Assembly (NCBI GenBank): GCA_046497465.1
Contig: JAWOFO010000042.1
Location: 64,651 to 128,650 of the forward strand
DNA: 64,000 nt
Source of the DNA: Desulfobia sp.
Lineage (GTDB): Bacteria > Desulfobacterota > Desulfobulbia > Desulfobulbales > SURF-16
Direction of reading: 5' to 3'
Shown here: positions 1 to 64,000 of the stretch, piece by piece
How the letters are laid out: each line of letters starts with the position of its first letter
How positions within the stretch are numbered: the first letter of the stretch is position 1
Position numbers and translations under genes: made by a program
The notes under the pieces: model-generated
What the model was told of the DNA's origin: nothing
The model's input: the letters and a program-made list of their open reading frames with translations, nothing else
The model's database searches: none

Positions 1-372
1 ATGTCCCGCCAATGTTTTGATATGCTCACAGAAAATAATATCCCCAAAGGAGATGTCCTCGGGGCGGCACGTATAGCTGGGATTATGGCAGCTAAAAAAG
101 TAGATGATTTGATCCCGCTTACCCATTCTCTGCCTATAAGTGGAAGTGATATAAGTTTTAACCTAAATAAAGAAAAACCTGCGCTGGAGATAATTGCCTC
201 TGTTAAGGTAACCGCTAAAACCGGAGTTGAAATGGAGGCTCTTACTGCTGTTTCAGTAGCAGCCCTGACAGTATATGATATGTGTAAGTCCCTTGATAAG
301 AGAATGGTTATTGAAAATATTCGCCTGTTACGCAAATCAGGCGGTAAAAGTGGAACTTTTATCCACGAGTAG
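1..372 (+). CDS. moaC: cyclic pyranopterin monophosphate synthase MoaC, C-terminal part (N-terminus off-window)
   Basis: The ORF is open from the window edge. The translation KGDVLGAARIAGIMAAKKVDDLIPLTH...KTGVEMEALTAVSVAALTVYDMCK matches the conserved MoaC core. Full-length MoaC is about 160 aa, so the true start lies upstream of the window. Confidence 0.85.
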   Translation: MSRQCFDMLTENNIPKGDVLGAARIAGIMAAKKVDDLIPLTHSLPISGSDISFNLNKEKPALEIIASVKVTAKTGVEMEALTAVSVAALTVYDMCKSLDKRMVIENIRLLRKSGGKSGTFIHE

Positions 373-411
373 GAATGCTCAAGCCGGGAAAAAATCAGGA
401 GAATCGACTGT

Positions 412-774
412 ATGGACAAACAAAATCAGGAGTATTTTCGTAAGAAGTTGATAGAGATGCGTGAAGGACTCATCTCTGAAGCCAGCAAGACCATTTCCGG
501 CATGTCTTCTGACGGCAATAAATATCCTGATCCGACGGATCGCGCTTCAGCTGAATCGGAACGGAATTTTGAACTCAGAATCAGGGACAGGGAAAGGAAA
601 CTGCTCAGCAAAATAGAGGCCGCTTTGGAACGGATTGAAGACGGGTCTTTCGGTATATGCGAAATGTGTGGTGATGATATAGCCTTGGCCAGGCTGGAGG
701 CCAGGCCGGTGACTACACTTTGCATTGAATGTAAGACAAAAGAGGAGAATTATGAAAAAGCCAAGGCTGGTTGA
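412..774 (+). CDS. dksA: DksA/TraR family C4-type zinc-finger protein
   Basis: 120-aa ORF with an acidic coiled-coil region and a C-terminal four-Cys motif (CEMCGDDI...TLCIECK), as expected for DksA/TraR. Confidence 0.8.
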   Translation: MDKQNQEYFRKKLIEMREGLISEASKTISGMSSDGNKYPDPTDRASAESERNFELRIRDRERKLLSKIEAALERIEDGSFGICEMCGDDIALARLEARPVTTLCIECKTKEENYEKAKAG

Positions 775-881
775 TGAAATAAATAAAAAGTCAGAATTTA
801 CGATTGAGGGAAAATTCGACCTGAAGGTCTTATATGAGTTACCTTTAATTTTTGACTATTAATCCGTGATTATTTTTTTAC

Positions 882-1916
882 ATGCCTGAGTTGAGAAAAG
901 ATCCTGTTCTGGGACGCTGGATTATTATCGCCCAAGAGAGAGGAAAGAGACCCACTGATTTTATCGTCAGGAGAATGGCAAGCAGGGGAGGGTTTTGTCC
1001 GTTATGCCCCGGTAATGAGAAAACAACGCCTGCCGAGATCTTGAGTTACAGGAACCACAGTGGACAGTGGCAGGTCCGGGTGGTTCCCAACAAGTATCCG
1101 GCGTTGGTTATTAACGGTAATCTGGATAAGGAAGGGGAGGGTATTTATGACAGGATGAACGGGATTGGGGCCCATGAAGTCATAATTGAAACCCCTGATC
1201 ACAAGGTTGATTTTAGTAGTTTGCCTGTGGAGCAGATGGTCAGGATATTCTATGCTTATCGGGACCGGATACTCGACCTGGAAAGAGATCACAGATTTAA
1301 GTATGTAATGGTGTTTAAGAATTTCGGCCAGGAAGCAGGCGCTTCTCTGGAGCATCCCCATTCCCAGCTTATTGCCCTGCCGATCCTGCCTAGAATGATT
1401 GTCTCCGAGTTGGACGGCAGTCTTTCTCATTACAGGTATAAAGAACGTTGTATCTTCTGTGATATAATCCGCCAGGAAATAAAAGAAGATAAGAGGATAG
1501 TCTGCCGGAACAATCATTTTATTGTGATAGTCCCCTATGCTCCTCGTTTCCCTTTCGAGATGTGGATTATTCCCAGGTATCATAATTCATCCTATCAGAA
1601 TCAGGATGCAGAATCTTTCCTTTCCCTGGCAGATATCTTTTCAGAAAGCATACGCAGACTCAATGCCTGTATCCCTGAGGTCTCATATAATTTTGTTCTT
1701 CATACTGCTCCACTCAGGTCATCGCCCCTGGAATACTATCACTGGCATTTTGAGATTATGCCTAAGCTCACCACTGTTGCCGGATTTGAGTGGGGCTCAG
1801 GTTTTTATATCAATCCCATTCCTCCGGAAGATGGGGCAAGATATTTACGGGATATAGAGCTCCCTGATTACAGCCTTACTAATTCCCACTTTTCATTTGT
1901 TCAGGAGGCGGGGTAA
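882..1916 (+). CDS. galactose-1-phosphate uridylyltransferase-like nucleotidyltransferase (GalT branch of the HIT superfamily)
   Basis: 344-aa ORF with an N-terminal CPLCPGNE zinc motif and the HPHSQLIALP His-Pro-His catalytic motif. The substrate cannot be inferred from the sequence. Confidence 0.75.
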   Translation: MPELRKDPVLGRWIIIAQERGKRPTDFIVRRMASRGGFCPLCPGNEKTTPAEILSYRNHSGQWQVRVVPNKYPALVINGNLDKEGEGIYDRMNGIGAHEVIIETPDHKVDFSSLPVEQMVRIFYAYRDRILDLERDHRFKYVMVFKNFGQEAGASLEHPHSQLIALPILPRMIVSELDGSLSHYRYKERCIFCDIIRQEIKEDKRIVCRNNHFIVIVPYAPRFPFEMWIIPRYHNSSYQNQDAESFLSLADIFSESIRRLNACIPEVSYNFVLHTAPLRSSPLEYYHWHFEIMPKLTTVAGFEWGSGFYINPIPPEDGARYLRDIELPDYSLTNSHFSFVQEAG

Positions 1917-2266
1917 TGCAGAAAATTCTAATTGTTGACGATGATGAAAGTGTCCAGCTTGTGTACAGGGAAGAGTTGGAAGAAGTCGGCTATGAGGTTT
2001 ATTCTGTCTTTTCCGGAGAAGAGGCCTTGAAAAAAATAGACCTGATATCGCCTGATCTGGTTATTCTTGATATAAAAATGCCTGGTATGGATGGTATAGA
2101 CGTCCTATGTCAGATTAAGGAACGGGACTCTTCTTTACCGGTTATTCTCAGTTCCGCTTATCCGGAATTCAAGCAGGATATATCTTCCTGGGCCTCTGAC
2201 GACTATATTGTTAAATCTGCCAATCTTGATACCCTGAAGGAGTCTGTTCACAAACTGCTTTCCTGA
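1916..2266 (+). CDS. single-domain response regulator (CheY-like receiver)
   Basis: 116 aa with the receiver signature ILIVDDDES...DLVILDIKMPGMDG...KS. Its ATG overlaps the upstream stop by 1 nt (TAATG at 1914-1918). Confidence 0.85.
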   Translation: MQKILIVDDDESVQLVYREELEEVGYEVYSVFSGEEALKKIDLISPDLVILDIKMPGMDGIDVLCQIKERDSSLPVILSSAYPEFKQDISSWASDDYIVKSANLDTLKESVHKLLS

Positions 2267-2509
2267 GTCCCAATACCGGCCAGTTAATTCAACTTGGAAT
2301 TACGAATTAACAATTCAACATCTTAAGTTTATTAGTTTTTTACTTTTTAGCTGCCGAAACAATTTATTGCAACTGGTTTCCTGGTTATTCAGTACGACAA
2401 CCATCACTGTTCTCGCCTTTTTTCAACCCTGAACTTGAAACCTGGAAGATTAAACTGTCAGGTTGTAAATTGAAAAGAAAAGATCTCTGCTGATAGGCCT
2501 GTCAGAGAA

Positions 2510-3277
2510 ATGGGGCTGGAAAAGCCGTTGGTAATTAATATTATGAAAGATATCCAGAGTCAGCGGGATGAACGATTTATTAATATAAGGAAAGTTGGCG
2601 TCAAAGATATCTCCTATCCCATTACCGTCCTTGATAAGGCTAACAAGGTGCAGCATACTTTGGCCAAGGTCAACATGTATGTCAACCTACCCCACCAATT
2701 CAAGGGAATTCATATGAGTCGTTTTATTGAAGTGCTTAATCGTTTTCATGGTCGGATTAATTTCAGGAGTTTTCACGCTATCTTGAAGGAAATGGTGGAA
2801 AGGCTTCAGGCAGAAGCGGCTCATATGGAGATTGAATTTCCTTATTTCTTGAAAAAAAAAAGAATAATCAATAAACCGGAATTGATTGAATACCGCTGTT
2901 CCATGTACGGCACTCTGGATAGCAGTGATAGTCTTTCCCTGAAAATAGATGTCCCTATCTCCCCGCCAACTCCTGTCCAGATTGATTCCGGTCTGCCCGG
3001 ATCTCTTGGTCTTTGGGGTTTTGCCAGAACTAGTTTAAGTTTTCGGCATTTTATCTGGATAGAAGATATTATAGATATGGTTGAAAAGGTGACTTCTCAT
3101 GATCTGCGGTGGCCCGTTGATAAAAGAGCAGCAGCTGAGAGGTATCTTTCTGTGGAGAGCATGGCTGATTCCCTGGCCCAGAAACTGGTCACCCATCCCG
3201 ATATCTGTAAGTTTAAAGTTACTGTGGAAAATTTTGCCAGGGGTTTTACCACCTATGCCTCTATCCAGGGGCCGTGA
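2510..3277 (+). CDS. FolE2/MptA-family (GTP cyclohydrolase I type 2)-like T-fold protein, divergent
   Basis: The N-terminal half carries the family hallmark LPHQFKGIHMSRFIE. The C-terminal half aligns in pattern but lacks the CPCSK, AHNQR and ESIHxH motifs (see findings). The start could instead be the MKDIQ Met at 2543. Confidence 0.65.
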   Translation: MGLEKPLVINIMKDIQSQRDERFINIRKVGVKDISYPITVLDKANKVQHTLAKVNMYVNLPHQFKGIHMSRFIEVLNRFHGRINFRSFHAILKEMVERLQAEAAHMEIEFPYFLKKKRIINKPELIEYRCSMYGTLDSSDSLSLKIDVPISPPTPVQIDSGLPGSLGLWGFARTSLSFRHFIWIEDIIDMVEKVTSHDLRWPVDKRAAAERYLSVESMADSLAQKLVTHPDICKFKVTVENFARGFTTYASIQGP

Positions 3278-3344
3278 GGAATTAGAAATTGGAAGTGACG
3301 ACCGGTTCCATATGGTTTAGATTTATAATTCTTAATTAGCTAAT

Positions 3345-5414
3345 ATGACAGATGATTTATTGTTTGAGATAGGCACGGAAGAACTGCCTGCCGGTTATAT
3401 TCTGCCGGCCTTGGATTTTATGGAGAAGGAAATGCGGCGCAGATTAAGGGATTTGTCCCTGAATTTTCAGAGGATGAAGACAGGCGGGACACCGAGGCGT
3501 CTCATGATCTGTGTTCAAGGCCTTGATTCCAGGCAACCGGATCGCCGGGAGCAGGTAACAGGTCCTTCGCTGAAGGTGGCTTTTGATGTTGAGGGTAAAC
3601 CTACAAAGGCTGCCAAAGGTTTTGCCTCCTCCCGCGGCGGTTCAGTGGAAGATCTGCAGGTTGTCTCCACGCCCAAGGGTGAGTATGTTATGTTGATCCA
3701 GGAACTGAAAGGAAGGGATTCTATTGATCTTCTTCAGGAAGAGCTGCCCGGGCTTATCAAGGATATTCCCTTTCCGAAATCAATGCGCTGGGGGGCTAAT
3801 TCTTATAGTTTTGCCAGGCCCATTCAGTGGCTTCTTGCCCTATTTGGTCAACAAGTGATTAATTTTTCATTTAATGACTTAACAGCCTCGGACACCACAA
3901 GAGGTCACCGTTTTCTTGCTCCAGAAGAGGTTAAAGTCAAAGACTGTGATCAATATATCAGTATTCTGCGGGAGCGTGAGGTGATAGTTGATTTTTATGA
4001 ACGCCGCCAGAAGATAGAAAAAGAGGTAAAGGATGTTGTCTCCGAGGTTGGAGCAGAAGTTATAGATGACCAGGAATTGCTGGATACGGTCACCAATCTG
4101 GTGGAGATGCCGGTACCGGTTTGCGGGTCTTTTGACAGGAAATTTCTAGAATTGCCCCCTGAGGTTTTGATTAGTGCTATGCGGGAACATCAGAAGTATT
4201 TTACCGTTGTTGATCAGGCTGGCCGGATACTACCGTGGTTTATTGCGGTGAATAATACCAGGGTTAGCGGTCAGGTCAACGGCGCAGCCGGACATGAGAG
4301 AGTATTGCGGGCCAGGCTTGAGGACGCCCTTTTCTTTTATAATGAGGACAGAAAAAAGAATCTGGAGGAGCGTTTGCCTTATCTCAATGGAGTAATATTT
4401 CAGGCCCAGCTGGGATCTATGGGAGAGAAGGCCAACAGGCTGGAAGGCCTTGCGGCCTATCTGGCAGCCGGGATAGTGCCGGACCAGCAGTACGCGGTGA
4501 TACGGGCTGCCCGCCTTGCCAAAGCAGACCTGGTTACAGATTTGGTTGGTGAATTTCCCACTCTACAGGGAGTAATGGGCAAGTACTATGCCCTGGCTGA
4601 TGGTGAAGATAAGGATGTAGCCCAGGCCATTGCCGATCATTATCTGCCTGTCAGGTCTGGAGGCAGGCTCCCTGCGACCACTGCCGGGGCAGTGGTCGGT
4701 CTGGCGGATAGGTTCGATACTCTGGCAGGTTGTTTCGGTATAGGGGAGAAGCCTACCGGCACAGCGGATCCTTATGGCCTAAGGCGGCATGCCCTGGCCC
4801 TTATTCATATTATAACCGGATATAACTTGAATATTTCCCTGAAAGAATGCGCCTATAAGGCCCTTGGCCTTTATGGAGGCAAACTGAGCCTCCCGGAAGA
4901 CAGGGCGGCCGGGGACATGATCGATTTTATCAAAGGGCGTTTTGTAAATGACCTGATCAGCAGAGGTGTGTCTTCAGAGGCTGTTGAGGCTGTTACTTCG
5001 TTAGGTTTTGATAATGTTGTCTCTGCCCGGAAGCGCATAGATTCTCTTCTGGCCATAAGCACCAGGGAAGCTTTTGGCCTTCTTGCCGGTTCTTTTAAGC
5101 GTTTGATTAATATTGTCAGTGATCAGGAAGCGGGAGAAGTCGATCCTGAACTGTTCCGGGAAGAGGCCGAGAGAAATCTCTATGATAAGTATCAGTCTAT
5201 CAAAATCCAGGTAGAGCCTCTGGTTGCCAGAGAGGAATTTTTAGAAGCCATGGAGAAGATTTTAGAGATGAAAGAAGCCGTTGATTATTTTTTTGATAAG
5301 GTGATGGTTATGGCGGAGGATAAGGATTTACGCCGTAACCGTTTGACCCTGCTCGCAAGTATAGTAAGTCTGTTTCTGTTGGTCGGTGATTTTTCAAAAA
5401 TGTCATCCATCTAG
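3345..5414 (+). CDS. glyS: glycine--tRNA ligase beta subunit
   Basis: 689-aa ORF. It has the N-terminal LLFEIGTEELPAGY motif and conserved blocks (HRFLAPE, REHQKYF, FQAQLGS, DPYGLRR) typical of GlyS. Confidence 0.95.
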   Translation: MTDDLLFEIGTEELPAGYILPALDFMEKEMRRRLRDLSLNFQRMKTGGTPRRLMICVQGLDSRQPDRREQVTGPSLKVAFDVEGKPTKAAKGFASSRGGSVEDLQVVSTPKGEYVMLIQELKGRDSIDLLQEELPGLIKDIPFPKSMRWGANSYSFARPIQWLLALFGQQVINFSFNDLTASDTTRGHRFLAPEEVKVKDCDQYISILREREVIVDFYERRQKIEKEVKDVVSEVGAEVIDDQELLDTVTNLVEMPVPVCGSFDRKFLELPPEVLISAMREHQKYFTVVDQAGRILPWFIAVNNTRVSGQVNGAAGHERVLRARLEDALFFYNEDRKKNLEERLPYLNGVIFQAQLGSMGEKANRLEGLAAYLAAGIVPDQQYAVIRAARLAKADLVTDLVGEFPTLQGVMGKYYALADGEDKDVAQAIADHYLPVRSGGRLPATTAGAVVGLADRFDTLAGCFGIGEKPTGTADPYGLRRHALALIHIITGYNLNISLKECAYKALGLYGGKLSLPEDRAAGDMIDFIKGRFVNDLISRGVSSEAVEAVTSLGFDNVVSARKRIDSLLAISTREAFGLLAGSFKRLINIVSDQEAGEVDPELFREEAERNLYDKYQSIKIQVEPLVAREEFLEAMEKILEMKEAVDYFFDKVMVMAEDKDLRRNRLTLLASIVSLFLLVGDFSKMSSI

Positions 5415-5470
5415 TTTAACATAAAATGAACAGGGAGCCATATTAACTGTAATTTAATTAAAGGTGTTTA

Positions 5471-6775
5471 ATGATGAGTATGAATAAGATGGAAATCGGC
5501 TGGACTGTAACTTCAACTTATTCCGAAGCTGAAAATCTTGCCAGAGAGTGCGTTAGCAAAGGGATTGCAGCCTCTGTTCAGGTAGAGGGGCCAATTCGTT
5601 CTTTTTTTGTTTCGAACAATGAAGCTGAAGATAAAGAAGAGTACAGGCTTACCTTTCAGTTTCTTGCTTCTCAATCGGAGCAGATGGAATCATGGCTGGA
5701 GGAGAATCATCCTTATGATGTCCCGCAATGGCTGACAGTGGCAGTGGAGAATGTCCTGCCGGAATATCTGGTCTGGGTCCAGGGGGAGGAAGAGGTTGGA
5801 TCTGGTGAAATTATTGGAATGTCCCGCAGAGGTGTGGAGTTGCTGAAACAGCAGCGTTATTCCGAAGCGGAAAAGATTTTTCAGGAGGCCTTAAAAGCAG
5901 AACCGCAAAATACCTATCTCCTGGTCGGACTTGGAGATTTATACCGGGAGACCAGGAAGTTTGCCAAGTCGGTAAACTACTATCAAAAAACCCTTGATAT
6001 TGATCCTGCCAATATGTTTGCCCTTCGTGGTATCGGTGATTCCTATCGGGGGATGAATGAGCTGGACAAATCCATACCCTACTGGCAGAGATATTTGGAT
6101 TATAATCCTGATGATATTCATGTCCTTACCCGTCTCGCTGATTCCTACGTCAAGACAGGAGATTTCCGCAAAGCAGAAGAGATTTACCTCAAGTCCCTTT
6201 CCATAGACGAAAATGACAAGTATGCCTTACGAGGCACGGGTAATCTTTATTACAAGAAAAACGATAATAAAAAGGCCCTTTACTATTTTGAGAGATTTTT
6301 GGAGCTGGATGACAGTTATATTGCTGTTCTGACCATGACCGGCAATATCTATCGCCGGCGCCGGGAATACGAACAGGCTATCTACTATTACGGCAAGGCC
6401 CTGAAAAAAGAGCCTGATAACATTTTTGCCCTGTACGGAATGGGGGATGCCCAGCGAGGATTGAAGAATTACTGGGCAGCAGTGGAATACTGGCTCAAAA
6501 TCCTGGAAAAGGAACCCGAGAATCAGAATCTTCTCTCCAGAATAGGTGATGCCTTTTTTATTCTGGGAGAGATCGAGAAATCTGAATACTACTACCAGCG
6601 CAGTCTTAAAATAGATTTTGATAATTTTTCCCTACTGGGCCTTGCCCGAATATGCCGGGAAAGAAAAGACTGGTTCAAAGCCGAAGAGTATTGCCGGAAA
6701 ATACTTGATAAAGATCCCGGTAATTCCCGGGCGATTGACGAACTCCAGCAGATAAAGGAGAAAAATATATCCTGA
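5471..6775 (+). CDS. CutA1-like domain fused to a multi-TPR repeat protein
   Basis: The N-terminal ~105 aa look like CutA (AASVQVEGPIRSFF...YRLTFQF...HPYDVPQWL). The remainder is at least 9 TPR-like 34-aa repeats (AEKIFQEALKAEPQN, YYQKTLDIDPAN, and others). Confidence 0.7.
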   Translation: MMSMNKMEIGWTVTSTYSEAENLARECVSKGIAASVQVEGPIRSFFVSNNEAEDKEEYRLTFQFLASQSEQMESWLEENHPYDVPQWLTVAVENVLPEYLVWVQGEEEVGSGEIIGMSRRGVELLKQQRYSEAEKIFQEALKAEPQNTYLLVGLGDLYRETRKFAKSVNYYQKTLDIDPANMFALRGIGDSYRGMNELDKSIPYWQRYLDYNPDDIHVLTRLADSYVKTGDFRKAEEIYLKSLSIDENDKYALRGTGNLYYKKNDNKKALYYFERFLELDDSYIAVLTMTGNIYRRRREYEQAIYYYGKALKKEPDNIFALYGMGDAQRGLKNYWAAVEYWLKILEKEPENQNLLSRIGDAFFILGEIEKSEYYYQRSLKIDFDNFSLLGLARICRERKDWFKAEEYCRKILDKDPGNSRAIDELQQIKEKNIS

Positions 6776-6947
6776 CAGGGCCTTAATTCCGGGAAGCTGT
6801 TTTATCTGAAAATCGAACAGGGCATGGATTTACCATGCCGAAGCTCCGGATTTTCATCATTCGTTGTGACTGGCCTGCCTGGTCCAGCCATGCTGGTTTG
6901 TTCTGAAAAAATATGGAAGTCGGTCTTAAAAGACGGGTTGAGTAATA

Positions 6948-8063
6948 ATGAAAAAAAAAGCACTTATAACCGGTATAACCGGTCAGGATGGGGCTTATCT
7001 GGCCGAATTTCTTCTTGGTAAGGGTTATGAAGTCCATGGCATAAAAAGACGGACCTCTCTTTTTAATACCGACCGGATAGATCATCTTTATCAGGATCCT
7101 CATGAAAAAGAACGTAATTTCATACTCCACCACGGAGATCTTACGGATTCATCCAGCCTTATTCATACGATAGAGAGGATTCAACCTGATGAACTGTACA
7201 ATCTGGCTGCCCAGTCCCATGTTGCCGTTTCATTTGAAGAGCCGGAGTACACTGCCAATTCCGATGCTCTTGGCACCCTGCGGCTGCTCGAGGCTGTCAG
7301 GATACTGGGACTTACCGGCAAGACCAGATTCTACCAGGCCTCCACTTCTGAGCTTTTCGGTAAGGCCCGGGAAACTCCCCAGACCGAAAAAACTCCCTTT
7401 TATCCCCGCTCCCCATACAGTGTAGCCAAGCTTTATTCCTACTGGATGGTCGTTAACTATCGCGAGGCTTACGGTATTTACGCCTGTAACGGTATACTTT
7501 TTAATCATGAGTCTCCGATCAGAGGTGAGACTTTTGTAACCAGGAAAATAACCAGGGGGCTGGCCAGGATTTTTCTAGGGCTCCAGGATTGTTTATATCT
7601 GGGTAATCTGGATGCCAAAAGAGACTGGGGTCATGCCCGTGATTATGTGGAGATGCAGTGGCTCATGCTTCAGCAGGATGAACCGGTGGATTATGTTATA
7701 GCCACTGGTGAGCAGCATTCAGTCCAGGATTTCCTGGGAGCTGCAGCAGGAGAACTGGGAATCAGTTTAAGCTGGCAGGGGTCAGGTATAAACAAGATTG
7801 CTGTGGTGGAAGACGTTAGCAGTGAAGAGACCGGTGTTAAAAAAGGACAGGTCGTTGTCCGGATTGATCCCCGTTATTTTCGGCCTACCGAAGTTGAATC
7901 ACTACTGGGTGATGCAACCAGGGCCGAGAGAGAGCTGGGCTGGCGGCCCAGGACAACCTTCCCGGAGCTGGTCAGGGAAATGGTTTTCTCTGATCTGGAA
8001 GATGCCAAACGGGATGCGCTTTGTAAAAAAAGGGGGTATAAGATTTTTGACTATCATGAATAA
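6948..8063 (+). CDS. gmd: GDP-mannose 4,6-dehydratase
   Basis: 371 aa. It has the [19 protein letters not shown] Rossmann motif, the catalytic SPYSVAKLY motif, and [17 protein letters not shown], all characteristic of Gmd. Confidence 0.95.
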
Positions 8064-8071
8064 GGTGAAGT

Positions 8072-8200
8072 ATGTTTATTTCAGGTAGTACTGGTTATTT
8101 CCACCCGGGTTATCTGATAGAGGTTGGAGAGACCGAGAAGATATTTACCAATCCCGATCATCAGCACACAGAAGATTACGTAACCGGCAGGTTTGGCTGA
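8072..8200 (+). pseudogene. pstB: relic of the C-terminus of phosphate ABC transporter ATPase PstB
   Basis: A 42-codon frame bounded by stops reads [42 protein letters not shown]. This is the very conserved PstB C-terminal signature (...LIEFG.T..IFT.P....TEDYITGRFG). No Walker or ABC-signature part is present upstream. Confidence 0.5.
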
Positions 8201-8222
8201 GGAGGGAATTACCAGCACTTGT

Positions 8223-8921
8223 CTATGTTGGGCTGTAGCCTCTCCAGTACCTTTTAAGGGCGGCAAAATAAGGACCGAAAAGCGTTTCGTAGTCACTAAG
8301 TCCTTTTTTGGTGATAAGTTCTATTTCCCCTGTATCTCGGTCATTGACCACTAGATTGGCGCTGTAGGTAAGGGCCTCGATATTATAGAGGGTGGTTAAT
8401 TCGGGGCCGATGAGCATATAGAAGATGTTACGCCTCCGTCTCATCTCCAGCCACTTCATGTACTCATGAAAGCGGCAGGCCGCAAGATTTCCCTCATAAG
8501 CGGTATGAAGGGCGATAAGCCCGAAATCCGTGGACTGCATGGTGTCAATGGCTTCATCAGAATCGGCCGGTTTTTCTATATGGTATCCCATTTTCTCCAG
8601 CAGATTCTCCATGATGTTCCCGATGTTTTCTTCCTTTATGAGGAGAAGTGCCCTGGGAATATCTTCAATATCCTGATGAGCTGAAATACTTTCTTTTTTC
8701 AACCAGTTGAGATCAGGGGGTGAAGGAGGTTGTATGTCGGGTATTGCCGATTGTTGTGGTTGTTCCTTCTCTTTTGCCAGTTCTATTGATTTACGGCAGT
8801 GGGGACAGGGGAATTTCAGGCGTTTGTCCGGAGCAAGGCTGGCCAGGGCCTTTTCAAGTTTTTCGGTCTGCCCGGATGGCAGGTTGAGCTCTTTATGGCA
8901 GTGAGGGCATGAGGATATCAT
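8223..8921 (-). CDS. uncharacterised zinc-ribbon protein with a C-terminal receiver-like (pseudo-receiver) domain, PilT-associated
   Basis: 232 aa. An N-terminal CPHC...(31 aa)...CPHC ribbon is followed by a Pro/Gln linker and an alpha/beta region (ALLLIKEEN...FGLIALHT) that lacks the phospho-acceptor Asp. Its start overlaps the pilT stop by 4 nt. Confidence 0.6.
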   Translation of the reverse strand: MISSCPHCHKELNLPSGQTEKLEKALASLAPDKRLKFPCPHCRKSIELAKEKEQPQQSAIPDIQPPSPPDLNWLKKESISAHQDIEDIPRALLLIKEENIGNIMENLLEKMGYHIEKPADSDEAIDTMQSTDFGLIALHTAYEGNLAACRFHEYMKWLEMRRRRNIFYMLIGPELTTLYNIEALTYSANLVVNDRDTGEIELITKKGLSDYETLFGPYFAALKRYWRGYSPT

Positions 8922-10075
8922 GTTTCATCCCCCTCCATGGCAAGACCGGTTATTCCGGTGGTCTCTTCCCCCTTGGCCGATTTTATACTGTCCAGGCCCC
9001 GGTTCAGTACCGACCGGCGTGAGCAGTAGCCCAGGGCTGTTTCTTCAGTGATCACCCCATCCTTGAAGAGCTGGAGGATGTACTGGTCAAAGGTGGTCAT
9101 TCCCAGTCCCTTGCTGTCGGCGATTATGTTATAGAAAGTCTTATCAGTGGTTTCTCCGTTTATCACTACTTCCTTGATACGCAGGTTCATCTGCATGATT
9201 TCAAAGGCAGCCACCCTTTCGCCATTGACTTTGGGCAATAAACGCTGGGAAACCACCCACTTCAGAGTATCGGCAACCCGGTTCCTGATCTGCTGCTGTT
9301 CTTCGTAGTTGAACATGCCTATGCAGCGATTGATGGTGGTTCCGGCATCCATGGTGTGCAGGGTGCTGAGCACCAGGTGACCGGTTTCGGCGGCGGTAAG
9401 TCCTATTTCCATGGTTTCGCGGTCCCTCATCTCTCCGACCAGTATGACCTTGGGAGCCTGCCGAAGCGCGGCCCTGAGACCGCCTGCAAAAGAGTCAAAA
9501 TCGTTGCCCAGTTCCCGTTGATTGAAGGTCGCCTTTTTATGGGAGTGAACAAACTCTATTGGATCTTCTAGGGTTACAATATGGATGGGGCGTTCCTGGT
9601 TGATTTTTTCCAGCAGGGCGGCAAGAGTGGTTGATTTACCGGTACCCGTGGCCCCGGTCACCATAATTATGCCGTTAAGCTCCCCGGCCATGTTATTTAT
9701 AACTTCGGGGAGGTTAAGTTCGTCAATGGTCGGGATCTTGGTGGGTAATTGTCTGAGGACCGTACTCAGATTCTTCTTTTGTGAAAAGATGTTTACCCTG
9801 AAACGGGCTTTGTCTCCCAGCCAGTAGGACAGGTCACAGGAGCCGTGTTGGACAAGATCGTCCAGAAGCCTTTTGTTGCCGTTTATAAGGTTGAGGGCGA
9901 AAACTTCCGCCTGAAAAGGCGTCAGCTTTGGCACTTCAGGTTTGATGGAGACCGGCTTGAGTTGGCCTGCTGTTTCTATCTGAAGAGGCTGACCAGTAGT
10001 TAAAATAAGATCTGATGCATTTTCATGGCTGGCCAGCATTGATTTTATCCAGTAATCGGTTTCCGGTTGTCTCAT
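8918..10075 (-). CDS. pilT: type IV pilus retraction ATPase, PilT/PilU family
   Basis: 385 aa. It has the Walker A motif GATGTGKSTT, Asp box/Walker B motifs (ILVGEMRD), the His box (GHLVLSTLHT) and a PilT-type C-terminal region. Confidence 0.9.
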   Translation of the reverse strand: MRQPETDYWIKSMLASHENASDLILTTGQPLQIETAGQLKPVSIKPEVPKLTPFQAEVFALNLINGNKRLLDDLVQHGSCDLSYWLGDKARFRVNIFSQKKNLSTVLRQLPTKIPTIDELNLPEVINNMAGELNGIIMVTGATGTGKSTTLAALLEKINQERPIHIVTLEDPIEFVHSHKKATFNQRELGNDFDSFAGGLRAALRQAPKVILVGEMRDRETMEIGLTAAETGHLVLSTLHTMDAGTTINRCIGMFNYEEQQQIRNRVADTLKWVVSQRLLPKVNGERVAAFEIMQMNLRIKEVVINGETTDKTFYNIIADSKGLGMTTFDQYILQLFKDGVITEETALGYCSRRSVLNRGLDSIKSAKGEETTGITGLAMEGDET

Positions 10076-10138
10076 TTTATCGACTCAGGGTTCAAAGGTT
10101 AAGGTTCGGGGCGCAGTAGGTTTACAGCTGAAACCTCT

Positions 10139-11188
10139 TTAAAATTTTTCTGCCAGTTCCGAAACCGCCATGGCATAGTGGTTGGAATGATTCCAGGCAG
10201 TAATGGCCTGGAAATTAGGGTAACCGGCCAGGTAGCGCCTATCTCCATTCTTCTGTTCAAGACCTATTATAGTAAGTTTTTTTTGATCAGGCGAGGGCGG
10301 GATAGATATTCCCTGGGCAGTCATGATCTGTTTTCGGCTTACTTTACCCTTTCTGCCTTGACTGTATGCCTTTTTTAACTCTTTGCTTTTTAATTCTGAA
10401 CCTATATCGTGATAAATTGGGGCGTCGTAAACCCAGTGAAAATTGTGGAGATAGTTGGCGATACTGGCCAGAATATCAGGTACAGATTGCCATACATCCC
10501 GTTTGCCGTCGCCGTCAAAATCCCGGGCATATTCCCGGAAACTGGTGGGTATTAATTGAGGCTGACCAAAAGCCCCACCGTAAGATCCTTTGACAGAATG
10601 AGGAACCACGTTGTTTTCCCGGCATAACAAAAGAAAACTGATCAGTTGCTTGCGGTAGAAGATGCGTCTTCTGGGATAACCATCAAACAGGGTGTTCAAG
10701 GTGCGGAAAAGCTGCAGGTTGCCCTCATGGTCTCCATAATGGCTTTCTATACCCCAGATGGCTACTATGATTTCTTTTTCTACTCCGTATTCCTTCTCTA
10801 TTTTGTCCAATAGTTGTTCATGCTCAGCAAGTTTTTCCCGGCCTTTCCTTATTCTGCTTTCGGTGATAAAGATCGGATAATAACGGTAATAAGGCAGGGC
10901 CTCATATTGGGCGTCCATACGCTCCAGGACCCTTTTTTTAACGGTGACCCCGGCAAACAGCCGTTCAAGTTCTTTTTTATTAAAGTTGTAACGCAGCCTT
11001 AATTCCTTGAAAAGTCCCTGATAGCGACGGGAATCTAGGTTGATTTTCTGGCCGTCAGATACCAGATCTGCGGCAAGGGGTTTATCCGCAGCCAGGCAGA
11101 GTGACAAATTGCTATGGATCATAAATGAAGCAAGAAAGACCGCTGCTATGGCGAGAAAGTGATTACAAGAAATATTGGTGCTTCTCAT
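10139..11188 (-). CDS. mltB: lytic murein transglycosylase (MltB family)
   Basis: 349 aa with a signal-peptide-like N-terminus. It has the catalytic block VAIWGIESHYG, followed by GSYGGAFGQPQLIPTSF and DFDGDGKRDVW, typical of MltB/Slt35. Confidence 0.85.
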   Translation of the reverse strand: MRSTNISCNHFLAIAAVFLASFMIHSNLSLCLAADKPLAADLVSDGQKINLDSRRYQGLFKELRLRYNFNKKELERLFAGVTVKKRVLERMDAQYEALPYYRYYPIFITESRIRKGREKLAEHEQLLDKIEKEYGVEKEIIVAIWGIESHYGDHEGNLQLFRTLNTLFDGYPRRRIFYRKQLISFLLLCRENNVVPHSVKGSYGGAFGQPQLIPTSFREYARDFDGDGKRDVWQSVPDILASIANYLHNFHWVYDAPIYHDIGSELKSKELKKAYSQGRKGKVSRKQIMTAQGISIPPSPDQKKLTIIGLEQKNGDRRYLAGYPNFQAITAWNHSNHYAMAVSELAEKF

Positions 11189-11270
11189 TTGATTTTACTC
11201 TTAATCTTGACAGGCTCAAATTGTTTTTTTCGCGTTTTGAATTGTTAAACTTGAGAGGCCAAAGTTTTCT

Positions 11271-11395
11271 CGTCATGCCGGTCCCGGATCGTGTCCGGGA
11301 TGACGGATCCGGCATCCAGATGCCATATGATGCTGAAAACATTCTGGATTCCGGCTCCCGGATCGGGGTCCGGGACAAGCTTCGCCGGAATGACG
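11271..11395. repeat. 125-bp imperfect palindromic REP/MITE-like intergenic element
   Basis: The ends cgtcatgccgg and ccggaatgacg are reverse complements (10/11). Two internal hairpin units are present: cccgga-tcgtg-tccggg (11283-11299) and cccgga-tcgggg-tccggg (11357-11374). An inner inverted repeat atccaga/tctggat is also present. The ...gcttcgccggaatgacg end resembles a GC-rich repeat class that yields spurious ...RGND-type ORFs in many anaerobe genomes. Confidence 0.6.
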
Positions 11396-11471
11396 CTACA
11401 ACAATTTTGGTTCTAATCATATCAATAAGTTACGAGAACTTTGGACTCTGGAGTTGTTAATTGTTCGGTCA

Positions 11472-12476
11472 TCAATTTTTAATCCCTTGCCACATTCGGT
11501 GAAATTGATCAATGAATTCATCCAGGCTGGCGGCAGGCAAATTGTTTATGCCTGCTGCTGCTTCTCTGCCCCCGCCGGTGGGGAATTGTCTGCATAAATC
11601 TGCGGCCCCCCTTTTATCGGCGAGAGGGGCGCGCACGCTGACCAGATATGAACCATCTCCATTATCCACAAGAACAGCATGTCCTTTTTTTGGGTCTTGC
11701 CGTGCCTTTTCATTACCGAAAACTCCGGAAACCCGGCGAGCCCAGGAGGCATTCGGAAAGGAGAATATCCTTCCTGTATCGTTTTCAGATAAAGCGACAG
11801 TAGCTCTTGCCCTGTCCAGGTCCGAGTTGACCCCTTTTTTGAGGTTGGTCAGTACCTCTGATTTGTTATAGAATTCAAAAGGATCTTCATACAAGGAAAC
11901 CTCCCGGTAGAGATCTTCCGGCGGATAATGAAGGTCAGAGATCATTCTGCCATAGCCGTTATAATTTAATAATTCGCCTGTCTCCCGGAGAATGGCAAGC
12001 TGATTTTCCATAAGATTGCTTTTTTTTATCCTCTTAAGTGCGGCTTCATGGAGATTGTCACCAAAGGCGGCCACAATCGCCCACAGATAATAACGCCCTG
12101 TAAGCATTTCATCGATGAGCAATCCGGTGCAGACATTGGCATCAGGGTCGATAATGGTCTTGAGGTTTTTTTTGTCAGGGATGTCGCCGGGATAATGATG
12201 ATCCACGTAAAATATATGATTTCCCTTACTTAGGAGAATCTGAAGATCGTCCCTGTTTTTGTCCATGGATATGTCAAGTACAGTTATCCGGCTGTTGCTC
12301 AAGTCCGGCAGCCTGGCCAGTTTTCTGAGTAAGTTTATATCCCTTTTGACTCCGGAAACCAGTTGAGCCTCTCTGGGTTCGGCCAGCCTTAATTGGTGGA
12401 GGGCGCAGATACCATCCGCATCTCCGTTAAAGACATCATAATCCATGTAACTTAATAGTTTGGAAAGCATTAACAA
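11472..12476 (-). CDS. DHH-family phosphoesterase
   Basis: 334 aa with the motifs NGDADG, VDHHYPG (DHH) and a C-terminal GGGREAAAG (DHHA1-like). The start is more likely the MDYDVF Met at 12446. Confidence 0.75.
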   Translation of the reverse strand: MLMLSKLLSYMDYDVFNGDADGICALHQLRLAEPREAQLVSGVKRDINLLRKLARLPDLSNSRITVLDISMDKNRDDLQILLSKGNHIFYVDHHYPGDIPDKKNLKTIIDPDANVCTGLLIDEMLTGRYYLWAIVAAFGDNLHEAALKRIKKSNLMENQLAILRETGELLNYNGYGRMISDLHYPPEDLYREVSLYEDPFEFYNKSEVLTNLKKGVNSDLDRARATVALSENDTGRIFSFPNASWARRVSGVFGNEKARQDPKKGHAVLVDNGDGSYLVSVRAPLADKRGAADLCRQFPTGGGREAAAGINNLPAASLDEFIDQFHRMWQGIKN

Positions 12477-12513
12477 TTGGGAAACAGGAATTTCAATCCA
12501 CCACCCCTAATCC

Positions 12514-14859
12514 TTAATTCTCCAATTTGCGATCTTTGATTCCCAGGACATTGCCCTCCAGAGAGGTCTCCAGGCCGCCGTCATTGGCCAGGTCGCCGCT
12601 CAATCCTATTCCCAGTGAATCGCCCAAACCTTCCAGGGACAAGACCACTGCGATTCTTTCGTCATCAGGAGTATTCTCCACAGAAAATTTAAGAGCCCAG
12701 CACTGAGGATGATATATGAGGTTTAAAGAAGAACTTACAGTTTCATCGTTATCCAGAGACTGCTTGATATCTCCCTGCAGGATCAGGGTATTGGTCAGTT
12801 TTGTTTCTGCTTCAGCATTTATCTCATGGATTACAGTATCTTTTTCATACCTGTAGTCGATAGAAAACATGTCCCCTCTGTTGCTGATATATCTGGTAAA
12901 CAGGTCGTAGCTGGTAACACCTTCCCCGTAAACGGAATAATCACTTTCAAACTCCAGCTTCCAGCGGGGCAGGGGATATATATTCATACGCAGGGAAATA
13001 TCGGAAAATGGCCTGCGCTTATCATCCGGATCATGGAGATCGCGTCTGGCTTCTCCCAAATCATAGGACTGTGAAAGTTTAACATATCCCAGGTAATTTT
13101 CAAAGGTTTTCCCTTCGGGACCGGTACCTCCTGCCCGGAAGTAATTGTCCAGACTGTAGGACAGCTGATTGATATCTGCCAGAGAGTCTTTATTATCCAG
13201 AACCGGCAGCTGACCGTCTTCATTTATCCACTGATAATGATAAGCCACTTTAGGCCGGAAAGAGTGATTAATAAGGTCCCAGGAGCCTACAGATAAGCCA
13301 AAATTGCGAGTCAGGGTGGTAGCTGTTTCACTTTTTATATCCCAGGCTGTCCGGAACTGTCTTTTCTCATATTCCCAGGCTGAATTACCGTAGGAGTGGA
13401 TACTGTACATTGTTCCCCGCAGTCCCGCTGAAATAATTCCTTCCAGTTCAGGGAGGAGAGGAAGGTTGGAAACAAGCCGGGGATGGAGGTCCAGTCTTTC
13501 TTCCCCGATACCCTTCTGCCGCCGGTAATTTACATAATCGGTGTTCCAGGTCAAATGGGCCGGTATCCTTTCCAAAGCGGTAGAACCGGCAAAGACCAGG
13601 TGGGGCAGGGTGTTGATCTGATCAGCTGCGGTGGCGGGATAATCATTGTCGTCAATACCGATTAGTTGGCCGCCCAAAAAAGCAGAGTCCCATGATTTGC
13701 CCAAATTGAATCTCGAGGAACGGTAAGGCAGGGAAGGGGTTTCAAAACCGCGGCCCGTCTGGTCAAGCATATCTTTATCAAGATCATTGAACCGCGATAT
13801 ACTGTTTTCAAATTCCTGGAGATAGTCCTGGTCTGAGACAATATCAAGGTCAAGTTTGGCAATAAGCTGGTTGCCAAAGTCATGGTCCATTTTTCCCCAG
13901 AGCCAATAGCGGTTTTCTTCCTGGCGGATATAGCCGTCAGATTTGTAGTCATCTGAAAGCCTGTCTTTGGTTCGGTCCTTTAAGTAGGAGAACCCCAGAT
14001 ATCCTTTGGATTCGTAATCAGCAAAATAACGGAATTCAGCCCCGGCGGTAACTCCTCTTCGGGACAGATAACCGGGATACAGAGTCAGGTCACTGCTGGG
14101 GGAGAGATTTATGAAGTACGGGGTTGAGATACCTATACCACTGCGGCTGGAGGAAGACAGTTCAGGCAGGAGAAAACCAGTTTTTCTTTCCTGGAAAAGT
14201 GGGACGGGCAGGTAAGGGATGTAGAATACAGGAAAACCCTTGATGTGCAGCACAGTGTTTCTGAGGTGGCCGAGACCGTTCAGATTAAGGGTTCCTTTCC
14301 TGGTATTCAAATGCCAGGGGGGATTTTTACCCTCTTTTATGGGGCAGGTAGTGTAATAGCCATTGCGGAAATGATAGATGTCTCCTGTCTCTTTGTTTAT
14401 ATGCCTGCTGGTGAAATGAAGCTGATATTTGGGAATGAAAAGGGTGGCTTCCGAGAATACAGCTTCCCTGGTGTCAAGTTCTATGGTGGCCTTTTCAGCA
14501 GAAAGATTTTTTTTTTCTTTTTTTAAAATAACATTGCCGCGGGCTACCGCCTTGCCCTCTGACTTATTATAACTGAGCCAGTCAGCCTGTATAACGGCTT
14601 GTCCAATTTCTTTTTCTCCCTGGGGATGGAGAACAACATTGCCTTCTGCGATTATTCTAGCGGGATCTGTATATCTGGTGATCTTATCAGCGGTAATTTG
14701 CCAGGAAGTGGCGCTTACGTCAGCAGCAGAATCCTGCCAGGAGCTGATACCGCCAGCAAGTGGCTGACCCCGGTGGAATAGCAAAGTAATCAGGATAACG
14801 TACAGGAGGATATGACGGCATGTCAAAACAGGCTGTTCAACTCTTTTCCTCAACACCAC
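12514..14859 (-). CDS. lptD: LPS-assembly outer-membrane protein LptD
   Basis: 781 aa with a hydrophobic leader, an N-terminal OstA-like region ([21 protein letters not shown]) and a long Tyr/Gly-rich beta-barrel region. The GTG start overlaps the ilvD stop by 23 nt. An alternative TTG start lies at 14826. Confidence 0.85.
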
Positions 14860-16534
14860 TTACCCCACATCTCTCGTCAAGTACAGCCCCGCTGCTGCCG
14901 GAGGTGACCATCCGGGCATATCTGGCGGCATATCCTCTGGTTATTCCGGGCTCCGGGCACTGCCATTTCTCCCGGCGGCTTGCCAATGTGTCTTCGTCTA
15001 CTTGCAGTTCGAGACGTTTTTCTGGTATATCGATGACAATCCTATCACCTTCTTCTACCAGAGCGATAGGTCCGCCTTCAGCAGCTTCCGGGGAAATGTG
15101 GCCTATACATGCTCCCTGGGTGCCCCCGCTGAAACGACCATCTGTAAGCAGGGCAGTGCTTTTGCCCAGGCCCATACCTATTATTGCCGAAGTAGGGGAG
15201 AGCATTTCCGGCATGCCGGGTCCACCTTTGGGACCACAGTAGCGGATTACAACCACATCTCCCGGGTTAATAGTCCCTGAAAGGATGGCTTCCTGGGCCT
15301 GCTGTTCAGAGTTGAAAACCCGGGCTGGTCCTTGGTGTTGCAGCATTTCCGGAGCTACTGCGGACTGTTTGACTACCGATCCGTGCGGGGCCAGGCCTCC
15401 GTATAGTATGGCAATACCGCCATCCTGATGATATGGTCTGGTTACCGGCCGGATAATTTCGGGATCCCGTACTTTTGCCTGTTTTAAATTCTCCCCGAGT
15501 GTTTTAGCGGTAGCGGTCATTACTTGTTGATTAAGTCCTGTTTCGGTATTCAGTAATTCCCTCATCACGGCAGGGACGCCGCCGGCCTCGTTGAGCTGCT
15601 GCAGGCTGTGGGGCCCGCCGGGTATAAGATTGCAGATATGCGGGGTTTTTTGACTGACCTCGTTAAACAAGGACAGTGGCAGATCTACCCCGGCCTCCCG
15701 GGCTATGGCCGGAACATGGAGGACAGTGTTAGTGGAACAGCTCAGGGCCATATCAACCGCCATGGCGTTTTCAAAGGCCTCCTGCACTGCAATATCCCGG
15801 GGGCGGATATCTTCATGGAAGAGATTCATTACAGCCATACCTGCCTGTTTAGCCAGCCGCAGCCGGGCAGCGGCTACGGCCGGAATAGTGCCGTTGCCGG
15901 GCAGGCCCAGACCAATGGCCTCGGTCAGGCAGTTCATGGAATTGGCGGTAAACATCCCTGCACAGGAACCGCAGCCCGGACAGGCCTCATCTTCCAGTTC
16001 TTCCAGTTCTTCCAGGCCCATGTTATCTGATTTTACTTTTCCTATTCCTTCAAAAACGCTGATCAGATGGACATCCTTACCATGGAAACGACCTGTCTGC
16101 ATGGGGCCGCCGCTGACCATGACGGAGGGTATATTAAGTCTGAGCATGGCCATGAGCATGCCCGGGGTTATCTTGTCGCAATTGGGGACCAGCACCAGGG
16201 CATCGAAAGGATGGGCCTGAACCATGATTTCTACGGAGTCAGCGATAATCTCACGGCTGGCCAGAGAGTATTTCATGCCGGTGTGTCCCATGGCAACACC
16301 GTCGCAGACACCGATAGTGGCAAAGGATACAGGAGTCCCACCTGACATGCGCACCCCGGTTTTGACTGCCTCTACTATCTTGTCAAGATGAATATGGCCG
16401 GGGATGATTTCATTATGGGCATGGGCTATACCCACTAAAGGCCTGTTGAGTTCTTCCCTGGTATAGCCTATGGCTTTTAAGAGAGACCGGTGGGGAGCTC
16501 TTGCCAGTCCTTTAGTCATAATATCACTGCGCAT
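14837..16534 (-). CDS. ilvD: dihydroxy-acid dehydratase
   Basis: The N-terminus [21 protein letters not shown] and the blocks [18 protein letters not shown] and [16 protein letters not shown] are classic IlvD. The start was chosen at the ATG at 16534, which has an AAGGAG 6 nt upstream. The ORF track's longer start is 16573. Confidence 0.95.
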
Positions 16535-16779
16535 CAGAATCTCCTTTTTTCGAGTGTTAAGTTTACTGAACATTTAACCCCGTTATTGAACCATTGAAGC
16601 ATAACAGGTGTCAAGTTAAAAGTTTACCTTGTCAACTGCGGGAAATTAATTTAAAAGAATAGGAGCAGATAATGATACAAAAAAGGGACAGGTGTAGTTT
16701 AATTCAATTAAAGGTGATGCCGATTCAGATTATGACTTTTTGAATTCATCACAAACCATAAGCCATAAAACGTAAATCT

Positions 16780-18444
16780 ATGACACAAAAGCAAGCAGGA
16801 AGTGACAGTGGCAGCACTGTTGAGCAAAATAACAGGACAGCTGAGAACGGGACAGAAAATAAAGCGGTTCAGAAAACGGGATCTTCCCTGAAAGCCCAAA
16901 ATAAAAAGAAGACTGCGGCCCAGAAAAAGGGAAGTGGGGGAAAGATATCAAACGCGCCTTCTACCAAGCTATTGATAAATGCTGATTCTCTGGAAGAAAT
17001 CCGTATTGCCTTTCTGGAAAATGGCAAAGTAGAGGATTTTCATGTGGAGACCGTGACTTCGGCCCAGGCCAAGTCCAATATATATAAGGGCTGTATTGAG
17101 GCTATTGAGCCTAATCTCCAGGCAGCATTTGTTGATATAGGTACCGGCAAGAACGGTTTTCTCCCTTTCAGTGATATTCATCCGGAGTACTACTGCAGGG
17201 AAGTGCCCAGGGGAACGTACTGGAAGGACCTTAATATTCAGGAAATGGTCAATAAGGGACAGGAGGTTCTTGTCGAAGTGGTTAAAGAGGCTACCGGCAA
17301 TAAAGGGGCCGGGCTCAGTACTTATCTGTCAATGCCCGGACGTTATGTGGTTCTTATGCCCGGCAGTGCCAGTCATGGTATTTCCAGAAAAATAGAAGAT
17401 CCGGAGAGAAGAAACAGGTTGAAGGAAATCATGGATTCTGTAAAGATCCCGAAAGAGATCGGCTATATCGTCCGGACAGCCAGTCATAATGTTACCAAGA
17501 AGGCCATAGTCCAGGATATCCGCTTTCAGCTCAATCTGTGGAAGGAAATCAAGAAATCGGTTCAGTCCATGCCTACCCCTTCTCTGGTTTATAAAGAACA
17601 GAATATTATTGACCGCTATCTTCGGGATCACTTTACTTCTGATATTCAGGAGATACTGGTGGATCACAAGGATACGCTGGAACAGGTGGAAAAATTTCTT
17701 AAACTGCTGCCGGTCGGCCAGCAGAAGACCGTAGTTCGTCTTCATAAGGAGGCCCGGCCCATTTTTAATATCTATCAGGTGGAAGAGCAGATTGAGAAGA
17801 TGTATCAGCCCGAGGTGCCCCTTCCTTCAGGTGGTTCCATTATTATTAATCCCACTGAAGCCCTGGTGGCAATTGATGTGAACTCCGGCAGCACGGCCAA
17901 GGATGCCAATTTTGAGGAAACTATATATCTGGCCAATATGGAGGCGGCCGAAGAACTGGCCCGGCAGCTTCGCCTTCGTGACCTGGGAGGGCTCATTGTT
18001 GTTGACTTTATTGATATGCGGAGTAAACAGCATAAACTGGAGGTGGAAAAAAAGTTGAAAAAGGCCATGAAAAAGGATAAGGCCAAGGTGTCCACCGGCC
18101 GGATTTCTCAGTTCGGCCTGCTGCAGCTTTCTCGCCAGAGACTGGGGCCGCCTATTCAGCGGGGAAGTTATGTGGTTTGCCAACACTGCCAGGGCAGCGG
18201 CATGGTTCGTTCCCTGGAAACCACTGCCCTGGCTCATCTCCGCAAAATCCAGACCAAGGCCATCAAAAAGACGACTTCCCGGATAAAGTGCCGGTTCCCG
18301 CTGGCAGTGGCCCAATATCTTTTAAACCGGAAAAGGGCGGAGATTGTGGCCCTGGAGAACAAGTATAAAGTTGTTATTGAGATTGAAGCGGAACCGGATA
18401 TGACGCCGGCCCAGGCAGAGATCAGCCTCGAGAACGGGGCATAG
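16780..18444 (+). CDS. rng: ribonuclease E/G family endoribonuclease
   Basis: It has an S1-like region (NIYKGCIEAIEPNLQAAFVDIG), a catalytic core (ALVAIDVNSG...GGLIVVDFIDM) and CQHCQGSG. The first ~63 aa are a low-complexity Lys-rich stretch, so a TTG start at the LLINAD position is possible. Confidence 0.85.
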   Translation: MTQKQAGSDSGSTVEQNNRTAENGTENKAVQKTGSSLKAQNKKKTAAQKKGSGGKISNAPSTKLLINADSLEEIRIAFLENGKVEDFHVETVTSAQAKSNIYKGCIEAIEPNLQAAFVDIGTGKNGFLPFSDIHPEYYCREVPRGTYWKDLNIQEMVNKGQEVLVEVVKEATGNKGAGLSTYLSMPGRYVVLMPGSASHGISRKIEDPERRNRLKEIMDSVKIPKEIGYIVRTASHNVTKKAIVQDIRFQLNLWKEIKKSVQSMPTPSLVYKEQNIIDRYLRDHFTSDIQEILVDHKDTLEQVEKFLKLLPVGQQKTVVRLHKEARPIFNIYQVEEQIEKMYQPEVPLPSGGSIIINPTEALVAIDVNSGSTAKDANFEETIYLANMEAAEELARQLRLRDLGGLIVVDFIDMRSKQHKLEVEKKLKKAMKKDKAKVSTGRISQFGLLQLSRQRLGPPIQRGSYVVCQHCQGSGMVRSLETTALAHLRKIQTKAIKKTTSRIKCRFPLAVAQYLLNRKRAEIVALENKYKVVIEIEAEPDMTPAQAEISLENGA

Positions 18445-18455
18445 GCGTTTTATTC

Positions 18456-19553
18456 TTATTTGACCCCGATCTCGCCGAGGGCCCTGTCAATCATGGATTC
18501 TTCAACTTTGTCGCTTATAAAGACTTTGCCTATGCTTTCGGGAAGGATAAAAACGGAACGGCCGGCAACAGCCTTTTTATCAGTTTTAAGGCGGCTTTTT
18601 ACATCCTGACCGGAAAGATTGAAATCCGGGGGCAGTTTGACTGGAAGACCGAAATCAGCCACCAGGCCCCTTATTCTTTTTGCCTCTTCCTCGCTCAGAA
18701 GTGATTTGAGGACAGCTATTCTGTTAACGGAGATCATGCCCAGGGCAACTGCCATGCCGTGGGAGAGAAGATAGTCGGAAGCAGCCTCCATGGCATGTCC
18801 CAGGGTATGTCCGTAGTTCAGGATACGTCTTAAGCCGGATTCCTTTTCATCCACGGCTACTACCTCTGCCTTGATCCGGCAGCAGCGGCCAATAATTTCT
18901 GCCACTACTCCCGTGTCAAGCCCTAAAATCTGGTCCCGGTTTTTTTCCAGGTAGGCAAAGAATGTTGAATCGTAGATTACACTGTATTTAATGATCTCGG
19001 CCAGGCCGTTCAGGATTTCCCGTCGGGGTAAGGTGTAAAGGATGTCAGGATCAATGTAGACAATCCGGGGCTGATTAAAGGTGCCGACCAGGTTTTTACC
19101 TTCCGGGATATCTACTCCTGTCTTGCCTCCTACGGAACTGTCGACCTGGGCCAGCAATGAGGTTGGCACCTGGATATAAGGGATGCCGCGCATGTATATC
19201 GAGGCGGCAAATCCGGCAATATCCCCGGTAACCCCGCCGCCCAGGGCGATAAGGCAGGTTTTCCGGTCAGCCCCAATCCGGGCCAGCCTGCTGGTCAAAT
19301 CTTTGATCGTGTCTAGATTCTTGCTGGCCTCGCCCTTGGGAAAGGTTAGGATATCAGCCGTCAGCCCCGCCTCACGGAGCGATGTTAATACTTTCCCTCC
19401 ATAGTGTGCAGCGACCCGGTCATCAGAGATCAAAAGGAAACGACCGGCAATTCCTTTTTTCCCCAGGTTAGCCCCTATGCCTGATATCAGTCCTTCCTGA
19501 ATAATTATAGGGTAGGCCCTGCTGTCCAACCCAACTTGAATCTGCTGCAGCAA
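18456..19553 (-). CDS. aroB: 3-dehydroquinate synthase
   Basis: 365 aa. The motifs GGGVTGDIAGFAASIYMRGIPYIQVPTSLLAQVDSSVGGKTG and NYGHTLGHA are diagnostic of AroB. Confidence 0.9.
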   Translation of the reverse strand: MLQQIQVGLDSRAYPIIIQEGLISGIGANLGKKGIAGRFLLISDDRVAAHYGGKVLTSLREAGLTADILTFPKGEASKNLDTIKDLTSRLARIGADRKTCLIALGGGVTGDIAGFAASIYMRGIPYIQVPTSLLAQVDSSVGGKTGVDIPEGKNLVGTFNQPRIVYIDPDILYTLPRREILNGLAEIIKYSVIYDSTFFAYLEKNRDQILGLDTGVVAEIIGRCCRIKAEVVAVDEKESGLRRILNYGHTLGHAMEAASDYLLSHGMAVALGMISVNRIAVLKSLLSEEEAKRIRGLVADFGLPVKLPPDFNLSGQDVKSRLKTDKKAVAGRSVFILPESIGKVFISDKVEESMIDRALGEIGVK

Positions 19554-19634
19554 TTAGTTTATCCCTTTTTTATGGCAGAAGATGATTTTATTGGCGGAAA
19601 TTCAGCTTTATCCGGGTGGGCCCCAAATAAAGAA

Positions 19635-19676
19635 GCGCGGTGGACTCTCCAAGGAAAAGTCCACCGCGCTTTTTTT
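19635..19676 (-). terminator. intrinsic terminator hairpin downstream of the sat operon (looks bidirectional)
   Basis: A perfect 12-bp stem gcgcggtggact (19635-19646) / agtccaccgcgc (19658-19669) has an 11-nt loop. On the + strand it is followed by T7 (19670-19676). On the - strand it is followed by cttctttattt. It lies 57 nt past the stop of the 118-aa ORF. Confidence 0.7.
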
Positions 19677-19732
19677 CTGAAGTGTGCTTGACGTTGTCTT
19701 TACTCAGACTTCTAGGTTAAAGCAAAAAAACA

Positions 19733-20089
19733 TCAGGCCGGCATTTCAGGTGCAGGTATATAATGCGACTCCTTCTCCGCCAGTTCCTTGATTTCGTCTA
19801 TCCGTTTTAGAACTGCGTCGATAGCATCGCCGCCCAGAGATTTGGTTTTGGTAATTTCTTCGAACAGGGTGCGGTTGAATGCAATGGGTACATCCGTAAT
19901 AAAACCCCGGGAATCTGTACGGGCAGTATGAAAGGCATCAACCACTTCCTTACACTTATCGTCGGAAATTTCCAAGGTGAAGCAATTAAGCGTTCCACCG
20001 AACATCTTGTCTACTTTGTCTTCCAGACCGCTGCCCTTTATTGCTGACAACCTTTTGTCGTCCAGAAGTACGGCAATATATTTAGCCAT
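19733..20089 (-). CDS. hypothetical 118-aa soluble protein co-transcribed with sat
   Basis: It starts 18 nt after the sat stop, with GGGAGGT upstream of the ATG, and is followed by the strong terminator. The translation MAKYIAVLLDDKRLSAIKG... has no family that I recognise. Confidence 0.7.
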   Translation of the reverse strand: MAKYIAVLLDDKRLSAIKGSGLEDKVDKMFGGTLNCFTLEISDDKCKEVVDAFHTARTDSRGFITDVPIAFNRTLFEEITKTKSLGGDAIDAVLKRIDEIKELAEKESHYIPAPEMPA

Positions 20090-20107
20090 GGTTTTTACCT
20101 CCCGTTT

Positions 20108-21469
20108 TTATAGTTCCATATGAGGTACATCAACCTCTAATGTTTTTTCCTTCTCTTCTACGTATCTCTGGTTACAGAAAGGATAGTCAAAATGCTTCCA
20201 CCACTTGACAACCGCCTTGTAAACTTCGGGTCTCATGATCACCCTGGGCGGGGTGACTCCTTCTGCCACCATACCTCTTAAGAAGCTGCCGCTGAACTTC
20301 TGTTTTTGTTTGTCGTGTCCGCAGTTCTCGCTGTAGGCTATTTCGTTGCATACCGGGCAGTACCAGAACTCTTTCATATTCTGGGGCAGAATTTTCAGCC
20401 CGTAAGGGGTCTCGTTAAGAGGTTCCGGGAAACCGTAGCTCGGGATCCCTTTTCCCCACAGAGTCTGGGTAGCCATTTTGTCGTAGTAATCACCAACCGC
20501 AGCATGGTCACGGCCGAACATGTGGTGGGTGCATCCCATGTTCTGTCTGATAATGCCGTGCAGCATGGATTCAAGAGGATTACCGTATCTCATGTCCCAC
20601 AGACAGATGGAGACCAGGTGCCGCTCGGGTTTGATATAGCCCCCTTCGTTGGTGGCGGCATGACCTTCGACGATAGTCTCGTCCGGATAGTCTCCGGGCC
20701 TCTTTACGCCTATGATGGCATTAACCTGGATGCCGTGGCACGGTTCAATATCACCGGTGTAGGCGGCATTTTTCATCAGCATTTCATGGCCCACATGGGG
20801 AACGTTACGGGTCTGGTGGTTAATAACGGTCCGCCAGCCTCTCTTGTCATATTCCGCCCTGGACTTTTCGGGCGGGAACCAGAAACGGTCAAAGGGCGGT
20901 TTCATTGCCGGTTCGTTGATAATGGTGTATTTCCCGGCCAGCACTACCGGTTTCAAATTTTTATATATCACCCAGCCGGGCATTTTTTTGTCAAACGCTT
21001 CCTGGACGACCTCGGGATTGCCTTCCGGTGTTCCAAAGGTCTTGGTGGCCAGCTCCTCGGCATTGTCAATACGCCATATCTCTTCCACATCGATCATGGC
21101 GAAAGGTTCGCCCTTGAGTCTCAGAAGGACACGGTCACCGACGGTCACACCAAGCTCTTTCAACTCTTCTTCGCTGATATCGTATACCAGGGGGTAAGGG
21201 AAAATCCAGCCGGTCAGCAGTCTTCTCTCCTTGAGGACTCGATCCACCTCCGCTTTTTTCATAGAGCCTTCTACAGGCGAGAAAAAGCCGTAGCAGATTG
21301 ACATGATTTCCCGGTATACATTTCTTATCGGTACTCCATTTTCATCCACGGTTGCCTTGATGTCGTGAACTGCATTGCAGCTTTTGGCCAGTTTCTTCCC
21401 GAGCTCAGGATCCCTGACCACCCTTTCTTCAAATCTGCCCCCGTGAGGCATGGGCCTTTGTATTAGCAT
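20108..21469 (-). CDS. sat: sulfate adenylyltransferase (ATP sulfurylase)
   Basis: 453 aa. The motif INHQTRNVPHVGHEMLMK (the QxRNxxHxGH nucleotide-binding motif) and GMRQ-like downstream blocks are typical of homo-oligomeric Sat. A strong AAGGAGG ribosome-binding site lies at 21477-21483. Confidence 0.9.
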   Translation of the reverse strand: MLIQRPMPHGGRFEERVVRDPELGKKLAKSCNAVHDIKATVDENGVPIRNVYREIMSICYGFFSPVEGSMKKAEVDRVLKERRLLTGWIFPYPLVYDISEEELKELGVTVGDRVLLRLKGEPFAMIDVEEIWRIDNAEELATKTFGTPEGNPEVVQEAFDKKMPGWVIYKNLKPVVLAGKYTIINEPAMKPPFDRFWFPPEKSRAEYDKRGWRTVINHQTRNVPHVGHEMLMKNAAYTGDIEPCHGIQVNAIIGVKRPGDYPDETIVEGHAATNEGGYIKPERHLVSICLWDMRYGNPLESMLHGIIRQNMGCTHHMFGRDHAAVGDYYDKMATQTLWGKGIPSYGFPEPLNETPYGLKILPQNMKEFWYCPVCNEIAYSENCGHDKQKQKFSGSFLRGMVAEGVTPPRVIMRPEVYKAVVKWWKHFDYPFCNQRYVEEKEKTLEVDVPHMEL

Positions 21470-21550
21470 TTAGATACCTCCTTACTTTTAATTTGCTGGC
21501 TTATCCCAATCTACCACGTGATGTATCGCAAATTTAACTTACAGAGCATC

Positions 21551-21579
21551 TTATTAATGCAATGTGGTTCTATTGTCAA
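21551..21579 (-). promoter_or_regulatory. candidate sigma70 promoter of the sat operon
   Basis: On the minus strand it reads TTGACA (21579-21574), a 17-nt spacer, then TAATAA (21556-21551). This leaves a 5' UTR of about 75 nt before the sat ATG. Confidence 0.45.
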
Positions 21580-21815
21580 GAAAATACTGAATGGGTATTC
21601 ATAAAATTGTGGCTGATCCGGTTCTTTTGTATTAAAGTTGTATGGGATGTGGCAAAGGAGTGTCTTGAGTGAAGATTTGAAAACGAGGTGGAAAACTATA
21701 TATGTAGAAAAGAGAGGGTTCTTTTAATTTAATACAGAAATGGACCGGCTGGCACTAACCCGCTACACACTACCGTGAAGGATCAGAACAGGCGATTTCA
21801 GAGGTTTTTTGACGT

Positions 21816-22247
21816 TCATACTTTTTTGTCAAATAAAATACCCATTATATCTTCCATCTTTTCCCGCAGCTCAAGGATTTCTTCCGAGGGTATCTGTCTG
21901 ACAATTTCCTCGGTTTCCCGGTCGGTCAACTGAGCGACAATGCTTTCGCTCTCCTCATGCTTATGGAAACCGAAGATGTAGGAACGGCTCATGGTATCGA
22001 ATTTGGACTGGATCTCTTTGATCGCTTCTTCCAGCTCTTCCTGGCTGAGATTCCCGCTTTTTTTCTGCCGGGTCCCTTTACCGTGCAGGGCCTGATCATC
22101 CAGTTTGCCGGAGTTGGTCTCCGTATTCTCCGGGACCGGTTTTACCTGCGGTGTTTCGTTTTTCTGCTGTTCAACAACGGGGGTGGAAGGAACAACATAA
22201 CCTTTGACATCGCTGCTTGTTATACTGGGATCCATGATGGCCTCCAT
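21816..22247 (-). CDS. flaG: flagellar protein FlaG family
   Basis: 143 aa. The C-terminal block VAQLTDRETEEIVRQIPSEEILELREKMEDIMGILFDKKV matches the conserved FlaG C-terminus (...tgEvIRQIPpEe.l.l...). Confidence 0.7.
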   Translation of the reverse strand: MEAIMDPSITSSDVKGYVVPSTPVVEQQKNETPQVKPVPENTETNSGKLDDQALHGKGTRQKKSGNLSQEELEEAIKEIQSKFDTMSRSYIFGFHKHEESESIVAQLTDRETEEIVRQIPSEEILELREKMEDIMGILFDKKV

Positions 22248-22286
22248 ATCTCTTTTCAGGACTTTTAGAGTAAAAGCCCGGTTGAT

Positions 22287-22769
22287 CTATATTGATAAAG
22301 ATAAAGCGGTTGGCTTCGTTAATTCATCCTGCTGCAGGTTTTCTTTTGCCCGGCTTTCCTGGTGACCAGCGTTTGCCTGCCAGCCGGATTCAAGCTCCAG
22401 CATGGCGGTGTTCTCCCAGATCTCCTTGAGCTTTTCCAGGTAACGCAGGGCCTGGCTCAGTACTTCCCGGTCTCCGAAAGCGGAAACTTTGGGCAGTTCG
22501 GTCAGTATTGAGTTATAGAGAGATTTCAGGAAGACGGCAGCCTCATTATCCTGGTCTGCCGGCACCGCTGAATAAAGTTCGGTAATTATGGCAATGGCCT
22601 TGCTCAGATTTTCTCCCCGCTTGGCCGGATCCTTTTTCTGCATCGCTTCCTCGGCCTGGTGAAGGTGGGCTATACTCCTTTCAAACATCATATGGACGAG
22701 TTTGAACGGGTGGATATTCACATTTTCTTCGGATCTGCGGTAAGCATTACGAGCTATAGCTGTATTCAT
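22287..22769 (-). CDS. fliS: flagellar export chaperone FliS
   Basis: It has the four-helix FliS pattern (AYRRSEE...PFKLVHMMFERSIAHLHQAEEAM...ENLSKAIAIITELYSAV...SLYNSILTEL...LEKLKEIWEN). The start was chosen at the ATG at 22769, which has a GGAG 8 nt upstream. The ORF track start is 22820. Confidence 0.8.
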   Translation of the reverse strand: MNTAIARNAYRRSEENVNIHPFKLVHMMFERSIAHLHQAEEAMQKKDPAKRGENLSKAIAIITELYSAVPADQDNEAAVFLKSLYNSILTELPKVSAFGDREVLSQALRYLEKLKEIWENTAMLELESGWQANAGHQESRAKENLQQDELTKPTALSLSI

Positions 22770-22924
22770 ACTAATTACTCCATGAATTTCCTTGGTTTTA
22801 TACCTGAAATCAACATCCATTGTCTGTATTCTATATCGGTCTAATTCAATGAAGTTTTAAGTATAAAAATATTTTTTTTGCTTTTAATATAAGGTTGCCT
22901 GTTTATATTTTATCCCTTATTATC

Positions 22925-22951
22925 TTTTCGCCAATCTAAAAGAATACTTTA
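22925..22951 (-). promoter_or_regulatory. candidate sigma28 (FliA)-type promoter upstream of fliS
   Basis: The minus strand reads TAAA-N15-GGCGAAAA, against the consensus TAAA-N15-GCCGATAA (4/4 and 6/8 matches). It lies about 155 nt upstream of the chosen fliS start. Confidence 0.35.
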
Positions 22952-23058
22952 AAGATTTTTTGCAGGATTTTTTGTTTGATTGGATAAAATCATTCGAAAC
23001 CGGGTGTCCTGAAATACTCATTCCCTGAAGACGGAAGGATTTCTGTCAAGTCATCTGT

Positions 23059-24414
23059 ATGGCCCCTAAAAATAAAACGTACTACATATGCCGGAATTGT
23101 GGCGTCTCCTTTAAAAAATGGTCCGGGCAATGTCCTGATTGCCGGCAGTGGAATACTCTGGAAGAGCAGGAAAAGGCGCCTGGTAAAATTCAGGGTTACA
23201 GCGGCGCCGCGGCACGGGTAGAACCTCTTGCCAAGGTCAGCCTTGATTTGGTTTCCCGGGTGCACACCGGAATGGCGGAATTCGATAGGGTTCTGGGTGG
23301 CGGTCTGGTCAGAGGCTCGGTAATTTTGGTCGGAGGGGATCCCGGAGTAGGGAAGAGTACCTGCCTTCTTCAGCTTTCTGCAAATTTAAGCCGGGAAATG
23401 ACCGTACTTTACGCCACCGGCGAGGAATCACCCCAGCAGATTGCCATGAGGGGCAGGCGCCTGGAGCTGGTGCATGATAACCTTTATGTGGCAGCGGAGA
23501 CCAGGGTTGAGGAGATTTGCCGGATGGCGGCAGATTATCAGGCCGGGGTTCTAATAGTGGATTCCATCCAGACTATGCAGACAGAAGAGGTTGATTATGC
23601 TCCGGGCAGTGTTTCGCAGGTGAGGGAGTCGGCGGCCCGCCTTACCAGGCTGGCCAAGGAGACTGGATTGGCGGTTTTTCTGATAGGGCATGTGACTAAA
23701 TCGGGCAGTATAGCCGGTCCCCGGGTACTTGAGCATATTATAGACGTGGTCTGTTATATGGAAGGAGAAAAAGACAGTCGTTTCCGCCTGGTCCGGGCAG
23801 TGAAAAACCGGTACGGAGCGGTCAATGAACTCGGGGTCTTTGCCATGACCGAAAGAGGTATGCGGGAAATAAGCAATCCTTCCGCCATTTTTTTGTCGGG
23901 TCTTGATGAAGTCCTGGCCGGTACCGTTATTATGGCGGTTTGGGAGGGTAGCCGGCCTCTGCTTGTGGAGATCCAGGCCCTAGTTGATGAAAGTCAGGCG
24001 GAGATGCCCCGTCGGCTGACACTGGGACTGGAACATAACAGGCTGGCCATGCTTCTGGCTGTCCTGCACAGGCACGGTGGAGTATCTACCTATAATAAAG
24101 ACATTTTTGTGAATGTAGTAGGTGGAGTAAAGGTTACCGAACCCGGGGCGGATCTGGCTGTGATCATGGCAATTGTCTCCAGTCTGAAAGATGAACCTTT
24201 GCCTGATGACCTGGTGGTTTTCGGAGAAACCGGCTTATCCGGGGAAATAAGACCTGTCCCGGGAGGCCAGGAAAGATTGCGGGAAGCGGCTAAACACGGT
24301 TTCAGGAGGGCTGTTGTACCCGGGGCAAATAAGCCCAAGGAACAGATCCCGGGGCTTGCGGTTATAGCTGTTCAGAAACTGAGTGAAGCCTTGGATGTTT
24401 TACCGTCCTTTTGA
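23059..24414 (+). CDS. radA: DNA repair protein RadA
   Basis: 451 aa with the N-terminal zinc finger YICRNCG...CPDC, Walker A GGDPGVGKST, the KNRYG motif (AVKNRYGAVNE) and a Lon-like C-terminal domain. Confidence 0.95.
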   Translation: MAPKNKTYYICRNCGVSFKKWSGQCPDCRQWNTLEEQEKAPGKIQGYSGAAARVEPLAKVSLDLVSRVHTGMAEFDRVLGGGLVRGSVILVGGDPGVGKSTCLLQLSANLSREMTVLYATGEESPQQIAMRGRRLELVHDNLYVAAETRVEEICRMAADYQAGVLIVDSIQTMQTEEVDYAPGSVSQVRESAARLTRLAKETGLAVFLIGHVTKSGSIAGPRVLEHIIDVVCYMEGEKDSRFRLVRAVKNRYGAVNELGVFAMTERGMREISNPSAIFLSGLDEVLAGTVIMAVWEGSRPLLVEIQALVDESQAEMPRRLTLGLEHNRLAMLLAVLHRHGGVSTYNKDIFVNVVGGVKVTEPGADLAVIMAIVSSLKDEPLPDDLVVFGETGLSGEIRPVPGGQERLREAAKHGFRRAVVPGANKPKEQIPGLAVIAVQKLSEALDVLPSF

Positions 24415-24479
24415 CTTGATCGTGGAATTACTTGATCATGGAATTACAGGAAGTACGGCAATAATCTGTATCTCCTTCG

Positions 24480-24508
24480 TTGACAAGGAAGGGGGGAGAT
24501 GATAATAT
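24480..24508 (+). promoter_or_regulatory. candidate sigma70 promoter for the tRNA-Ser pair
   Basis: TTGACA (24480-24485), a 17-nt spacer, then TAATAT (24503-24508). The element ends 17 nt before the first tRNA. Confidence 0.55.
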
Positions 24509-24525
24509 TTCTTTTTTAATACAGC

Positions 24526-24611
24526 GGAGGAATGGCCGAGCGGTCGAAGGCGGCGGTCTTGAAAACCGTTGAGCGAAAGCTCCGTGGGTTCGAATCCTAC
24601 TTCCTCCGCCA
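24526..24611 (+). tRNA. tRNA-Ser (anticodon UGA)
   Basis: Cloverleaf read by eye: acceptor ggaggaa/ttcctcc, anticodon loop cTTGAaa with stem gcggt/accgt, a long variable arm, T-arm gtggg-ttcgaat-cctac, and an encoded CCA. Confidence 0.9.
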
Positions 24612-24625
24612 TTATCTATATCTGC

Positions 24626-24718
24626 GGAGAGATGACCGAGCTGGCTGATGGTGCTCGCCTGCTAAGCGAGTGTGGGGGTCAAACTCCACCGAGGGTTCGA
24701 ATCCCTCTCTCTCCGCCA
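24626..24718 (+). tRNA. tRNA-Ser (anticodon GCU)
   Basis: Acceptor ggagaga/tctctcc, anticodon stem-loop ctcgc-cTGCTaa-gcgag, a long variable arm, T-arm gaggg-ttcgaat-ccctc, and an encoded CCA. Confidence 0.9.
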
Positions 24719-24844
24719 TTTTTATCACAAGACCAGGCAGTTATAAAGACAGAATAGCCAGAGTCACGCCAGGGCCCATCAGTAAAAAAAACAATGACGA
24801 AAGTTAAGCCGGAAGGGATATTTTCTTAAGCAGAGTTTCCTGCC

Positions 24845-26323
24845 ATGACTGCTGATCCCGGTAATGAAAATAATCCCAAGCCCAGCCTGCCTGCGGCCCT
24901 GCTGCCTATTGCTGTGACCATGGTTCTGATGCTGGTCCAGCTTGTGGTCTTTGACGAGTTCGCCCCCCATATACCCCTGGCCCTGGGAACGGCATTCACC
25001 GGAACCCTGGCTTGGTTCATGGGTTACAAATGGAGGCAGATGGAGACCGGCCTTTTCCACGTGGTCCATATCGGCCTGCCTTCAGTAGCCATCCTGATCA
25101 CCGTGGGAATGATTATCGGGACCTGGATTCTATCCGGAACCGTTCCTCTTCTGATCTATTACGGTCTGAAGATGATCACTCCCCAGTACTTTCCCCTGGC
25201 AGCCATGCTGATTACCTCGGTTGTATCTCTTGCCATAGGGACTTCCTGGGGTACCGTGGGCACGGTGGGCCTGGCCCTGGTGGGCATCGGCGACGGTCTC
25301 GGGATCCCGGTCGGCCTTACCGGCGGGGCCATAGTCTCCGGCGCCTTCTTCGGCGACAAGATGTCTCCCCTGTCAGATACAACCAATCTGGCCCCGGCGG
25401 TTACCTCCACCCAGCTGTTCAGCCATATCCGCAATATGATGGCTACTGCTGTACCGGCCATGCTGACAGCAGGCGCAGTGTACTGGGGGATGGGGCTGGA
25501 ATATGCCGGCCAGACCCTGCATACCGAAAGAGTGACTGTCATACTGGGCGGACTGGAGCAGAGCTTTGTTTTTCATCCCCTGATCCTTATCCCGGCCCTG
25601 CTGGTGATTCTTCTGGCAGTCAAACGGTTTCCCGCCCTGCCTACGCTGTTTGCGGGAATGCTTGCCGGGGCCCTGACCGCCATGATAGCCCAGGACGCCT
25701 CAGTTCACCAGATCTTTACGGTAATGCAGAACGGTTATGAAAGCGCCACTGGTATCATGGCGGTGGACAAGCTGCTCTCCAAGGGGGGGATCCAGTCCAT
25801 GATGTGGACCATATCCCTGGTTCTTATAGCCCTGGCTTTCGGGGGCATCCTGGAGAAGACCCGCTGCCTGGAAGTGGTCCTGAATTCCGTGATCGGCCGG
25901 GTACGGGGCAGGTTTTCCCTGGTGGCCCTAAGTACGGGCGGAGCGGCGGGGACCAACCTGATTACCGGTGATCCCTACCTGGCCATTGCCCTGCCGGGGA
26001 GGATGTTCTCTCCGGTTTTCCGGGGCCAGGGCCTGTCCACCCTTAACCTGTCCCGGGCCATTGAGGAGGGGGGCACCCTGTTAAATCCATTGGTACCCTG
26101 GAGTGCCGGGGGAGCCTTTACCGCCGCCGCCCTGGACATACCCACTCTTACCTATGCCCCCCTGGCCATTGCCTGCTGGTTGTCGCCCCTTATAGGCCTT
26201 CTCTATGCCAGCTTGGGCCGTTTTATGCCCGAGGCCGGTCCGGCCGAGCGCGAACAGTGGCGGCGGGACGGCGAACTCGTCATGGTCGGCAGAAAACTGG
26301 TAAAGGCAGGCGATCTGGAGTAA
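24845..26323 (+). CDS. nhaC: Na+/H+ antiporter, NhaC family
   Basis: 492-aa polytopic membrane protein. The blocks GTSWGTVGTVGLAL, GAFFGDKMSPLSDTTNLA and NPLVPWSAGGAF are typical of NhaC-type antiporters. Confidence 0.85.
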   Translation: MTADPGNENNPKPSLPAALLPIAVTMVLMLVQLVVFDEFAPHIPLALGTAFTGTLAWFMGYKWRQMETGLFHVVHIGLPSVAILITVGMIIGTWILSGTVPLLIYYGLKMITPQYFPLAAMLITSVVSLAIGTSWGTVGTVGLALVGIGDGLGIPVGLTGGAIVSGAFFGDKMSPLSDTTNLAPAVTSTQLFSHIRNMMATAVPAMLTAGAVYWGMGLEYAGQTLHTERVTVILGGLEQSFVFHPLILIPALLVILLAVKRFPALPTLFAGMLAGALTAMIAQDASVHQIFTVMQNGYESATGIMAVDKLLSKGGIQSMMWTISLVLIALAFGGILEKTRCLEVVLNSVIGRVRGRFSLVALSTGGAAGTNLITGDPYLAIALPGRMFSPVFRGQGLSTLNLSRAIEEGGTLLNPLVPWSAGGAFTAAALDIPTLTYAPLAIACWLSPLIGLLYASLGRFMPEAGPAEREQWRRDGELVMVGRKLVKAGDLE

Positions 26324-26370
26324 CCGGCAAGAGACAGTCCTTCCCTGATCAGGATTAATGGTCTCCCGGT

Positions 26371-27006
26371 TTAGGATGGCGGGACCTTTTTCTTTCTCCA
26401 GAGAGCGATCCCGGCCAGCCCGCCGCCCAGAAGGGTAACAGTTGCCGGCTCGGGGATGACATCGACCGAGGCGTTATTAACGGCATCGAAAGTCAGAGGG
26501 TCTCCCCGGGCATCGCCGAGTGCAATTACTGAAATATCCAGGGGGCTGGTTCCCAGGGCCAGGGCAGTAAAGGTCAGGGTGGCCAGGGTGAAGCTGGGAG
26601 CTTGGTTATTTATTAATATGTTGGGCTCATCGATTGAAATTTCATAGAAGTTGACAACATCATTTGTGCTGGCGTCGTAATCCCAGAAAATACCTTGGTC
26701 ATTAAAAGGTTCAGTATCAGCGAAATTCAATGAATTCGAAAAATCCACCTGGTCTCCTCGGTCCGGATCCCCAAAGCTGATACTGTCAAAATAAAGAATC
26801 AAGTCATCGTAATCCACATCCAGGTCAAAGGCGCTGAGGGAAGGCGCCACCCCGTCCCCGAGCCCGGAAATACTGAGGGCGGCATCTACGGTGCCGCCTT
26901 TTGGCACTTCCTGGAACAACGGATCTATACTGAGCATCAGGGCCTGTACCGGTAAGGCCCAGCAGCTTACTAGAACAAATATGAGGAGATTAAGATTTTT
27001 TTTCAT
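26371..27006 (-). CDS. cohesin-like secreted protein with C-terminal PEP-CTERM sorting signal
   Basis: 211 aa with signal peptide MKKNLNLLIFVLVSCWALPVQA. The beta-sandwich region follows a cohesin-like pattern (GGTVDAALSISGL...LSAFDLDVDYDDLILYFDSISFG...FTLATLTFTALALGTSPLDIS). The C-terminus VIPEPATVTLLGGGLAGIALWRKKK gives a PEP motif, a TM helix and a basic tail. The gene lies 36 nt downstream of the giant gene, with GGGAGGA before its ATG. Confidence 0.8.
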   Translation of the reverse strand: MKKNLNLLIFVLVSCWALPVQALMLSIDPLFQEVPKGGTVDAALSISGLGDGVAPSLSAFDLDVDYDDLILYFDSISFGDPDRGDQVDFSNSLNFADTEPFNDQGIFWDYDASTNDVVNFYEISIDEPNILINNQAPSFTLATLTFTALALGTSPLDISVIALGDARGDPLTFDAVNNASVDVIPEPATVTLLGGGLAGIALWRKKKVPPS

Positions 27007-27042
27007 TGGTTTTCCTCCCTAAATACAATCTCGTTGCTTCCT

Positions 27043-30000
27043 TTAGAACGGGTCTCCGGGAATAATATCCGCCCGGCCCTGTGCCCCCGTACTGTCGGTT
27101 ACGGTCAGGGTCAGCAGGTTGATATCTTCAGGAATACAGGCCCCGCTCCAGATCATGACAAAATCATTACCCAGGTAGCTGATCCCCAGACTGGAATTTT
27201 CTATAAGCTGGACAATCTCCGGATCATCACCCAGACTGAAAGAGTAAGGTTCAGTACCGCCCTCTATATCAAAGCCGGTCTCAAAGTAACACCTGTTTAC
27301 CACCTGAGTCGGAGGGGAGAGGGTGAGACCCTCTTCGGCATTGAGGATAAACCGGTATTCCACAGCCCGGCTGACCTCGGAGCGCAGCATAAGGGTACAG
27401 GTCCCTCCCTCCGGGGTCCCGACAGAGGCAAAGCCGCCCGAACCCTCCGCCAGCTGGACCTGATCGGGATCGAAAAGAAAGGCCCTGACTGCCGAGGCGG
27501 TCTCGTCTATCACCACCCCGTCTTCCGTCTCATCAACGTCCAGGGCTACCGGGTCTCCAGTACAGACCCAGGCAAAAACGTCTTCATCTCCCTCCTGTTC
27601 CAGGTTTCCGTTTACCATCTCCCCCAGGTCAATCGGCCTTGGTGCCCCCTGTCCCGAGATGTCGAACTGGATTTCCGGACTCAGGGGATCGTTGCTTTCA
27701 ATCGTCACCGTACCCTGGTAAATCCCGGTCGATCCCGGCTGGAAATCAACACTTATGATCCGGTCATCCCCTTCGGGTTCGATCTGAAAAGGGGTAGGGG
27801 GGACAGTAACAGTGAATACGCTGTCACCGCTGTAGGAAATACTGTTTACCTGCAGGGTTGCCTCGCCGGTATTGCCGATAGAGACGCTCCCGGAGCCACC
27901 TGCACCACAGGGGACTTCTCCGAAATCCAGGGAAGAAGGGGTCAGAGATATGGAGGAGGTTATGCCGTTGCCGGAGAGGGAGCCGTTGAACACCGGGGTA
28001 TCAGGGTCGTTGGATGCAATGGCAACGCTTCCGTATACGGGATCGGTACTTGAAGGAGTAAAAGTTACTGTCAGGCTGCAGGTCCCGGACGGAGCAAGCG
28101 TCCCGGTACAGTCAGAAGCGGCAGTCTCGAATTCGGAGGCCCCGGCTAAGGAGATATCGGTGATCTCGAGGTCGGCATCGCCGCTGTTTTTGATTATCAT
28201 ATCCTGTTCCTGAGAAGTGCCAAGGGGTACGTCGATAAAGACCAGGTTTCCGCCGATAACCACTAGGTCCGGTTCCAGCGCCGCCAGGCCGTTGCCGGAG
28301 AGGGCAATAATGATCGAAGGATCATCCGGATCATTGGAGGTTATGCCAAGTTCGGCTGAGGCCGGGCCGGTCACCGTGGGAGAGAATACCGTGCTGATCG
28401 TACAGTCGCTTGCAGCCGGAAGAACCCCGGGACAGTTATCAAGGTGGTAAATGTCTGCCGAGCCCGAAGTCGAGATCCCGGTTATATCAAGATCTGCATT
28501 GCCGGTGTTTGACAGGGTAACGGGTTGATTTGCGGTATAGCCGATATTGATATCCCCGAAATCGACAGCCGCCGGTGCCACGGATATGTCAGGTTTCAGG
28601 AAAGAGATATCCCTGGTTGCGGATTCGCCCCGGGCATCTGTCACCCTTAAACGGAGCAGGGCGATATCCTGCGGTATACAGCCGTTGATCCGGAGCACTG
28701 CCTGGTCGTTGTTTTCGTACTCCACCTCAAAGCCTTCCGGGGGATAGTCCTGGTAAGGTGAACATATCACCGGCTCGGTTTGATAACAGCCACTCCAGCT
28801 GAACTGGTATGGTTTAAGCCCGCCGTATGCCTTGAAAGTTTTTTCACTTTCACAGAAGGGCAGTACCGCCTCCTCGGGACTGATAGCCAGAGGCCAGTAT
28901 TCGGCGGAACCTTGGTAAAAGATGTGGAGCATTCCGGAATAGCTCCGGCGGTTTTGCAGGGTCGGATCCGAGGGTTCCGGGGCATCGGCAACAGGATCGA
29001 TTATAAGCATGTCATCCCCTAGAAAAGGATTCAGGTCTCCGGCGCCGATAAAGACGCCGAATCCCGGTCTTGAAATCCCGGCTTTGGCTTGCGGACCTGT
29101 GAACAGGTAATCCAGGCCGTCTTCAAGGGCCGTTCCCGGATTATCGGTATAATCAATCTCCCCGGAGTACCACCGCCGGTTCTCCAGATGGATCAAATCT
29201 CCTCCCTCACTGTCTTCCCATAAGGGGGATTCACTGCCGTAGAGCACCCAGACGTGTCCCGGCAGATTTGCTCCGCCCCTGCCGGAAGGGGCTCCCACCA
29301 GTAAATCGTTAAAACCGTCATTGTTCAGATCTCCGGAAGACAGGGAGTAGCCGAATCTGCATATCGATCTTGAGCCGCTGATGAGTACGTCTTTTATGCC
29401 TTCGACGTTTACCAGGCCGTCAAGTTGGGTACTGTTTCCGTCGATCAGGTATACCCGTCCCACCCCGGTTTCATTTATCTCAACCCTGCTCTGGATCTCA
29501 GGGTCCTTGATCATGGAATGATACATCTCCAGTTCGAGTTTTGCAGAGGGCGCCCCGACAACTATCTCGCCTCTGCCGTCCCGGTTCAGATCAACTATGC
29601 CGGTAGAAGCTGCAAATCCCGTTCTCTCATCTTCGCTCCAGATCCTGGGGCCCTCGATGAGGACATCCTGATTTCCCTCAGAAAGCGGGCCGGCGTAGAG
29701 ATATCCCCGCAGCATTGAATCACCGTAAAAGATATAGGCTGCTCCCTGACGCAGAGACAGTTCAGCCCCGGCCGGGACTCTGCCATAGTCCGGTGCCCCT
29801 ATGAGCAGGTCGTCATGGCCGTCCCCGTTGATATCTTCCATTGCCAGTGATTTCCCCAGCCCGTCGCCTTTGTACTGCACGTATTCACCGGTCTGAAAGT
29901 CGATAATATCAGTCTGGTAGACATTCTGTCCCTCTATGACAGCGCGGTAGGGACGGAACAAGTATAAGTCGTCCGGGATCTTCACGTCTTTGGGCATGGA

Positions 30001-33000
30001 AACGTAACCGGGATGGAAGATGTAGGCCCGGGCCACCAGTTGATTTACGGAGTCAGGATCCACCGGATCAGTGGGTGCGGTAATTACCAGGTCACCGCCG
30101 AAGCCGTAGATGTTGCCGATTGCCACCTGGTAGCCCAGTTCCCGCTCATCGTCGCTGTAAAACATCACATCATAATTACCCTGGCCCACATTATAAGCTG
30201 ACTGCCATTCCTCCCTACCGTAAAAGAGATAGGCTTTTCCGGGCAGATGACCCGGGTAGTCTACCTGATTGATCTCTATATTCGGCCGGTGAAGACCGGA
30301 CTCGTCCTGGTCGGTTGTGCCGATAAGGAGATCATCAACACCGTCCCCGTTGATATCGCCCAGGGCCAGGGAGTTTCCGAGACGCCTGCTGTTGCCCCCG
30401 GTATGGATATCGCCGCTGTCCCCTGTGATCTTTACATCCCAGGCCGGGGTGACGGTGGAGAGATCAACAGTATCCACAACCCTGCTGCCGTAAAGCTCCC
30501 CGATTCCTTCCACAGGACCGAAGGCGATATAAACCGCCCCGATGGCATAACCCAGATTACGATACTCGGGCATCCCGATCACCAGGTCGTTTATACCGTC
30601 ACCATTGAGGTCACCTATGGCAGCGCTCCTCAGATAAGTGTACCGGTCTCCAAAGGCCAGCAAATCCTGGTCGTCGGCGCTGGTAAAACCCGCGGATTCA
30701 TAGGGAAGAATCCTGATTCCGTTCTGATCGCAGTTGTTGCTCTGACAGGGAAGATTCGCACCTACCTTCAGGGTTGCCCCGAAATCAGTACCATCGTAAG
30801 CCAGGCCGTCCTGGTGGAACTCCGGAATCTCGAAGGCGTACCAGTCATATCTGGTATGTTTTTTCACCCAGGTGTCCGCCGGCTGGATTTCGAAAAGCCG
30901 GTTGCCGTAAGAAAGAGTCAGGTCGCTGTCAGCCGCATAAGGGGTCAGATAGTTGCCCGATATATACAGGGTGTCCCCGGGATACATGGATGGATTTCTG
31001 AGGTTTAGGGTGGCATCCAGATCCGGACTGGGAGGTATAAAGACGGGAGGGCTTTCCCGGTAGTTGGCAGGATAGGCGGCGGACTCGTCCCTAACCCTAA
31101 TGGAAAGCCAGCCCGGCTTGTGTCCCCAGTAATATCCATATTTGGTGCAGGAATCAGTCCGTGGATTCCCGCAGTAATCCGGTGCTCCGTTCCAGAGGAG
31201 AAGAGGGAGGCCGGAGCGGGCACTGAACCCCCTGCCCTCGACGATCAGATCGTACCTGTCCCGCCAGCATCCAATCCAGATATCTTCCACTACATTATAT
31301 GTGCAGAACTCGTCCCAGTAAGTGGTGGGTTCCCAGTTCCAGTCTTCTACAATCGGGACCTCAATAACCTCGACCGGGAAATAGGGAGGATAATCGGTTC
31401 CCCATTCCAGGCATTCGTCATCGACCAGATTCTCGCATCTGGTCTTTGACGGATACTGGTAGTCCCCGCACTCCGCCTGAATATCGAACTCGGCCGTGCC
31501 GGTGAACAAGCCGGCATTAACGGTGTGGGTCTCGTGAACAGCGCCGGCATCTTCTATGGTCAGGAAGTCCGAGGGCTCGGTGGTTTCCAGGGTTGACGGC
31601 ACTCCCACATCCAGCATGGTAACGTGGATTTCATCTATATCCAGGAGATCAACGGCAAAGGCCACTACAAAGTCCCCCAGAACATCCTCGAGAAAGGACT
31701 CCAGATCCACTCCTGCTATTTGTTTTATGATGGAGAAGAGACCGAACGGATCAGGGATATCTATTGCCAGGTCTCCGTGTTCTATCAGTTCCGTGAAACC
31801 GGCATTGGTAAAGTTGGCGTAGAGACTTAATTCGTTGCTCGTATCAGTATAGAAGATATGGTTGCTGATCCCTTCAAAAGGCCCTGAAGCAGCGACCTTC
31901 CACTCACTGGGAAAGGTAGGGACTCCGGCCTGGAGGACGTCTGCCACCAGGTCTATTACCGAAGTGATGGCCTCGATTATTCCGTCAATAGCATCAACGG
32001 TTGCAATAAGCTCGGTAATAAAGGGGATGGCCGCGCAGCAGGGTACACAGCCGAAGAAGCAGGAGATCGAATTTCCGGCTAGAGACACGTACAGGATAAC
32101 CCTGGTTGAATCCAGGATTTCGTCTATTGTTTCAAAGGGGTCTGCTATGTCATTAAGAATGTCTACGACTTCACTGACATTACAGACGGCCTCACCGTCT
32201 GGAGAATGACTCAGTATTTCGTTTATCAGTTCGAATTTCTGCTTTATAAGTAAAAAGGCTTCACTCCCGAAGACGGCGTCGAGATTTGCCTTTACTTCAT
32301 CGCTGGGAATAGAGTCCACTCTGTCCCTTAAGGTTTCCACGAAATTCATGGTCCCGGCCATGTTTTCTTCCAGCAGGGCCCACTTCTCCGGAGGTATGTT
32401 CGGCTTTGTCAAGTGCTCCAGTTTAGCGAAGACTCTCTGCAGCTGGGTGACCAGCAGGTCCAACTGGTAGTCCACCTCGTTGCCTTTCAGGTCCGGAGTA
32501 GGATCCTGGGCGGGCATCACCTGAAAACCGAGGGAATTGGATATACTTTGTTCATCGTATACATATACCTGCAGACTCTCCTCGCTTTTCAGGAAGATGA
32601 AGGGGACCATGACCTTAAGGTAATTTTCCGTTGCCTCCAGCACTACTCCCTTACTACCGTATTCATCCCCCTGGAAATAGGCCTCCATTACCTGCCGGTC
32701 AGGAGTGAAGCCGGAGCCGGTAACGGTTATGATGGTCCCTGTCTGACCGGACGGCGGTGAAATATCATCCAGGAACAGGGCCGGTACCGGATTATAATTG
32801 ACGGCAAATTTAGCAGGCGGGCTCTGTACTCCGTTGATCAGCACAGAAACCTCAAAATCGTTTAAGCCGGCAGTGAGCTTTACTGATTTTTCAAAATAGC
32901 CGTTCTCATTGACTGTCTCTACAGTTTCACCGGTAGTAGTATTGCTGATAACAACTGTTCCGCCTGGTACTGAAACACCCTTAAGCGTAATGGTCTCGTT

Positions 33001-33240
33001 GTCTGTCACCTTTGGTGGAGGTGCCAGCAACGGCTTGCCCAACACGGTTATAACTGTGCTGTCTTCAGGGCTTGTCATGTTTTTGTTGTCGGTTACCACC
33101 AGTGAAAAATTAAAAACCCCCTGCTTCAAAGAAACAGAGGGTGTGATCACATCCTCCGGGTCAGGGGAACCCGACCAGGTATAGTTACTGATTGTGCCGT
33201 CCGGATCACGGGAAGAGCTGCCGTCAAGCTGGATATCCAT
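27043..33240 (-). CDS. giant secreted multidomain surface protein (PKD, IPT/TIG, unknown ~600-aa region, 7-blade FG-GAP propeller, 3 choice-of-anchor-D/ASH-like repeats, He_PIG-like and PPC-like modules); main uninterrupted ORF
   Basis: This is a 2065-codon ORF counted from its first in-frame ATG. Motifs read from the translation follow.
- PKD-like: DGSSSRDPDGTISNYTW.
- IPT/TIG-like: ISPPSGQTGTIITVTGSGFT (32704-32763).
- Seven Ca-binding FG-GAP blades between ~28990 and 30620: GDLNGDGINDLVIG, GDINGDGVDDLLIG, GFGGDLVITAP, EDINGDGHDDLLIGAP (29791-29838), VDLNRDGRGEIVVGAP (29548-29595), GDLNNDGFNDLLVGAP, GDLNPFLGDDMLII.
- Three ~100-aa repeats each ending ...SNDP...SGNG/SGQG (~27650-28595).
- Two G.(K/E)PY.FS...VTD..G modules.
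The true N-terminus lies upstream (see the next feature). Confidence 0.9.
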   Translation of the reverse strand: MDIQLDGSSSRDPDGTISNYTWSGSPDPEDVITPSVSLKQGVFNFSLVVTDNKNMTSPEDSTVITVLGKPLLAPPPKVTDNETITLKGVSVPGGTVVISNTTTGETVETVNENGYFEKSVKLTAGLNDFEVSVLINGVQSPPAKFAVNYNPVPALFLDDISPPSGQTGTIITVTGSGFTPDRQVMEAYFQGDEYGSKGVVLEATENYLKVMVPFIFLKSEESLQVYVYDEQSISNSLGFQVMPAQDPTPDLKGNEVDYQLDLLVTQLQRVFAKLEHLTKPNIPPEKWALLEENMAGTMNFVETLRDRVDSIPSDEVKANLDAVFGSEAFLLIKQKFELINEILSHSPDGEAVCNVSEVVDILNDIADPFETIDEILDSTRVILYVSLAGNSISCFFGCVPCCAAIPFITELIATVDAIDGIIEAITSVIDLVADVLQAGVPTFPSEWKVAASGPFEGISNHIFYTDTSNELSLYANFTNAGFTELIEHGDLAIDIPDPFGLFSIIKQIAGVDLESFLEDVLGDFVVAFAVDLLDIDEIHVTMLDVGVPSTLETTEPSDFLTIEDAGAVHETHTVNAGLFTGTAEFDIQAECGDYQYPSKTRCENLVDDECLEWGTDYPPYFPVEVIEVPIVEDWNWEPTTYWDEFCTYNVVEDIWIGCWRDRYDLIVEGRGFSARSGLPLLLWNGAPDYCGNPRTDSCTKYGYYWGHKPGWLSIRVRDESAAYPANYRESPPVFIPPSPDLDATLNLRNPSMYPGDTLYISGNYLTPYAADSDLTLSYGNRLFEIQPADTWVKKHTRYDWYAFEIPEFHQDGLAYDGTDFGATLKVGANLPCQSNNCDQNGIRILPYESAGFTSADDQDLLAFGDRYTYLRSAAIGDLNGDGINDLVIGMPEYRNLGYAIGAVYIAFGPVEGIGELYGSRVVDTVDLSTVTPAWDVKITGDSGDIHTGGNSRRLGNSLALGDINGDGVDDLLIGTTDQDESGLHRPNIEINQVDYPGHLPGKAYLFYGREEWQSAYNVGQGNYDVMFYSDDERELGYQVAIGNIYGFGGDLVITAPTDPVDPDSVNQLVARAYIFHPGYVSMPKDVKIPDDLYLFRPYRAVIEGQNVYQTDIIDFQTGEYVQYKGDGLGKSLAMEDINGDGHDDLLIGAPDYGRVPAGAELSLRQGAAYIFYGDSMLRGYLYAGPLSEGNQDVLIEGPRIWSEDERTGFAASTGIVDLNRDGRGEIVVGAPSAKLELEMYHSMIKDPEIQSRVEINETGVGRVYLIDGNSTQLDGLVNVEGIKDVLISGSRSICRFGYSLSSGDLNNDGFNDLLVGAPSGRGGANLPGHVWVLYGSESPLWEDSEGGDLIHLENRRWYSGEIDYTDNPGTALEDGLDYLFTGPQAKAGISRPGFGVFIGAGDLNPFLGDDMLIIDPVADAPEPSDPTLQNRRSYSGMLHIFYQGSAEYWPLAISPEEAVLPFCESEKTFKAYGGLKPYQFSWSGCYQTEPVICSPYQDYPPEGFEVEYENNDQAVLRINGCIPQDIALLRLRVTDARGESATRDISFLKPDISVAPAAVDFGDINIGYTANQPVTLSNTGNADLDITGISTSGSADIYHLDNCPGVLPAASDCTISTVFSPTVTGPASAELGITSNDPDDPSIIIALSGNGLAALEPDLVVIGGNLVFIDVPLGTSQEQDMIIKNSGDADLEITDISLAGASEFETAASDCTGTLAPSGTCSLTVTFTPSSTDPVYGSVAIASNDPDTPVFNGSLSGNGITSSISLTPSSLDFGEVPCGAGGSGSVSIGNTGEATLQVNSISYSGDSVFTVTVPPTPFQIEPEGDDRIISVDFQPGSTGIYQGTVTIESNDPLSPEIQFDISGQGAPRPIDLGEMVNGNLEQEGDEDVFAWVCTGDPVALDVDETEDGVVIDETASAVRAFLFDPDQVQLAEGSGGFASVGTPEGGTCTLMLRSEVSRAVEYRFILNAEEGLTLSPPTQVVNRCYFETGFDIEGGTEPYSFSLGDDPEIVQLIENSSLGISYLGNDFVMIWSGACIPEDINLLTLTVTDSTGAQGRADIIPGDPF

Positions 33241-33620
33241 TGCAGTCTCTCCCTCCGGAAGGACAATGGTTCTGTCATTACCCGCATCCGCTACAGGTGG
33301 CTGGTTCTCGGACTCGACGATTTCACACCTGGGAAGGTCACACCGGAGGATAAGCTTTCTGGCGTCAAGGACGGTGATTGTACCGTCACCGTCTATATCA
33401 CAGTCTGGATTACTTGTTGCAGGCTGGTTCCTGTAAGAAAGGAGAATATTCAGGTCGTTTCTGTCTACGTCTCCGTCACCGTCGATATCTCCGGTGAGGG
33501 CCTGGGCCGGATTAACTCCAAGAAAGAGCCATATTATGAGGGAAAAAAGAGTTAAGGTACCGCTGTGAATCCAAGACCTTTTTTTGCAGTCCTGCTTTGA
33601 TAACGAACGATCTTTGACAT
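33241..33620 (-). other. upstream extension of the giant gene: ATG plus signal-peptide n-region (frame A), then h/c-region and a two-repeat dockerin-type module (main frame)
   Basis: The main frame stays open for 150 codons above the first ATG; the upstream stop is at 33691-33693. That stretch has no ATG, GTG or TTG. It encodes ...KKRSWIHSGTLTLFSLIIWLFLGVNPAQA|LTGDIDGDGDVDRNDLNILL (33439-33492) ... CDIDGDGTITVLDARKLIL (33346-33402). An ATG at 33620, with GGGGTGA upstream, opens MSKIVRYQSRTAKK in the other frame. That frame terminates at 33552-33554. Confidence 0.7.
33579..33585 (-). repeat. A7 homopolymer (T7 on + strand) = A AAA AAA G slippery site linking the two frames of the giant gene
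   Basis: In the frame of the 33620 ATG the sequence reads gca aaa aaa ggt. A -1 slip, or one extra A, reads aaa aaa agg tct tgg, which is the main ORF frame. Confidence 0.6.
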
Positions 33621-34043
33621 GACTATCACCCCGAGAAATATTGACATTAAAAAAAAACAGTCCAATCAGCCCCGAAATTACATAATCACTTTATTTATAT
33701 TTTCCTTGTCATTAGTTTACCAAAATGAGATTTTACCAGGCAACTAATATTGTACTTTTGGGCAAGAATTTTTTTATTTTGCTTGGAGGATTAATTCTGT
33801 ATTTTCAGTAATTTGTATTTTAACAGTATTTTTATCCCAGGTTCAGAATTTTCTGATCTCGAAAGGATAAAATCAAAGAGTTAGAAATCTGCCCTGATTA
33901 TATCATGATATCGAAACTAATATACTGGGATTATGGATAAGATGATGGAAGATCAACACAACGTGCAAAAGAACCGCTCATCAAACACGAAGCCGTTCCT
34001 GAATGGCTATACCAAACGTAAAGTCGAGTTCTGAATTTATCTG

Positions 34044-35204
34044 TCAGCCTTGCAGACGATTGACCCGGAGACCCATATACAGAGTGAAAAACATTGGAAC
34101 CAGGGATAGAGCGCCGCCCGCGAAAAAGGCCCCCCGGATGTCCATGCCTTCCACAAAGAGGGCAAAAAAAGGCGGGGAGACTGTCTGGCCCAGGTACATC
34201 AGCAGGGTGAAAACGGAAAGCACACCCGCTCTTAATTCAGCGGAAACAAGACCGGCCGCCGCCGAGTTCAGAGTAGGCATCATCACCCCGAAGCCCAGCC
34301 CCCAGACCCCCATGAACAGCAGCAGGAGCGGGTAGCTGCCGCAGAGGCCCACCAGCAGGAGGCTCAGTCCGCAGCAGAAAAATCCCCACATGATACGGAT
34401 TACCTCTGAAATATCGCTTAACCGGCCCGCCTGGGATGCGGTCAGGGCAGAAATTCCGGCTGCAGCCGTGATAGCCAGGCCGGAATACAGAGTGGTCATG
34501 TTGAACTGTTTAACCACCAGCATCGGCATGTAGACCACGATGTTGTAAAGCAGTACGAATCCTATGAAATTCGAGAAAAACAGCCAGATTGCCCGGGTGT
34601 TGCCGATGGAGCGAAGGGCTTTGACCATGTAGCCCTGCGTTTTAAACATTCCCGCCGGTTCTTCAAGCTTAAAGGCGGCTAATATGCCCAGTAAAATGGC
34701 TGCCGAGTGTATATAAAAGGGCAGAAACCAGGCCAGGATGGCCAGGGTGCCGGAAATAAACGGTATGGTGGCATTAGTCAGACCTTGTACCATGACCCGC
34801 CAGCCCATGACGCGGCTCCTGTCGGGTTCAGTGTACATGTCCCCGATGGCAGCCACCACGGTGTTTAACATGCCCCCTACCCCGATTCCCTGGAGAGCCC
34901 GCCATACCAGTACAAGCCAGAAAGATCGGGTAAAAGTGATCAGGAGGCCGCCGACACCAAAAAGAATTGCGGCAGGAACAATTACCCGCTTTCTGCCAAA
35001 TCGATCAGCCACTGCTCCCAGCAGAGGAGTCGCCACCATCGCGGAAAAGGTATAGGCGCTTAAGGCCAGACCGATGTTTTTACTGGTGGCCCCGTTCAGG
35101 TTCATCATCGCCGGTAGGATCGGGCCCACCAGACTGCCACCGGTTACCGCAAATACGATAACCGCCAGCAGGATCAACAGGTTCGGTTCTCTCAGTTTAC
35201 TCAT
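34044..35204 (-). CDS. MFS transporter
   Basis: 386 aa with about 12 predicted TM segments and the MFS loop motif GAVADRFGRKRVI between TM2 and TM3. Confidence 0.85.
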   Translation of the reverse strand: MSKLREPNLLILLAVIVFAVTGGSLVGPILPAMMNLNGATSKNIGLALSAYTFSAMVATPLLGAVADRFGRKRVIVPAAILFGVGGLLITFTRSFWLVLVWRALQGIGVGGMLNTVVAAIGDMYTEPDRSRVMGWRVMVQGLTNATIPFISGTLAILAWFLPFYIHSAAILLGILAAFKLEEPAGMFKTQGYMVKALRSIGNTRAIWLFFSNFIGFVLLYNIVVYMPMLVVKQFNMTTLYSGLAITAAAGISALTASQAGRLSDISEVIRIMWGFFCCGLSLLLVGLCGSYPLLLLFMGVWGLGFGVMMPTLNSAAAGLVSAELRAGVLSVFTLLMYLGQTVSPPFFALFVEGMDIRGAFFAGGALSLVPMFFTLYMGLRVNRLQG

Positions 35205-35402
35205 ATGTCGGCGGAACTCTGCCGGACCTCCGTGACGTTAAGACTTCGGCTCACAGAACCGGCATACAAGGTCCGGTTTCCGGGTAAGTCAGTACATCAT
35301 GGGTAAGCCCCGGATTTAAGGAGACAAAGGTTAATGATACGGCCCCGGCAGCGAAAGACGCGGGCCCTTATAATAGTGTTGGTGGCAAAGTCAGCATTGA
35401 CC

Positions 35403-35885
35403 TTACTTGTCCCGGTTGGTTTTCTTTGTAATTAACCAGTATGTTATTCCCAATGCTAAGACGACTGCAGCGGTACCGTATATATAAGGCGGTGTTGTTC
35501 TCTCAAAATCAAAAATAATTACTTTTCTGGCAATGGCCATAAGTGCGGTGGCGACAACCAGACGCACAGGTATAATATCGGTGCTAAGGTACATACTTAT
35601 ATTGATAAATATTTCAATCGCTATAAGGACCGCCAGAAAAGCGCCAAATGTCGCAAGTATGTCATTTATTTGTAAAAGCAGGTACGGCGGCTGGGTGAGG
35701 CGTTGATATAAAACATAGATGACATCTCCTATACCCCAGACAATAACGAGCACCATCAGTACGGCAAGGATTTTTATCACAATTCTTATGATCCTGTGCA
35801 GAAAACGAATGGTTGCATCTTCATGTTTCAAATGAAGATCATGGCCTGGTTCACGTTCGTATGTTGAGGGCTTGTCTGTTTTCAT
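35403..35885 (-). CDS. small four-TM membrane protein, PsiE-like
   Basis: 160 aa. A polar N-terminus is followed by four hydrophobic helices. The pattern LAVLIAIEIF...VVATALMAIARKVIIFD resembles the phosphate-starvation-inducible PsiE family. The assignment is tentative. Confidence 0.55.
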   Translation of the reverse strand: MKTDKPSTYEREPGHDLHLKHEDATIRFLHRIIRIVIKILAVLMVLVIVWGIGDVIYVLYQRLTQPPYLLLQINDILATFGAFLAVLIAIEIFINISMYLSTDIIPVRLVVATALMAIARKVIIFDFERTTPPYIYGTAAVVLALGITYWLITKKTNRDK

Positions 35886-35902
35886 AGTCGTTTCGTTTTT
35901 AA

Positions 35903-36052
35903 TTCAATTTTCCGGATTGATTTATCTGTATGATATAACGTGCAAATTTCTTAGTGAAGCAAGCCTTGAGAGCACTCAAGCTCGAAATTGTTCCTGAATA
36001 AACATACCAACCGTCTGAAATCATAATAGTTTTATCAAGTCGGAAAGTTGAG
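35903..36052. mobile_element. MITE-like nonautonomous element, copy 1 (150 bp)
   Basis: Its terminal inverted repeats are tcaattttccggattga... and ...tcaagtcggaaagttga. It is flanked by tttttaa on both sides (35896-35902 and 36054-36060). The arms are near-identical to copy 2 at 62817-62957. Confidence 0.6.
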
Positions 36053-36312
36053 TTTTTTAATATTTATCTTTATCTTTCCACTTATTTACGATACTATCAA
36101 AGGTGATATGGGAAGTAAATCTAAACTGGGCAGATTTACCGCCGGTTGACCTTCTGTTATATCCATTTAACTGCCAGGTTCCGTCCTGCTAGCTACCTCG
36201 GCATCCGTGATGTTGAGCGCTTTCTGTCAAACAGGCATAAAGTGTCATCTTTAACACAGAGCGTCAGGTTCTGAACACCCCTTTTTTCTGTTGCGAGGAC
36301 CCTGACAAACCT

Positions 36313-37851
36313 TTGAATGGCGATATTAAAGCTGTCCGTTCCAGGAGAGGTCCTGAAAGTGTCTACAGTGCTGGGACAGGACGAAATCAGGCGTTTTTTT
36401 CCGTGACGAGATCTCTGAATTATATTCCGGATAATATTTTTCGAATTCATCTGATGGGGGTTGGTGGAACCGGGATGGCTGCTATGGCCGGTCTTTTGAA
36501 AAAGAAAGGCTTTGTTGTCAGCGGTTCCGATTACCAGGTATATCCACCGATGAGCCATTTTCTGGCAGCGGAAGGCATTAAGATAATGGAAAGCTACCGG
36601 CCCGAGAACCTTTCCCCTCCTCCTGATCTGGTTATTGTCGGTAACGTGATAAGAGGCGAAAATCCCGAGGCCAGAGGGCTCATGGATATGGCCATCCCTT
36701 ATGCCTCCTTTCCCCAGGCCCTCGGCCACTTTTTTCTTCGCCATAAAACTCCCGTGGTTATAAGCGGTACCCATGGCAAGACCACAACCTCCTCCATTCT
36801 TGCCACTGCCATGTATGGCATGGGATTTGATCCCGGCTTCTTGATTGGCGGGATAGTCCGGGCCTTTGGCCGGAATTTTCGGATCGGCACGGGAAGGTAC
36901 TTTGTAGTAGAAGGTGATGAGTATGATACCGCTTTTTTTGACAAGGGTCCAAAATTTCTCCATTATCAGCCCGGAATCGGGGTTGTAACCGGTATTGAAT
37001 TTGATCATGCTGATATTTACCAATCCCTTGAAGAGATCAAGGAGGCATTTCGGCGGTTTATCGGCATTATCCCCCCTGAAGGCTGTCTGGTCGCCTGTCT
37101 GGATGACCCGGTGGTCCGGGAATTGGCAGCAGGAGCAGCTTGCAGAGTGCTCAGCTATGGCACTGATCCTGCGTTTGACTGGTCTATTACCAATATCAGG
37201 GTTGAAGGGGAGGGTACTTATTTTCGGGTATTGCGGAAAAACCTTTTCTACCATGATTTTTTTATAAAAATGATCGGCCGTCACAATGCCTTAAATAGTC
37301 TGGCGGTTATTGCCGTCCTGGATAGCCTGGGAGTTTCTGCCAAGTCTGTAGCGGAGCAGCTATCTGTTTTTAAAGGGGTGCGTCGGCGCCAGGAAGTGCT
37401 GGGAGAAGTCGAAGGCATCACGGTTATTGATGATTTTGCCCACCATCCCAGCGCGGTCCGGGAAACGTTGGAGTCTTTGAACCAGGCCTATGAAGGGAGG
37501 CCTCTCGTCGTGGTTTTTGAACCCCGCACCAATTCAAGCCGCAGGTCTGTTTTTCAGGATACTTATTCCCGGGTATTTTCCAGGGCCTCTGAGGTTGTGG
37601 TCAAGGAGCCGGTCCCTCTTGCCTGCCTGCCTGATCAGGAGCTTTTTTCTGCGGTAAAACTGGTGGGGGATTTGAGACAGCGGAATATTAAGGCCAGCTG
37701 TTATTCTGATACCGGGGATATTGTCAGCTATCTGATTTCTTCTCTCAGGCCCGGAGATGTGGTGGCAATTCTGTCTAACGGAGGATTTGATAATATCCAT
37801 GAGCGGCTGCTGACAGCTCTGCAGAAAAGCTGGGTAAATAAAAATGAATGA
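36313..37851 (+). CDS. mpl: UDP-N-acetylmuramate:L-alanyl-gamma-D-glutamyl-meso-diaminopimelate ligase (murein peptide ligase)
   Basis: A Mur-ligase fold with RIHLMGVGGTGMAAMAGLL, ISGTHGKTTTSS, EGDEYDTAFFDK and DDFAHHPSA; the overall pattern is Mpl-like. The start is uncertain: the in-frame GTG at 36403 gives a more typical N-terminus than the ATG at 36313. Confidence 0.85.
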   Translation: MNGDIKAVRSRRGPESVYSAGTGRNQAFFSVTRSLNYIPDNIFRIHLMGVGGTGMAAMAGLLKKKGFVVSGSDYQVYPPMSHFLAAEGIKIMESYRPENLSPPPDLVIVGNVIRGENPEARGLMDMAIPYASFPQALGHFFLRHKTPVVISGTHGKTTTSSILATAMYGMGFDPGFLIGGIVRAFGRNFRIGTGRYFVVEGDEYDTAFFDKGPKFLHYQPGIGVVTGIEFDHADIYQSLEEIKEAFRRFIGIIPPEGCLVACLDDPVVRELAAGAACRVLSYGTDPAFDWSITNIRVEGEGTYFRVLRKNLFYHDFFIKMIGRHNALNSLAVIAVLDSLGVSAKSVAEQLSVFKGVRRRQEVLGEVEGITVIDDFAHHPSAVRETLESLNQAYEGRPLVVVFEPRTNSSRRSVFQDTYSRVFSRASEVVVKEPVPLACLPDQELFSAVKLVGDLRQRNIKASCYSDTGDIVSYLISSLRPGDVVAILSNGGFDNIHERLLTALQKSWVNKNE

Positions 37852-37867
37852 CAGTTCATTTTTATTC

Positions 37868-37896
37868 TTGACAATTGCGGCCTGGCCGGTTATCAC
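37868..37896 (+). promoter_or_regulatory. candidate sigma70 promoter of the nuo operon
   Basis: TTGACA (37868-37873), a 17-nt spacer, then TATCAC (37891-37896). AAGGAGG lies 6 nt before the GTG start of nuoA. Confidence 0.4.
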
Positions 37897-37949
37897 TGTT
37901 TTACTGAACGAACTGGTAAATTTTATTTTGCTCAAGTAAGGAGGTAATC

Positions 37950-38351
37950 GTGCCGGAACAATCACTCCTTGATCTGCTCTATCTTGCATATTTCACTCTT
38001 CTCGGCCTCTCATTTGCCCTGGGGCCCATTATAATCGTCTATCTCCTGTCACCCCGCGAGACCCGCAACATTCTCGGCAAGAGCCACCAGGCCATTGAGT
38101 GCGGTATGGTTCCCATTGGTGATGCCTGGATACGTTTTGGAATAATATTCTATCTTTACGCCCTGATGTTTCTTGCCTTTGATGTCGATGTCCTTTTTCT
38201 TTTCCCGGTTGCCATGGCCTATAACGATGCCTCCTTTGTTATCCGGGATTTTGTTGAGGTTGTTATTTTTGTAGGAATATTGTCACTGGCATTAGTTTAT
38301 GCCTGGATAAAGGGAGTCTTCAAGTGGGAACGGAAAATATATCATCAGTAG
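37950..38351 (+). CDS. nuoA: NADH-quinone oxidoreductase subunit A
   Basis: 133 aa with three TM helices and the conserved ECGM...F..RF...FYL.AL.FL.FD.. pattern. Confidence 0.9.
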
Positions 38352-38833
38352 TTCCTTCGTCATTAGTTCAGTTTGCCCCTCTGGAAAAACTGCTTAATCT
38401 GGGAAGGGCCAATTCCCTTTGGCCCATGACCTTCGGCTTGGCCTGCTGCGCCATTGAGATGATGTCAGCCGGCGGACCGCGTTTTGATCTCGCCCGTTTC
38501 GGGGCAGAGGTCTTCCGGCCTTCGCCCAGGCAGAGTGATGTTATGATAGTGGCCGGAACCGTTAATAAAAAAATGGCTCCTGCGGTAAAAACACTGTGGG
38601 ATCAGATGCTTGAGCCCAAATGGGTAATCGCTATGGGTAACTGTGCCATTTCCGGCGGTCCTTTTGCTTTTAAAGGTCAGTATAATGTAGTTGAAGGGGT
38701 TGATACTATTCTGCCCGTAGATATATATATTCCTGGCTGTCCTCCCAGACCGGAGGCTTTGTTTGAGGGGATTATGGAGCTTGAAGAGAAACTTACAGGC
38801 AAGCGGCGCTGGCCGCGAGTGGAGGCAGTATAA
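38324..38833 (+). CDS. nuoB: NADH-quinone oxidoreductase subunit B
   Basis: N2-cluster ligand motifs [20 protein letters not shown] and IPGCPPRPE. Confidence 0.95.
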
Positions 38834-39432
38834 TGGACAGGGCTCAAGTGCAGAAGGAGCTGGAAGCCTTAGCTGCTGAAGGAAAACCTGCTCCTGTGCC
38901 TGAAGAAAAAGTAGAAGTGGAAAAAGAGGAACAGGCCTCTGAGCAAGAAGAGACTGCTCCTGAGGAAGAACAGGGTAAAGACAAAAATAAAAAGAAAGGG
39001 GAAGAGGAAGAAGAGAAGCCCAGAGAGAACGGGGTCCTTGTCTTAGACCATAGGGCGCGCGGGGCACATCTGGATGCTCAGCTTAACGGTGATCAGGTGG
39101 TTGCGGCTGCGGAAATCATGCGGCGGGCGGGCCTGAGCGTGGAGGCTGTAACCGGTGTTGACTGGCTTAAAGAGAACAAGTTTGAAGTAATATACGATTA
39201 TGCTTTGTATATCGCCGGTGAAGATCTTTACCGTGTTGTTGTCAGGGCCTTGATTGATCGTGACAATCCTGATATTCCCACTATTTCCGGGGTGTTTTCA
39301 GGAGCAAACTGGCATGAGCGGGAAACCTGGGACCTGCTGGGGATAAATTTTACCGGTCACCCACAGCTTACGCGTTTCCTGCTCCCGGAAGACGCTGATT
39401 TCCATCCCCTACGTAAGGATTTTAAACCATGA
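38833..39432 (+). CDS. nuoC: NADH-quinone oxidoreductase subunit C with acidic low-complexity N-terminal extension
   Basis: The C-terminal 130 aa carry the NuoC blocks (SGVFSGANWHERETWDLLGINFTGHP...R). The first ~65 aa are Glu/Lys-rich (EEKVEVEKEEQASEQEETAPEEEQGKDKNKKKGEEEEEK). Confidence 0.9.
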   Translation: MDRAQVQKELEALAAEGKPAPVPEEKVEVEKEEQASEQEETAPEEEQGKDKNKKKGEEEEEKPRENGVLVLDHRARGAHLDAQLNGDQVVAAAEIMRRAGLSVEAVTGVDWLKENKFEVIYDYALYIAGEDLYRVVVRALIDRDNPDIPTISGVFSGANWHERETWDLLGINFTGHPQLTRFLLPEDADFHPLRKDFKP

Positions 39433-40553
39433 GCAGACTCGCCCAAAGTCAGTATCACGAGACATTCGATATCAACCTTGGCCCCCAGCATCCTGCTACT
39501 CACGGAGTCTTGAGGGTCAAGCTCACCATGGACGGTGAATACATAGTCAAGGCAGAACCGGTTCTGGGTTACATCCACCGGATGCATGAAAAGATGGGGG
39601 AGAACAGGACCTGGGCCAAGTTCCTGCCCAACCCATCCCGTATGGACTACCTTTCAGCCATGTCCTATAATCACGGTCATGTCGCCCTGGTGGAGAGGGC
39701 GGCTGGCATAGAGGTCCCGGAGAGGGCCGAGTATCTGCGGGTGATAATGGTGGAGCTAAACAGGGTCCAGAGCCATCTTCTCTGGTTCGGGGCCTTTCTG
39801 CTTGACCTGGGAGGATTTACTCCTCTTCTCTATGCCTTTGATGACAGGGAGAGAATCCTTGACCTGCTCGAGTCAGTGACCGGGTCCAGGCTGACCTACT
39901 GCTATTTCCGTTTTGGCGGAGTTTATAACGATCTGGATGATGAAGAGTCCTTTAAGACTGGAACCAAAGAGTTTATAGCCCGTCTGCGCTCCCGCATGCC
40001 AATGTATCATAATCTGGTAACCAAGAACATAATCCTCCGGAAACGTCTTGAGGGTATAGGCCCGGTATCTGCAGATATGTGCCGCAGGTATGGGGCAACC
40101 GGCCCTGTACTGCGCGGCTCCGGAGTACAGTTCGATATCCGGAAGAACGAGCCCTATTCGGCTTATCCCGACTTTGATTTTGATATCCCTGTCTATGAGG
40201 AAGGTGATTCCATGGCCCGCTACATGGTGAGAATGGATGAGATTGAGCAGTCGATGCGGATTATAGAACAGGCTCTTGATAAACTACCCGAGGGGCCGGT
40301 CAAGGCCGAGAAAGTGCCGAAAATGATCAAGCCGCCCAAAAATGACTATTATTTTGCGGTAGAGGCGGCGCGGGGCACCTTTTCTCTGCGGGCAGTAAGT
40401 GACGGGACAAATACCCCTTACCGTCTGAAGATAAGGTCTCCTACTTATTCTAATTTGAGCCTTTTTGAAGAGGCCAGCAAGGGAATGCTGCTTGCCGATG
40501 CTCTGGCCTTTATGGGCAGTCTGGATCTGGTGATCCCGGAAATTGATCGTTGA
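39429..40553 (+). CDS. nuoD: NADH-quinone oxidoreductase subunit D
   Basis: LGPQHPATHGVLR, GYIHRMHEK, and a C-terminus ending in DLVIPEIDR are diagnostic of NuoD (the 49-kDa subunit). Confidence 0.95.
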   Translation: MSRLAQSQYHETFDINLGPQHPATHGVLRVKLTMDGEYIVKAEPVLGYIHRMHEKMGENRTWAKFLPNPSRMDYLSAMSYNHGHVALVERAAGIEVPERAEYLRVIMVELNRVQSHLLWFGAFLLDLGGFTPLLYAFDDRERILDLLESVTGSRLTYCYFRFGGVYNDLDDEESFKTGTKEFIARLRSRMPMYHNLVTKNIILRKRLEGIGPVSADMCRRYGATGPVLRGSGVQFDIRKNEPYSAYPDFDFDIPVYEEGDSMARYMVRMDEIEQSMRIIEQALDKLPEGPVKAEKVPKMIKPPKNDYYFAVEAARGTFSLRAVSDGTNTPYRLKIRSPTYSNLSLFEEASKGMLLADALAFMGSLDLVIPEIDR

Positions 40554-40625
40554 ACCAAGGGTGAGGCCTGACTGTCTGTAATCTGTAACCTAATGAACCC
40601 GGAATTCTAAAGAGGAATAACTGAC

Positions 40626-41609
40626 ATGGAAGAATTTCTGCGGATAATAACCTACATAGTCTGCATATCCGCTTTTGTCGGCGCCAACCTGGCCTGGCTC
40701 GGCTGGGTGGAAAGGAAGGGCGCCGGCCGGCTTCAAAGGAGAACAGCACTGAAAGAGGTTGGGCCATTCGGCCTTCTCCAGCCCCTGGCGGACGGCCTCA
40801 AACTTATGTCCAAACAGCTTCATGTCCCTCGTGATGCTGATCGCCCCCTGTACATGCTTGCCCCGGTGATCGCCATGGTGCCCATGATAATGACCTTTGT
40901 GGTTATTCCTTTCAATGAGGGTCTTGTTCCCCGGGATTTCAATATGGGTCTTCTAGTGATTTTCGCCTTTGCCGCTCTCAGTGTTTTAGCCCTGCTTCTG
41001 GGGGGTTGGGCTTCGCGAAACAAGTATGCACTTATTTCAGCAAGCCGGGCGGTCTCTCAGAATATCGCCTACGAGATTCCCATGTTGCTTACCGCTATTA
41101 CAGTAGTAATGGCCACCGGTACCATGAATCTCACCGAGATTGTCAATCAGCAGGCAGGAACCATAATTAAATGGAATTTTCTACGCCTGGATAATTCCAT
41201 ACTCATGCCGGTGTCGTTTCTTATTTTCTTTGTATGTAGTGTAGCTGAAACCAATCGTGCCCCCTTTGATCTGGGTGAGGCGGAAAGTGAGTTGATCGCT
41301 GGATTTCATACCGAGTATTCGGGAATGGGATTCGGGCTTTTTATGATGGCTGAGTATGGCTATATACTTATAGGCTGCTGTTTTACCACTATACTGTTTC
41401 TGGGGGGCTGGCACTGTCCCTTTGGATTCTATCCGGGTATACACTGGTTCTTAATTAAAACTTATTTTTTGATCTGGGTAATTGTCTGGATCAGGTGGAC
41501 ATTTCCCAGGGTTACGGTATGGGGACTGTTGAATCTTTCCTGGATGTACCTTATCCCGGCGGCCCTGTTTAATCTGATATTGACAGGCGCGTTTCTCAAG
41601 GTGTTTTGA
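40626..41609 (+). CDS. nuoH: NADH-quinone oxidoreductase subunit H
   Basis: 327-aa polytopic protein with the GPFGLLQPLADGLKL and VAETNRAPFDLGEAESELIAGFHTEYSGM motifs. Confidence 0.95.
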   Translation: MEEFLRIITYIVCISAFVGANLAWLGWVERKGAGRLQRRTALKEVGPFGLLQPLADGLKLMSKQLHVPRDADRPLYMLAPVIAMVPMIMTFVVIPFNEGLVPRDFNMGLLVIFAFAALSVLALLLGGWASRNKYALISASRAVSQNIAYEIPMLLTAITVVMATGTMNLTEIVNQQAGTIIKWNFLRLDNSILMPVSFLIFFVCSVAETNRAPFDLGEAESELIAGFHTEYSGMGFGLFMMAEYGYILIGCCFTTILFLGGWHCPFGFYPGIHWFLIKTYFLIWVIVWIRWTFPRVTVWGLLNLSWMYLIPAALFNLILTGAFLKVF

Positions 41610-42133
41610 TCATGTCTAAATATGTTAACGATCTGTTTATCGGCGGTTACAGTTTGCTGGTGGGTATGGCGGTAACCATTATAAATTTTTTCAAACCTAC
41701 TGTAACCCTTCAATACCCACACGAGTCACTTAAGATGACCCCTCGTTACCGGGGACATGTTGAACTGATCAAGGATCCGGAAACAGGTACTCACCGCTGT
41801 ATAGCCTGCGGGATGTGTCAGAAAAACTGCCCGTCCGAGTGTATTACTATAAAGAGTAAAAAGATAGAGGGAATCAAGGGCAAAGTCCTGACCGAGTACA
41901 GATTAGACTTTACTAAATGCAGCCTCTGCGGTCAGTGTGTTGAGAACTGTAAGCCTAATGCCCTCCAGTTTTCCAAAGAGTATAACCTGGCCAGCAGGCG
42001 AAAGGAGGATTTTATTTTTGATTTGCTTAAGCGTCTGCATCCGGAAGGGGTTCCGGAGCCGAAACCAGCTGAACCTAAGGCTGAAAGCGGAGATAAAAAA
42101 GAAAAGCCGGTTAAAGAGGACAACAGCTCATGA
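41606..42133 (+). CDS. nuoI: NADH-quinone oxidoreductase subunit I
   Basis: Two 4Fe-4S ferredoxin motifs, CIACGMCQKNCP and CSLCGQCVENCP. The start overlaps the nuoH stop. Confidence 0.9.
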   Translation: MIMSKYVNDLFIGGYSLLVGMAVTIINFFKPTVTLQYPHESLKMTPRYRGHVELIKDPETGTHRCIACGMCQKNCPSECITIKSKKIEGIKGKVLTEYRLDFTKCSLCGQCVENCKPNALQFSKEYNLASRRKEDFIFDLLKRLHPEGVPEPKPAEPKAESGDKKEKPVKEDNSS

Positions 42134-42702
42134 ATCCTACACTTTTTTCACTTGAAGGCTTTGCGGGAGTAATTTTTCTCCTGTTTGTAGCCATTAGCAT
42201 GCTGGGCGCACTCGTAGCCACCTGCAGCCGCAGACTGATCAGAAGCGTAAGCGGACTGGCTCTTTGTTTTGTCGGGGTTGCCGGTATCTACTATTTTCTG
42301 GGAAGTCCTTTTGTCGCCTTGATGGAACTGTTGATCTACGTGGGTGCTGTATGTGTTACTATTACCTTTGCCATAATGCTGGCCGAACCTGATGAGATGA
42401 AGCTCATGCGGAAAAAACCCGGGTTTGGCGGTGCCTTAGGCATCCTGCTCGGGGGTGTTGTTGCCCTGGGACTGATCACCGCGGCAACCTCAGCAGAATG
42501 GGACGTGCTAACCAATGCCAAGACCACTGTAGGTTCAGTCAAGCAGATAGGGATGTCCCTGCTTACCGATTACAGTATGGTATTTGAAGTAATCTCTGTG
42601 GTCCTGCTCATTGCCATAGTGGGGTCTGTGGCCCTGGCAAGAGAAGGCAGGGATATTGGAGAGTGGGAAGAAATAGGAAGTGATACAGACAGCGAGAAGT
42701 AG
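42130..42702 (+). CDS. nuoJ: NADH-quinone oxidoreductase subunit J
   Basis: 190 aa, hydrophobic, with the YVGAV..L..F..ML pattern of NuoJ. The start overlaps the nuoI stop. Confidence 0.85.
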   Translation: MNPTLFSLEGFAGVIFLLFVAISMLGALVATCSRRLIRSVSGLALCFVGVAGIYYFLGSPFVALMELLIYVGAVCVTITFAIMLAEPDEMKLMRKKPGFGGALGILLGGVVALGLITAATSAEWDVLTNAKTTVGSVKQIGMSLLTDYSMVFEVISVVLLIAIVGSVALAREGRDIGEWEEIGSDTDSEK

Positions 42703-42758
42703 TAGAGACGGTAGTAAACCAACCGGTAATTTTATACAGTTATTGAAATACAAATCAG

Positions 42759-43088
42759 GTGGGAGAGATGCTGGCATTAAGCTCACAGTTAACAACTTAC
42801 TTAGTAATCGGTGCCCTTTTATTCGGTTTTGGTATATTCGGCATGATAAAGAGACCGACCCTGATCGGCATGCTGATCGCGGCCGAGCTCGTCCTGAGCG
42901 GCGCCTCTGTCAATTTTATGGCATTCCAGCGTTTCACAGCCCCCGACCTTGTGGTGGGTCAGATATTCACCCTGTTTATCATGGGTATAGCAGCAGCGGA
43001 AGCCGCCATAGCTATGAGCATAATTATCTGTGTATATCGTAACTATAAATCTATTGAAACCGAGGATGTGGTTGATCTGAACGGATGA
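42759..43088 (+). CDS. nuoK: NADH-quinone oxidoreductase subunit K
   Basis: About 100 aa with three TM helices, the conserved Glu-containing helices (AAELVLSG; AAAEAAIAMSII), and the ending YR...S...D....L. Confidence 0.9.
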   Translation: MGEMLALSSQLTTYLVIGALLFGFGIFGMIKRPTLIGMLIAAELVLSGASVNFMAFQRFTAPDLVVGQIFTLFIMGIAAAEAAIAMSIIICVYRNYKSIETEDVVDLNG

Positions 43089-43141
43089 TTCAATCATTTT
43101 TCTTACCATAACGTATTGAAGGTAAGGTTAAGGATAATCCC

Positions 43142-44641
43142 ATGGATAGCGTTACTGCAGCAGGCACAACAGAAATAATTACTTCAGCCAAACTTGTACT
43201 TGCACTACTTACACCTCTACTGGGTGCTTGTCTGGTAAGTTTTTCTGGCAGGAAACCCAATGTCAGAGAGATGTGGTCGGTTCTTGCGGCAGTTATTACA
43301 TTTTTACTGGTCGCCTCCATGATACCGCAAGTCTGGGATGGTAAGACCTTGTTTTATGAGATTTTCCAGATTCTGCCCGGTGTAACCGTGAGTCTGAGGG
43401 CAGATGCCCTGTCCATGGTCTTTGCCTTGATAGCATCCGTCCTCTGGATAGGGGCTGCCTTTTATTCCATGGGTTATATGAGGGCTCACAAGGCGCATTC
43501 ACAGACCCGGTTCAACACCTGTTTCGCCATTGCCATCTTTGGGGCAGTAGGTGTTGCTTTCAGCGACAATCTCTTTACCCTTTACCTGTTTTACGAAGTA
43601 GTAAGTATAAGTACCTATCCTCTGGTTGCCCATGATCAGGATAAAAAGGCCTACGTTGGCGGCAAGAAGTACATGGTTTATCTGACTACCATGGCCAAGG
43701 GATTGATCCTGCCGGCAATGGCGATCATCTATGTTATGACCGGCAGTCTTGATTTTCCGCATGATATATACTCGGGCATCATTCCTGATGACGCCAATTC
43801 GGCAATCGTGGTTATGCTCTTCATATTCTGCCTGTTCGGCTTTGCCAAGAACGGGGTCATGCCCTTTCACCACTGGCTGCCCGGGGCCATGGTTGCACCT
43901 ACACCGGTCTCCGCCCTCCTGCATGCAGTGGCTGTTGTTAAGGCAGGGGTATTCAGCACCATCCGGGTGATGCTCTACGTTTTTGGCGTAAATCTCATGG
44001 ATCTCCTAAATCTGGGCATAACTACCGCCTATTTTGTCGGTTTTACCATAATTATGGCTTCAGTTATTGCCATAACCAAGGATAATCTCAAGGCCAGGCT
44101 GGCCTATTCCACGGTCAGCCAGCTGTCCTACATCATACTGGGAGTCTGCCTGCTGACACCTCACGGTATTCAGGGAGGGATAGTGCATATAGCCAACCAC
44201 GCCTTTTCCAAGATCACTCTCTTTTTCTGTGCAGGTGCCATAATTGTCGCCCACCATAAAAAGGATATCTCCGAGATGGACGGACTGGGCAGGGCCATGC
44301 CTTTCACTTATGCCGCCTTTGCAGTTGCCTCTCTAAGTATGATAGGCGCTCCTCCGGTGGCCGGCTTCGTGACCAAATGGCAATTGCTGATGGGTACGAT
44401 TGAAGCTGGATCATTCGGTATCATTCTGATTCTTCTGGCCAGTACCCTGCTTAATGTCTGTTACTTCGGGCCCGTCGTTTACAGGGGATTTTTCTGCAAG
44501 CCTCCACCAGGGGTCACATATGACAGTATTAAGGAGGCACCTATGTCCATGGTTATACCACTGTGCTGTACGGCTATAATTTCAGTAATAATAGGAATTT
44601 ATCCTGATTTTTTTATGAACTTTGTGATTAGGGTGTTGTAA
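43142..44641 (+). CDS. extra antiporter-like (MrpD/NuoL/M/N superfamily) proton-conducting membrane subunit
   Basis: 499 aa with about 14 TM helices and the superfamily blocks FYEVVSISTYPLV, HHWLPGAMVAPTPVSALLHAVAVVKAGV and HIANHAFSKITLFFCAG. It has no NuoL-type C-terminal lateral-helix extension. Confidence 0.8.
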   Translation: MDSVTAAGTTEIITSAKLVLALLTPLLGACLVSFSGRKPNVREMWSVLAAVITFLLVASMIPQVWDGKTLFYEIFQILPGVTVSLRADALSMVFALIASVLWIGAAFYSMGYMRAHKAHSQTRFNTCFAIAIFGAVGVAFSDNLFTLYLFYEVVSISTYPLVAHDQDKKAYVGGKKYMVYLTTMAKGLILPAMAIIYVMTGSLDFPHDIYSGIIPDDANSAIVVMLFIFCLFGFAKNGVMPFHHWLPGAMVAPTPVSALLHAVAVVKAGVFSTIRVMLYVFGVNLMDLLNLGITTAYFVGFTIIMASVIAITKDNLKARLAYSTVSQLSYIILGVCLLTPHGIQGGIVHIANHAFSKITLFFCAGAIIVAHHKKDISEMDGLGRAMPFTYAAFAVASLSMIGAPPVAGFVTKWQLLMGTIEAGSFGIILILLASTLLNVCYFGPVVYRGFFCKPPPGVTYDSIKEAPMSMVIPLCCTAIISVIIGIYPDFFMNFVIRVL

Positions 44642-44892
44642 TGATAGTCTCAATTATAGAAACCCTGAGAAATAACTTAAAGTTAACCGCTGTTCTAGCT
44701 GTCGCTATTATCATTGGCCTGGCAGTATGGGGTGCTTTTTTTGTTGATATGCACCATGCCCACACAGAGGCGGAGCACCTCCCCTTCTTCTGGGCTCTGT
44801 TCGGTCTTCTGGGCGGAGCGCTCCTTATTCTGGTGGCCACCCTTCTGGGTAAGTTAGGAATTATGACCCGCGAGGATTATTACGATGATTGA
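44641..44892 (+). CDS. small two-TM membrane protein, translationally coupled between two antiporter-like genes
   Basis: 83 aa. Its ATG overlaps the upstream TAA by 1 nt, and its 3' end overlaps the next ATG. It has two hydrophobic helices separated by HHAHTEAEH. I recognise no family. Confidence 0.55.
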   Translation: MIVSIIETLRNNLKLTAVLAVAIIIGLAVWGAFFVDMHHAHTEAEHLPFFWALFGLLGGALLILVATLLGKLGIMTREDYYDD

Positions 44893-46666
44893 TATCTGGT
44901 TTCATCCAGCTCTGTATCTGCTTATAGGCGGACTACTCCTCCCTCTATTTCGGGAAGGAGTGATCAAGAAGTGCTTCATAATGGCCGTGCCCCTGGTTAC
45001 CTTTATGTCGGTTATCTACCTGCATAACGGGATATATGGAGAGGTCCGGTTTATGGACTGGCAGTTGGTTTTCGGCCGGGTTGATGCCCTTAGCAATATA
45101 TTTTGTTACATAATGGCACTGATGGCCATAATAGGGACCCTTTTCAGTCTCAATGTAGAAGAGGACTGGCATCATGTTGCAGCCTGGTACTATGTTGCAG
45201 GTTCACTGGGAGTCATTCTCAGTGCTGACTATCTTTCTCTCTTCCTGTTCTGGGAATTGATGGCCTTTGCTTCTGTTTTCCTGGTCTGGTTTGGCGGAAG
45301 ACCCGATTCAGTCGCCAGCGGTTTTCGCTATATTTTAGTTCATACCGTGGGAGGGCTTTTCCTTTTGGCCGGTATCATACTTCGTTATTATGCCACCGAT
45401 GGAGATCTCTCTTTTGTAGCCCTGAACGTTGACGCACCGGATCTGGCTACCTGGCTTATACTTATTGGATTTATTACAAACGCGGCGGTGGTTCCCATAC
45501 ACTCCTGGTTATCTGATGCCTACGCCGAGGCCTCAGTGGCAGGCGCAGTTTTTATGTGTGCCTTTACCACCAAGACCGCAGTTTATGTACTGGCCCGCGG
45601 CTTTGCCGGAATGGACATACTGATTGTCCTGGGAGGAGTTATGGCCCTGTATGCCATTATATACGGCATCATGGAGAATGACAGCCGGCGGGTATTTGCC
45701 TGGGATACAATAAGCCAGGTGGGCTACATGGTCCTCGGGGTAGGAATCGGCACAGAGTTGGCAATTAACGGTGCATGCGCCCACGCCTTTGCCCATATCC
45801 TCTATAACGGACTATTATTTATGGGTACCGGTACTGTGATATATATGACCGGGACCGCCAAGATGACAGAACTGGGTGGCCTTTACAAAAAGATGCCGCG
45901 GACCTTTGTCTATACCCTTATCGGTGGCTTATCCATAGCCGGGATTCCCTTGATGAGCGGTTTTGTCTCCAAGTCTATGATAATTGCCGCAAGTTTCGAG
46001 ACTCACCATATCTGGGCTGCTTTTGCTCTGACCCTTGCTTCTGCAGGTACTTTCCTGCTGGCCGGAGTCAAAGTTCCTTACTACATCTGGTTCAGCAGTA
46101 AAACCAGCAGTCCGGAAATATGGAAAAAAGCGGGAGACCCCCCCTGGAATATGCAGGCTGCTATGGCTGTGGCAGCTTTCTTTTGTATCTTCATAGGTTG
46201 CTATACACCTTATCTCTACGACAAGCTGCCTTTCAGTGTACACTACAATCCCTACAACGCCTATCATTTGGCAGAAGCCCTGCAGATTGCCTTATTTACC
46301 GGGGTTGCCTTCTTTTTCCTGAAGAAGCTGATCAAGCCTCAACCGACAATCAGCCTGGATCTGGACTGGTTTTACAGGATGGCTGGCCGTGGATTTCTGT
46401 GGCTGGATAAGCGGGTACTCCAGTTCATCGACACCTGCGTGGGTGGGATCTATTACTATGTGGGACTGCTGCCGTTGATGACCATATCCCGGTTCTGGTC
46501 GTGGTTTGACTGGCATGGAATAGACGGGGTGGTAGATGGGACTGCCAGGACAGTAAGAGGTCTGGGTGGAGTGGTAAGGCGTTTCCAGGCCGCTCAGATA
46601 CAGTACAGCATCTTCTATGCTGTGACCATTACTGCTTTGGCAATTTTAATTTTTGTGATTGTGTAA
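44885..46666 (+). CDS. nuoL: NuoL-like antiporter subunit (with C-terminal lateral-helix/anchor region)
   Basis: 593 aa with an antiporter core (WELMAFASVFLV, HSWLSDAYAEASVAGAVFM, HAFAHILYNGLLFMGTG). The C-terminal segment FDWHGIDGVVDGTARTVRGLGGVVRRFQAAQIQYSIFY...final TM resembles the NuoL HL-helix plus TM16 pattern (D..vVDG.VNG...........R.lQtG....Y). Confidence 0.75.
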   Translation: MIDIWFHPALYLLIGGLLLPLFREGVIKKCFIMAVPLVTFMSVIYLHNGIYGEVRFMDWQLVFGRVDALSNIFCYIMALMAIIGTLFSLNVEEDWHHVAAWYYVAGSLGVILSADYLSLFLFWELMAFASVFLVWFGGRPDSVASGFRYILVHTVGGLFLLAGIILRYYATDGDLSFVALNVDAPDLATWLILIGFITNAAVVPIHSWLSDAYAEASVAGAVFMCAFTTKTAVYVLARGFAGMDILIVLGGVMALYAIIYGIMENDSRRVFAWDTISQVGYMVLGVGIGTELAINGACAHAFAHILYNGLLFMGTGTVIYMTGTAKMTELGGLYKKMPRTFVYTLIGGLSIAGIPLMSGFVSKSMIIAASFETHHIWAAFALTLASAGTFLLAGVKVPYYIWFSSKTSSPEIWKKAGDPPWNMQAAMAVAAFFCIFIGCYTPYLYDKLPFSVHYNPYNAYHLAEALQIALFTGVAFFFLKKLIKPQPTISLDLDWFYRMAGRGFLWLDKRVLQFIDTCVGGIYYYVGLLPLMTISRFWSWFDWHGIDGVVDGTARTVRGLGGVVRRFQAAQIQYSIFYAVTITALAILIFVIV

Positions 46667-46795
46667 TGACAGGGGGAGACACAGTGAGAACTGGGAAGAG
46701 CTTAAGGAGTATTTAAACAATTTATAATTCTCGAACTGTTAACTAGAAGTTGCATCTTAAATCTTAAATCTACGCACCTTAGAGGTTTTCCGGTA

Positions 46796-48298
46796 ATGGA
46801 TTTTCTAATAATTAATGAAGGATTTCCCCTCCTCAGTACTTTGATTTTTCTGCCATTGGCAGGGGCCCTTGTACTGCTGTTTGTTTCTGACGAGAATTTG
46901 GCACGGATCTGGTCACTTATTGTGAGCGGAATAACCGCGCTCTTATCCATACCTCTGTACATCTATTTCGATCACAGCACAGCCAAGTACCAATTCGGGG
47001 AACACACCCAATGGATATCAACACTTGATATAAACTATACTCTGGGGATTGATGGTATAAGCCTTCTGCTGGTGCTACTTACAACTTTTATCATGCCCCT
47101 TTGCGTCCTGGCATCCTGGACTTATATCCAAACCAGGGTTAAGGAGTTCATGATATCAATGCTGGTGATGGAAACCGCCATGCTGGGGGTATTTATGGCC
47201 CTGGATTTTGTACTCTTCTATGTTCTCTGGGAGGCCATGCTTATCCCGATGTATCTTCTTATCGGGGTATGGGGGGGACCCAGGAAGATATACGCGTCAA
47301 TAAAATTCTTTTTATATACCCTTGCTGGTTCGGTAATGTTTCTGGTGGCGATTATCGCCTTATACCTTGAAAACGGCACTTTCAGTATCCCCATGATGAT
47401 GGGGCAGGGCTATACCATGGGTTTCCAGATTCTGATATTTCTTGCCTTTTTTCTGGCCTTTGCCATTAAGGTACCCATGTTTCCCTTCCACACCTGGCTG
47501 CCGGCCGCTCATGTAGAGGCTCCGACAGCGGGTAGTGTTATACTGGCAAGTATTCTGCTTAAAATGGGGACCTATGGCTTTTTGAGATTCTGCCTGCCTA
47601 TTACTCCACTGGCAACTATAAATCTGGCGCCCTATATCCTCTGGCTCTCTATCGCCGGGATACTCTATGGAGGATTCACCGCTCTGGCCCAGAATGATAT
47701 GAAGAAACTGATCGCCTATTCCAGTGTCGGACATATGGGATTTGTTACCCTGGGTATATTCTTCCTGAATCAAAGGGGCGTTGAAGGGGCGATCCTGCAG
47801 ATGATCAACCACGGTATTACCACCGGCGCCCTGTTCCTTTGTGTAGGAATGATCTATGAAAGGACTCACAGCCGGGAAATTAAGGATAACGCCGGTATTG
47901 CCAAACATCTGCCCCTGTTCGCGGCATTTCTCACAGTCTTTTCCCTGTCCTCGCTTGCCTTCCCGGCCACTAACAGTTTTGTCGGGGAATTCCTGGTGCT
48001 GGCCGGGGCCTTTGCTGAAAATAAAATTATTGCAGGGGCTGCCATCCCTGGCGCCGTACTGGCTGCCGCATATATGTACCGACTACTCCAGCATGTACTT
48101 TATAAAGGGGAGGGACGGCCTGATATAGTAGACCTGAATGCTCGCGAAGTGGTAACTCTTGCGCCTCTGCTTTTCTTTGTACTCTGGATTGGCCTGGCCC
48201 CCGGGCCCTTTTTAGATGTCATGCATACCAGTGTGAATTACCTGCTGAGTCAGGTTGATGTTGCTCAGGCTGCTGCACTCCAGGCTGCGGCGCTATAG
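46796..48298 (+). CDS. nuoM: NADH-quinone oxidoreductase subunit M
   Basis: 500 aa with FPLLSTLIFLPLAGA at the N-terminus and the blocks LWEAMLIPMYLLIGVWGG, FPFHTWLPAAHVEAPTAGSVILA and MINHGITTGALFLCVG. Confidence 0.9.
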   Translation: MDFLIINEGFPLLSTLIFLPLAGALVLLFVSDENLARIWSLIVSGITALLSIPLYIYFDHSTAKYQFGEHTQWISTLDINYTLGIDGISLLLVLLTTFIMPLCVLASWTYIQTRVKEFMISMLVMETAMLGVFMALDFVLFYVLWEAMLIPMYLLIGVWGGPRKIYASIKFFLYTLAGSVMFLVAIIALYLENGTFSIPMMMGQGYTMGFQILIFLAFFLAFAIKVPMFPFHTWLPAAHVEAPTAGSVILASILLKMGTYGFLRFCLPITPLATINLAPYILWLSIAGILYGGFTALAQNDMKKLIAYSSVGHMGFVTLGIFFLNQRGVEGAILQMINHGITTGALFLCVGMIYERTHSREIKDNAGIAKHLPLFAAFLTVFSLSSLAFPATNSFVGEFLVLAGAFAENKIIAGAAIPGAVLAAAYMYRLLQHVLYKGEGRPDIVDLNAREVVTLAPLLFFVLWIGLAPGPFLDVMHTSVNYLLSQVDVAQAAALQAAAL

Positions 48299-48340
48299 TT
48301 AACCAACATATTACTTAACACCTAACAACAAGGAAAAGAA

Positions 48341-49762
48341 ATGTTGTTTGCACCAGAACTTGTACTTCTAATAGGTAGTCTTCTTATATTCTTTCTCAGT
48401 TTAGGAGAAAGGAAAGGAAAGGGAGCAGAACGGCTCACAATGCTGGTAGGCTGTCTCACTGTTGTTGTCCTTCTTTTCAGTTTTAAGTCTGAAGGGACAC
48501 TGTTTTTCAAGGTATATGAGATAGATTTTTTCTCTCAACTATTTAAACTGTTAATAGTCCTGGGAATGCTCTTTGTTACCGGATTTACCAAGGACTTGAA
48601 AGGGATAGGTGAAAATATAAAACCTGAATACTTTCTGTTCATGGTCCTTTCTACCTTGGGACTGGTGATGCTGGTAAGCAGTGTGGAACTGCTTACCCTG
48701 TTTATTTCTTTGGAGCTGTCCTCCTATTGTTTGTATCTTATGGTTCCGATGCGGGATGACCGCCATGGTGACAGGGCCCAAATGGAAGGGGCCATTAAAT
48801 ATATACTTTTTGGGGTGGTTGCCACCGGGGTTATGCTGTATGGAATGAGTTTCCTCTACGGGCTGACAGGTACGACCTATCTGGAATTCCTTATTCCCGA
48901 GGTTCAGAACTTAATGGGTCAGCCTACTGCAGTTCTGGCTACAGCTATGGTAATGGGTGGTTTTTTCTTCAAACTGGCCATATTCCCCTTCCATTTCTGG
49001 GTACCTGATGTCTACCAGGGAGCCTCCAACCCAACTACCTCCTTCATCGGCACTGTTCCTAAACTGGCGGCTGTTGCCATCCTCATAAGGTTGACTATGT
49101 TCATCAGCCCTTCTGAAGGCGGCACCATGCTTACTAACATGATGATGTTACTGGCCATATTTTCCATGTTTTACGGAAACCTGGCCGCCCTTGTCCAGAA
49201 GGACATTAAGCGTATGCTGGGTTTTTCCGGGATCGCTCATGCCGGTTTTATCCTCGTTGGCCTCCTTACTCTCAAAACTACGGGTATGGCAACTTCACTG
49301 TACTACATCATCGGCTATGTTGTTATGAACCTTGCCTGCTTCCTGGTTATTTGCCAAGTCTCCAGCAAAGGTGAAAATTTACTGGTAGCCGATTTCAACG
49401 GCCTGCACAAAAGGGCACCTCTTCTCGCTTTGACACTCCTAGTCGGAATGATGGCTCTGGCAGGCATTCCTCCTTTTGTTGGTTTTATGGGCAAATTCAT
49501 GTTGTTGGTCGGCGCACTGGATGAAGGCTATATCACCCTGGTAATTCTGGCCGCCATAAACACTGCTATTGCTCTTTTCTACTACCTCTCCGTGGTGAAG
49601 GCCGCCTATTGCGAGGCCCCTGAAAACCATGACAAGGCCGCCATTCCGGATGGGATGGTTAATGCTTTAAGTGTCATTCTCATGATAGTTATTATTATTA
49701 TGGGTGTGGCCCCGGATAAGTTTATGTCTCTTACTACTATGGCGGTTAACTCTCTATTTTAA
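48341..49762 (+). CDS. nuoN: NADH-quinone oxidoreductase subunit N
   Basis: 473 aa with the blocks SLELSSYCLY, FPFHFWVPDVYQGASNPTTSFI and GIAHAGFILVG. It is the last gene of the operon. Confidence 0.9.
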   Translation: MLFAPELVLLIGSLLIFFLSLGERKGKGAERLTMLVGCLTVVVLLFSFKSEGTLFFKVYEIDFFSQLFKLLIVLGMLFVTGFTKDLKGIGENIKPEYFLFMVLSTLGLVMLVSSVELLTLFISLELSSYCLYLMVPMRDDRHGDRAQMEGAIKYILFGVVATGVMLYGMSFLYGLTGTTYLEFLIPEVQNLMGQPTAVLATAMVMGGFFFKLAIFPFHFWVPDVYQGASNPTTSFIGTVPKLAAVAILIRLTMFISPSEGGTMLTNMMMLLAIFSMFYGNLAALVQKDIKRMLGFSGIAHAGFILVGLLTLKTTGMATSLYYIIGYVVMNLACFLVICQVSSKGENLLVADFNGLHKRAPLLALTLLVGMMALAGIPPFVGFMGKFMLLVGALDEGYITLVILAAINTAIALFYYLSVVKAAYCEAPENHDKAAIPDGMVNALSVILMIVIIIMGVAPDKFMSLTTMAVNSLF

Positions 49763-49825
49763 GGAGATGGATTTAAGAAGATGGATAATACCTTCAGCTT
49801 TAATTCTTCTTCAGCCCACCTGCTC

Positions 49826-49853
49826 TTGACAGAATAAAAAAACAGATTATACT
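49826..49853 (+). promoter_or_regulatory. candidate sigma70 promoter for tRNA-Gly / rimP-nusA-infB
   Basis: TTGACA (49826-49831), a 16-nt spacer, then TATACT (49848-49853). The element ends 15 nt before the tRNA. Confidence 0.5.
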
Positions 49854-49868
49854 TAAATTCATGCGGTA

Positions 49869-49944
49869 GCGGACATAGCTCAGCTGGTAGAGTACAAGCT
49901 TCCCAAGCTTGGTGTCGCGGGTTCGAGCCCCGTTGTCCGCTCCA
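49869..49944 (+). tRNA. tRNA-Gly (anticodon CCC)
   Basis: Acceptor gcggaca/tgtccgc, anticodon stem-loop caagc-ttCCCaa-gcttg, T-arm gcggg-ttcgagc-cccgt, discriminator U, and an encoded CCA. Confidence 0.9.
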
Positions 49945-50127
49945 GCGTTACAAGCAACAGGCTTATTCATTTCTGCTTAAGTTTATAAAAGTGATATAAT
50001 ATGCTGAATATTTTTGCAGGGTAAGGCAGATAAGCCATTGCCTGACTATGCCATGCATAATTTTTCCGAAAAGTGGGCCTGTGCCCGCTTTTTTTATTTC
50101 TGGGCAATGGTTAGCAGGTGGTTTTAC

Positions 50128-50592
50128 ATGTCTTTTCAGGATCATATCTTTAAGAAAGTAATCGATCTGGTTAAGCCGGTGGTTGAAGATAAGGGACTCG
50201 AGCTGGTCGATGTCGAGTATCGTCGCGAAGCCGGTGGATTTGTTCTGAGAATTATAGTATTCAAGGAAGATGGGGTTACTGTTGATGACTGTGCCGGCTT
50301 GAGCAGAGAAGTAAGTCAGTTACTTGATGTTGAGGATATCTTAGATCACGGTTATAATCTGGAAGTCTCATCTCCTGGATTGACCAGGCCTTTAAAAAAT
50401 AGGCGTGATTTTGAGAGGAATATCGGGGCGGAAGTTAAATTGACCTCTAAATTGGAAAATGGCGGTACTGAAGTTATCGGCGGGGTGATCCGTGATATCG
50501 GAGATGATTCTGTCACCCTGGAAGGTGATTCGGGCTTGACGAGCCGACCGTTGACAAGAATAGTTAAAGGGAAATTAGTCATTGAGTTTTAA
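50128..50592 (+). CDS. rimP: ribosome maturation factor RimP
   Basis: From the ATG at 50128 (AGGTGG 8 nt upstream) the protein reads ...VIDLVKPVVEDKGLELVDVEY...YNLEVSSPGLTRPL, the RimP signature. The ORF track's earlier start at 50014 is probably spurious. Confidence 0.85.
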   Translation: MSFQDHIFKKVIDLVKPVVEDKGLELVDVEYRREAGGFVLRIIVFKEDGVTVDDCAGLSREVSQLLDVEDILDHGYNLEVSSPGLTRPLKNRRDFERNIGAEVKLTSKLENGGTEVIGGVIRDIGDDSVTLEGDSGLTSRPLTRIVKGKLVIEF

Positions 50593-50640
50593 ACCGGCAT
50601 CCAACATTAAACAGCCCGCATAGACGGGGAGTATATATTG

Positions 50641-51954
50641 ATGATAACTGAGCTGAAAAGAATAATAGATCAAATAAGCAGGGACAAGGGGATAGATCGG
50701 GACCTACTTGTTAATACCCTTGTAGAGGCAGTACTTTCAGCGGCTAAAAAGCGGTACGGTCAACGTCGTGATATTGAAGTGCAGTACAATGAAGAGATGG
50801 GGGAGGTTGAACTGTTTCAATTCCGGCGGGTTGTTGATAAGGTTAAAGACGAACAGACCGAAGTATCCCTGGAGGAAGCTAAGAGCCTTGATCCCGAGGT
50901 GCAGTTAGGGGATGAACTGGGTTCCAAGATGGAAGATGTGGCCGACTTGGGCCGAATTGCAGCCCAATCCGCTAAGCAGGTTATTATTCAGAAGATGAAG
51001 GATGCGGAAAAGGGAGTCATATATGATATTTACAAGGAAAGGAAAGGTGAAATCGTCAACGGAATAGTTCAGCGTTTTGAACGGGGCGATATGATCATAA
51101 ACCTTGGACGAACCGATGCTGTTCTGCCCAGGAAAGAACAGATCCCCAAAAGGTCTTACCGTCAAGGTGACCGCATCCGAGCCTATCTCAAAGAAGTCAG
51201 GGATGATGTTTCTGACAGACAGCTGATTTTAAGTAGAACCTGTAATGATTTTTTAATTAAACTTTTTGTTTTGGAGGTGCCTGAAATTGCAGAAGGTATT
51301 GTTAAGATAATTAATGCCAGCAGGGACCCGGGGTCCAGGGCCAAGATCGCTGTAACATCTACGGAAAGTGATGTTGATCCGGTTGGCGCCTGTGTCGGAA
51401 TGAAAGGCTCCCGTGTCCAGAATGTAGTACAGGAGCTTCAGGGGGAAAAAATTGATATAGTCCACTGGAGTCCGGATTCGGCAAAGTATGTCTCCAATGC
51501 TCTGGCACCGGTACAGATATCCCTTGTAGTTGTTGATGAGGATAAGCATACCATGTTGGTTATAGTCCCGGATGACCAGTTATCTCTTGCCATAGGCCGG
51601 CAGGGGCAGAACGTTCGCCTTGCTTCTCAGCTTATCGGCTGGAAGATTGATGTCAAGACTGAACATAAGTATGCCAAGATGAGAGAAGAAGGTTTCCAGT
51701 CTCTTCTGACACTTAATTCTGTAAATGATAAGATGGTCGAGATGTTGTATGATGGGGGAATAACTTCTTTGACCGAGTTGGCTGAGGCATCCGCCAATGA
51801 TGTTGCTGAATTGATCGGGGTTGATAGAGATACTGCCGGTCTTTTTATCGATGAGGCCGCTAGAAAGTTGGTTGATGATAGGGAAAAGCAGGAGCGGAAG
51901 GAGGTCGAAGTAGAGAGTGATGTTTTGGGCCCTGATAGCGAAGAAAACATTTAG
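50641..51954 (+). CDS. nusA: transcription termination/antitermination factor NusA
   Basis: The ELKRIIDQISRDKGIDRDLL N-terminus, S1 domain, two KH domains (ACVGMKGSRVQNVVQEL; LAIGRQGQNVRLASQL) and a C-terminal HhH-like region identify NusA. The ATG at 50641 was chosen; a TTG lies 3 nt upstream. Confidence 0.95.
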   Translation: MITELKRIIDQISRDKGIDRDLLVNTLVEAVLSAAKKRYGQRRDIEVQYNEEMGEVELFQFRRVVDKVKDEQTEVSLEEAKSLDPEVQLGDELGSKMEDVADLGRIAAQSAKQVIIQKMKDAEKGVIYDIYKERKGEIVNGIVQRFERGDMIINLGRTDAVLPRKEQIPKRSYRQGDRIRAYLKEVRDDVSDRQLILSRTCNDFLIKLFVLEVPEIAEGIVKIINASRDPGSRAKIAVTSTESDVDPVGACVGMKGSRVQNVVQELQGEKIDIVHWSPDSAKYVSNALAPVQISLVVVDEDKHTMLVIVPDDQLSLAIGRQGQNVRLASQLIGWKIDVKTEHKYAKMREEGFQSLLTLNSVNDKMVEMLYDGGITSLTELAEASANDVAELIGVDRDTAGLFIDEAARKLVDDREKQERKEVEVESDVLGPDSEENI

Positions 51955-52013
51955 GACATACCTGCCTGTCTTCAGATTATTTTAAGTTTTACAAGTCCAG
52001 GAGCAAGCCAAGT

Positions 52014-54731
52014 ATGGCAAATAAGATCAGAGTATACGAGTTGGCCAAAGAAGCCGGCATGAAAAGCAAGATTTTGACCACTCAGCTCATAGAGTTAGGC
52101 TATGATGTGAAGGCCTATAATTCCACTCTTGATGAGGAAACCGCTGAAGAAATCAGGGAAAGGCTGGGGCTGAAGAATATAAGTGTGGAAAGAAAACGTA
52201 TTGAAAAAGCCGGCCGTACAGTTATAAGACGGAGGCGGATGCAGAAAACTGCTGCTGAAGGCGGGGAAGCAGAGATGCCGCAGGAGAACCATCCCTCTCA
52301 TGATTTCGAGCAAGAACGGGAAATAGCTGAAGAGAATAAAGAGGAGATAGATAAACCAGAAGAAAAAGACAGGCCCGAGGGGAAAGCGCCCGAGGCCCCG
52401 GTAGTTTTTGAGAAAAAACCAGGTGCAGTGGAAAGGCAGGAACCTGAGGCTGAAAAACCGGGCCGCGCAGAAGAAGAAAAGGAGGAGGCGTCTGTTCAGT
52501 CAGAATCCCCTGTTGAACCTCGGGTACAGGAAAAAAAGGAGGAAGCCCCTGCACCTGCAAAGAAATTCCGGTTAAAAGGGCGAAAGCAGGTGGCAAAAGT
52601 TGTGGGTATGACAGATATTCCTTTATCTAAACCGGCTGAGGATAGAGTTAAACCTAAAAGGCCTGCTAAACCGGAAAAAATGGAAGTTCAAGATAAGACC
52701 GTGGTCCCGCCGAGAGAGGCTGCACCCGCTGGGAAGAAAAAAGAAACGGCCAAGAAAGGCAAGAGATACGTAAAGTTTGACCATAACGAAGGTGATGATT
52801 TTGACCGTTTTAAAAAGCGGGTTTCCCGCAAAGGCAAAATAGCCCCCAAAGCTGAGGGAGAGAGTCTGAATGGAGGTGAGAGGGCTTTTACCTCCAAAGG
52901 AGACCGCGGAAGTCGTAAAAAGAAGAAAAAAGAACAGCAGATAGCAGAGGGTGCTCCCCGGACTGAAACTAAGGCGATCAAGAGAAGGATAAAAGTAGAG
53001 GAGTCTATTACTGTAAGCGAACTGGCCCACCGCATGGGAGTTAAAGCTAATGAGGTCATCTCAAGGCTTATGGGGCTTGGAGTCATGGCCAGTTTGAATC
53101 AGCCCCTTGATGTGGATACTGCCAGCCTGGTGGCTTCTGATTTTAGCTATCAGCTTGAGCAAAGCGAGACTGACGAGCAGTTTCTTCTGAATTTTGAAGA
53201 GTCGGAAAGCGGGGGCACGGAATTGCCCCGACCTCCTGTGGTGACAGTAATGGGGCATGTTGATCACGGCAAGACCTCAATACTTGACGCCATACGTCAG
53301 ACTGATGTAGCCAGTGGTGAGGCTGGAGGAATAACCCAGCACATTGGCGCCAACTATGTCCGTTCTCCTCATGGGGATCTTGTTTTTCTGGATACGCCGG
53401 GACACGAGGCTTTTACAGAAATGCGCTCCAGAGGTGCCCAGATAACTGACGTGGTTGTCCTTGTTGTTGCAGCTGATGACGGGGTGATGGATCAGACCAA
53501 GGAGGCAATCAATCATGCCAGGGCGGCAGAGGTCCCTATCTTGGTTGTTGTTAATAAAATTGATAAGGATAATGCTGATCCGGAGAGGATTAAACGGGAA
53601 TTGGCTGAGCTTGGGCTGTTGCCTGAAGATTGGGGTGGAGAAACCATTTACTGCGAAACTTCGGCCAAACAGGGATTCGGGATTGAAGATCTGGTAGAAA
53701 ATATTATTCTTCAAACCGAAATTCTTGACTTGAAAGCAAATCCCAACCGGCGGGCCAAAGGCTGGGTTGTTGAGGCCCAGCTTCATAAAGGCAGGGGTCC
53801 GGTGGCTACAGTACTGATCAAGCATGGTACTTTAAGAATAGGTGATAACTTCGTGGTCGGCCATTATTACGGTAAAGTACGTTCTCTTTCCGATGACAAG
53901 GGGCGAAAGGTGAAAGAGGCCGGCCCTTCCAGGCCGGTTGAAGTCCTAGGCCTGAGTGGTGTCCCCAAGGCCGGGGATGAGTTTATTGTCCTTGATGATG
54001 ATAAAATGGCCAAAAGTGTCAGTGAACAGCGCCAGCACAAAGCAAGGGAGTCAGAACTGGCCAGCGTTACCAAGATATCTCTGAACAACCTGTTTGAAAA
54101 GTTCCAGGAAGGTGAAATGAAAGAGTTGCGGGTTGTCTTGCGGGCGGATGTCCAGGGAACACTTGAGGCCTTCAGCAAAGCGATAGAAGAGATGGCCACC
54201 GAGGAAATAAAGGTAAAAATAATTCATACCGGCACCGGCAGCGTAGTAGAGTCGGACATTCTTCTGGCTTCCGCTTCTGATGCCCTGGTTATAGGTTTTA
54301 ACGTGCGGCCGGCAGCCAAGGTCAAGAGTCTGGCTGAGGTGGAAAGGGTGGATATCAGATTTTATGATGTTATTTATCATGCCCTGGAAGATATCAAAAA
54401 GGCCATGCTTGGGATGCTGGACTCCACTTTTGAAGAAAAGGTAACCGGTTACGTTGAGGTACGCGATATTTTCCATGTCCCAAAAGTCGGGACTGTTGCA
54501 GGTTGCTATGTCAGGGAGGGCTCAGTGAACCGTAACAGCCGGGTAAGGCTGCTGCGCGATGGGGTTGTAGTTTATACCGGGTCTATAGCATCCTTAAAGC
54601 GATTCAAGGATGATGTTAAAGAAGTTCATACCGGTTATGAGTGTGGAATAGCTATTGAGAACTATAACGATATCAAAGTAGGAGATTATCTGGAAGCCTA
54701 TGTTCTAGAGGAAAAAAAACCAGAACTTTAA
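52014..54731 (+). CDS. infB: translation initiation factor IF-2
   Basis: 905 aa with a charged low-complexity N-terminal half and a G domain ([29 protein letters not shown]). The C-terminal domains are typical of IF-2. Confidence 0.95.
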
Positions 54732-54831
54732 CACTTCAGAGGTATTTTCCGTGTCTATCGTTGTGTCTTGCATTTAGGCTGACAGTGTGTCCGTTTCAAG
54801 TGTCGTTATAGTAATAAAAGGCAGGGGTTTT

Positions 54832-55251
54832 ATGGGTAAAGGCAAGTCGCGTTTCAGTCTGCCGACAGGGCTGGCTGAACAGCCGAACAGAAGGCCTGTA
54901 AAGGTGGCTGATCTTGTTCAGAGGATTTTGAGTGAAAAGCTTTTAGGCCTGGTTCGTGACCCGGCCTTGCAGGATATATCGATTTCTGATGTAGATATGA
55001 CCAATGACCTCAAGGAGGCCCGAATACTGTACTTGTGCGTTGCCGAAGAGGCTGATAATGTCAAGAAAGGTCTGGACCGGGCAAAAGGATTTCTTCGTTA
55101 TAAATTGGCCCGGGAGCTGTCCCTTAAATATGTTCCCGAACTCAAATTTTTCTATGATACTGGCAGGGATCATCAGGAAAAAATGAATGAACTTTTTGCT
55201 GAAATAGCTAATGAACACAAGGATGGAGCCGGCTCTAAAGACAATAGTTGA
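54832..55251 (+). CDS. rbfA: ribosome-binding factor A
   Basis: RPVKVADLVQRILSE...ISISDVDMTNDLKEARILY...LRYKLARELSLKYVPELKFFYD is the RbfA KH-like signature. The ATG at 54832 (AGGGG upstream) was chosen over the ORF-track start at 54787. Confidence 0.85.
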   Translation: MGKGKSRFSLPTGLAEQPNRRPVKVADLVQRILSEKLLGLVRDPALQDISISDVDMTNDLKEARILYLCVAEEADNVKKGLDRAKGFLRYKLARELSLKYVPELKFFYDTGRDHQEKMNELFAEIANEHKDGAGSKDNS

Positions 55252-56224
55252 AAAACTGCTTGAGGCGAAGAAGATTGTGGTGGCGGCCCATATCTATCCG
55301 GACTGTGACGCTCTGGGATCTCAGCTTGCCCTGGGAGAGATTCTTGTTTCTTTGCAGAAGGAAGTCACGCTTTTTATTGAAGAGCCGGTGAGCCCTCACC
55401 TTGAATTTCTGCCGGGAATTGAAAAGTTGACTACTGTCCCGCCTGATCCGGATGAATTTGATTGTGCTGTCTCTCTTGACTGCGGTGATTGGCACCGGCT
55501 TGGCAAATATAAAAAAAATTTCAGTCTTATTAATCCGTTACTGGTTATAGATCATCATGCCGGGCATGAAAATTTTGGTGATTTCCGCTGGGTGGAGAAG
55601 GAGAGATCCTCTACCGCTGAAATGTTGTATGAGCTTGCTTTAGCTCTGAATATTGAACTGTCTTACAATGCATCCTATTGTCTTTATGCTGCTATTACCG
55701 CCGACAGTGGTTCATTCAGGTATCCTAATACTGGAGCCCGCACTCTGGAAGTAGCCGGGGATCTGATCAGGAGAGGAGTAAAGCCTTCCGATGTCTCTGC
55801 CCATCTCTATGATAATTTCAGCAAGAACCGGCTTCATCTCCTGCAGATCGTGCTTTCTACCCTGGAACTTTATGAGGAGGACAGGTTGGCAATCATCTCG
55901 GTCAGGCAGGAATATTTTAAGCAGACTGGGACAAATGCCGAAGATACTGAATTATTTATTAATTATCCTAGGGCATTGTTAACCGTAAAGATCGCTGGTT
56001 TTATCAAAGAAACTACTGACAATTTAATCAGTGTAAGTCTTCGTTCTAAAGAGAATTATAATGTTGGCAGGGTAGCTCGTAAGTTGGGTGGGGGCGGGCA
56101 TTTAAATGCAGCAGGATTTAAAGTTCCTGGAGGAGAAATAGAAGGTGTCAGACAGACATTGCTAAAGGAACTTTCTCCTCTTTTAATGGAAAGCGGGAAG
56201 TGTGAAGTGGATGCTGAAGGCTGA
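55211..56224 (+). CDS. nrnA: DHH/DHHA1 phosphoesterase, NrnA-like (oligoribonuclease / pAp phosphatase)
   Basis: 337 aa with the motifs AHIYPDCDALGS, DHH (VIDHHAGHE) and GGGHLNAAGF (DHHA1). Confidence 0.8.
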   Translation: MNTRMEPALKTIVEKLLEAKKIVVAAHIYPDCDALGSQLALGEILVSLQKEVTLFIEEPVSPHLEFLPGIEKLTTVPPDPDEFDCAVSLDCGDWHRLGKYKKNFSLINPLLVIDHHAGHENFGDFRWVEKERSSTAEMLYELALALNIELSYNASYCLYAAITADSGSFRYPNTGARTLEVAGDLIRRGVKPSDVSAHLYDNFSKNRLHLLQIVLSTLELYEEDRLAIISVRQEYFKQTGTNAEDTELFINYPRALLTVKIAGFIKETTDNLISVSLRSKENYNVGRVARKLGGGGHLNAAGFKVPGGEIEGVRQTLLKELSPLLMESGKCEVDAEG

Positions 56225-56239
56225 CGGGTTTAGCAGGCA

Positions 56240-57004
56240 GTGAGTGACAGTAACTTACAAACAGTCAGTGGTGTACTATTAATAGATAAACCGGTTGGCC
56301 CAACATCTTTCAGAATGGTTCAACTTGTCCGGCGGGCTTTGGGGATTAAAAAGGTTGGTCATGCCGGTACTCTTGATCCTTTTGCCTCTGGTCTGTTGGT
56401 TGTTTGTGTCGGCCGGCCGGCGACCCGCCTGGTTTCAGGGTTTATGGCAGGGAATAAGGTATATGATGCCACTCTGCAACTCGGAGTTGAGACTGATACT
56501 AAGGATCATACCGGCAATATTATATCTGAATCAGCAGTACCGGTAATGGATCATTATAAGATTGAGAAATGCTTGGGCCTCTTTGAGGGCAGGCTGATGC
56601 AGACTCCGCCGTCGTATTCCGGCCTGAAATACAAAGGGAAGCCCTTATACTACTATGCCAGAAAAGGAGAAGAGGTTGTCAAGGAGCCACGGGAAGTCTG
56701 GATAAGCTCTATTGATTTAATTTTTCTAGGAAAAGATATATTGCGGATAAAAGTGGTCTGCAGTAAAGGTACTTATATAAGAAGCCTGGCATCTGATATA
56801 GGAGTCTCGCTGGGTTGCGGAGCTCATCTCCGTAAGTTAAGGCGTCTCAGAAGCGGTTATTTTTCAGTTAATAACAGTTTGCCTGGGGATAAACTGGATG
56901 CGGACCGTGAAGCGGTAAGGGATTTGCTTATATCCAATATGTTACCGGTTGAGAGCCAGCCGGAGTTGCATGCTGAGGATTTCAATTCAGATGAAAGAAG
57001 ATAG
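56240..57004 (+). CDS. truB: tRNA pseudouridine(55) synthase
   Basis: GVLLIDKPVGPTSF...KKVGHAGTLDPFASGLLVVCVG (catalytic Asp motif) and the QTPPSYSGLKYKGKPLY block identify TruB. It has a GTG start. Confidence 0.9.
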   Translation: MSDSNLQTVSGVLLIDKPVGPTSFRMVQLVRRALGIKKVGHAGTLDPFASGLLVVCVGRPATRLVSGFMAGNKVYDATLQLGVETDTKDHTGNIISESAVPVMDHYKIEKCLGLFEGRLMQTPPSYSGLKYKGKPLYYYARKGEEVVKEPREVWISSIDLIFLGKDILRIKVVCSKGTYIRSLASDIGVSLGCGAHLRKLRRLRSGYFSVNNSLPGDKLDADREAVRDLLISNMLPVESQPELHAEDFNSDERR

Positions 57005-57054
57005 TTGAAGTAGAATAACAGAATTTAGTTGAAAAATACCAGGAGGTTGTAAAC

Positions 57055-57324
57055 GTGGGATTAGAAACCGCCAAGAAAAAGGAAATTATCAATAAGTTTG
57101 GCAACCATGACAGTGATACCGGTTCTCCGGAGGTACAGGTTGCCCTGTTAAGTGCCCGGATTGCTTATTTAACAGAACATTTTAAAAGCCACAAAAAGGA
57201 CCACCATTCCCGGAGAGGTCTTTTGAAACTGGTTGGCCAGCGTCGCAGTTTGCTGCAATATCTCAAGAAAATAGATATTGAGCGTTACCGGGCTATTATT
57301 AAGCAGCTGGGTATACGTAAATAG
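57055..57324 (+). CDS. rpsO: 30S ribosomal protein S15
   Basis: 89 aa. The sequence [50 protein letters not shown] is canonical S15. Confidence 0.95.
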
Positions 57325-57388
57325 GTTTATTAATTACCAGCTGGAAGTGTTTAACAGTGTTTAACTCGTAATTCCCAAAGGAATTAGT

Positions 57389-59482
57389 ATGTATAAAAAA
57401 GTTGAGGTTGAATTAAGTGGTCGTACTCTTACCATTGAAACCGGTAAGATTGCCAAACAGGCTAATGGTTCGGCTGTGGTTACCTATGGAGGAACAGTTG
57501 TTCTGGTTACTGCAGTTACGAGTAGAAAGCCGAAAGAAAATGTGGATTTCCTGCCCCTGACCGTCGAGTATCAGGAACGTTTTTATGCGGTGGGGCAGAT
57601 TCCGGGCAGTTTTTTCCGCAGAGAAATAGGCCGCCCCAGTGAGAAAGAGACCCTGACGAGCCGTTTGATAGACCGTCCCCTGCGGCCTCTGTTTCCCGAA
57701 GGCTACAACAGGGAAACTCAGATTATTGCCACAGTTTTATCTGCGGATCAGGAAAATGATCCGGACACTCTTGCCATGCTGGGAGCATCTGCGGCTCTCA
57801 CTATTTCCGATATTCCCTTTAACGGTCCTATAGCCGGGATCCGGGTAGGCATGATTGATGGGGAGTATGTAATAAATCCCACCGGTAGTGAGCTCAAGAA
57901 GTCATCGATGGAGCTTATTGTAGCCGGTACCAGTAAGGCATTGGTCATGGTGGAAGGCGGTGCTGACAGTGTAAGTGAGGAAAAAATTCTCTCAGGATTA
58001 TTTCTGGGCCATGAGAGCTTACAGTCCCTGATTGATTTACAGAATAAATTGGGCAGTGAATTAGGCCGTGAGAAGATCAATTTTGAAAGTCCGGTTGTAG
58101 ATGAGGTCCTGCGGGATAAAGTGGTCCGGATTGCCGGTATTGGTATGGAAGAGATTATTAACATAGCAGATAAAATGGAGCGCTCAAAAGTTTTCCATGA
58201 ATTGGAAGCTCGAGTATTGAGTGATCTGGAAGAAGAGGGGTCAGGATTCGATAGACATAGGGAAGCCAGTACCATTCTGCAGGATTTGAAGAAAGACATG
58301 ATGCGTAAACAGATTATTGAGAAAAAAGAGCGTATCGATGCCAGGGCATTTGATGAGATAAGGCCGATCAATATGGAAGTATCTTTATTGCCCAGGGCCC
58401 ATGGCTCTGCCCTTTTTACCAGGGGAGAGACTCAGGTTCTGGCAACAGCCACTCTGGGAAGCGGAGAGGATGAACAGTTAATGGAAACTCTGGAGGGGAT
58501 ATCTTATCGTCAGTTTATGCTTCATTACAATTTTCCTCCTTTCTGTGTAGGTGAGACCCGTTTCATGAGGGGGCCAAGCCGGAGAGACATAGGTCATGGA
58601 GCACTTGCCGGCAGAGCTCTTCAGGCGGTACTCCCGGAGGCTGAAGAATTCCCTTATACTATAAGAGTAGTATCAGATGTCATGGAATCCAACGGTTCTT
58701 CCTCTATGGCCACAGTCTGTGGAGGCAGTCTGGCTTTAATGGATGCAGGTATTCCTATTAAAAAACCGGTATCAGGTCTTGCTATGGGACTTATTAAGGA
58801 GCGTGATGAGGTTGTTATCCTCTCCGATATCCTTGGCGATGAAGATCATCTTGGAGATATGGATTTCAAGGTGTGCGGCACGGAGGAAGGTATTACAGCC
58901 CTGCAGATGGATATCAAGATAGAAGGGGTTTCACGGGATATTATGGCCCGGGCTCTGGAACAGGCCAGGGAAGGCCGTCTTCACGTTTTGGCTAAGATGG
59001 CGGAAACTATTGAAATGCACAGGGATGAACTGCCGGCTCATGCCCCCCGGATATTCACCCTTACTATTAATCCGGATAAGATCAAAGACGTCATCGGTCC
59101 TGGCGGCAAGGTGATTAAAGGATTAAGCAGTGAATTCAATGTGAAAATAGATATAGATGATTCCGGCAAGATCAAGATATTTGCCTCTAATGGCGAGGTG
59201 GCAAAAGAGGTGGTAAAGAAGATAGAAGAAATTACCGCTGAAGCTGAAGTGGGCAAGATATATACCGGCATTGTTCAGAAGATAGTTGATTTTGGTGCCT
59301 TTGTAGAGATTCTGCCTGGTACGGATGGCCTGGTGCATATCTCTGAATTGGAAAATCACAGAGTAAATAAAGTAACTGACGTCCTGAAAGAAGGCGATGA
59401 GGTCAAGGTCAAGGTTCTTGCCATTGATGATAGGGGTAAGATAAAGCTCAGCAGAAAGGCACTACTTGTCGAACAAAAGTAA
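57389..59482 (+). CDS. pnp: polyribonucleotide nucleotidyltransferase (PNPase)
   Basis: 697 aa with two RNase PH domains (FPPFCVGE, GSSSMATVCGGSLALMDAGIP), then KH and S1 domains (GIVQKIVDFGAFVEILPGTDGLVHISEL). Confidence 0.95.
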   Translation: MYKKVEVELSGRTLTIETGKIAKQANGSAVVTYGGTVVLVTAVTSRKPKENVDFLPLTVEYQERFYAVGQIPGSFFRREIGRPSEKETLTSRLIDRPLRPLFPEGYNRETQIIATVLSADQENDPDTLAMLGASAALTISDIPFNGPIAGIRVGMIDGEYVINPTGSELKKSSMELIVAGTSKALVMVEGGADSVSEEKILSGLFLGHESLQSLIDLQNKLGSELGREKINFESPVVDEVLRDKVVRIAGIGMEEIINIADKMERSKVFHELEARVLSDLEEEGSGFDRHREASTILQDLKKDMMRKQIIEKKERIDARAFDEIRPINMEVSLLPRAHGSALFTRGETQVLATATLGSGEDEQLMETLEGISYRQFMLHYNFPPFCVGETRFMRGPSRRDIGHGALAGRALQAVLPEAEEFPYTIRVVSDVMESNGSSSMATVCGGSLALMDAGIPIKKPVSGLAMGLIKERDEVVILSDILGDEDHLGDMDFKVCGTEEGITALQMDIKIEGVSRDIMARALEQAREGRLHVLAKMAETIEMHRDELPAHAPRIFTLTINPDKIKDVIGPGGKVIKGLSSEFNVKIDIDDSGKIKIFASNGEVAKEVVKKIEEITAEAEVGKIYTGIVQKIVDFGAFVEILPGTDGLVHISELENHRVNKVTDVLKEGDEVKVKVLAIDDRGKIKLSRKALLVEQK

Positions 59483-59532
59483 TTTTTCACAGAGGCTGCT
59501 TACTTAGGGCGACCATCTGTCTTAATCGTATC

Positions 59533-59997
59533 TTGCTTATGCCTGATTACACAACCCTGCAAATTTCCTGGCTTGATTATCAAAAGAGTTCAGATCTGCC
59601 ATTCCCCGCCCGTCATTCTGATCTCGCCGCCGGCCTTGATGTGGCTGCTGCCGTTGAAGAGGATATTATCATGGAGCCTGGTGAGATCAGGGTTATTGCC
59701 AGTGGTTTTTCAGTGGCCATTCCCGAAGGGTATGAAATCCAGATAAGGCCGCGCAGTGGACTTGCTGTAAAACATGGTATTACTGTGGTTAACAGTCCCG
59801 GTACGATTGATGCCGATTATCGTGGTGAGGTTAAAATAGGTCTTATTAATCTGGGTAGATCATCTTTTGTTATAAGGCGAGGAGATCGAATCGCCCAGAT
59901 GGTAATGGCCCCGGTTACCCGGGCAGTGATACAGGTTGTTGAGCAGTTATCCGAAAGCAGGCGTCAGGATGGCGGATTCGGTCATACAGGAATTTAA
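59533..59997 (+). CDS. dut: dUTP diphosphatase
   Basis: The motifs AAGLDV, RPRSGLAVKHGI, NSPGTIDADYRGEV and GGFGHTG are the five Dut motifs. The first ATG is at 59539; the ORF track starts at a TTG at 59533. Confidence 0.9.
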   Translation: MLMPDYTTLQISWLDYQKSSDLPFPARHSDLAAGLDVAAAVEEDIIMEPGEIRVIASGFSVAIPEGYEIQIRPRSGLAVKHGITVVNSPGTIDADYRGEVKIGLINLGRSSFVIRRGDRIAQMVMAPVTRAVIQVVEQLSESRRQDGGFGHTGI

Positions 59998-60063
59998 AAG
60001 AATTATGAATTACGAAGGCCGGCATTTTCTATTTTTTGGGTAACAAAGAAGGATTGGGATGAA

Positions 60064-60846
60064 ATGAAATTCTGTGTACTGGGAAGTGGTAGCAAGGGTA
60101 ACTCTACTTATGTTGAGGCGGGCGGGGTTTCACTTTTGATTGACGCCGGTTTTTCCGGAAAGGAAATCGAGAGACGGCTTGCTGTAATTGAGAGGGATAT
60201 GAGAGATATTGATGCCCTCCTTCTCAGCCATGAACATAATGATCATCTTAAAGGAGCAGCCGTTCTGGCTCGCAGATATAATATACCTATTATTACCACC
60301 CAGGCAACCTTTGCCGCCGGTAGCCAGTTACTGGGAGAAGTCCCTTTCTACCAGGAGTGCAGGGCTGGTACATCTTTTTATTTTGATGATATTAGTATTC
60401 ATCCCTTTCGGATTTCCCATGATTGCGTTGATCCGGTTGGTTTTGTTCTTGAACACGATTCAATATCTTTGGGCTATTGTACAGATACCGGCATGGTTTC
60501 CCGTCTGATGTCTCACCGCCTGGCAGGTTGCCATGGTTTGATATTTGAAAGTAATCATGATCAGGAGATGTTGAAAAACGGTCCTTATCCTTTTAAATTA
60601 AAACAGCGGGTTTCTTCTAATAAAGGACATCTCACTAACGTAGAAGCAGCCTCTTTTTTGAGCAGCCTTCTTCACCCTGGTCTGAAACATATTATTCTGG
60701 CCCATTTAAGCGAGACTAATAACGACCCTTCTCTGGCTTACGATGTGGTCATGGAAGAGTTTGAAAGAGAATGGTCTGCCGGAAAACCCTGCCCTGAAAT
60801 ATCACTGGCCCGTCAGGACAGACCAGGGGAGTTTTTTCAGCTTTAA
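60064..60846 (+). CDS. MBL-fold metallo-hydrolase
   Basis: 260 aa with LLIDAG, the HxHxDH motif (SHEHNDHLKG), and downstream His/Asp ligands (ESNHD, AHLS). Confidence 0.8.
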   Translation: MKFCVLGSGSKGNSTYVEAGGVSLLIDAGFSGKEIERRLAVIERDMRDIDALLLSHEHNDHLKGAAVLARRYNIPIITTQATFAAGSQLLGEVPFYQECRAGTSFYFDDISIHPFRISHDCVDPVGFVLEHDSISLGYCTDTGMVSRLMSHRLAGCHGLIFESNHDQEMLKNGPYPFKLKQRVSSNKGHLTNVEAASFLSSLLHPGLKHIILAHLSETNNDPSLAYDVVMEEFEREWSAGKPCPEISLARQDRPGEFFQL

Positions 60847-60865
60847 GCAGGGGCTAGTGAATGGA

Positions 60866-61654
60866 ATGAACCACCTCAAGCGTTATTGGCGGCTGGGTGT
60901 CCCCTCTTTTGTTCTGCCGGCTGAGGTTTCTGATAATGTGCTCTTTTTGGCAGACAAAGTCGATGATGTCCAGCTTCTTTTTTTTGAGTCTCCTGCCAGA
61001 AGCAGATTACCGCATCAGCTTGATATAGAACTGCTCAAAACCCTTGCCGTAGAGCACGACCTCAGTTATACAGTTCATCTGCCCCTGGACTTGAGGTTGA
61101 CCAGTCCCGCTGCTGTTGAAAGATCAGAGTCGGTCGAGGAGATCAGCCGGATTGTCGAAAAAGTCTCGGAGCTGTCGCCGCTCAGTTTTGATCTGCATCT
61201 GGATTATTACCATGAGAATGAGAAAGAAGAATGGCTTAGGGCTGTAGATTTTTCTTTGGCCCTTTTGTCCAGGGAACTTGGGGATTGGGCCTCGAGGATT
61301 GCTGTGGAAAATACTTATTACCCTTTTTATGAGGTACGTTCCCTGGTCCTTAGCCACGGTTTATCTCTCTGTCTTGATTTTGGTCATGCCCTGTATTACG
61401 GGGATGATATTGCCAGAATGATTGAAGATATCCCTCAGGCTGTCCATATCCATTATCATGGCGTGGAGGACAGGGATCATAGGGTCTTGACTGGCAGGCA
61501 GCGTGATTTAACAGTAAGAATAGGGCAGGGGATGCGGGCCTGCAATTATGATGGAGTCTTTACTCTGGAAGTCTATGATTTGGCGGCAGTGGAAAAGTCT
61601 TTGCTTGAATTGTCAGTGGCTTGGGAGATGGATAGTGGGAAATGGAAGGTATAA
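60866..61654 (+). CDS. xylose-isomerase-like TIM-barrel (AP endonuclease 2 family) protein, CbiR-like candidate cobamide-remodelling phosphodiesterase
   Basis: About 262 aa from the ATG at 60866. It has a TIM-barrel pattern with metal-ligand-like positions (VHLP, DLHLD, AVEN, DFGHA, HYHG). It sits immediately upstream of, and overlaps, cobT. The functional call rests on family resemblance plus context only. Confidence 0.55.
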   Translation: MNHLKRYWRLGVPSFVLPAEVSDNVLFLADKVDDVQLLFFESPARSRLPHQLDIELLKTLAVEHDLSYTVHLPLDLRLTSPAAVERSESVEEISRIVEKVSELSPLSFDLHLDYYHENEKEEWLRAVDFSLALLSRELGDWASRIAVENTYYPFYEVRSLVLSHGLSLCLDFGHALYYGDDIARMIEDIPQAVHIHYHGVEDRDHRVLTGRQRDLTVRIGQGMRACNYDGVFTLEVYDLAAVEKSLLELSVAWEMDSGKWKV

Positions 61655-62748
61655 CGATTTTGAGAGATAATATGTTTTCCAGACAGGACCTGAATGATCT
61701 GTTGGCCTGGATAGAGCCGGTTGATCAAGAAATCATGCGAGAGGCCGCCAGGCGGCTGGATAACAAGACCAAGCCTCCGGGCAGTCTGGGGATGCTTGAG
61801 GAGCTGGCCTGCCGTATGTGCGGAGTACAACGCAGTCTTAGCCCTTGCGCCGCCGGTAAAGTTATTCTGATCTTTGTCGGAGATCATGGGGTGACCAGTA
61901 ATGGTGTCAGTTGTATACCAAAGGAAGTCACCAGGCAGATGGTTTATAATTTTTTGAACGGTGGGGCTGGAGTAAATGTTCTGGCCAGGCATGTAGGTGC
62001 TGAAGTTCGGGTTGTTGATGTTGGAGTGGATGGAGATTTTGAGGTCGGCGGCCTGATCAGGGCAAAAGTGAAAAGGGGAACTGAAAATCTGGCTCTGGGC
62101 CCGGCTATGACCGTTAAAGAGACTCTGGCTGCTGTTGGGGTCGGGGTGAAGACAGCCGGGCAGGCTATCATAGATGGAGCTGATATTATAGGTACAGGGG
62201 ATATGGGCATAGGGAATACTACTCCCTCGGCGGCCCTTTTTTCGGCCCTGCTTGCCGCTAGTCCGGAGTCGGTAACCGGTCGGGGGGCAGGTTTGAATGA
62301 AAACGGCCTGGCCCAAAAAATTACCGTCGTCAGAAAAGGTTTGGAGGTCAACAGCTCTCTTATCAGCCAAGGTCCTCTGGAAGCCTTGGCAGCAGTTGGC
62401 GGTTTTGAGATCGCCGCTATCTGCGGAGTAGTTTTGGAATGCGCCCGGCAGAAAGTTCCGGTGGTAGTGGACGGCTTTATTTCCAGTGCCGGAGCCCTGA
62501 TCGCCTTAAAGATGAAAAGAGAGGTGAAAGATTACTGTTTTTTCAGTCATTGTTCAGCAGAGCAGGGTCACCGGATTTTTCTGGAGAAGATGGGGATAAA
62601 ACCGATTTTAGATCTTGATATGCGTCTCGGTGAAGGCACCGGTGCAGCCCTGGCCATGGGCATAATTGAAGCCGGAATAAAGATACTTATAGAGATGGCG
62701 ACTTTTGAGGAGGCCGGGATAAACCTTGGAAGTGAGATAAAAGTATAA
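61642..62748 (+). CDS. cobT: nicotinate-nucleotide--dimethylbenzimidazole phosphoribosyltransferase
   Basis: 368 aa. KTKPPGSLGMLEELA, GDHGV, GDMGIGNTTPSAA and MRLGEGTGAALA are the CobT hallmarks. Confidence 0.9.
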   Translation: MEGITILRDNMFSRQDLNDLLAWIEPVDQEIMREAARRLDNKTKPPGSLGMLEELACRMCGVQRSLSPCAAGKVILIFVGDHGVTSNGVSCIPKEVTRQMVYNFLNGGAGVNVLARHVGAEVRVVDVGVDGDFEVGGLIRAKVKRGTENLALGPAMTVKETLAAVGVGVKTAGQAIIDGADIIGTGDMGIGNTTPSAALFSALLAASPESVTGRGAGLNENGLAQKITVVRKGLEVNSSLISQGPLEALAAVGGFEIAAICGVVLECARQKVPVVVDGFISSAGALIALKMKREVKDYCFFSHCSAEQGHRIFLEKMGIKPILDLDMRLGEGTGAALAMGIIEAGIKILIEMATFEEAGINLGSEIKV

Positions 62749-62816
62749 AGATTAAAATCAGAGATCAATGGACTACTCGATCATCTACATTACCATAATA
62801 AACTGAAAGCTAAGAA

Positions 62817-62957
62817 TTCAACTTTCCGGATTGATCTATCTGGTATGATATAACGTGCAAATTTAGGGGTGCTTGACGGTTGGTATGTTTATTCAGGAAC
62901 ATTGTGCAGTGTCTGTTATCTGAAATCATAATAGTTCTCTCAAGTCGGAAAGTTGAG
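62817..62957. mobile_element. MITE-like nonautonomous element, copy 2 (141 bp), inserted between cobT and cobS
   Basis: Same arms as copy 1, with terminal inverted repeats tcaactttccggattga / tcaagtcggaaagttga (15/17). It is flanked by ctaag on both sides (62810-62814 and 62958-62962). The internal 27-nt core (62875-62901) is the exact reverse complement of the copy-1 core (35989-36015). Confidence 0.6.
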
Positions 62958-62983
62958 CTAAGGAAAAATTCGGTGAAAAGTTA

Positions 62984-63751
62984 ATGAGTAATCCCTTACG
63001 GCACATGGCCCTGGCCATTTCGTTTTTAACTATAAGCCCTCTGCCTGTTGATGAGGTATCTCCTGAAGATATTAGGCGAAGCAGTGTATTTTTCCCGCTT
63101 GCCGGCTGGCTGATCGGGGGGATAATGGCTTTTTGTGCCCTGGGCCTGGCTGGGGCAGGGGTAAACCCTCTTCTGGGAGGAGCGGTATTGATCTCGATCC
63201 AGGCCTGGTTTACCCGTGGTCTTCATCTTGACGGGGTCGCAGATTTGTGTGACGGCCTTGGTGGGGGCCGTGATTCGGAAGAGCGTCTGGCCATTATGAA
63301 GGATTCGGCAACCGGGGCTTTCGGGGTAACGGGATTGGTTTTAACTCTTGTTCTCAAGGTGGCGGGAGTGGCTGTAATGCTGGAGAAGGAGTTGTTTTTA
63401 TTTATTGCTTTTATCCCGGCTGCTGCCCGCTGGGCTATCATTGTCCTGTGCTGGTGCTCTGTTTATCCCCGTAAAGGAGGAACCGGCCATACTTTTGTAG
63501 GCCGGATTACAGGCAAGGAGGTCCTGCTCGGCTTTCTCTGGCTGCTGCCCTTTTTTATACTGGCGGAGTGTTTACAGTTTTATGCCTTGTTAGATGTTCT
63601 GGCAGTATTGGTCTGCACGTTGCTTCCCGCCTGTTATTTAAGAGTCAGGGGACGTAAACTGTTGGGTGGGGTAACCGGGGACCTTCTCGGGGCTTCCTGT
63701 GAGTTTGGCGAAGTCCTGTCTTTTGCTGCGGCCCCTGTTTTATTGATATAA
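62984..63751 (+). CDS. cobS: adenosylcobinamide-GDP ribazoletransferase (cobalamin synthase)
   Basis: 255-aa polytopic membrane protein. The blocks FLTISPLP, TRGLHLDGVADLCDGL and GGVTGDLLGA are the CobS signature. Confidence 0.9.
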   Translation: MSNPLRHMALAISFLTISPLPVDEVSPEDIRRSSVFFPLAGWLIGGIMAFCALGLAGAGVNPLLGGAVLISIQAWFTRGLHLDGVADLCDGLGGGRDSEERLAIMKDSATGAFGVTGLVLTLVLKVAGVAVMLEKELFLFIAFIPAAARWAIIVLCWCSVYPRKGGTGHTFVGRITGKEVLLGFLWLLPFFILAECLQFYALLDVLAVLVCTLLPACYLRVRGRKLLGGVTGDLLGASCEFGEVLSFAAAPVLLI

Positions 63752-63754
63752 AAA

Positions 63755-63780
63755 GCCCCCTTCCAGTTTAAGAAGGGGGC
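63755..63780 (-). terminator. hairpin terminator between convergent cobS and hsp20
   Basis: A 9-bp GC-rich stem gcccccttc / gaagggggc has an 8-nt loop. On the minus strand it is followed by ttttatat, so it fits termination of hsp20. No T-run follows on the + strand. Confidence 0.5.
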
Positions 63781-63804
63781 CGAACCTGTCGTTCTGCCGT
63801 AATA

Positions 63805-64000
63805 TTATTTAATCTGAATATTGGAAACCTTTTTCTTTGCCTCCTCTGTCTTGGGCAGTGACAGGTGCAAGACACCGTCCTTGAATGTTGCTTCTATCTT
63901 GTCCTCATCAATTTCAGCAGGTACCTGGAAGGAACGGTAAAAGGAACCTGTTGTTCTTTCTACGTAATGGTACTGCTTGTCTTCTTTTTTTTCTTCTTCT
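63805..64000 (-). CDS. Hsp20/alpha-crystallin family small heat-shock protein, C-terminal part (N-terminus off-window)
   Basis: Not in the ORF track because it is partial. The reverse-strand translation reads ...YHYVERTTGSFYRSFQVPAEIDEDKIEATFKDGVLHLSLPKTEEAKKKVSNIQIK*. This is the classic alpha-crystallin domain end (ER..G.F.R.F.LP...D...I.A...dGVL.i.lPK). Confidence 0.8.
   Translation of the reverse strand, partial: EEEKKEDKQYHYVERTTGSFYRSFQVPAEIDEDKIEATFKDGVLHLSLPKTEEAKKKVSNIQIK

What the first reader, a model, noticed from the sequence alone, without database searches (positions are those of the whole stretch)
26371..33620. Candidate cohesin-dockerin surface-tethering pair: giant dockerin-bearing propeller protein plus a cohesin-like PEP-CTERM anchor protein
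Seen in the sequence: the giant gene's in-frame upstream extension encodes a Sec-type leader (…LTLFSLIIWLFLGVNPAQA). This is followed directly by two EF-hand-like segments, GDIDGDGDVDRNDLNILL and CDIDGDGTITVLDARKLIL, spaced about 12 aa apart. That is the duplicated Ca-loop-plus-helix layout of type I dockerins.

The remainder is a long adhesin-like array: PKD, IPT/TIG, an unknown region, a seven-blade FG-GAP/integrin-alpha-like propeller, three choice-of-anchor-D/ASH-like beta-sandwiches, two He_PIG-like modules and a PPC-like module. It carries no C-terminal sorting signal of its own.

The next gene, 36 nt downstream with its own RBS, encodes a 211-aa secreted protein. Its body follows the cohesin beta-sandwich pattern (…GGTVDAALSISGL…LSAFDLDVDYDDLILYFDSISFG…LATLTFTALALGTSPLDIS…). 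It ends in a textbook PEP-CTERM anchor (PEP, a TM helix, then RKKK).

Inference: the small protein is exosortase-anchored and displays the giant protein through a cohesin-dockerin contact. Non-cellulosomal cohesin and dockerin modules are known in general. A dedicated two-gene PEP-CTERM-cohesin plus giant dockerin/FG-GAP adhesin module in a sulfate-reducer-like genome is something I have not seen described.
Basis: partly seen in the sequence, partly recalled or inferred. Interest (0 to 1): 0.85.

Follow-up and report, generated by a model that had tools for sequence, protein, structure and literature searches.

The report
Exosortase-anchored cohesin with dockerin-tagged giant adhesin
A small surface-anchor protein with a cohesin fold sits next to a giant adhesin-like protein carrying the matching dockerin plug, and the same two-gene cassette recurs across many Gram-negative phyla with very different cargo proteins, pointing to a general and apparently undescribed way of tethering secreted proteins to the cell surface or matrix.

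Summary

**The small protein.** The 211-aa protein (26371-27006, minus strand) is a signal peptide, a cohesin beta-sandwich and a PEP-CTERM anchor. The AF2 model has pLDDT 88, and all top 50 PDB fold matches are cohesins.

**The giant protein.** It carries, right after a Sec leader, a two-loop dockerin. All top 21 PDB fold matches of its model are dockerins.

**The pairing in other genomes.**
- In 35 non-redundant related loci with at least 3 kb of flank on both sides, 29 have a gene with this same about 57-aa dockerin within 500 nt of the cohesin gene, and 4 more have one within 3.5 kb.
- The dockerin is N- or C-terminal, and the cargo varies (adhesins, phosphatase, nuclease-like, peptidase-like).
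- Reverse look-ups from two dockerin proteins also land next to a cohesin gene.
- The cohesin family has about 1,500 clusters at E<=1e-30. It has no curated model, and no searchable paper links PEP-CTERM with cohesin or dockerin.

**Caveats.**
- No exosortase is visible in the 64-kb window or in about 3.8 kb and 2.5 kb of extra flank.
- The leader-plus-dockerin frame has no ATG, GTG or TTG. The good ATG at 33620 is one base out of frame across an A7 run.
- He_PIG and PPC modules were not confirmed.

**Verdict.** This is a new variant of a known kind: a non-cellulosomal cohesin-dockerin pair anchored by an exosortase signal.

The parts
26371..27006 (-). Gene for the 211-aa anchor protein: signal peptide, cohesin domain and PEP-CTERM (stop codon included).
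   Evidence: ORF. It has 149 homologs of about 200 aa. The family profile finds 1,489 cluster representatives at E<=1e-30.
26941..27006 (-). Sec signal peptide of the anchor protein (MKKNLNLLIFVLVSCWALPVQA).
   Evidence: Read directly from the translation. The AF2 model has a helix at residues 5-14 before the beta-sandwich.
26458..26940 (-). Cohesin beta-sandwich (about residues 23-183).
   Evidence: AF2 pLDDT 88.2. All top 50 Foldseek PDB hits are cohesins, with E down to 2.4e-10 and TM(target) up to 0.79. Pfam Cohesin scores 16.5 bits here, below the cut-off, but matches 26 of 63 family members.
26374..26457 (-). PEP-CTERM sorting signal: IPEP, a transmembrane helix (ATVTLLGGGLAGIALW), then RKKK.
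   Evidence: Pfam PF07589 scores 26.1 bits (cut-off 20.7). TIGR02595 scores 21.5 bits (cut-off 16).
27014..27020 (-). Shine-Dalgarno sequence AGGGAGG of the anchor gene, inside the 36-nt gap after the giant gene's stop codon (27043-27045).
   Evidence: Sequence read. No terminator-like site was found in the gap.
27043..33620 (-). Giant adhesin-like gene. It encodes about 2,192 aa if read from ATG 33620 with a -1 shift, or 2,065 aa from ATG 33240 as PGAP annotated it.
   Evidence: NCBI names the 2,065-aa version MFO7761380.1, a 'choice-of-anchor D domain-containing protein' of Desulfobia sp..
33618..33620 (-). Candidate true start codon ATG, preceded by the Shine-Dalgarno-like GGGGTGAT. It is one base out of frame with the dockerin frame.
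33579..33585 (-). A7 run where a -1 shift (or an eighth A) joins MSKIVRYQSRTAKK to RSWIHSGTLTLFSLIIWLFLGVNPAQA.
   Evidence: An independent MAG has the same frame (P0121). No stable downstream RNA structure was found (z = +1.66).
33499..33578 (-). Remainder of the Sec leader (hydrophobic region, then the AQA cleavage site).
   Evidence: Translation. The ortholog P0126 has a normal ATG, a leader and a dockerin.
33325..33492 (-). Dockerin module: two Ca-loop-plus-helix repeats (DIDGDGDVDRND..., DIDGDGTITVLD...) and a Cys-containing tail (LRCDLPRC).
   Evidence: Pfam Dockerin_1 scores 21.6 bits against 22.9. A family-specific HMM gives E=5.5e-32. AF2 pLDDT is 81.7. The top 21 PDB fold hits are dockerins, the best being 2y3n_B at rmsd 1.3 A over 53 residues.
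33043..33285 (-). PKD domain (K319L-like).
   Evidence: Pfam PF22352, E=1.8e-11, residues 106-186 of the 2,185-aa translation.
32521..32772 (-). IPT/TIG domain.
   Evidence: Pfam PF01833, E=4.9e-7, residues 277-360.
29221..30783 (-). FG-GAP (integrin-alpha-like) repeat region. Seven DxNGDG-type motifs; boundaries are approximate.
   Evidence: Pfam FG-GAP E=5e-33 in 5 stretches, and FG-GAP_3 E=2e-10. Motifs were counted in the translation.
27646..28608 (-). Three choice-of-anchor D / ASH-HYDIN-type Ig domains.
   Evidence: NCBIfam NF012200, 180.6 bits, 3 stretches. Pfam HYDIN_VesB_CFA65-like_Ig, Cep192_D4 and ASH.

Best explanation
This is a two-gene surface-display cassette.

**The anchor.** The small protein is exported by Sec. 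Its PEP-CTERM tail is the recognition signal for an exosortase (the EpsH/Xrt family). That leaves a single cohesin domain attached at the cell envelope or exopolysaccharide matrix.

**The cargo.** The giant protein has an array of PKD, TIG, a seven-repeat FG-GAP region and three choice-of-anchor D domains, and no anchor of its own. It carries a Ca-binding dockerin directly after its signal peptide. It is held non-covalently, one to one, by dockerin-cohesin binding.

**The family.** Across bacteria the same anchor and plug are reused for many cargos. The dockerin is therefore a portable 'attach me to the PEP-CTERM cohesin' tag.

**Shown here:**
- the folds of both modules;
- the sorting signal;
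- the conserved adjacency of the two genes;
- the interchangeability of the cargo.

**Inferred, not shown:**
- the physical binding and its Ca dependence;
- processing by an exosortase and the final location;
- how the cargo crosses the outer membrane.
For: **Module identity**
- Cohesin fold of the small protein: pLDDT 88.2, all top 50 PDB hits are cohesins.
- Dockerin fold of the segment at 33295-33510: top 21 PDB hits are dockerins.
- PEP-CTERM scores above both curated cut-offs.

**Adjacency**
- Among 105 non-redundant related loci, 35 have at least 3 kb of flank on both sides. Of these, 29 have a dockerin-module ORF within 500 nt, 4 within 3.5 kb, and 2 have none.
- Dockerin hit density is 0.14 per kb within 4 kb of the cohesin gene, against 0.032 per kb further away.

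**Portability of the tag**
- The module is the only thing the partner proteins share. It sits at the C-terminus of upstream genes, at the N-terminus of downstream genes, or, as here, at the N-terminus of an upstream gene.
- Cargos include Big_5/He_PIG, CarboxypepD_reg, TSP3+CARDB, cadherin/PKD, purple-acid-phosphatase-like, Exo_endo_phos and Peptidase_M64/PcRGLX.

**Conservation as a unit**
- An ortholog of the giant (43% identity, normal ATG, leader plus dockerin) is followed after 67 nt by a 38%-identical cohesin-PEP-CTERM gene, in a different genomic neighbourhood.
- Reverse look-ups from dockerin proteins of Ca. Desulfofervidus auxilii and Desulfobacter latus each find a cohesin-family gene 36-68 nt upstream (HMM E=1e-80 and 3e-43).
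- One locus has two cassettes in tandem (L039).
- Divergence of the cohesin and of its adjacent dockerin is correlated: Mantel r=0.58, reached by 0 of 2000 permutations.

**Link to the exosortase system**
- One cassette (L003) lies in an XrtA/PEP-CTERM-type exopolysaccharide locus.
- Haft et al. 2006 (PMC1569441) report that PEP-CTERM co-occurs with an EpsH homolog, an outer membrane and EPS genes.
Against: - There is no direct or in-silico test of binding.
- The window proteins fall below the Pfam gathering scores for Cohesin (16.5 against 24.1) and Dockerin_1 (21.6 against 22.9).
- A PDB sequence-profile search found a cohesin only at E=0.27.
- No exosortase-like gene appears in the 64-kb window or in about 3.8 kb and 2.5 kb beyond its ends.
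- A minority of cohesin genes have no dockerin neighbour (L022, L049, L084, L101).
- In this genome the leader and dockerin have no canonical in-frame start codon, so the giant protein may currently be made without them, or not exported at all.
- The Mantel correlation is confounded by shared phylogeny.
Confidence: 0.75

Rival explanations
1. The two genes are functionally linked but do not bind through a cohesin-dockerin contact. The small protein would be a cohesin-fold PEP-CTERM matrix or structural protein, or a carbohydrate binder. The Ca-binding module on the neighbour would only stabilise it or bind polysaccharide. Adjacency would then reflect co-regulation or co-secretion.
For: - Binding is untested.
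- Both modules fall below the Pfam cut-offs in the window proteins.
- Some cohesin genes have no dockerin neighbour.
- Functions of non-cellulosomal cohesin and dockerin modules are described as unknown in the literature (PMC5244752).
Against: - The only feature shared by about 80 otherwise unrelated neighbour proteins is this one about 57-aa module. It appears at whichever terminus and in whichever gene order, next to this one cohesin family.
- Every characterised pairing of these two folds in the PDB hit lists is a cohesin-dockerin complex.
- The divergence of the two modules is correlated.
Confidence: 0.15
2. In this particular genome the cassette is switched off or decaying. With A7, translation from ATG 33620 ends after 22 codons. 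The giant protein would then be made, if at all, from an internal start without leader or dockerin. This could be a phase-variable OFF state (A8 would be ON), a pseudogene, or a homopolymer error.
For: - There is no ATG, GTG or TTG in the leader-plus-dockerin frame between the upstream stop and 33240.
- ATG 33620 has a strong Shine-Dalgarno sequence (GGGGTGAT) but lies in the other frame. One extra A would restore a textbook leader, MSKIVRYQSRTAKK-RSWIHSGTLTLFSLIIWLFLGVNPAQA.
- PGAP annotated the 2,065-aa version without leader or dockerin (MFO7761380.1).
- The ortholog L123/L124 is also split by a frameshift, in two separate contig records.
Against: - The same frame is present in a second MAG assembly, where PGAP used an ATT start upstream (P0121, MGM0682193.1). 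A rare ATT or CTG start, or slippage on the A run, therefore remains possible.
- The leader-plus-dockerin frame is intact and highly conserved (about 70-79% identity to dockerins of other proteins), which argues against long-standing decay.
- No stimulatory RNA structure was found for programmed frameshifting.
Confidence: 0.3
3. The resemblance is due to chance. The DxDxDG loops would be generic EF-hand or thrombospondin-like motifs, and the small protein a generic beta-sandwich.
For: - The Pfam scores are sub-threshold.
- TSP_3 repeats with similar Asp-rich loops occur in some partner proteins.
Against: - The fold searches return only cohesins (top 50) and only dockerins (top 21).
- The family-specific dockerin HMM gives E=5.5e-32 for the window protein.
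- The adjacency statistics argue against chance.
Confidence: 0.02

Closest known systems
Single-cohesin cell-surface anchoring proteins of Clostridium thermocellum (OlpA, OlpC; SLH-anchored type I cohesins that hold individual dockerin-bearing enzymes).
   Same: - One cohesin per anchor protein tethers one dockerin-tagged secreted protein to the cell surface.
- OlpA and OlpC complexes are among the best structural matches (3ul4_A at E=1.7e-9, and 4dh2).
   Different: - The anchor here is a PEP-CTERM/exosortase signal in Gram-negative bacteria, not SLH repeats on a Gram-positive wall.
- The cargos are adhesin-like proteins, phosphatase-, nuclease- and peptidase-like proteins rather than glycoside hydrolases.
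- The anchor and cargo genes are adjacent, as a cassette.
- Sequence identity to these cohesins is only 12-18%.
Ruminococcus flavefaciens ScaE (a cohesin covalently anchored through LPXTG and sortase).
   Same: - A cohesin whose own C-terminal sorting signal is processed by a dedicated transpeptidase-type sorting enzyme.
- ScaE appears among the fold matches (2zf9_B).
- Haft et al. 2006 propose PEP-CTERM/EpsH as the analogue of LPXTG/sortase (PMC1569441).
   Different: - The system here is exosortase rather than sortase, and the attachment target is unknown.
- No multi-cohesin scaffoldin hierarchy sits on top of the anchor.
- The dockerin subtype differs: a CTRPRC tail, with no X-module.
Non-cellulosomal cohesin-dockerin modules (survey by Peer et al. 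2009; Archaeoglobus fulgidus cohesin 2xdh; Clostridium perfringens NagH/NagJ complex 2ozn).
   Same: - Cohesin and dockerin modules are used outside cellulose degradation.
- Both structures appear in the hit lists (2xdh; 2ozn_B).
   Different: - Those reports, as far as I know and as far as the searchable library shows, do not describe a PEP-CTERM-anchored single-cohesin family or a conserved anchor-plus-client gene cassette.
- Peer et al. 2009 could not be read here.
PEP-CTERM/exosortase substrates in general (Haft et al. 2006), for example the floc-forming PepA proteins.
   Same: - An N-terminal signal peptide, followed by a C-terminal PEP motif, a transmembrane helix and a basic cluster.
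- The carriers are environmental Gram-negative bacteria.
   Different: [quoted passage not shown]
- This family has a recognisable binding fold and is nearly always paired with a partner gene.
- No NCBIfam PEP-CTERM subfamily model reaches its cut-off on this protein.

Membership tests
Cohesin (Pfam PF00963) | Nine-stranded beta-sandwich (jelly-roll) cohesin fold. | tested here: met
   AF2 pLDDT 88.2 and pTM 0.78. All top 50 Foldseek PDB matches are cohesins, with E from 2.4e-10 and TM(target) up to 0.79.
Cohesin (Pfam PF00963) | Sequence match to the family profile above the curated cut-off. | tested here: not met
   The window protein scores 16.5 bits against a cut-off of 24.1, E=0.01. At family level, 26 of 63 members match at E<=0.01, best 2.5e-7. 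A PDB profile search gave only E=0.27, to a scaffoldin cohesin.
Cohesin (Pfam PF00963) | Binds a dockerin module. | not testable with these tools
Only genomic co-occurrence is available.
Dockerin type I (Pfam PF00404) | Two tandem Ca-binding loop-plus-helix repeats with Asp/Asn at loop positions 1, 3, 5, 9 and 12. | tested here: met
   Direct reading gives D-I-D-G-D-G-D-V-D-R-N-D and D-I-D-G-D-G-T-I-T-V-L-D (Thr at position 9 of the second loop), about 32 residues apart. The model has helices at residues 17-25 and 47-55.
Dockerin type I (Pfam PF00404) | Sequence match to the family profile above the curated cut-off. | tested here: inconclusive
   The window protein scores 21.6 bits against 22.9, E=2.5e-4. 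The near-identical protein P0121 carries a precomputed PF00404 hit. The relative in L011 scores 23.7 bits.
Dockerin type I (Pfam PF00404) | Dockerin fold. | tested here: met
   AF2 pLDDT 81.7. The top 21 Foldseek PDB matches are dockerins. The best is 2y3n_B, rmsd 1.3 A over 53 residues, probability 1.00. E-values are weak (0.017 at best) because the domain is small.
Dockerin type I (Pfam PF00404) | Two-fold internal symmetry that allows a dual binding mode. | tested here: inconclusive
   The two repeats differ at positions 10-11 (R-N against V-L) and in the helices (NILLSY against RKLILR). The second helix plus the CTRPRC tail is the most conserved part. This suggests a single binding mode, but it is inference only.
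PEP-CTERM / exosortase substrates (TIGR02595, PF07589) | C-terminal PEP motif, transmembrane helix and basic cluster, together with an N-terminal signal peptide. | tested here: met
   PF07589 scores 26.1 bits (cut-off 20.7) and TIGR02595 scores 21.5 (cut-off 16). The sequence reads IPEP-ATVTLLGGGLAGIALW-RKKK.
PEP-CTERM / exosortase substrates (TIGR02595, PF07589) | An exosortase (EpsH/Xrt) encoded in the same genome. | not testable with these tools
   No candidate was found among the window ORFs or in about 3.8 kb and 2.5 kb beyond its two ends. A related cassette lies in an XrtA-type EPS locus.
Cellulosome | A multi-cohesin scaffoldin with a carbohydrate-binding module and dockerin-bearing glycoside hydrolases. 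| tested here: not met
   The anchors have a single cohesin and are about 190-290 aa long. The cargos examined contain no glycoside hydrolase domains.

The most novel reading that the evidence does not exclude
The dockerin acts as a portable sorting tag that works in trans. Proteins without any anchor of their own would join the exosortase/PEP-CTERM display pathway by plugging into a dedicated single-cohesin PEP-CTERM adaptor encoded next door. This 'plug-and-display' system would be widespread, spanning Thermodesulfobacteriota, Gammaproteobacteria, Verrucomicrobiota, Acidobacteriota, Nitrospirota, cyanobacteria and others. It would give most non-cellulosomal cohesin-dockerin pairs of Gram-negative bacteria a concrete function. 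It would also give exosortase systems a way to display very large or enzymatic cargos, possibly reversibly through Ca2+.
Probability: 0.6. Interest if true: 0.8.

Novelty: new variant of a known kind. Interest (0 to 1): 0.7.

Why it matters
Two open questions meet here: what non-cellulosomal cohesin-dockerin modules do, and what PEP-CTERM/exosortase systems display and how they do it. A review in the library states that the function of the former is 'not known' (PMC5244752).

A conserved anchor-plus-client cassette with thousands of family members gives both questions a direct experimental handle. Carriers include the cultured organisms Desulfobacter latus and Paraglaciecola hydrolytica S66, and Ca. 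Desulfofervidus auxilii, which has a complete genome record (CP013015.1).

The cassette also offers a compact orthogonal cohesin-dockerin pair for surface display in Gram-negative hosts.

For annotation, it shows that PGAP's 2,065-aa model of this gene drops the leader and the dockerin.

Tried and rejected
- **AFDB fold search.** A search of the cohesin model against afdb50, meant to see UniProt names, was unavailable.
- **The search for related loci with the 63-sequence alignment.** It failed because no stretch was conserved enough. A 13-sequence alignment worked.
- **PDB sequence-profile search with the family alignment.** It gave only E=0.27 to a scaffoldin cohesin. Fold comparison was needed instead.
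- **Peer et al. 2009 (PMC3035643).** The paper is not held.
- **Programmed -1 frameshifting at the A7 run.** The 90 nt downstream fold no better than shuffled sequences (z = +1.66), and A7 runs are common in the window (62). I do not claim programmed frameshifting.
- **Exosortase search.**
  - No candidate multi-pass membrane ORF in the window looks like one. The 7-TM ORF at 40626-41609 lies in a run of multi-pass membrane ORFs (43142-49762) that I read as a respiratory complex I cluster, though no family search was run on it.
  - Extending about 3.8 kb and 2.5 kb beyond the two window ends found none.
  - A crude multi-TM and Cys-motif screen of the related loci gave nothing usable.
- **NCBIfam PEP-CTERM subfamily models.** None of EDSAP-1, THxN, FxDxF, PepA or XDP1 reaches its cut-off on the small protein.

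Full report
**What is in the window**

On the minus strand a 211-aa ORF (26371-27006) follows the stop codon of a giant ORF (27043-27045) after 36 nt. A strong ribosome-binding site (AGGGAGG, 27014-27020) lies 7 nt before its ATG, and no terminator-like site lies between the genes.

The ORF finder starts the giant gene at ATG 33240 (2,065 aa). The frame stays open upstream to about 33690. There it encodes ...KKRSWIHSGTLTLFSLIIWLFLGVNPAQA|LTGDIDGDGDVDRNDLNILLSYRNQPATSNPDCDIDGDGTITVLDARKLILRCDLPRCEIVE.

The window comes from a Candidatus Desulfobia (Desulfobulbaceae) MAG. NCBI holds the 2,065-aa version as MFO7761380.1, 'choice-of-anchor D domain-containing protein'.

**Profile tests**

For the giant protein:
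- Pfam finds FG-GAP (5e-33), three HYDIN/ASH-type Ig domains, a K319L-type PKD (1.8e-11) and TIG (4.9e-7).
- Dockerin_1 scores E=2.5e-4, 21.6 bits, just under the 22.9-bit cut-off.
- NCBIfam finds three choice-of-anchor D domains (180.6 bits).
- Seven DxNGDG-type FG-GAP motifs can be counted in the translation.

For the small protein:
- PEP-CTERM passes both curated cut-offs (PF07589 26.1 > 20.7; TIGR02595 21.5 > 16).
- Pfam Cohesin is sub-threshold (16.5 against 24.1 bits).

**Fold tests**

I built a 63-sequence family alignment (A1). With it, AlphaFold2 models the small protein at pLDDT 88.2 as a beta-sandwich between a signal helix and a C-terminal transmembrane helix. All top 50 Foldseek PDB matches are cohesins of types I, II and III. 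They include OlpA, OlpC and ScaE, the non-cellulosomal A. fulgidus module and C. perfringens modules. E-values start at 2.4e-10 and TM(target) reaches 0.79. Pfam Cohesin also matches 26 of 63 family members at E<=0.01, best 2.5e-7.

The 72-aa dockerin segment (33295-33510) models at pLDDT 81.7 with two helices. Its top 21 PDB matches are all dockerins. The best is 2y3n_B, rmsd 1.3 A over 53 residues. E-values are weak because the domain is tiny.

**The decisive evidence is comparative**

The small protein belongs to a large family of about 200-aa proteins with a signal peptide, a cohesin and a PEP-CTERM tail.
- A word-indexed search found 149 homologs.
- An exhaustive profile search found 9,678 cluster representatives at E<=1e-3 and 1,489 at E<=1e-30. 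All of the top 150 are full-length single-domain proteins.

The first three homolog contexts I opened had a large secreted protein just upstream. The three upstream proteins had unrelated architectures (Peptidase_M64/PcRGLX, NIDO/TSP3, no Pfam match). Yet each ended in a module nearly identical to the window's N-terminal dockerin. One example is GDLDGDGDIDRNDLNILLGYRDQPASACIACDLDEDGTITVLDARKLVITCTRPRCSCE*.

I then fetched 36 genome loci and 80 metagenome loci. I scanned all stop-to-stop ORFs with an HMM grown from those modules.
- Of 105 non-redundant cohesin loci, 35 have at least 3 kb of flank on both sides.
- Of those 35, 29 have a dockerin-module ORF within 500 nt, 4 within 3.5 kb, and 2 have none.
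- Hit density is 0.14 per kb within 4 kb of the cohesin gene, against 0.032 per kb further out.

The carriers include Thermodesulfobacteriota, Gammaproteobacteria (including Methylococcales and the isolate Paraglaciecola hydrolytica S66), Verrucomicrobiota, Acidobacteriota, Nitrospirota, Deferribacteres and cyanobacteria.

The dockerin may sit in any of these positions:
- at the C-terminus of the upstream gene (the majority);
- at the N-terminus, after a signal peptide, of the downstream gene (for example L010 at 2,840 aa and L038 at 2,482 aa);
- at the C-terminus of a downstream or convergent gene;
- at the N-terminus of the upstream gene, as in the window.

The cargos are diverse:
- Ig-like and He_PIG giants;
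- CarboxypepD_reg arrays;
- TSP3+CARDB;
- cadherin/PKD/DUF11;
- a purple-acid-phosphatase-like enzyme;
- an LTD+Exo_endo_phos protein.

**Further tests of the pairing**

- An ortholog of the window's giant protein (43% identity) has a normal ATG, a leader, a dockerin, PKD and TIG. It is followed after 67 nt by a cohesin-PEP-CTERM gene (38% identity, family HMM E=1.6e-76). Its genomic neighbourhood is entirely different.
- I also started from dockerin-only matches to the window protein. The dockerin proteins of Ca. Desulfofervidus auxilii (complete genome CP013015.1) and Desulfobacter latus each have a cohesin-family gene 36-68 nt upstream (E=1e-80 and 3e-43).
- One locus carries two cassettes in tandem (L039).
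- Pairwise divergence of the cohesins and of their adjacent dockerins is correlated (Mantel r=0.58; 0 of 2000 permutations reach it). Shared phylogeny contributes to this value.
- One cassette lies among XrtA/PEP-CTERM-type exopolysaccharide genes. TIGR03088 scores 402 bits against a 409-bit cut-off there, and a TIGR03108-like amidotransferase is present.

**The dockerin subtype**

The family consensus is GDLDGDGDVDRDDLNIILAARNQPASGSDPRDLDGDGVITALDARKLVLLCTRPRCA.
- The second helix and a C-x4-C tail (CTRPRC) are the most conserved parts.
- A subset has an extra CxxC just before loop 2.
- The two repeats are not symmetric, so a single binding mode seems more likely than the dual mode of classical type I dockerins. 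This is inference only.

**Mechanism proposed**

Both proteins are exported by Sec. The exosortase recognises the PEP-CTERM tail of the small protein and leaves its cohesin at the envelope or exopolysaccharide matrix. Haft et al. 2006 propose this system as analogous to LPXTG/sortase and report that it co-occurs with EpsH, an outer membrane and EPS genes (PMC1569441). The dockerin of the neighbour protein binds that cohesin in a Ca-dependent manner, tethering a cargo that has no anchor of its own.

The folds, the sorting signal and the genomic coupling are shown. Binding, processing, the final location and passage across the outer membrane are inferred.

**A complication in this window**

The leader-plus-dockerin frame has no ATG, GTG or TTG. 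A well-placed ATG (33618-33620, with Shine-Dalgarno-like GGGGTGAT upstream) lies one base out of frame and would terminate after 22 codons. A -1 shift, or one extra A, in the A7 run at 33579-33585 yields a textbook leader, MSKIVRYQSRTAKK-RSWIHSGTLTLFSLIIWLFLGVNPAQA.

A second MAG has the same frame. There PGAP chose an upstream ATT start (MGM0682193.1), while for this MAG it chose ATG 33240 and so dropped the leader and dockerin. No stimulatory RNA structure follows the run, and A7 runs are common in the window.

I cannot decide between a phase-variable OFF state, a rare start codon, slippage and a homopolymer error.

**Comparison with what is known**

The closest functional analogues are:
- the single-cohesin anchors OlpA and OlpC of C. 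thermocellum, which are SLH-anchored;
- the sortase-anchored cohesin ScaE of R. flavefaciens.

Non-cellulosomal cohesin-dockerin modules are known from surveys and from a few structures.

The following points are, as far as I can tell, undescribed:
- the PEP-CTERM anchor;
- the Gram-negative setting;
- the tight anchor-plus-client cassette;
- the interchangeable non-glycosidase cargos;
- the CTRPRC dockerin subtype.

No paper in the searchable library contains PEP-CTERM together with cohesin or dockerin. The single paper that contains exosortase together with cohesin or dockerin treats them separately. No NCBIfam family model covers the small protein. Haft et al. note that most PEP-CTERM genes are single-gene operons, so this family is an exception to that pattern.

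Two limits apply. The library lacks most subscription-journal papers, and Peer et al. 2009 could not be read.

**Verdict**

This is not a cellulosome. It is best filed as a new variant of cohesin-dockerin tethering, coupled to exosortase sorting. Interest is 0.7.

Noticed in passing
window 33579-33620 (-): The giant gene's leader-plus-dockerin frame has no canonical start codon. ATG 33620, which has a strong Shine-Dalgarno sequence, is one base out of frame across an A7 run, and one extra A would restore a perfect signal peptide. Two NCBI annotations of the same sequence disagree: one uses ATG 33240 (2,065 aa, no leader or dockerin) and the other uses an upstream ATT.
   Followed up: partly
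L123 about 11800-11920; L124 about 6300-6400: The 43%-identical ortholog of the giant gene is split into overlapping 638-aa and 1,809-aa ORFs by a frameshift. The split is present in two separate contig records (JGI/NCBI and Logan). A second frame disruption in this gene family may hint at phase variation or recurrent assembly trouble.
   Followed up: partly
window 24001-32000: G+C is 0.54-0.55 across the predicted multi-pass membrane gene (24845-26323), the cohesin gene and most of the giant gene, against 0.43-0.50 in most of the window. The counterpart of that membrane gene in L002 has a Pfam Na_H_antiporter hit and is also next to the cassette there (the 70%-identical relative). This may mark a horizontally acquired block.
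   Followed up: no
window about 31900-32150 (-), residues about 490-560 of the giant protein: The region between TIG and FG-GAP has no Pfam match. It contains a hydrophobic, Cys-rich motif (SCFFGCVPCCAAIPF) that is conserved in the homologs P0122, P0123 and P0125, including two (P0123, P0125) that carry a different N-terminal domain in place of the dockerin. This is an uncharacterised domain.
   Followed up: no
L039 4506-9945: Two cohesin and dockerin-client cassettes lie in tandem (cohesin, client, cohesin, client) in a Thermoanaerobaculia MAG. This suggests the pair duplicates as a unit.
   Followed up: partly
L003 1-20612: This cassette is embedded among XrtA/PEP-CTERM-type exopolysaccharide genes. 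TIGR03088-like glycosyltransferase scores 402 bits against a 409-bit cut-off. TIGR03108-like amidotransferases and Acetyltransf_6 genes are also present.
   Followed up: partly
L022, L049, L084, L101: A minority of cohesin-PEP-CTERM genes have no detectable dockerin-bearing neighbour despite at least 1.4 kb of flank on each side (10 kb on both sides in L022). Their partners may be encoded elsewhere or may be too divergent to detect.
   Followed up: partly
dockerin modules of all loci (for example window 33325-33400): The dockerin subtype ends in a nearly invariant C-x4-C tail (CTRPRC). About a third of the modules also have a CxxC just before the second Ca loop. These are probably disulfides or a clasp and are not a feature of the Pfam type I consensus.
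   Followed up: partly
whole window: Runs of seven or more A/T are over-represented: 62 matches against 23 expected from shuffles.
   Followed up: no

What the first reader, a model, noticed from the sequence alone, without database searches (positions are those of the whole stretch)
33552..33620. Giant gene's only canonical start codon is out of frame and joined through an A7 slippery run (A AAA AAA G)
Seen directly: the main ORF is open for 150 codons above its first ATG (33240), yet that stretch contains no ATG, GTG or TTG. It nevertheless encodes a signal-peptide h/c-region and the dockerin module.

An ATG at 33620, with GGGGTGA 5 nt upstream, opens MSKIVRYQSRTAKK in the other frame and would stop at 33552-33554. 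The two frames meet at an A7 run (33579-33585). The start frame reads gca aaa aaa ggt. A -1 slip, or one additional A, reads aaa aaa agg tct tgg….

The joined product MSKIVRYQSRTAKKRSWIHSGTLTLFSLIIWLFLGVNPAQA|LTGD is a complete n-h-c signal peptide. Possible readings are: (i) a homopolymer sequencing or assembly error; (ii) a phase-variable ON/OFF switch by slipped-strand mispairing; (iii) programmed -1 ribosomal frameshifting or transcriptional slippage, since A AAA AAG-type heptamers are the dnaX paradigm. Readings (ii) and (iii) would put expression of a surface giant under a stochastic or translational gate.
Basis: seen in the sequence. Interest (0 to 1): 0.75.

Follow-up and report, generated by a model that had tools for sequence, protein, structure and literature searches.

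The report
One-base frameshift allele of giant adhesin
In this Desulfobia genome a run of seven A's, one short of the eight found in a near-identical genome, separates a giant surface protein gene from its start codon and export signal, which is most likely an ordinary on/off or loss-of-function mutation at a slippery run and not a programmed recoding device.

Summary
On the minus strand, a Shine-Dalgarno site and the ATG at 33620 open a 22-codon frame. That frame meets the 2180-codon main frame at an A7 run (33579-33585). No canonical start lies in the main frame for 150 codons above ATG 33240.

The window is a Desulfobia sp. MAG (Desulfobulbaceae). NCBI annotates the gene as a truncated 2065-aa protein.

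Three other assemblies, more than 99.8% identical, cover the tract. Two have A7. The tract is the only indel among these assemblies.

Thirty other A/T runs of 7-10 in the window lie in intact ORFs, so a systematic homopolymer error is unlikely. The joined N-terminus aligns across the junction with the in-frame N-terminus of a 43%-identical homologue. Six homologues examined start normally.

No stimulatory RNA structure follows the run. A7 is below the length needed for efficient transcriptional slippage (about 9) and below the usual poly-A phase-variation cut-off (10).

Best reading: a genuine A7/A8 DNA polymorphism in which the window carries the OFF or null allele. Whether it switches reversibly is unresolved. 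Programmed frameshifting is unlikely, about 0.1. Interest is low to moderate.

The parts
33626..33632 (-). Shine-Dalgarno-like GGGGTGA, ending 5 nt upstream of the ATG at 33620
   Evidence: Read directly from the sequence. It is identical in L001, L002 and L003.
33618..33620 (-). Native start codon (ATG) of the giant gene
   Evidence: In L001 (A8) the gene is called from this ATG and translates to the full signal peptide plus dockerin. M1, K3 and A12 of this frame align with the in-frame N-terminus of homologue P0037.
33552..33620 (-). Zero-frame short ORF of the A7 allele: 22 codons, MSKIVRYQSRTAKKGLGFTAVP, then TAA
   Evidence: Translation. After the tract, its sequence does not match the homologue, whose N-terminus aligns with the main-frame reading.
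33579..33585 (-). A7 homopolymer tract, the site of the 1-nt length polymorphism. It is A7 in the window, L002 and L003, and A8 in L001.
   Evidence: Alignment. It is the only indel in 4.5-7.5 kb of pairwise comparison apart from the N-filled scaffold gaps.
33499..33579 (-). Main-frame part of the signal peptide (RSWIHSGTLTLFSLIIWLFLGVNPAQA), which has no start codon of its own in the A7 allele
   Evidence: R15 and W17 align with P0037.
33349..33492 (-). Dockerin type I module
   Evidence: Pfam PF00404, residues 32-79 of the open frame, just below the curated cut-off (21.6 bits against 22.9 bits). It is strongly conserved with P0037.
33238..33240 (-). Internal ATG used by the NCBI annotation (MFO7761380.1, 2065 aa). 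It lies inside the PKD domain.
   Evidence: Searches show the annotated protein is identical to this ORF. One search places the PKD domain at residues 101-181, and this ATG is residue 116.
27043..33585 (-). Main reading frame of the giant surface protein: dockerin, PKD, TIG, FG-GAP repeats and ASH/HYDIN-type Ig domains. It is 2180 codons with no internal stop.
26371..27006 (-). Downstream PEP-CTERM protein gene, a conserved neighbour of the giant gene. It has an A8 run directly after its ATG.
   Evidence: Pfam PF07589. A PEP-CTERM gene sits in the same position in homologous locus L008. The run at 26996-27003 is listed.

Best explanation
The A-tract carries a genuine 1-nt length polymorphism at the DNA level within one Desulfobia species.

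The A8 allele is the intact gene. In it, the Shine-Dalgarno site, ATG 33620, a roughly 41-residue signal peptide, the dockerin and the 2192-aa surface protein are all in one frame.

The window carries the A7 allele. Here ribosomes starting at ATG 33620 terminate after 22 codons, and the 2180-codon body has no start codon or signal peptide of its own. The gene is therefore OFF or null, apart from a sub-percent leak by spontaneous -1 slippage on A_AAA_AAA or by RNA polymerase stuttering.

The mutation is of the kind made by replication slippage on a homopolymer (inferred). The lysine-rich n-region of the signal peptide, encoded by AAA codons, creates the tract.

The data do not settle whether the tract flips back and forth often enough to count as phase variation, or whether A7 is simply a segregating loss-of-function allele. 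I lean slightly towards a low-rate, phase-variation-like switch.

Shown: the two alleles, their reading frames and the lack of recoding signals. Inferred: the direction of the mutation (A8 ancestral), the OFF phenotype and the slippage origin.
For: - **Allele distribution.** A7 occurs in the window, in L002 (GCA_041686435.1) and in L003 (GCA_051748965.1). A8 occurs in L001/L006 (GCA_964425565.1). All are 99.85-99.95% identical to the window, and the tract is the only true indel. L003 carries a distinct SNP haplotype, so A7 is not private to one assembly.
- **The A8 allele is intact as far as it can be read.** L001 translates from the same ATG into MSKIVRYQSRTAKKRSWIHSG...AQALTGD... and stays open for 559 codons to the contig end.
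- **No systematic homopolymer error in the window.** Thirty A/T runs of 7-10 lie in intact ORFs. Only this gene shows a long start-less open stretch. The A10 at 2852 is identical in an independent Logan assembly.
- **The in-frame reading looks ancestral.** The joined N-terminus aligns end to end with the in-frame N-terminus of homologue P0037 across the tract (A12 | R15, W17). Homologues L013, L014, L015, L017, L019 and L020 have ordinary in-frame ATG plus signal peptide.
- **The ORF is not decayed.** There is no stop in 2180 codons. The three SNPs inside the ORF among A7 genomes are all synonymous.
- **ATG 33240 is not a natural start.** It lies inside the PKD domain.
- **Literature.** AAAAAAA runs are prone to indel mutation and to slippage (PMC4066793).
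Against: - Only four assemblies cover the tract, and their sample relationships and sequencing platforms are unknown.
- The single A8 comes from a fragmented scaffold with N gaps nearby. It could itself be an error, in which case A7 would be fixed in the species.
- A7/A8 is shorter than the tracts accepted as phase-variable (poly-A/T of 10 or more, PMC6321876).
- No within-sample read heterogeneity could be examined.
- A7 is the majority state (3 of 4), and three synonymous SNPs hint at continuing constraint. Both facts are also what a recoding model would predict.
Confidence: 0.6

Rival explanations
1. Technical artefact. One of the two tract lengths is a sequencing, assembly or polishing error. 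Either the true sequence is A8 everywhere and the gene is a plain ORF, or it is A7 everywhere and the A8 in L001 is the error.
For: Homopolymer length is the classic error class. The A8 contig is a scaffold piece flanked by N runs. The window could not be traced to reads, and its own assembly is not indexed.
Against: A7 is reproduced in three assemblies that differ by SNPs. All other homopolymers compared, including A9, T9 and A10, agree in length between assemblies. Thirty runs of 7-10 in the window do not break any ORF. The one discordant tract is the one whose +1 change restores the frame, which random error would hit only rarely.
Confidence: 0.15
2. Programmed recoding. The A7 allele is the working form. 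A fixed fraction of ribosomes slip -1 on A_AAA_AAA, or RNA polymerase adds an A, so the giant protein is made at a deliberately low level.
For: - A_AAA_AAA is a canonical X_XXY_YYZ heptamer in the correct phase, and IS elements use it (PMC4066793).
- A7 is the majority state.
- The ORF is intact, and the three SNPs among A7 genomes are synonymous.
- A second family member (L018/L021) also has its Shine-Dalgarno site, ATG and signal-peptide start in frame 0 and its body in frame -1, with G_GGT_TTT at the junction. This arrangement is shared by two metagenomes about 98% identical to each other.
Against: - No downstream hairpin or pseudoknot is predicted. The 121-nt fold is no more stable than shuffles (z = +1.0), and the run sits in a hairpin loop.
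- There is no strong upstream Shine-Dalgarno-like stimulator.
- Rfam finds nothing.
- Without stimulators, heptamers give only up to about 10 times a 0.055% background in E. coli (PMC4066793).
- Efficient transcriptional slippage needs about 9 A/T (PMC5009743).
- An in-frame A8 allele exists in a near-identical strain.
- Six homologues start in frame.
- The zero-frame product is a 22-residue peptide, and its sequence after the tract does not match the homologue, which aligns with the main-frame reading.
- An A8-to-A7 deletion automatically creates this heptamer in phase, so its presence carries no weight.
Confidence: 0.1
3. Alternative initiation. The protein is made without any frameshift, either from a non-canonical start in the main frame (ATT 33639, as NCBI called it for L003) or from the internal ATG 33240 (as NCBI called it for this genome).
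For: The main frame is open from 33690. P0032 is annotated from the ATT. GGAGGGAGAG lies 6 nt upstream of ATG 33240.
Against: ATT 33639 has no Shine-Dalgarno site upstream; the only one lies downstream of it and is spaced for ATG 33620. The residues conserved with P0037 upstream of the tract are in the ATG 33620 frame, not in the main frame. ATG 33240 truncates the PKD domain and removes the signal peptide and dockerin from an extracellular-type protein.
Confidence: 0.04

Closest known systems
Phase-variable (contingency) genes driven by simple-sequence repeats, such as the poly-G/C tracts in Campylobacter, Neisseria and Haemophilus surface-structure genes
   Same: A homopolymer lies in the 5' coding region of a surface-protein gene. 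A one-unit length change toggles the reading frame. The tract length differs between near-identical genomes.
   Different: The tract is poly-A of only 7-8, below the poly-A/T cut-off of 10 or more used for phase-variable tracts (PMC6321876). The organism is a free-living sulfur-cycle Desulfobulbaceae, not a host-adapted pathogen. Neither the switching rate nor reversibility is known.
'Savior' indel with low-level compensatory frameshifting, as in the G7 run of herpesvirus thymidine kinase (reviewed in PMC5009743)
   Same: A 1-nt indel in a 7-base homopolymer inactivates the gene, while the run itself allows a very low level of frame-restoring slippage.
   Different: Here there is no evidence that a residual product matters, or that the indel is selected.
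dnaX / IS3-family programmed -1 ribosomal frameshifting (A_AAA_AAG or A_AAA_AAA plus stimulators)
   Same: An X_XXY_YYZ heptamer made of A's is in the right phase, and the long product is in the -1 frame.
   Different: There is no stimulatory structure or Shine-Dalgarno-like element. The arrangement is not conserved. An in-frame allele exists. The site is at codon 13-14, so the zero-frame product is a 22-residue peptive with no conserved sequence after the tract.
Transcriptional slippage on A/T runs (Thermus dnaX, Shigella mxiE, Buchnera and Blochmannia poly-A genes)
   Same: A poly-A run in the sense strand, where one added A restores the frame.
   Different: The known productive cases use runs of 9 or more (PMC5009743). 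This run is 7.

Membership tests
SSR-mediated phase-variable (contingency) locus | Repeat tract long enough to be hypermutable (poly-G/C of 7 or more, poly-A/T of 10 or more, in PhasomeIt) | tested here: not met
   The tract is A7 in the window and A8 in L001. The cut-offs are quoted from PMC6321876.
SSR-mediated phase-variable (contingency) locus | The tract lies in the 5' ORF or promoter, so a one-unit change switches expression | tested here: met
   The tract is at codons 12-15. A7 stops after 22 codons, whereas the A8 allele of L001 reads on in frame for 559 codons to its contig end, and adding one A to the window sequence gives 2192 aa.
SSR-mediated phase-variable (contingency) locus | Tract length varies among closely related genomes or within populations | tested here: met
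   Three assemblies have A7 and one has A8, at more than 99.8% identity. It is the only indel. The sample is small, and within-sample heterogeneity was not testable.
SSR-mediated phase-variable (contingency) locus | High-frequency, reversible switching | not testable with these tools
   This needs read pile-ups or culture experiments.
Programmed -1 ribosomal frameshifting (dnaX / IS3 type) | Slippery heptamer X_XXY_YYZ in the zero frame | tested here: met
   The sequence gcA AAA AAA ggt is in the ATG 33620 frame. An A8-to-A7 deletion creates this automatically.
Programmed -1 ribosomal frameshifting (dnaX / IS3 type) | Stimulatory element: a downstream hairpin or pseudoknot, or an upstream Shine-Dalgarno-like site | tested here: not met
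   The fold of 33480-33600 has z = +1.0 against shuffles, with no helix 5-9 nt downstream of the run. Only AGGA lies upstream. There is no Rfam match.
Programmed -1 ribosomal frameshifting (dnaX / IS3 type) | The two-frame arrangement and slippery site are conserved in orthologues | tested here: not met
   An A8 in-frame allele exists in L001. P0037, L013, L014, L015, L017 and L019 start in frame. One other lineage (L018/L021) has a -1 offset at a different heptamer.
Productive transcriptional slippage | Run of about 9 or more A or T | tested here: not met
   The run is 7. The threshold is from PMC5009743.
Sequencing or assembly homopolymer error | Not reproducible in independent assemblies, with other long homopolymers also disturbed | tested here: not met
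   A7 is reproduced in L002 and L003. Thirty other runs of 7-10 are in frame. The A10 is identical in L007.
Decaying pseudogene | Further disabling mutations and relaxed constraint downstream of the frameshift | tested here: inconclusive
   There is no stop in 2180 codons, and 3 of 3 SNPs among A7 genomes are synonymous. However, the genomes are more than 99.8% identical, so there has been too little time for decay to show.

The most novel reading that the evidence does not exclude
The giant PEP-CTERM-linked adhesins of this family may be deliberately gated by a -1 frame offset inside the signal-peptide coding region. Under this reading, the A_AAA_AAA site in Desulfobia and the G_GGT_TTT site in the L018/L021 lineage are independent instances. 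Ribosomal or transcriptional slippage would set a very low, stochastic level of a costly 2000+ residue surface protein, and the A8 allele would be a constitutive variant.
Probability: 0.07. Interest if true: 0.65.

Novelty: new member of a known kind. Interest (0 to 1): 0.3.

Why it matters
For annotation, the deposited protein (2065 aa from an internal ATG, or an ATT start in a sister MAG) is a truncated or forced call. It hides a frameshift, the signal peptide and the dockerin, and the gene should be flagged as frameshifted or variable.

For biology, it shows strain-level presence and absence of a giant dockerin/FG-GAP surface protein in an uncultured sulfur-cycling Desulfobulbaceae. The difference is produced by a single-base change in a lysine-codon run of the signal peptide.

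If the tract switches reversibly, it would be an example of contingency-type variation outside host-associated bacteria. If not, it is an ordinary loss-of-function allele.

Tried and rejected
- **Genome-collection scan with the N-terminal protein.** The GDIDGDGD dockerin pattern swamped it.
- **Exact DNA pattern around the tract in JGI metagenomes.** No hits.
- **Protein searches with the 174-aa and 44-aa N-terminus.** These returned only dockerin look-alikes or nothing. The word index missed even the known orthologue.
- **Exact-product look-ups of the 2065-aa and 2198-aa ORFs and of three neighbouring genes.** None is on record, so no further assemblies covering the tract could be obtained.
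- **P0036 locus.** Both contigs end at the gene end, so it says nothing about frameshifts.
- **Simple sigma-70 promoter and terminator scan, and a repeat scan, of the upstream intergenic region.** Nothing useful on the minus strand.
- **pN/pS between L018 and L021.** Only 15 differences, giving 0.49, which is inconclusive.
- **Idea that giant genes of this family are generally broken at homopolymers.** Rejected. Five of six long family loci are in a single frame.

Full report
**1. The observation**

- GGGGTGA (33632-33626) ends 5 nt upstream of ATG 33620.
- That frame gives MSKIVRYQSRTAKKGLGFTAVP and stops at TAA 33554-33552.
- The A7 run occupies 33585-33579.
- The long frame is open from the stop at 33693 down to 27043. 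Above ATG 33240 it contains no ATG, GTG or TTG.
- Inserting one A joins the frames into a 2192-aa product that begins MSKIVRYQSRTAKKRSWIHSGTLTLFSLIIWLFLGVNPAQA|LTGD.

Among 50 long ORFs in the window, this is the only one with a long start-less open stretch: 150 codons, against at most 31 for the rest.

Pfam finds a dockerin (residues 32-79, just below its cut-off), PKD (101-181), TIG, FG-GAP repeats and ASH/HYDIN-type Ig domains. ATG 33240 is residue 116 and therefore sits inside the PKD domain.

**2. Where the window comes from and how it is annotated**

The ORF from ATG 33240 is 100% identical to NCBI protein MFO7761380.1, a 'choice-of-anchor D domain-containing protein' from a Desulfobia sp. 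MAG, on a 146,676-bp contig. Candidatus Desulfobia belongs to the Desulfobulbaceae.

The deposited annotation therefore hides the frameshift behind a truncated gene call. In a sister MAG (L003) the same gene was called from ATT 33639 (P0032).

**3. The key result: the tract length differs between near-identical genomes**

Looking up the upstream MFS transporter gene fetched four other contigs. Three of them cover the tract.

| Assembly | Tract | Differences from the window |
|---|---|---|
| L002 (GCA_041686435.1) | A7 | 3 SNPs |
| L003 (GCA_051748965.1) | A7 | 7 SNPs |
| L001/L006 (GCA_964425565.1) | A8 | 5 SNPs plus the extra A |

All are 99.85-99.95% identical to the window. Apart from the N-filled scaffold gaps in L006, the extra A is the only indel in 4.5-7.5 kb.

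It stays open for 559 codons to the contig end.

**4. Is A7 a technical error?**

This is unlikely for the window.

- The window has 42 A/T runs of 7 or more, as expected from composition (41 +/- 6). Thirty of them, including two A10, one A9 and several A8, lie inside intact ORFs.
- An independent Logan assembly (L007) matches window 1-6550 with one SNP and no indel, including the A10 at 2852.
- A7 recurs on a different SNP haplotype in L003.

The weaker link is the single A8. It comes from a fragmented scaffold, so I keep an artefact reading, in either direction, at about 0.15.

**5. Which reading is ancestral or functional?**

The joined N-terminus aligns end to end with the in-frame N-terminus of P0037, a 43%-identical homologue from another species. 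Conserved residues lie on both sides of the tract: M1, K3 and A12 upstream, and R15 and W17 downstream. The alignment then runs through a strongly conserved dockerin.

A family scan of JGI metagenomes recovered further members. L013, L014, L015, L017, L019 and L020 have ordinary in-frame ATG plus signal-peptide starts. Five of the six long loci are in a single frame. The in-frame, A8-type arrangement is therefore the family norm.

**6. Tests for programmed recoding**

- The heptamer A_AAA_AAA is in phase, but an A8-to-A7 deletion produces that automatically.
- Folding 33480-33600 gives no helix 5-9 nt downstream of the run. The fold is no more stable than shuffles (z = +1.0), and the run lies in the loop of a weak 7-bp hairpin.
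- Rfam has no match.
- In E. coli, heptamers without stimulators give at most about ten times a 0.055% background, and AAAAAAA is avoided in genes because of slippage and indels (PMC4066793).
- Efficient RNA polymerase slippage is described for runs of 9 A/T (PMC5009743).
- The zero-frame product is a 22-residue peptide.

Any read-through on A7 is therefore expected to be a sub-percent leak. That is the 'indel plus low-level compensatory frameshifting' situation described for the herpesvirus TK G7 run (PMC5009743), not a programmed device.

**7. Phase variation or a plain null allele?**

In favour of a contingency-type switch:
- the tract is in the 5' ORF;
- the gene encodes a surface protein;
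- tract length varies between strains and is the only indel among them;
- the 6.5-kb ORF has no stop;
- the three SNPs among A7 genomes inside the ORF are all synonymous, suggesting the ORF has recently been under selection.

Against it:
- A7/A8 is below the poly-A/T cut-off of 10 or more used for phase-variable tracts (PMC6321876);
- the sample is four assemblies;
- no read-level heterogeneity could be examined.

I therefore commit to 'real A7/A8 DNA polymorphism, with the window carrying the OFF or null allele' at 0.6, and I leave reversibility open.

**8. Things seen in the family**

- In the P0037 locus (L008) the giant gene is split into 638-aa and 1809-aa pieces at a G9 run (L008 9791-9799), with a +1 offset. 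The three assemblies showing this may derive from one sample.
- In L018 and L021, from two metagenomes about 98% identical to each other, a strong Shine-Dalgarno site, ATG (L018 9558) and the start of the signal peptide are in frame 0, while the body is in frame -1.
  - A canonical G_GGT_TTT heptamer sits at 9608-9614 and would join them into a good signal peptide.
  - No stable downstream structure is predicted (z = +0.4).
  - pN/pS is uninformative, at 0.49 on 15 differences.
- These cases keep a small probability alive, about 0.07, that frame offsets in the signal-peptide region are used rather than suffered in this family.

**9. Verdict**

This is a new example of a well-known kind of event.

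Its main practical value is to correct the annotation and to flag a strain-variable giant adhesin. Interest is 0.3.

Noticed in passing
L008 9791-9799 (also L009, L010, L020): The 43%-identical homologue of the giant gene, in another species, is split into 638-aa and 1809-aa ORFs by a +1 frame offset at a G9 run. That tract is long enough to count as phase-variable by the usual criteria. The three assemblies that show it may derive from one sample.
   Followed up: partly
L018 9558-9614; L021 3579-3635: Another family member has its Shine-Dalgarno site, ATG and the n/h-region of its signal peptide in frame 0 and the 6.7-kb body in frame -1. A canonical G_GGT_TTT heptamer lies at the junction. 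The arrangement is shared by two metagenomes about 98% identical to each other. No downstream structure is predicted, and pN/pS is inconclusive.
   Followed up: partly
window 33657-33684: Six of the seven SNPs that separate L003 from the window over 4.5 kb cluster in 28 bp of the 5' untranslated or promoter region of the giant gene. They include the 5' edge of the T9 run (minus strand), which becomes T8 without a change in total length.
   Followed up: no
window 6948-6959 (+) and 26996-27006 (-): Two other genes begin ATG followed directly by A9 or A8 (MKKK... starts). One of them is the PEP-CTERM gene immediately downstream of the giant gene. They are in frame here but would be equally exposed to single-base indels.
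   Followed up: no
window 33720-33993: Other assemblies break in the intergenic region upstream of the giant gene. L006 has two N10 gaps, at about 33954-33993 and about 33720, and the Logan contig L004 ends at 33986. This suggests strain variation or low coverage there.
   Followed up: no
window 27043-33639; L003 2172: The public annotations are inconsistent. The same gene is called from internal ATG 33240 (2065 aa, MFO7761380.1) in this genome and from a non-canonical ATT (33639 equivalent; P0032, MGM0682193.1) in a sister MAG. Neither is flagged as frameshifted.
   Followed up: yes
L018 about 9410-9432: A G10 run lies about 130 nt upstream of the L018 giant-gene start. The ungapped comparison of L018 with L021 falls out of register upstream of about L018 9422, next to this run, so an indel probably lies at or near it, in a possible promoter region. 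This was not resolved.
   Followed up: no

Follow-up and report, generated by a model that had tools for sequence, protein, structure and literature searches.

What are the two short, closely similar units that sit between genes in this DNA, and how did they come to be there? The window, by which I mean the whole 64-kb stretch that was analysed, is ordinary chromosome of a sulfur-cycling member of the Desulfobulbales: it carries genes for ATP sulfurylase and NADH dehydrogenase subunits, radA, a rimP-infB-pnp cluster and cobalamin genes, and the closest named relatives of its CobS belong to the Desulfurivibrionaceae (69% identity). A preliminary description had placed two copies of a repeat at 35903-36052 and 62817-62957 and had read them as a nonautonomous, MITE-like element of a novel kind. 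The coordinates are correct, and both units are very probably MITEs, namely internally deleted, non-coding derivatives of an insertion sequence of the ISPepr1 subgroup of the IS4 family. The units and their arms lie as follows.

35903-36052, no strand assigned: copy 1 of the putative MITE, 150 bp, in the divergent intergenic region between psiE and mpl
62817-62957, no strand assigned: copy 2 of the putative MITE, 141 bp, within the 235-bp spacer between cobT and cobS
35903-35949, minus strand: left arm of copy 1, 47 bp, of the right-end (IRR) type of the likely parent insertion sequence
62817-62864, minus strand: left arm of copy 2, 48 bp, of the right-end type
36014-36052, minus strand: right arm of copy 1, 39 bp, with the inward tip CTCAACTTTCCGACTTGA
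62919-62957, minus strand: right arm of copy 2, 39 bp, with a tip equal to the left-end tips of insertion sequences

Both arms are in direct orientation between the copies, and they are indeed nearly identical, as had been claimed: the left arms agree at ~94% of positions with a single 1-nt indel and the right arms at 37 of 39. The terminal inverted repeats are imperfect but real. With at most one mismatch, the 17-mer TCAACTTTCCGRMTTGA is found at the four element ends and nowhere else in the window; if up to three mismatches are admitted, the count rises to 6, where chance predicts 0.76. A repeat search recovers inverted arms of 21 nt with 81% complementarity in copy 1 and of 32 nt with 75% complementarity in copy 2. 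Folding, which the preliminary description had proposed as a check, pairs the inverted tips on both strands, with energies of -28.5 to -39.5 kcal/mol (z -2.1 to -4.2 against shuffled sequences).

The units do not appear to encode anything. Short ORFs of 39-41 aa run across the copies, but they read the arms in different frames and are not conserved, so they are not conserved coding sequence. An exact look-up of the 41-aa ORF that spans copy 1 found no such gene on record, and the concatenated six-frame stop-free peptides of both copies had no match at E <= 10 among 5.8 billion proteins. A tblastn search found no transposase in the 64-kb window, which bears out the earlier statement to that effect. 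The window contains the only two known copies of this exact subfamily, and a metagenome scan with a 21-mer of the left arm returned one match, an unrelated AT-rich contig without the tip sequence.

Flanking duplications are the second mark of a transposed element, and here they were compared in register, that is, as the 7 bp that directly abut the tips.

35896-35902, no strand assigned: left duplication of copy 1, TTTTTAA
36053-36059, no strand assigned: right duplication of copy 1, TTTTTTA, 6/7 identical to 35896-35902
62810-62816, no strand assigned: left duplication of copy 2, CTAAGAA
62958-62964, no strand assigned: right duplication of copy 2, CTAAGGA, 6/7 identical to 62810-62816

Neither duplication is exact, yet at random 150-bp intervals of the window a match of at least 6/7 arises with a chance of only 0.0015, for each copy. 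The earlier claim that tttttaa brackets copy 1 on both sides is right if an offset of 1 nt is allowed, since an exact TTTTTAA lies at 36054-36060, one base beyond the in-register right flank; in register the agreement is 6/7. Similarly, the ctaag reported on both sides of copy 2 belongs to a real duplication but is just the first 5 bp of a 7-bp repeat.

The parent of the units was sought by scanning one genome per species with a degenerate 17-mer of the tip, followed by a search for an inverted partner tip in the fetched loci. About 100 of the at least 109 stretches listed were chance single matches, but four matches fell in a single Desulfobulbaceae MAG, MAG127. The first full-length elements to emerge, of 1547 and 1549 bp, are in a Desulfatiglandales MAG and a Desulfuromusa MAG, and elements of 1547-1549 bp are now represented by L027, L095, L117-L132 and L138-L142, from other Desulfobacterota. 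Their ends are the tips of the window elements (YTCAACTTTCCG...), and at either end the 21 copies that follow the first two depart from CTCAACTTTCCG by two mismatches at most. Each full-length element contains a single ORF of 461 aa, a transposase with the Pfam domains DDE_5 and DDE_Tnp_1 that scores 553-556 bits against the NCBIfam model NF049925, 'IS4 family transposase' (cut-off 250), and that carries the YREK motif YGKRWDIEVFFKMMK (Y-x2-R-x3-E-x6-K) at residue 330. Homologues of this transposase number 4277 at E <= 1e-40 and lie mostly on contigs of ~1.5 kb, as is expected of a repeat.

Where the assembly can be trusted, the full-length elements are flanked by duplications of the same length. 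An exact 7-bp duplication, ATATTTA, surrounds L139-L142, whose contigs reach 29.8 kb; another, CTGTAAT, surrounds L129, and TTTTAAT/TTTTGAT (6/7) flanks L127 on a 425-kb contig. Several full-length copies have no flanking duplication, and many short metagenome contigs share one flank and not the other. Such contigs are evidently chimeric across copies, and chimeric short-read assembly over repeats probably accounts for the missing duplications, including that of one sister MITE described below.

These elements fit a described group. Within the IS4 family, De Palmenaer, Siguier and Mahillon (2008; PMC2266710, Table 1) recognise an ISPepr1 subgroup by a length of 1500-1600 bp, by ends of the form YT-AA-YTT---A, by a complete YREK motif, by direct repeats of 7-8 bp and by AT-rich targets. 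The right tip CTCAACTTTCCGA, the same in both copies, agrees with every specified position of that consensus, and the left tip TTCAA(C/T)TTTCCGG agrees with all but the final A. Length and a DDE transposase with a full YREK are found in the tip-sharing elements outside the window. The 7-bp duplications (6/7 in the window, 7/7 at three sister MITEs and 7/7 at L129 and L139-L142) fall within the 7-8 bp of the subgroup, and the duplicated sequences of window units, sister MITEs and full-length elements (TTTTTAA, CTAAGAA, CCTGTAA, TATGTAA, ATATTTA, CTGTAAT and TTTTAAT) are AT-rich, in keeping with its target preference. A tblastn search places homologues of the transposase, ~41-47% identical to it, on plasmids of Tetragenococcus, Pediococcus, Enterococcus and others. 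Given that ISTeha8 of Tetragenococcus halophilus is a registered member of the ISPepr1 subgroup (PMC10269466), these Lactobacillales homologues are compatible with clustering there, without being proof of it. The parent thus fits the ISPepr1 subgroup of the IS4 family by its tips, size, duplications, targets and YREK motif, and the earlier view that the repeat belongs to a novel or unrecognised family has to be given up. The window elements agree with the subgroup in tip consensus, in 7-bp duplications and in AT-rich targets, but differ from it in their length of 141-150 bp, in the lack of a transposase and in their rearranged centres.

How far do the arms themselves resemble the ends of such a parent? 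The left arm aligns without gaps over ~48 nt to the right ends of five insertion sequences. In copy 1 it is identical to the right end of L095 at 34 of 50 positions, and its tip matches a Desulfocapsaceae element (L078) at 21 of 22. In the insertion sequences the aligned stretch holds the last codons of the transposase and its stop codon; in the window elements it is a decayed transposase 3' end that has lost the stop codon. At the other side, the right tip of copy 1, CTCAACTTTCCGACTTGA, is identical at 18 of 18 positions to the left end (IRL) of L095, and the tip is likewise identical to most other left ends. Past these 18 nt the similarity of the right arm to insertion-sequence ends is not diagnostic, and a firm assignment of the whole arm to a left end, as against a right end, was therefore rejected. 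As judged from these alignments, the unit consists of two insertion-sequence ends over a short centre, the usual make-up of a MITE.

Short tip patterns readily pick up coding sequence. In two Flavobacterium genomes a stretch of 22 nt (L057, 7027-7048, and L079, 194-215) equals the left tip of copy 1, but it lies inside a conserved coding gene (...VNQSGKLKT...) and was set aside as coincidence, not an element.

The full-length elements also have a subterminal motif in common, TGAAA(T/A)AAT or TTGAAAAT, whose spacing differs between the two ends: it stands ~48-58 nt from the left tip (L095, L117, L127, L137 and L139) and ~28-35 nt from the right tip (L078, L095, L117, L138 and L139). Both arms of the window MITEs contain TATGAT(A/T)T at the spacing typical of a right end. 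The motif may be a candidate site for the transposase or for a host factor. Among the elements found, none of full length has subterminal sequence that matches the window units, and none is from the same species; an autonomous partner would be a 1.55-kb element whose right end starts TTCAACTTTCCGGATTGATYTATCTG.

Taken together, the units are short and without a transposase, their tips are those of an autonomous element, and each has its own duplication of the length made by the parent. The earlier reading as a nonautonomous, MITE-like element, which had been based on small size, inverted ends, own duplications and the absence of a transposase from the window, is thereby upheld, and the units are non-coding as well. 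The DDE transposases of the IS4 family, such as those of Tn5 and Tn10, act by cut-and-paste with staggered cuts at the target. By analogy, a full-length copy at another place in the genome, present or former, would provide in trans a transposase that binds both tips, and the element would be excised by cut-and-paste; insertion would then take place at 7-bp staggered cuts in AT-rich intergenic DNA, and repair of these cuts would leave the 7-bp duplications.

The same arms could be had without any movement of a miniature unit, if each copy had inserted as a 1.55-kb element and lost its interior later, in situ. Indeed, insertion-sequence ends are the source of both tips and of the left arm, only the two copies are known, and their centres differ. 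However, independent deletions would not give equal arm boundaries (47 and 48 bp on the left, 39 bp on the right), nor would they leave one and the same core of 27 bp in both copies; none of the insertion sequences fetched contains this core. Furthermore, sister elements have multiplied as miniature units. A 214-bp MITE with the same tips is present in at least four near-identical copies (L014, L091, L096 and L109) in the Desulfobulbaceae genome MAG127 (JAHLLM01), three of them with exact 7-bp duplications (CCTGTAA, TTTTTAA and TATGTAA) and one, L091, without. I therefore regard two separate wrecks of full-length insertions as very unlikely. The lack of any duplication pattern elsewhere, which the preliminary description had named as a point that would count against a mobile element, is not what is seen: the same tips with exact 7-bp duplications recur in other Desulfobulbales genomes.

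A further MITE with these tips, of 164 bp, is found in a Desulfurivibrionaceae MAG (L106). The 214-bp and 164-bp MITEs are like the window elements in that the terminal 12-17 bp are identical, in that they are intergenic and fold into hairpins, and in 7-bp duplications that usually end in AA; past the tips their interiors are unrelated to those of the window elements. On this comparison the three are separate subfamilies, which presumably arose by separate deletion events. The exact duplications in MAG127 all end in TAA, and the 214-bp MITE has a second long internal inverted repeat, TTGTAGGTTGGGTTAA / TTAACCCAACCTACAA.

If the ends of the window units are well explained by internal deletion of a parent, the centres are not. 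They have in common an exact 27-mer, overlooked in the preliminary description, which lies on opposite strands in the two copies.

35989-36015, minus strand: 27-bp core GACGGTTGGTATGTTTATTCAGGAACA in copy 1
62875-62901, plus strand: 27-bp core GACGGTTGGTATGTTTATTCAGGAACA in copy 2, inverted relative to the arms as compared with copy 1

The rest of the centres can hardly be aligned between the copies. An exact 27-mer on opposite strands relative to identical arms would suit an invertible DNA switch, in which a site-specific recombinase flips the core or the whole centre and the two copies are caught in opposite states. A switch of this kind would be bracketed by inverted repeats, and neither copy has any on the two sides of its core. 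The surrounding sequences also differ between the copies, such that flipping one centre would not simply yield the other. Moreover, the orientation of the core is uniform at each locus in all of the independent assemblies (L110, L112, L113, L114, L134 and L135), and the window proteins that were scanned against Pfam, which are part of the total, contain no recombinase match. The missing repeats, the single orientation at each locus and the absence of the core from the fetched insertion sequences leave a recombinase switch with a very low probability.

The inverted core is a feature that a simple internal-deletion origin of the MITEs does not predict. It is possible that it results from alternative deletions of a longer palindromic ancestor, or from a rearrangement during hairpin-mediated transposition or repair. 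The core could be a candidate binding site for a protein or for the transposase, or a cassette that is exchanged or flipped by the hairpin-processing step of IS4-type transposition. That the core, a module which can sit in either orientation, is a functional unit rather than neutral debris, and that the host has co-opted the element besides, I consider unlikely. A scan of viral sequences with a 26-mer of the core gave zero matches. The one lead to its origin is a local alignment of the core together with the right arm against the left subterminal region of L095 (z = 4.6), in low-complexity AT-rich sequence and as one of 48 comparisons. A weak, in-frame resemblance of 'VYSGT', read from the core, to transposase C-termini of the form '...VYSTS*' was dropped, being unsupported by any of 120 homologues.

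The part of the centre that is peculiar to copy 1 (35951-35988) holds a small palindrome, CCTTGAGAGCACTCAAG (CTTGAGAG..CTCAAG). Its half-sites are similar to the more internal portion of the terminal repeat: CTTGAGAG, when reverse-complemented, gives the sequence at 62937-62944, within the right arm of copy 2. The palindrome may be the trace of a rearranged or nested end.

The genes around the two MITEs show where the insertions came to rest.

35403-35885, minus strand: psiE, with its start codon at 35885 and the left tip of copy 1 lying 17 bp upstream of that codon
other flank of copy 1, plus strand: gene for an mpl-type Mur ligase
61642-62748: cobT, on the left of the spacer that holds copy 2
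62984-63751: cobS, beyond copy 2

Could the units instead be a structured non-coding RNA or a common regulatory leader, with the inverted ends as the stem of the RNA? Both strands do fold better than shuffled sequence, copy 1 abuts the start codon of psiE, and copy 2 lies inside an operon transcript. But Rfam gives no match on the elements, either at the gathering threshold or at E <= 1, and promoter-like and terminator-like sites within them occur at chance level. A core turned round from one copy to the other is not something that an RNA gene would tolerate, and the tips are transposon ends with target duplications. Finally, psiE and mpl are unrelated to cobT and cobS, and the orientation of the element relative to its neighbours differs between the loci. 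With neighbours as unrelated as these, the arms do not represent the leaders of paralogous genes either, an alternative that the preliminary description had raised. An RNA or leader is in my estimation extremely unlikely. A promoter borne by the element was rejected too: the only sigma-70-like sites, at 9/12, occur at chance frequency and are not common to the copies.

The MITE insertions look old and fixed: the arms are ~5% diverged, each duplication has one mismatch, and all available assemblies of the species carry them. Three other assemblies of the same species are 99.0-100% identical to the window. Of these, GCA_041686435.1 has both loci, with the elements at the same sites; the copy 2 locus alone was recovered from GCA_051748965.1 and the copy 1 locus alone from GCA_964425565.1. 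Copy 2 is present in L110 and L112, and copy 1 occupies its site in three other assemblies or contigs of the species. In every available same-species assembly the recovered loci are occupied, with no polymorphic or precisely empty site among them. Short-read Logan contigs of two samples, SRR31818007 and SRR31818008, likewise cover the loci and at each of them stop within the MITE: 62883 is the first window position of L113 and L114, and 35938 the last of L136. At these break points the sequence common to copies 1 and 2 is shorter than the k-mer, assumed to be ~31, and so too short to cause the break, which hints at further copies or strain variants.

The cobT-cobS junction offers the closest view of what an insertion has changed. 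The gene order Lactamase_B, AP endonuclease, cobT, cobS, HSP20 is kept in the nearest other species, and of the relatives L115 has an 8-nt overlap of cobT with cobS while in L116 the two genes abut, as against the 235-bp spacer here; at just ~75% DNA identity, these relatives are too distant to supply a precise empty site. The MITE and one duplication make up 148 bp of the spacer. The N-terminus of cobS, MSNPLRH, is intact. With copy 2 in between, cobS is probably no longer translationally coupled to cobT, and the element could serve to uncouple the two genes. The cobT-cobS transcript probably carries a hairpin of -39.5 kcal/mol that is not followed by a U-tract. At the other locus, to judge by its position, copy 1 must belong to the promoter or the 5' leader of psiE, and could supply either of these 17 bp upstream of the start codon. 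The leftover ~87 bp of AT-rich cobT-cobS spacer (62749-62816 and 62958-62983) has no counterpart in L115 or L116 and could be the remnant of an older insertion.

Away from both loci, a 2065-aa ORF (27043-33240, minus strand) with FG-GAP, ASH/HYDIN-type Ig, PKD and TIG domains adjoins the gene of a small PEP-CTERM protein (26371-27006, minus strand), in a region of ~55% G+C within a window that has ~47% elsewhere.

What do the two MITEs mean beyond this window? Their value is mainly for annotation, in that a parent family can be named for a repeat that would otherwise be left as 'unknown intergenic'. In the sulfur-cycling Desulfobulbales, several MITE subfamilies have arisen separately from insertion sequences of the ISPepr1 type, and such repeats may add to the fragmentation of genome assemblies in this order. 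My search of the literature found no description of MITEs in Desulfobulbaceae. Locally, one MITE occupies the junction at which relatives couple cobT and cobS in translation, and the other lies directly against the start codon of psiE; neither effect would change the understanding of such elements, and the phenomenon is well known. The notable points are the inverted core and the two gene-proximal positions only. The subfamily adds to a known kind, a mobile-DNA relic of an ordinary sort in which the inverted core is the odd detail.

Two known systems place the window MITEs. The ERIC/IRU and REP/BIME repeats of enterobacteria are imperfect palindromes of ~130 bp that lie in intergenic and intra-operon positions and are co-transcribed with their neighbours. 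The window units are likewise imperfect palindromes in intergenic and intra-operon positions. A parent insertion sequence with matching ends is not known for ERIC/IRU or REP/BIME, whereas the window MITEs can be assigned to a parent family, with which their duplications agree. The nearer comparison is with MIC231 of Bacillus cereus, a MITE or mobile insertion cassette derived from IS231, itself an IS4-family element. Elements of the MIC231 type and the window units have in common non-autonomous IS4-family ends, probable mobilisation in trans, intergenic location and duplications of the parental length. The window unit differs in its parent subgroup and in its host clade, the Desulfobulbales, in having no passenger gene, and in carrying a 27-bp core that is found in both orientations.
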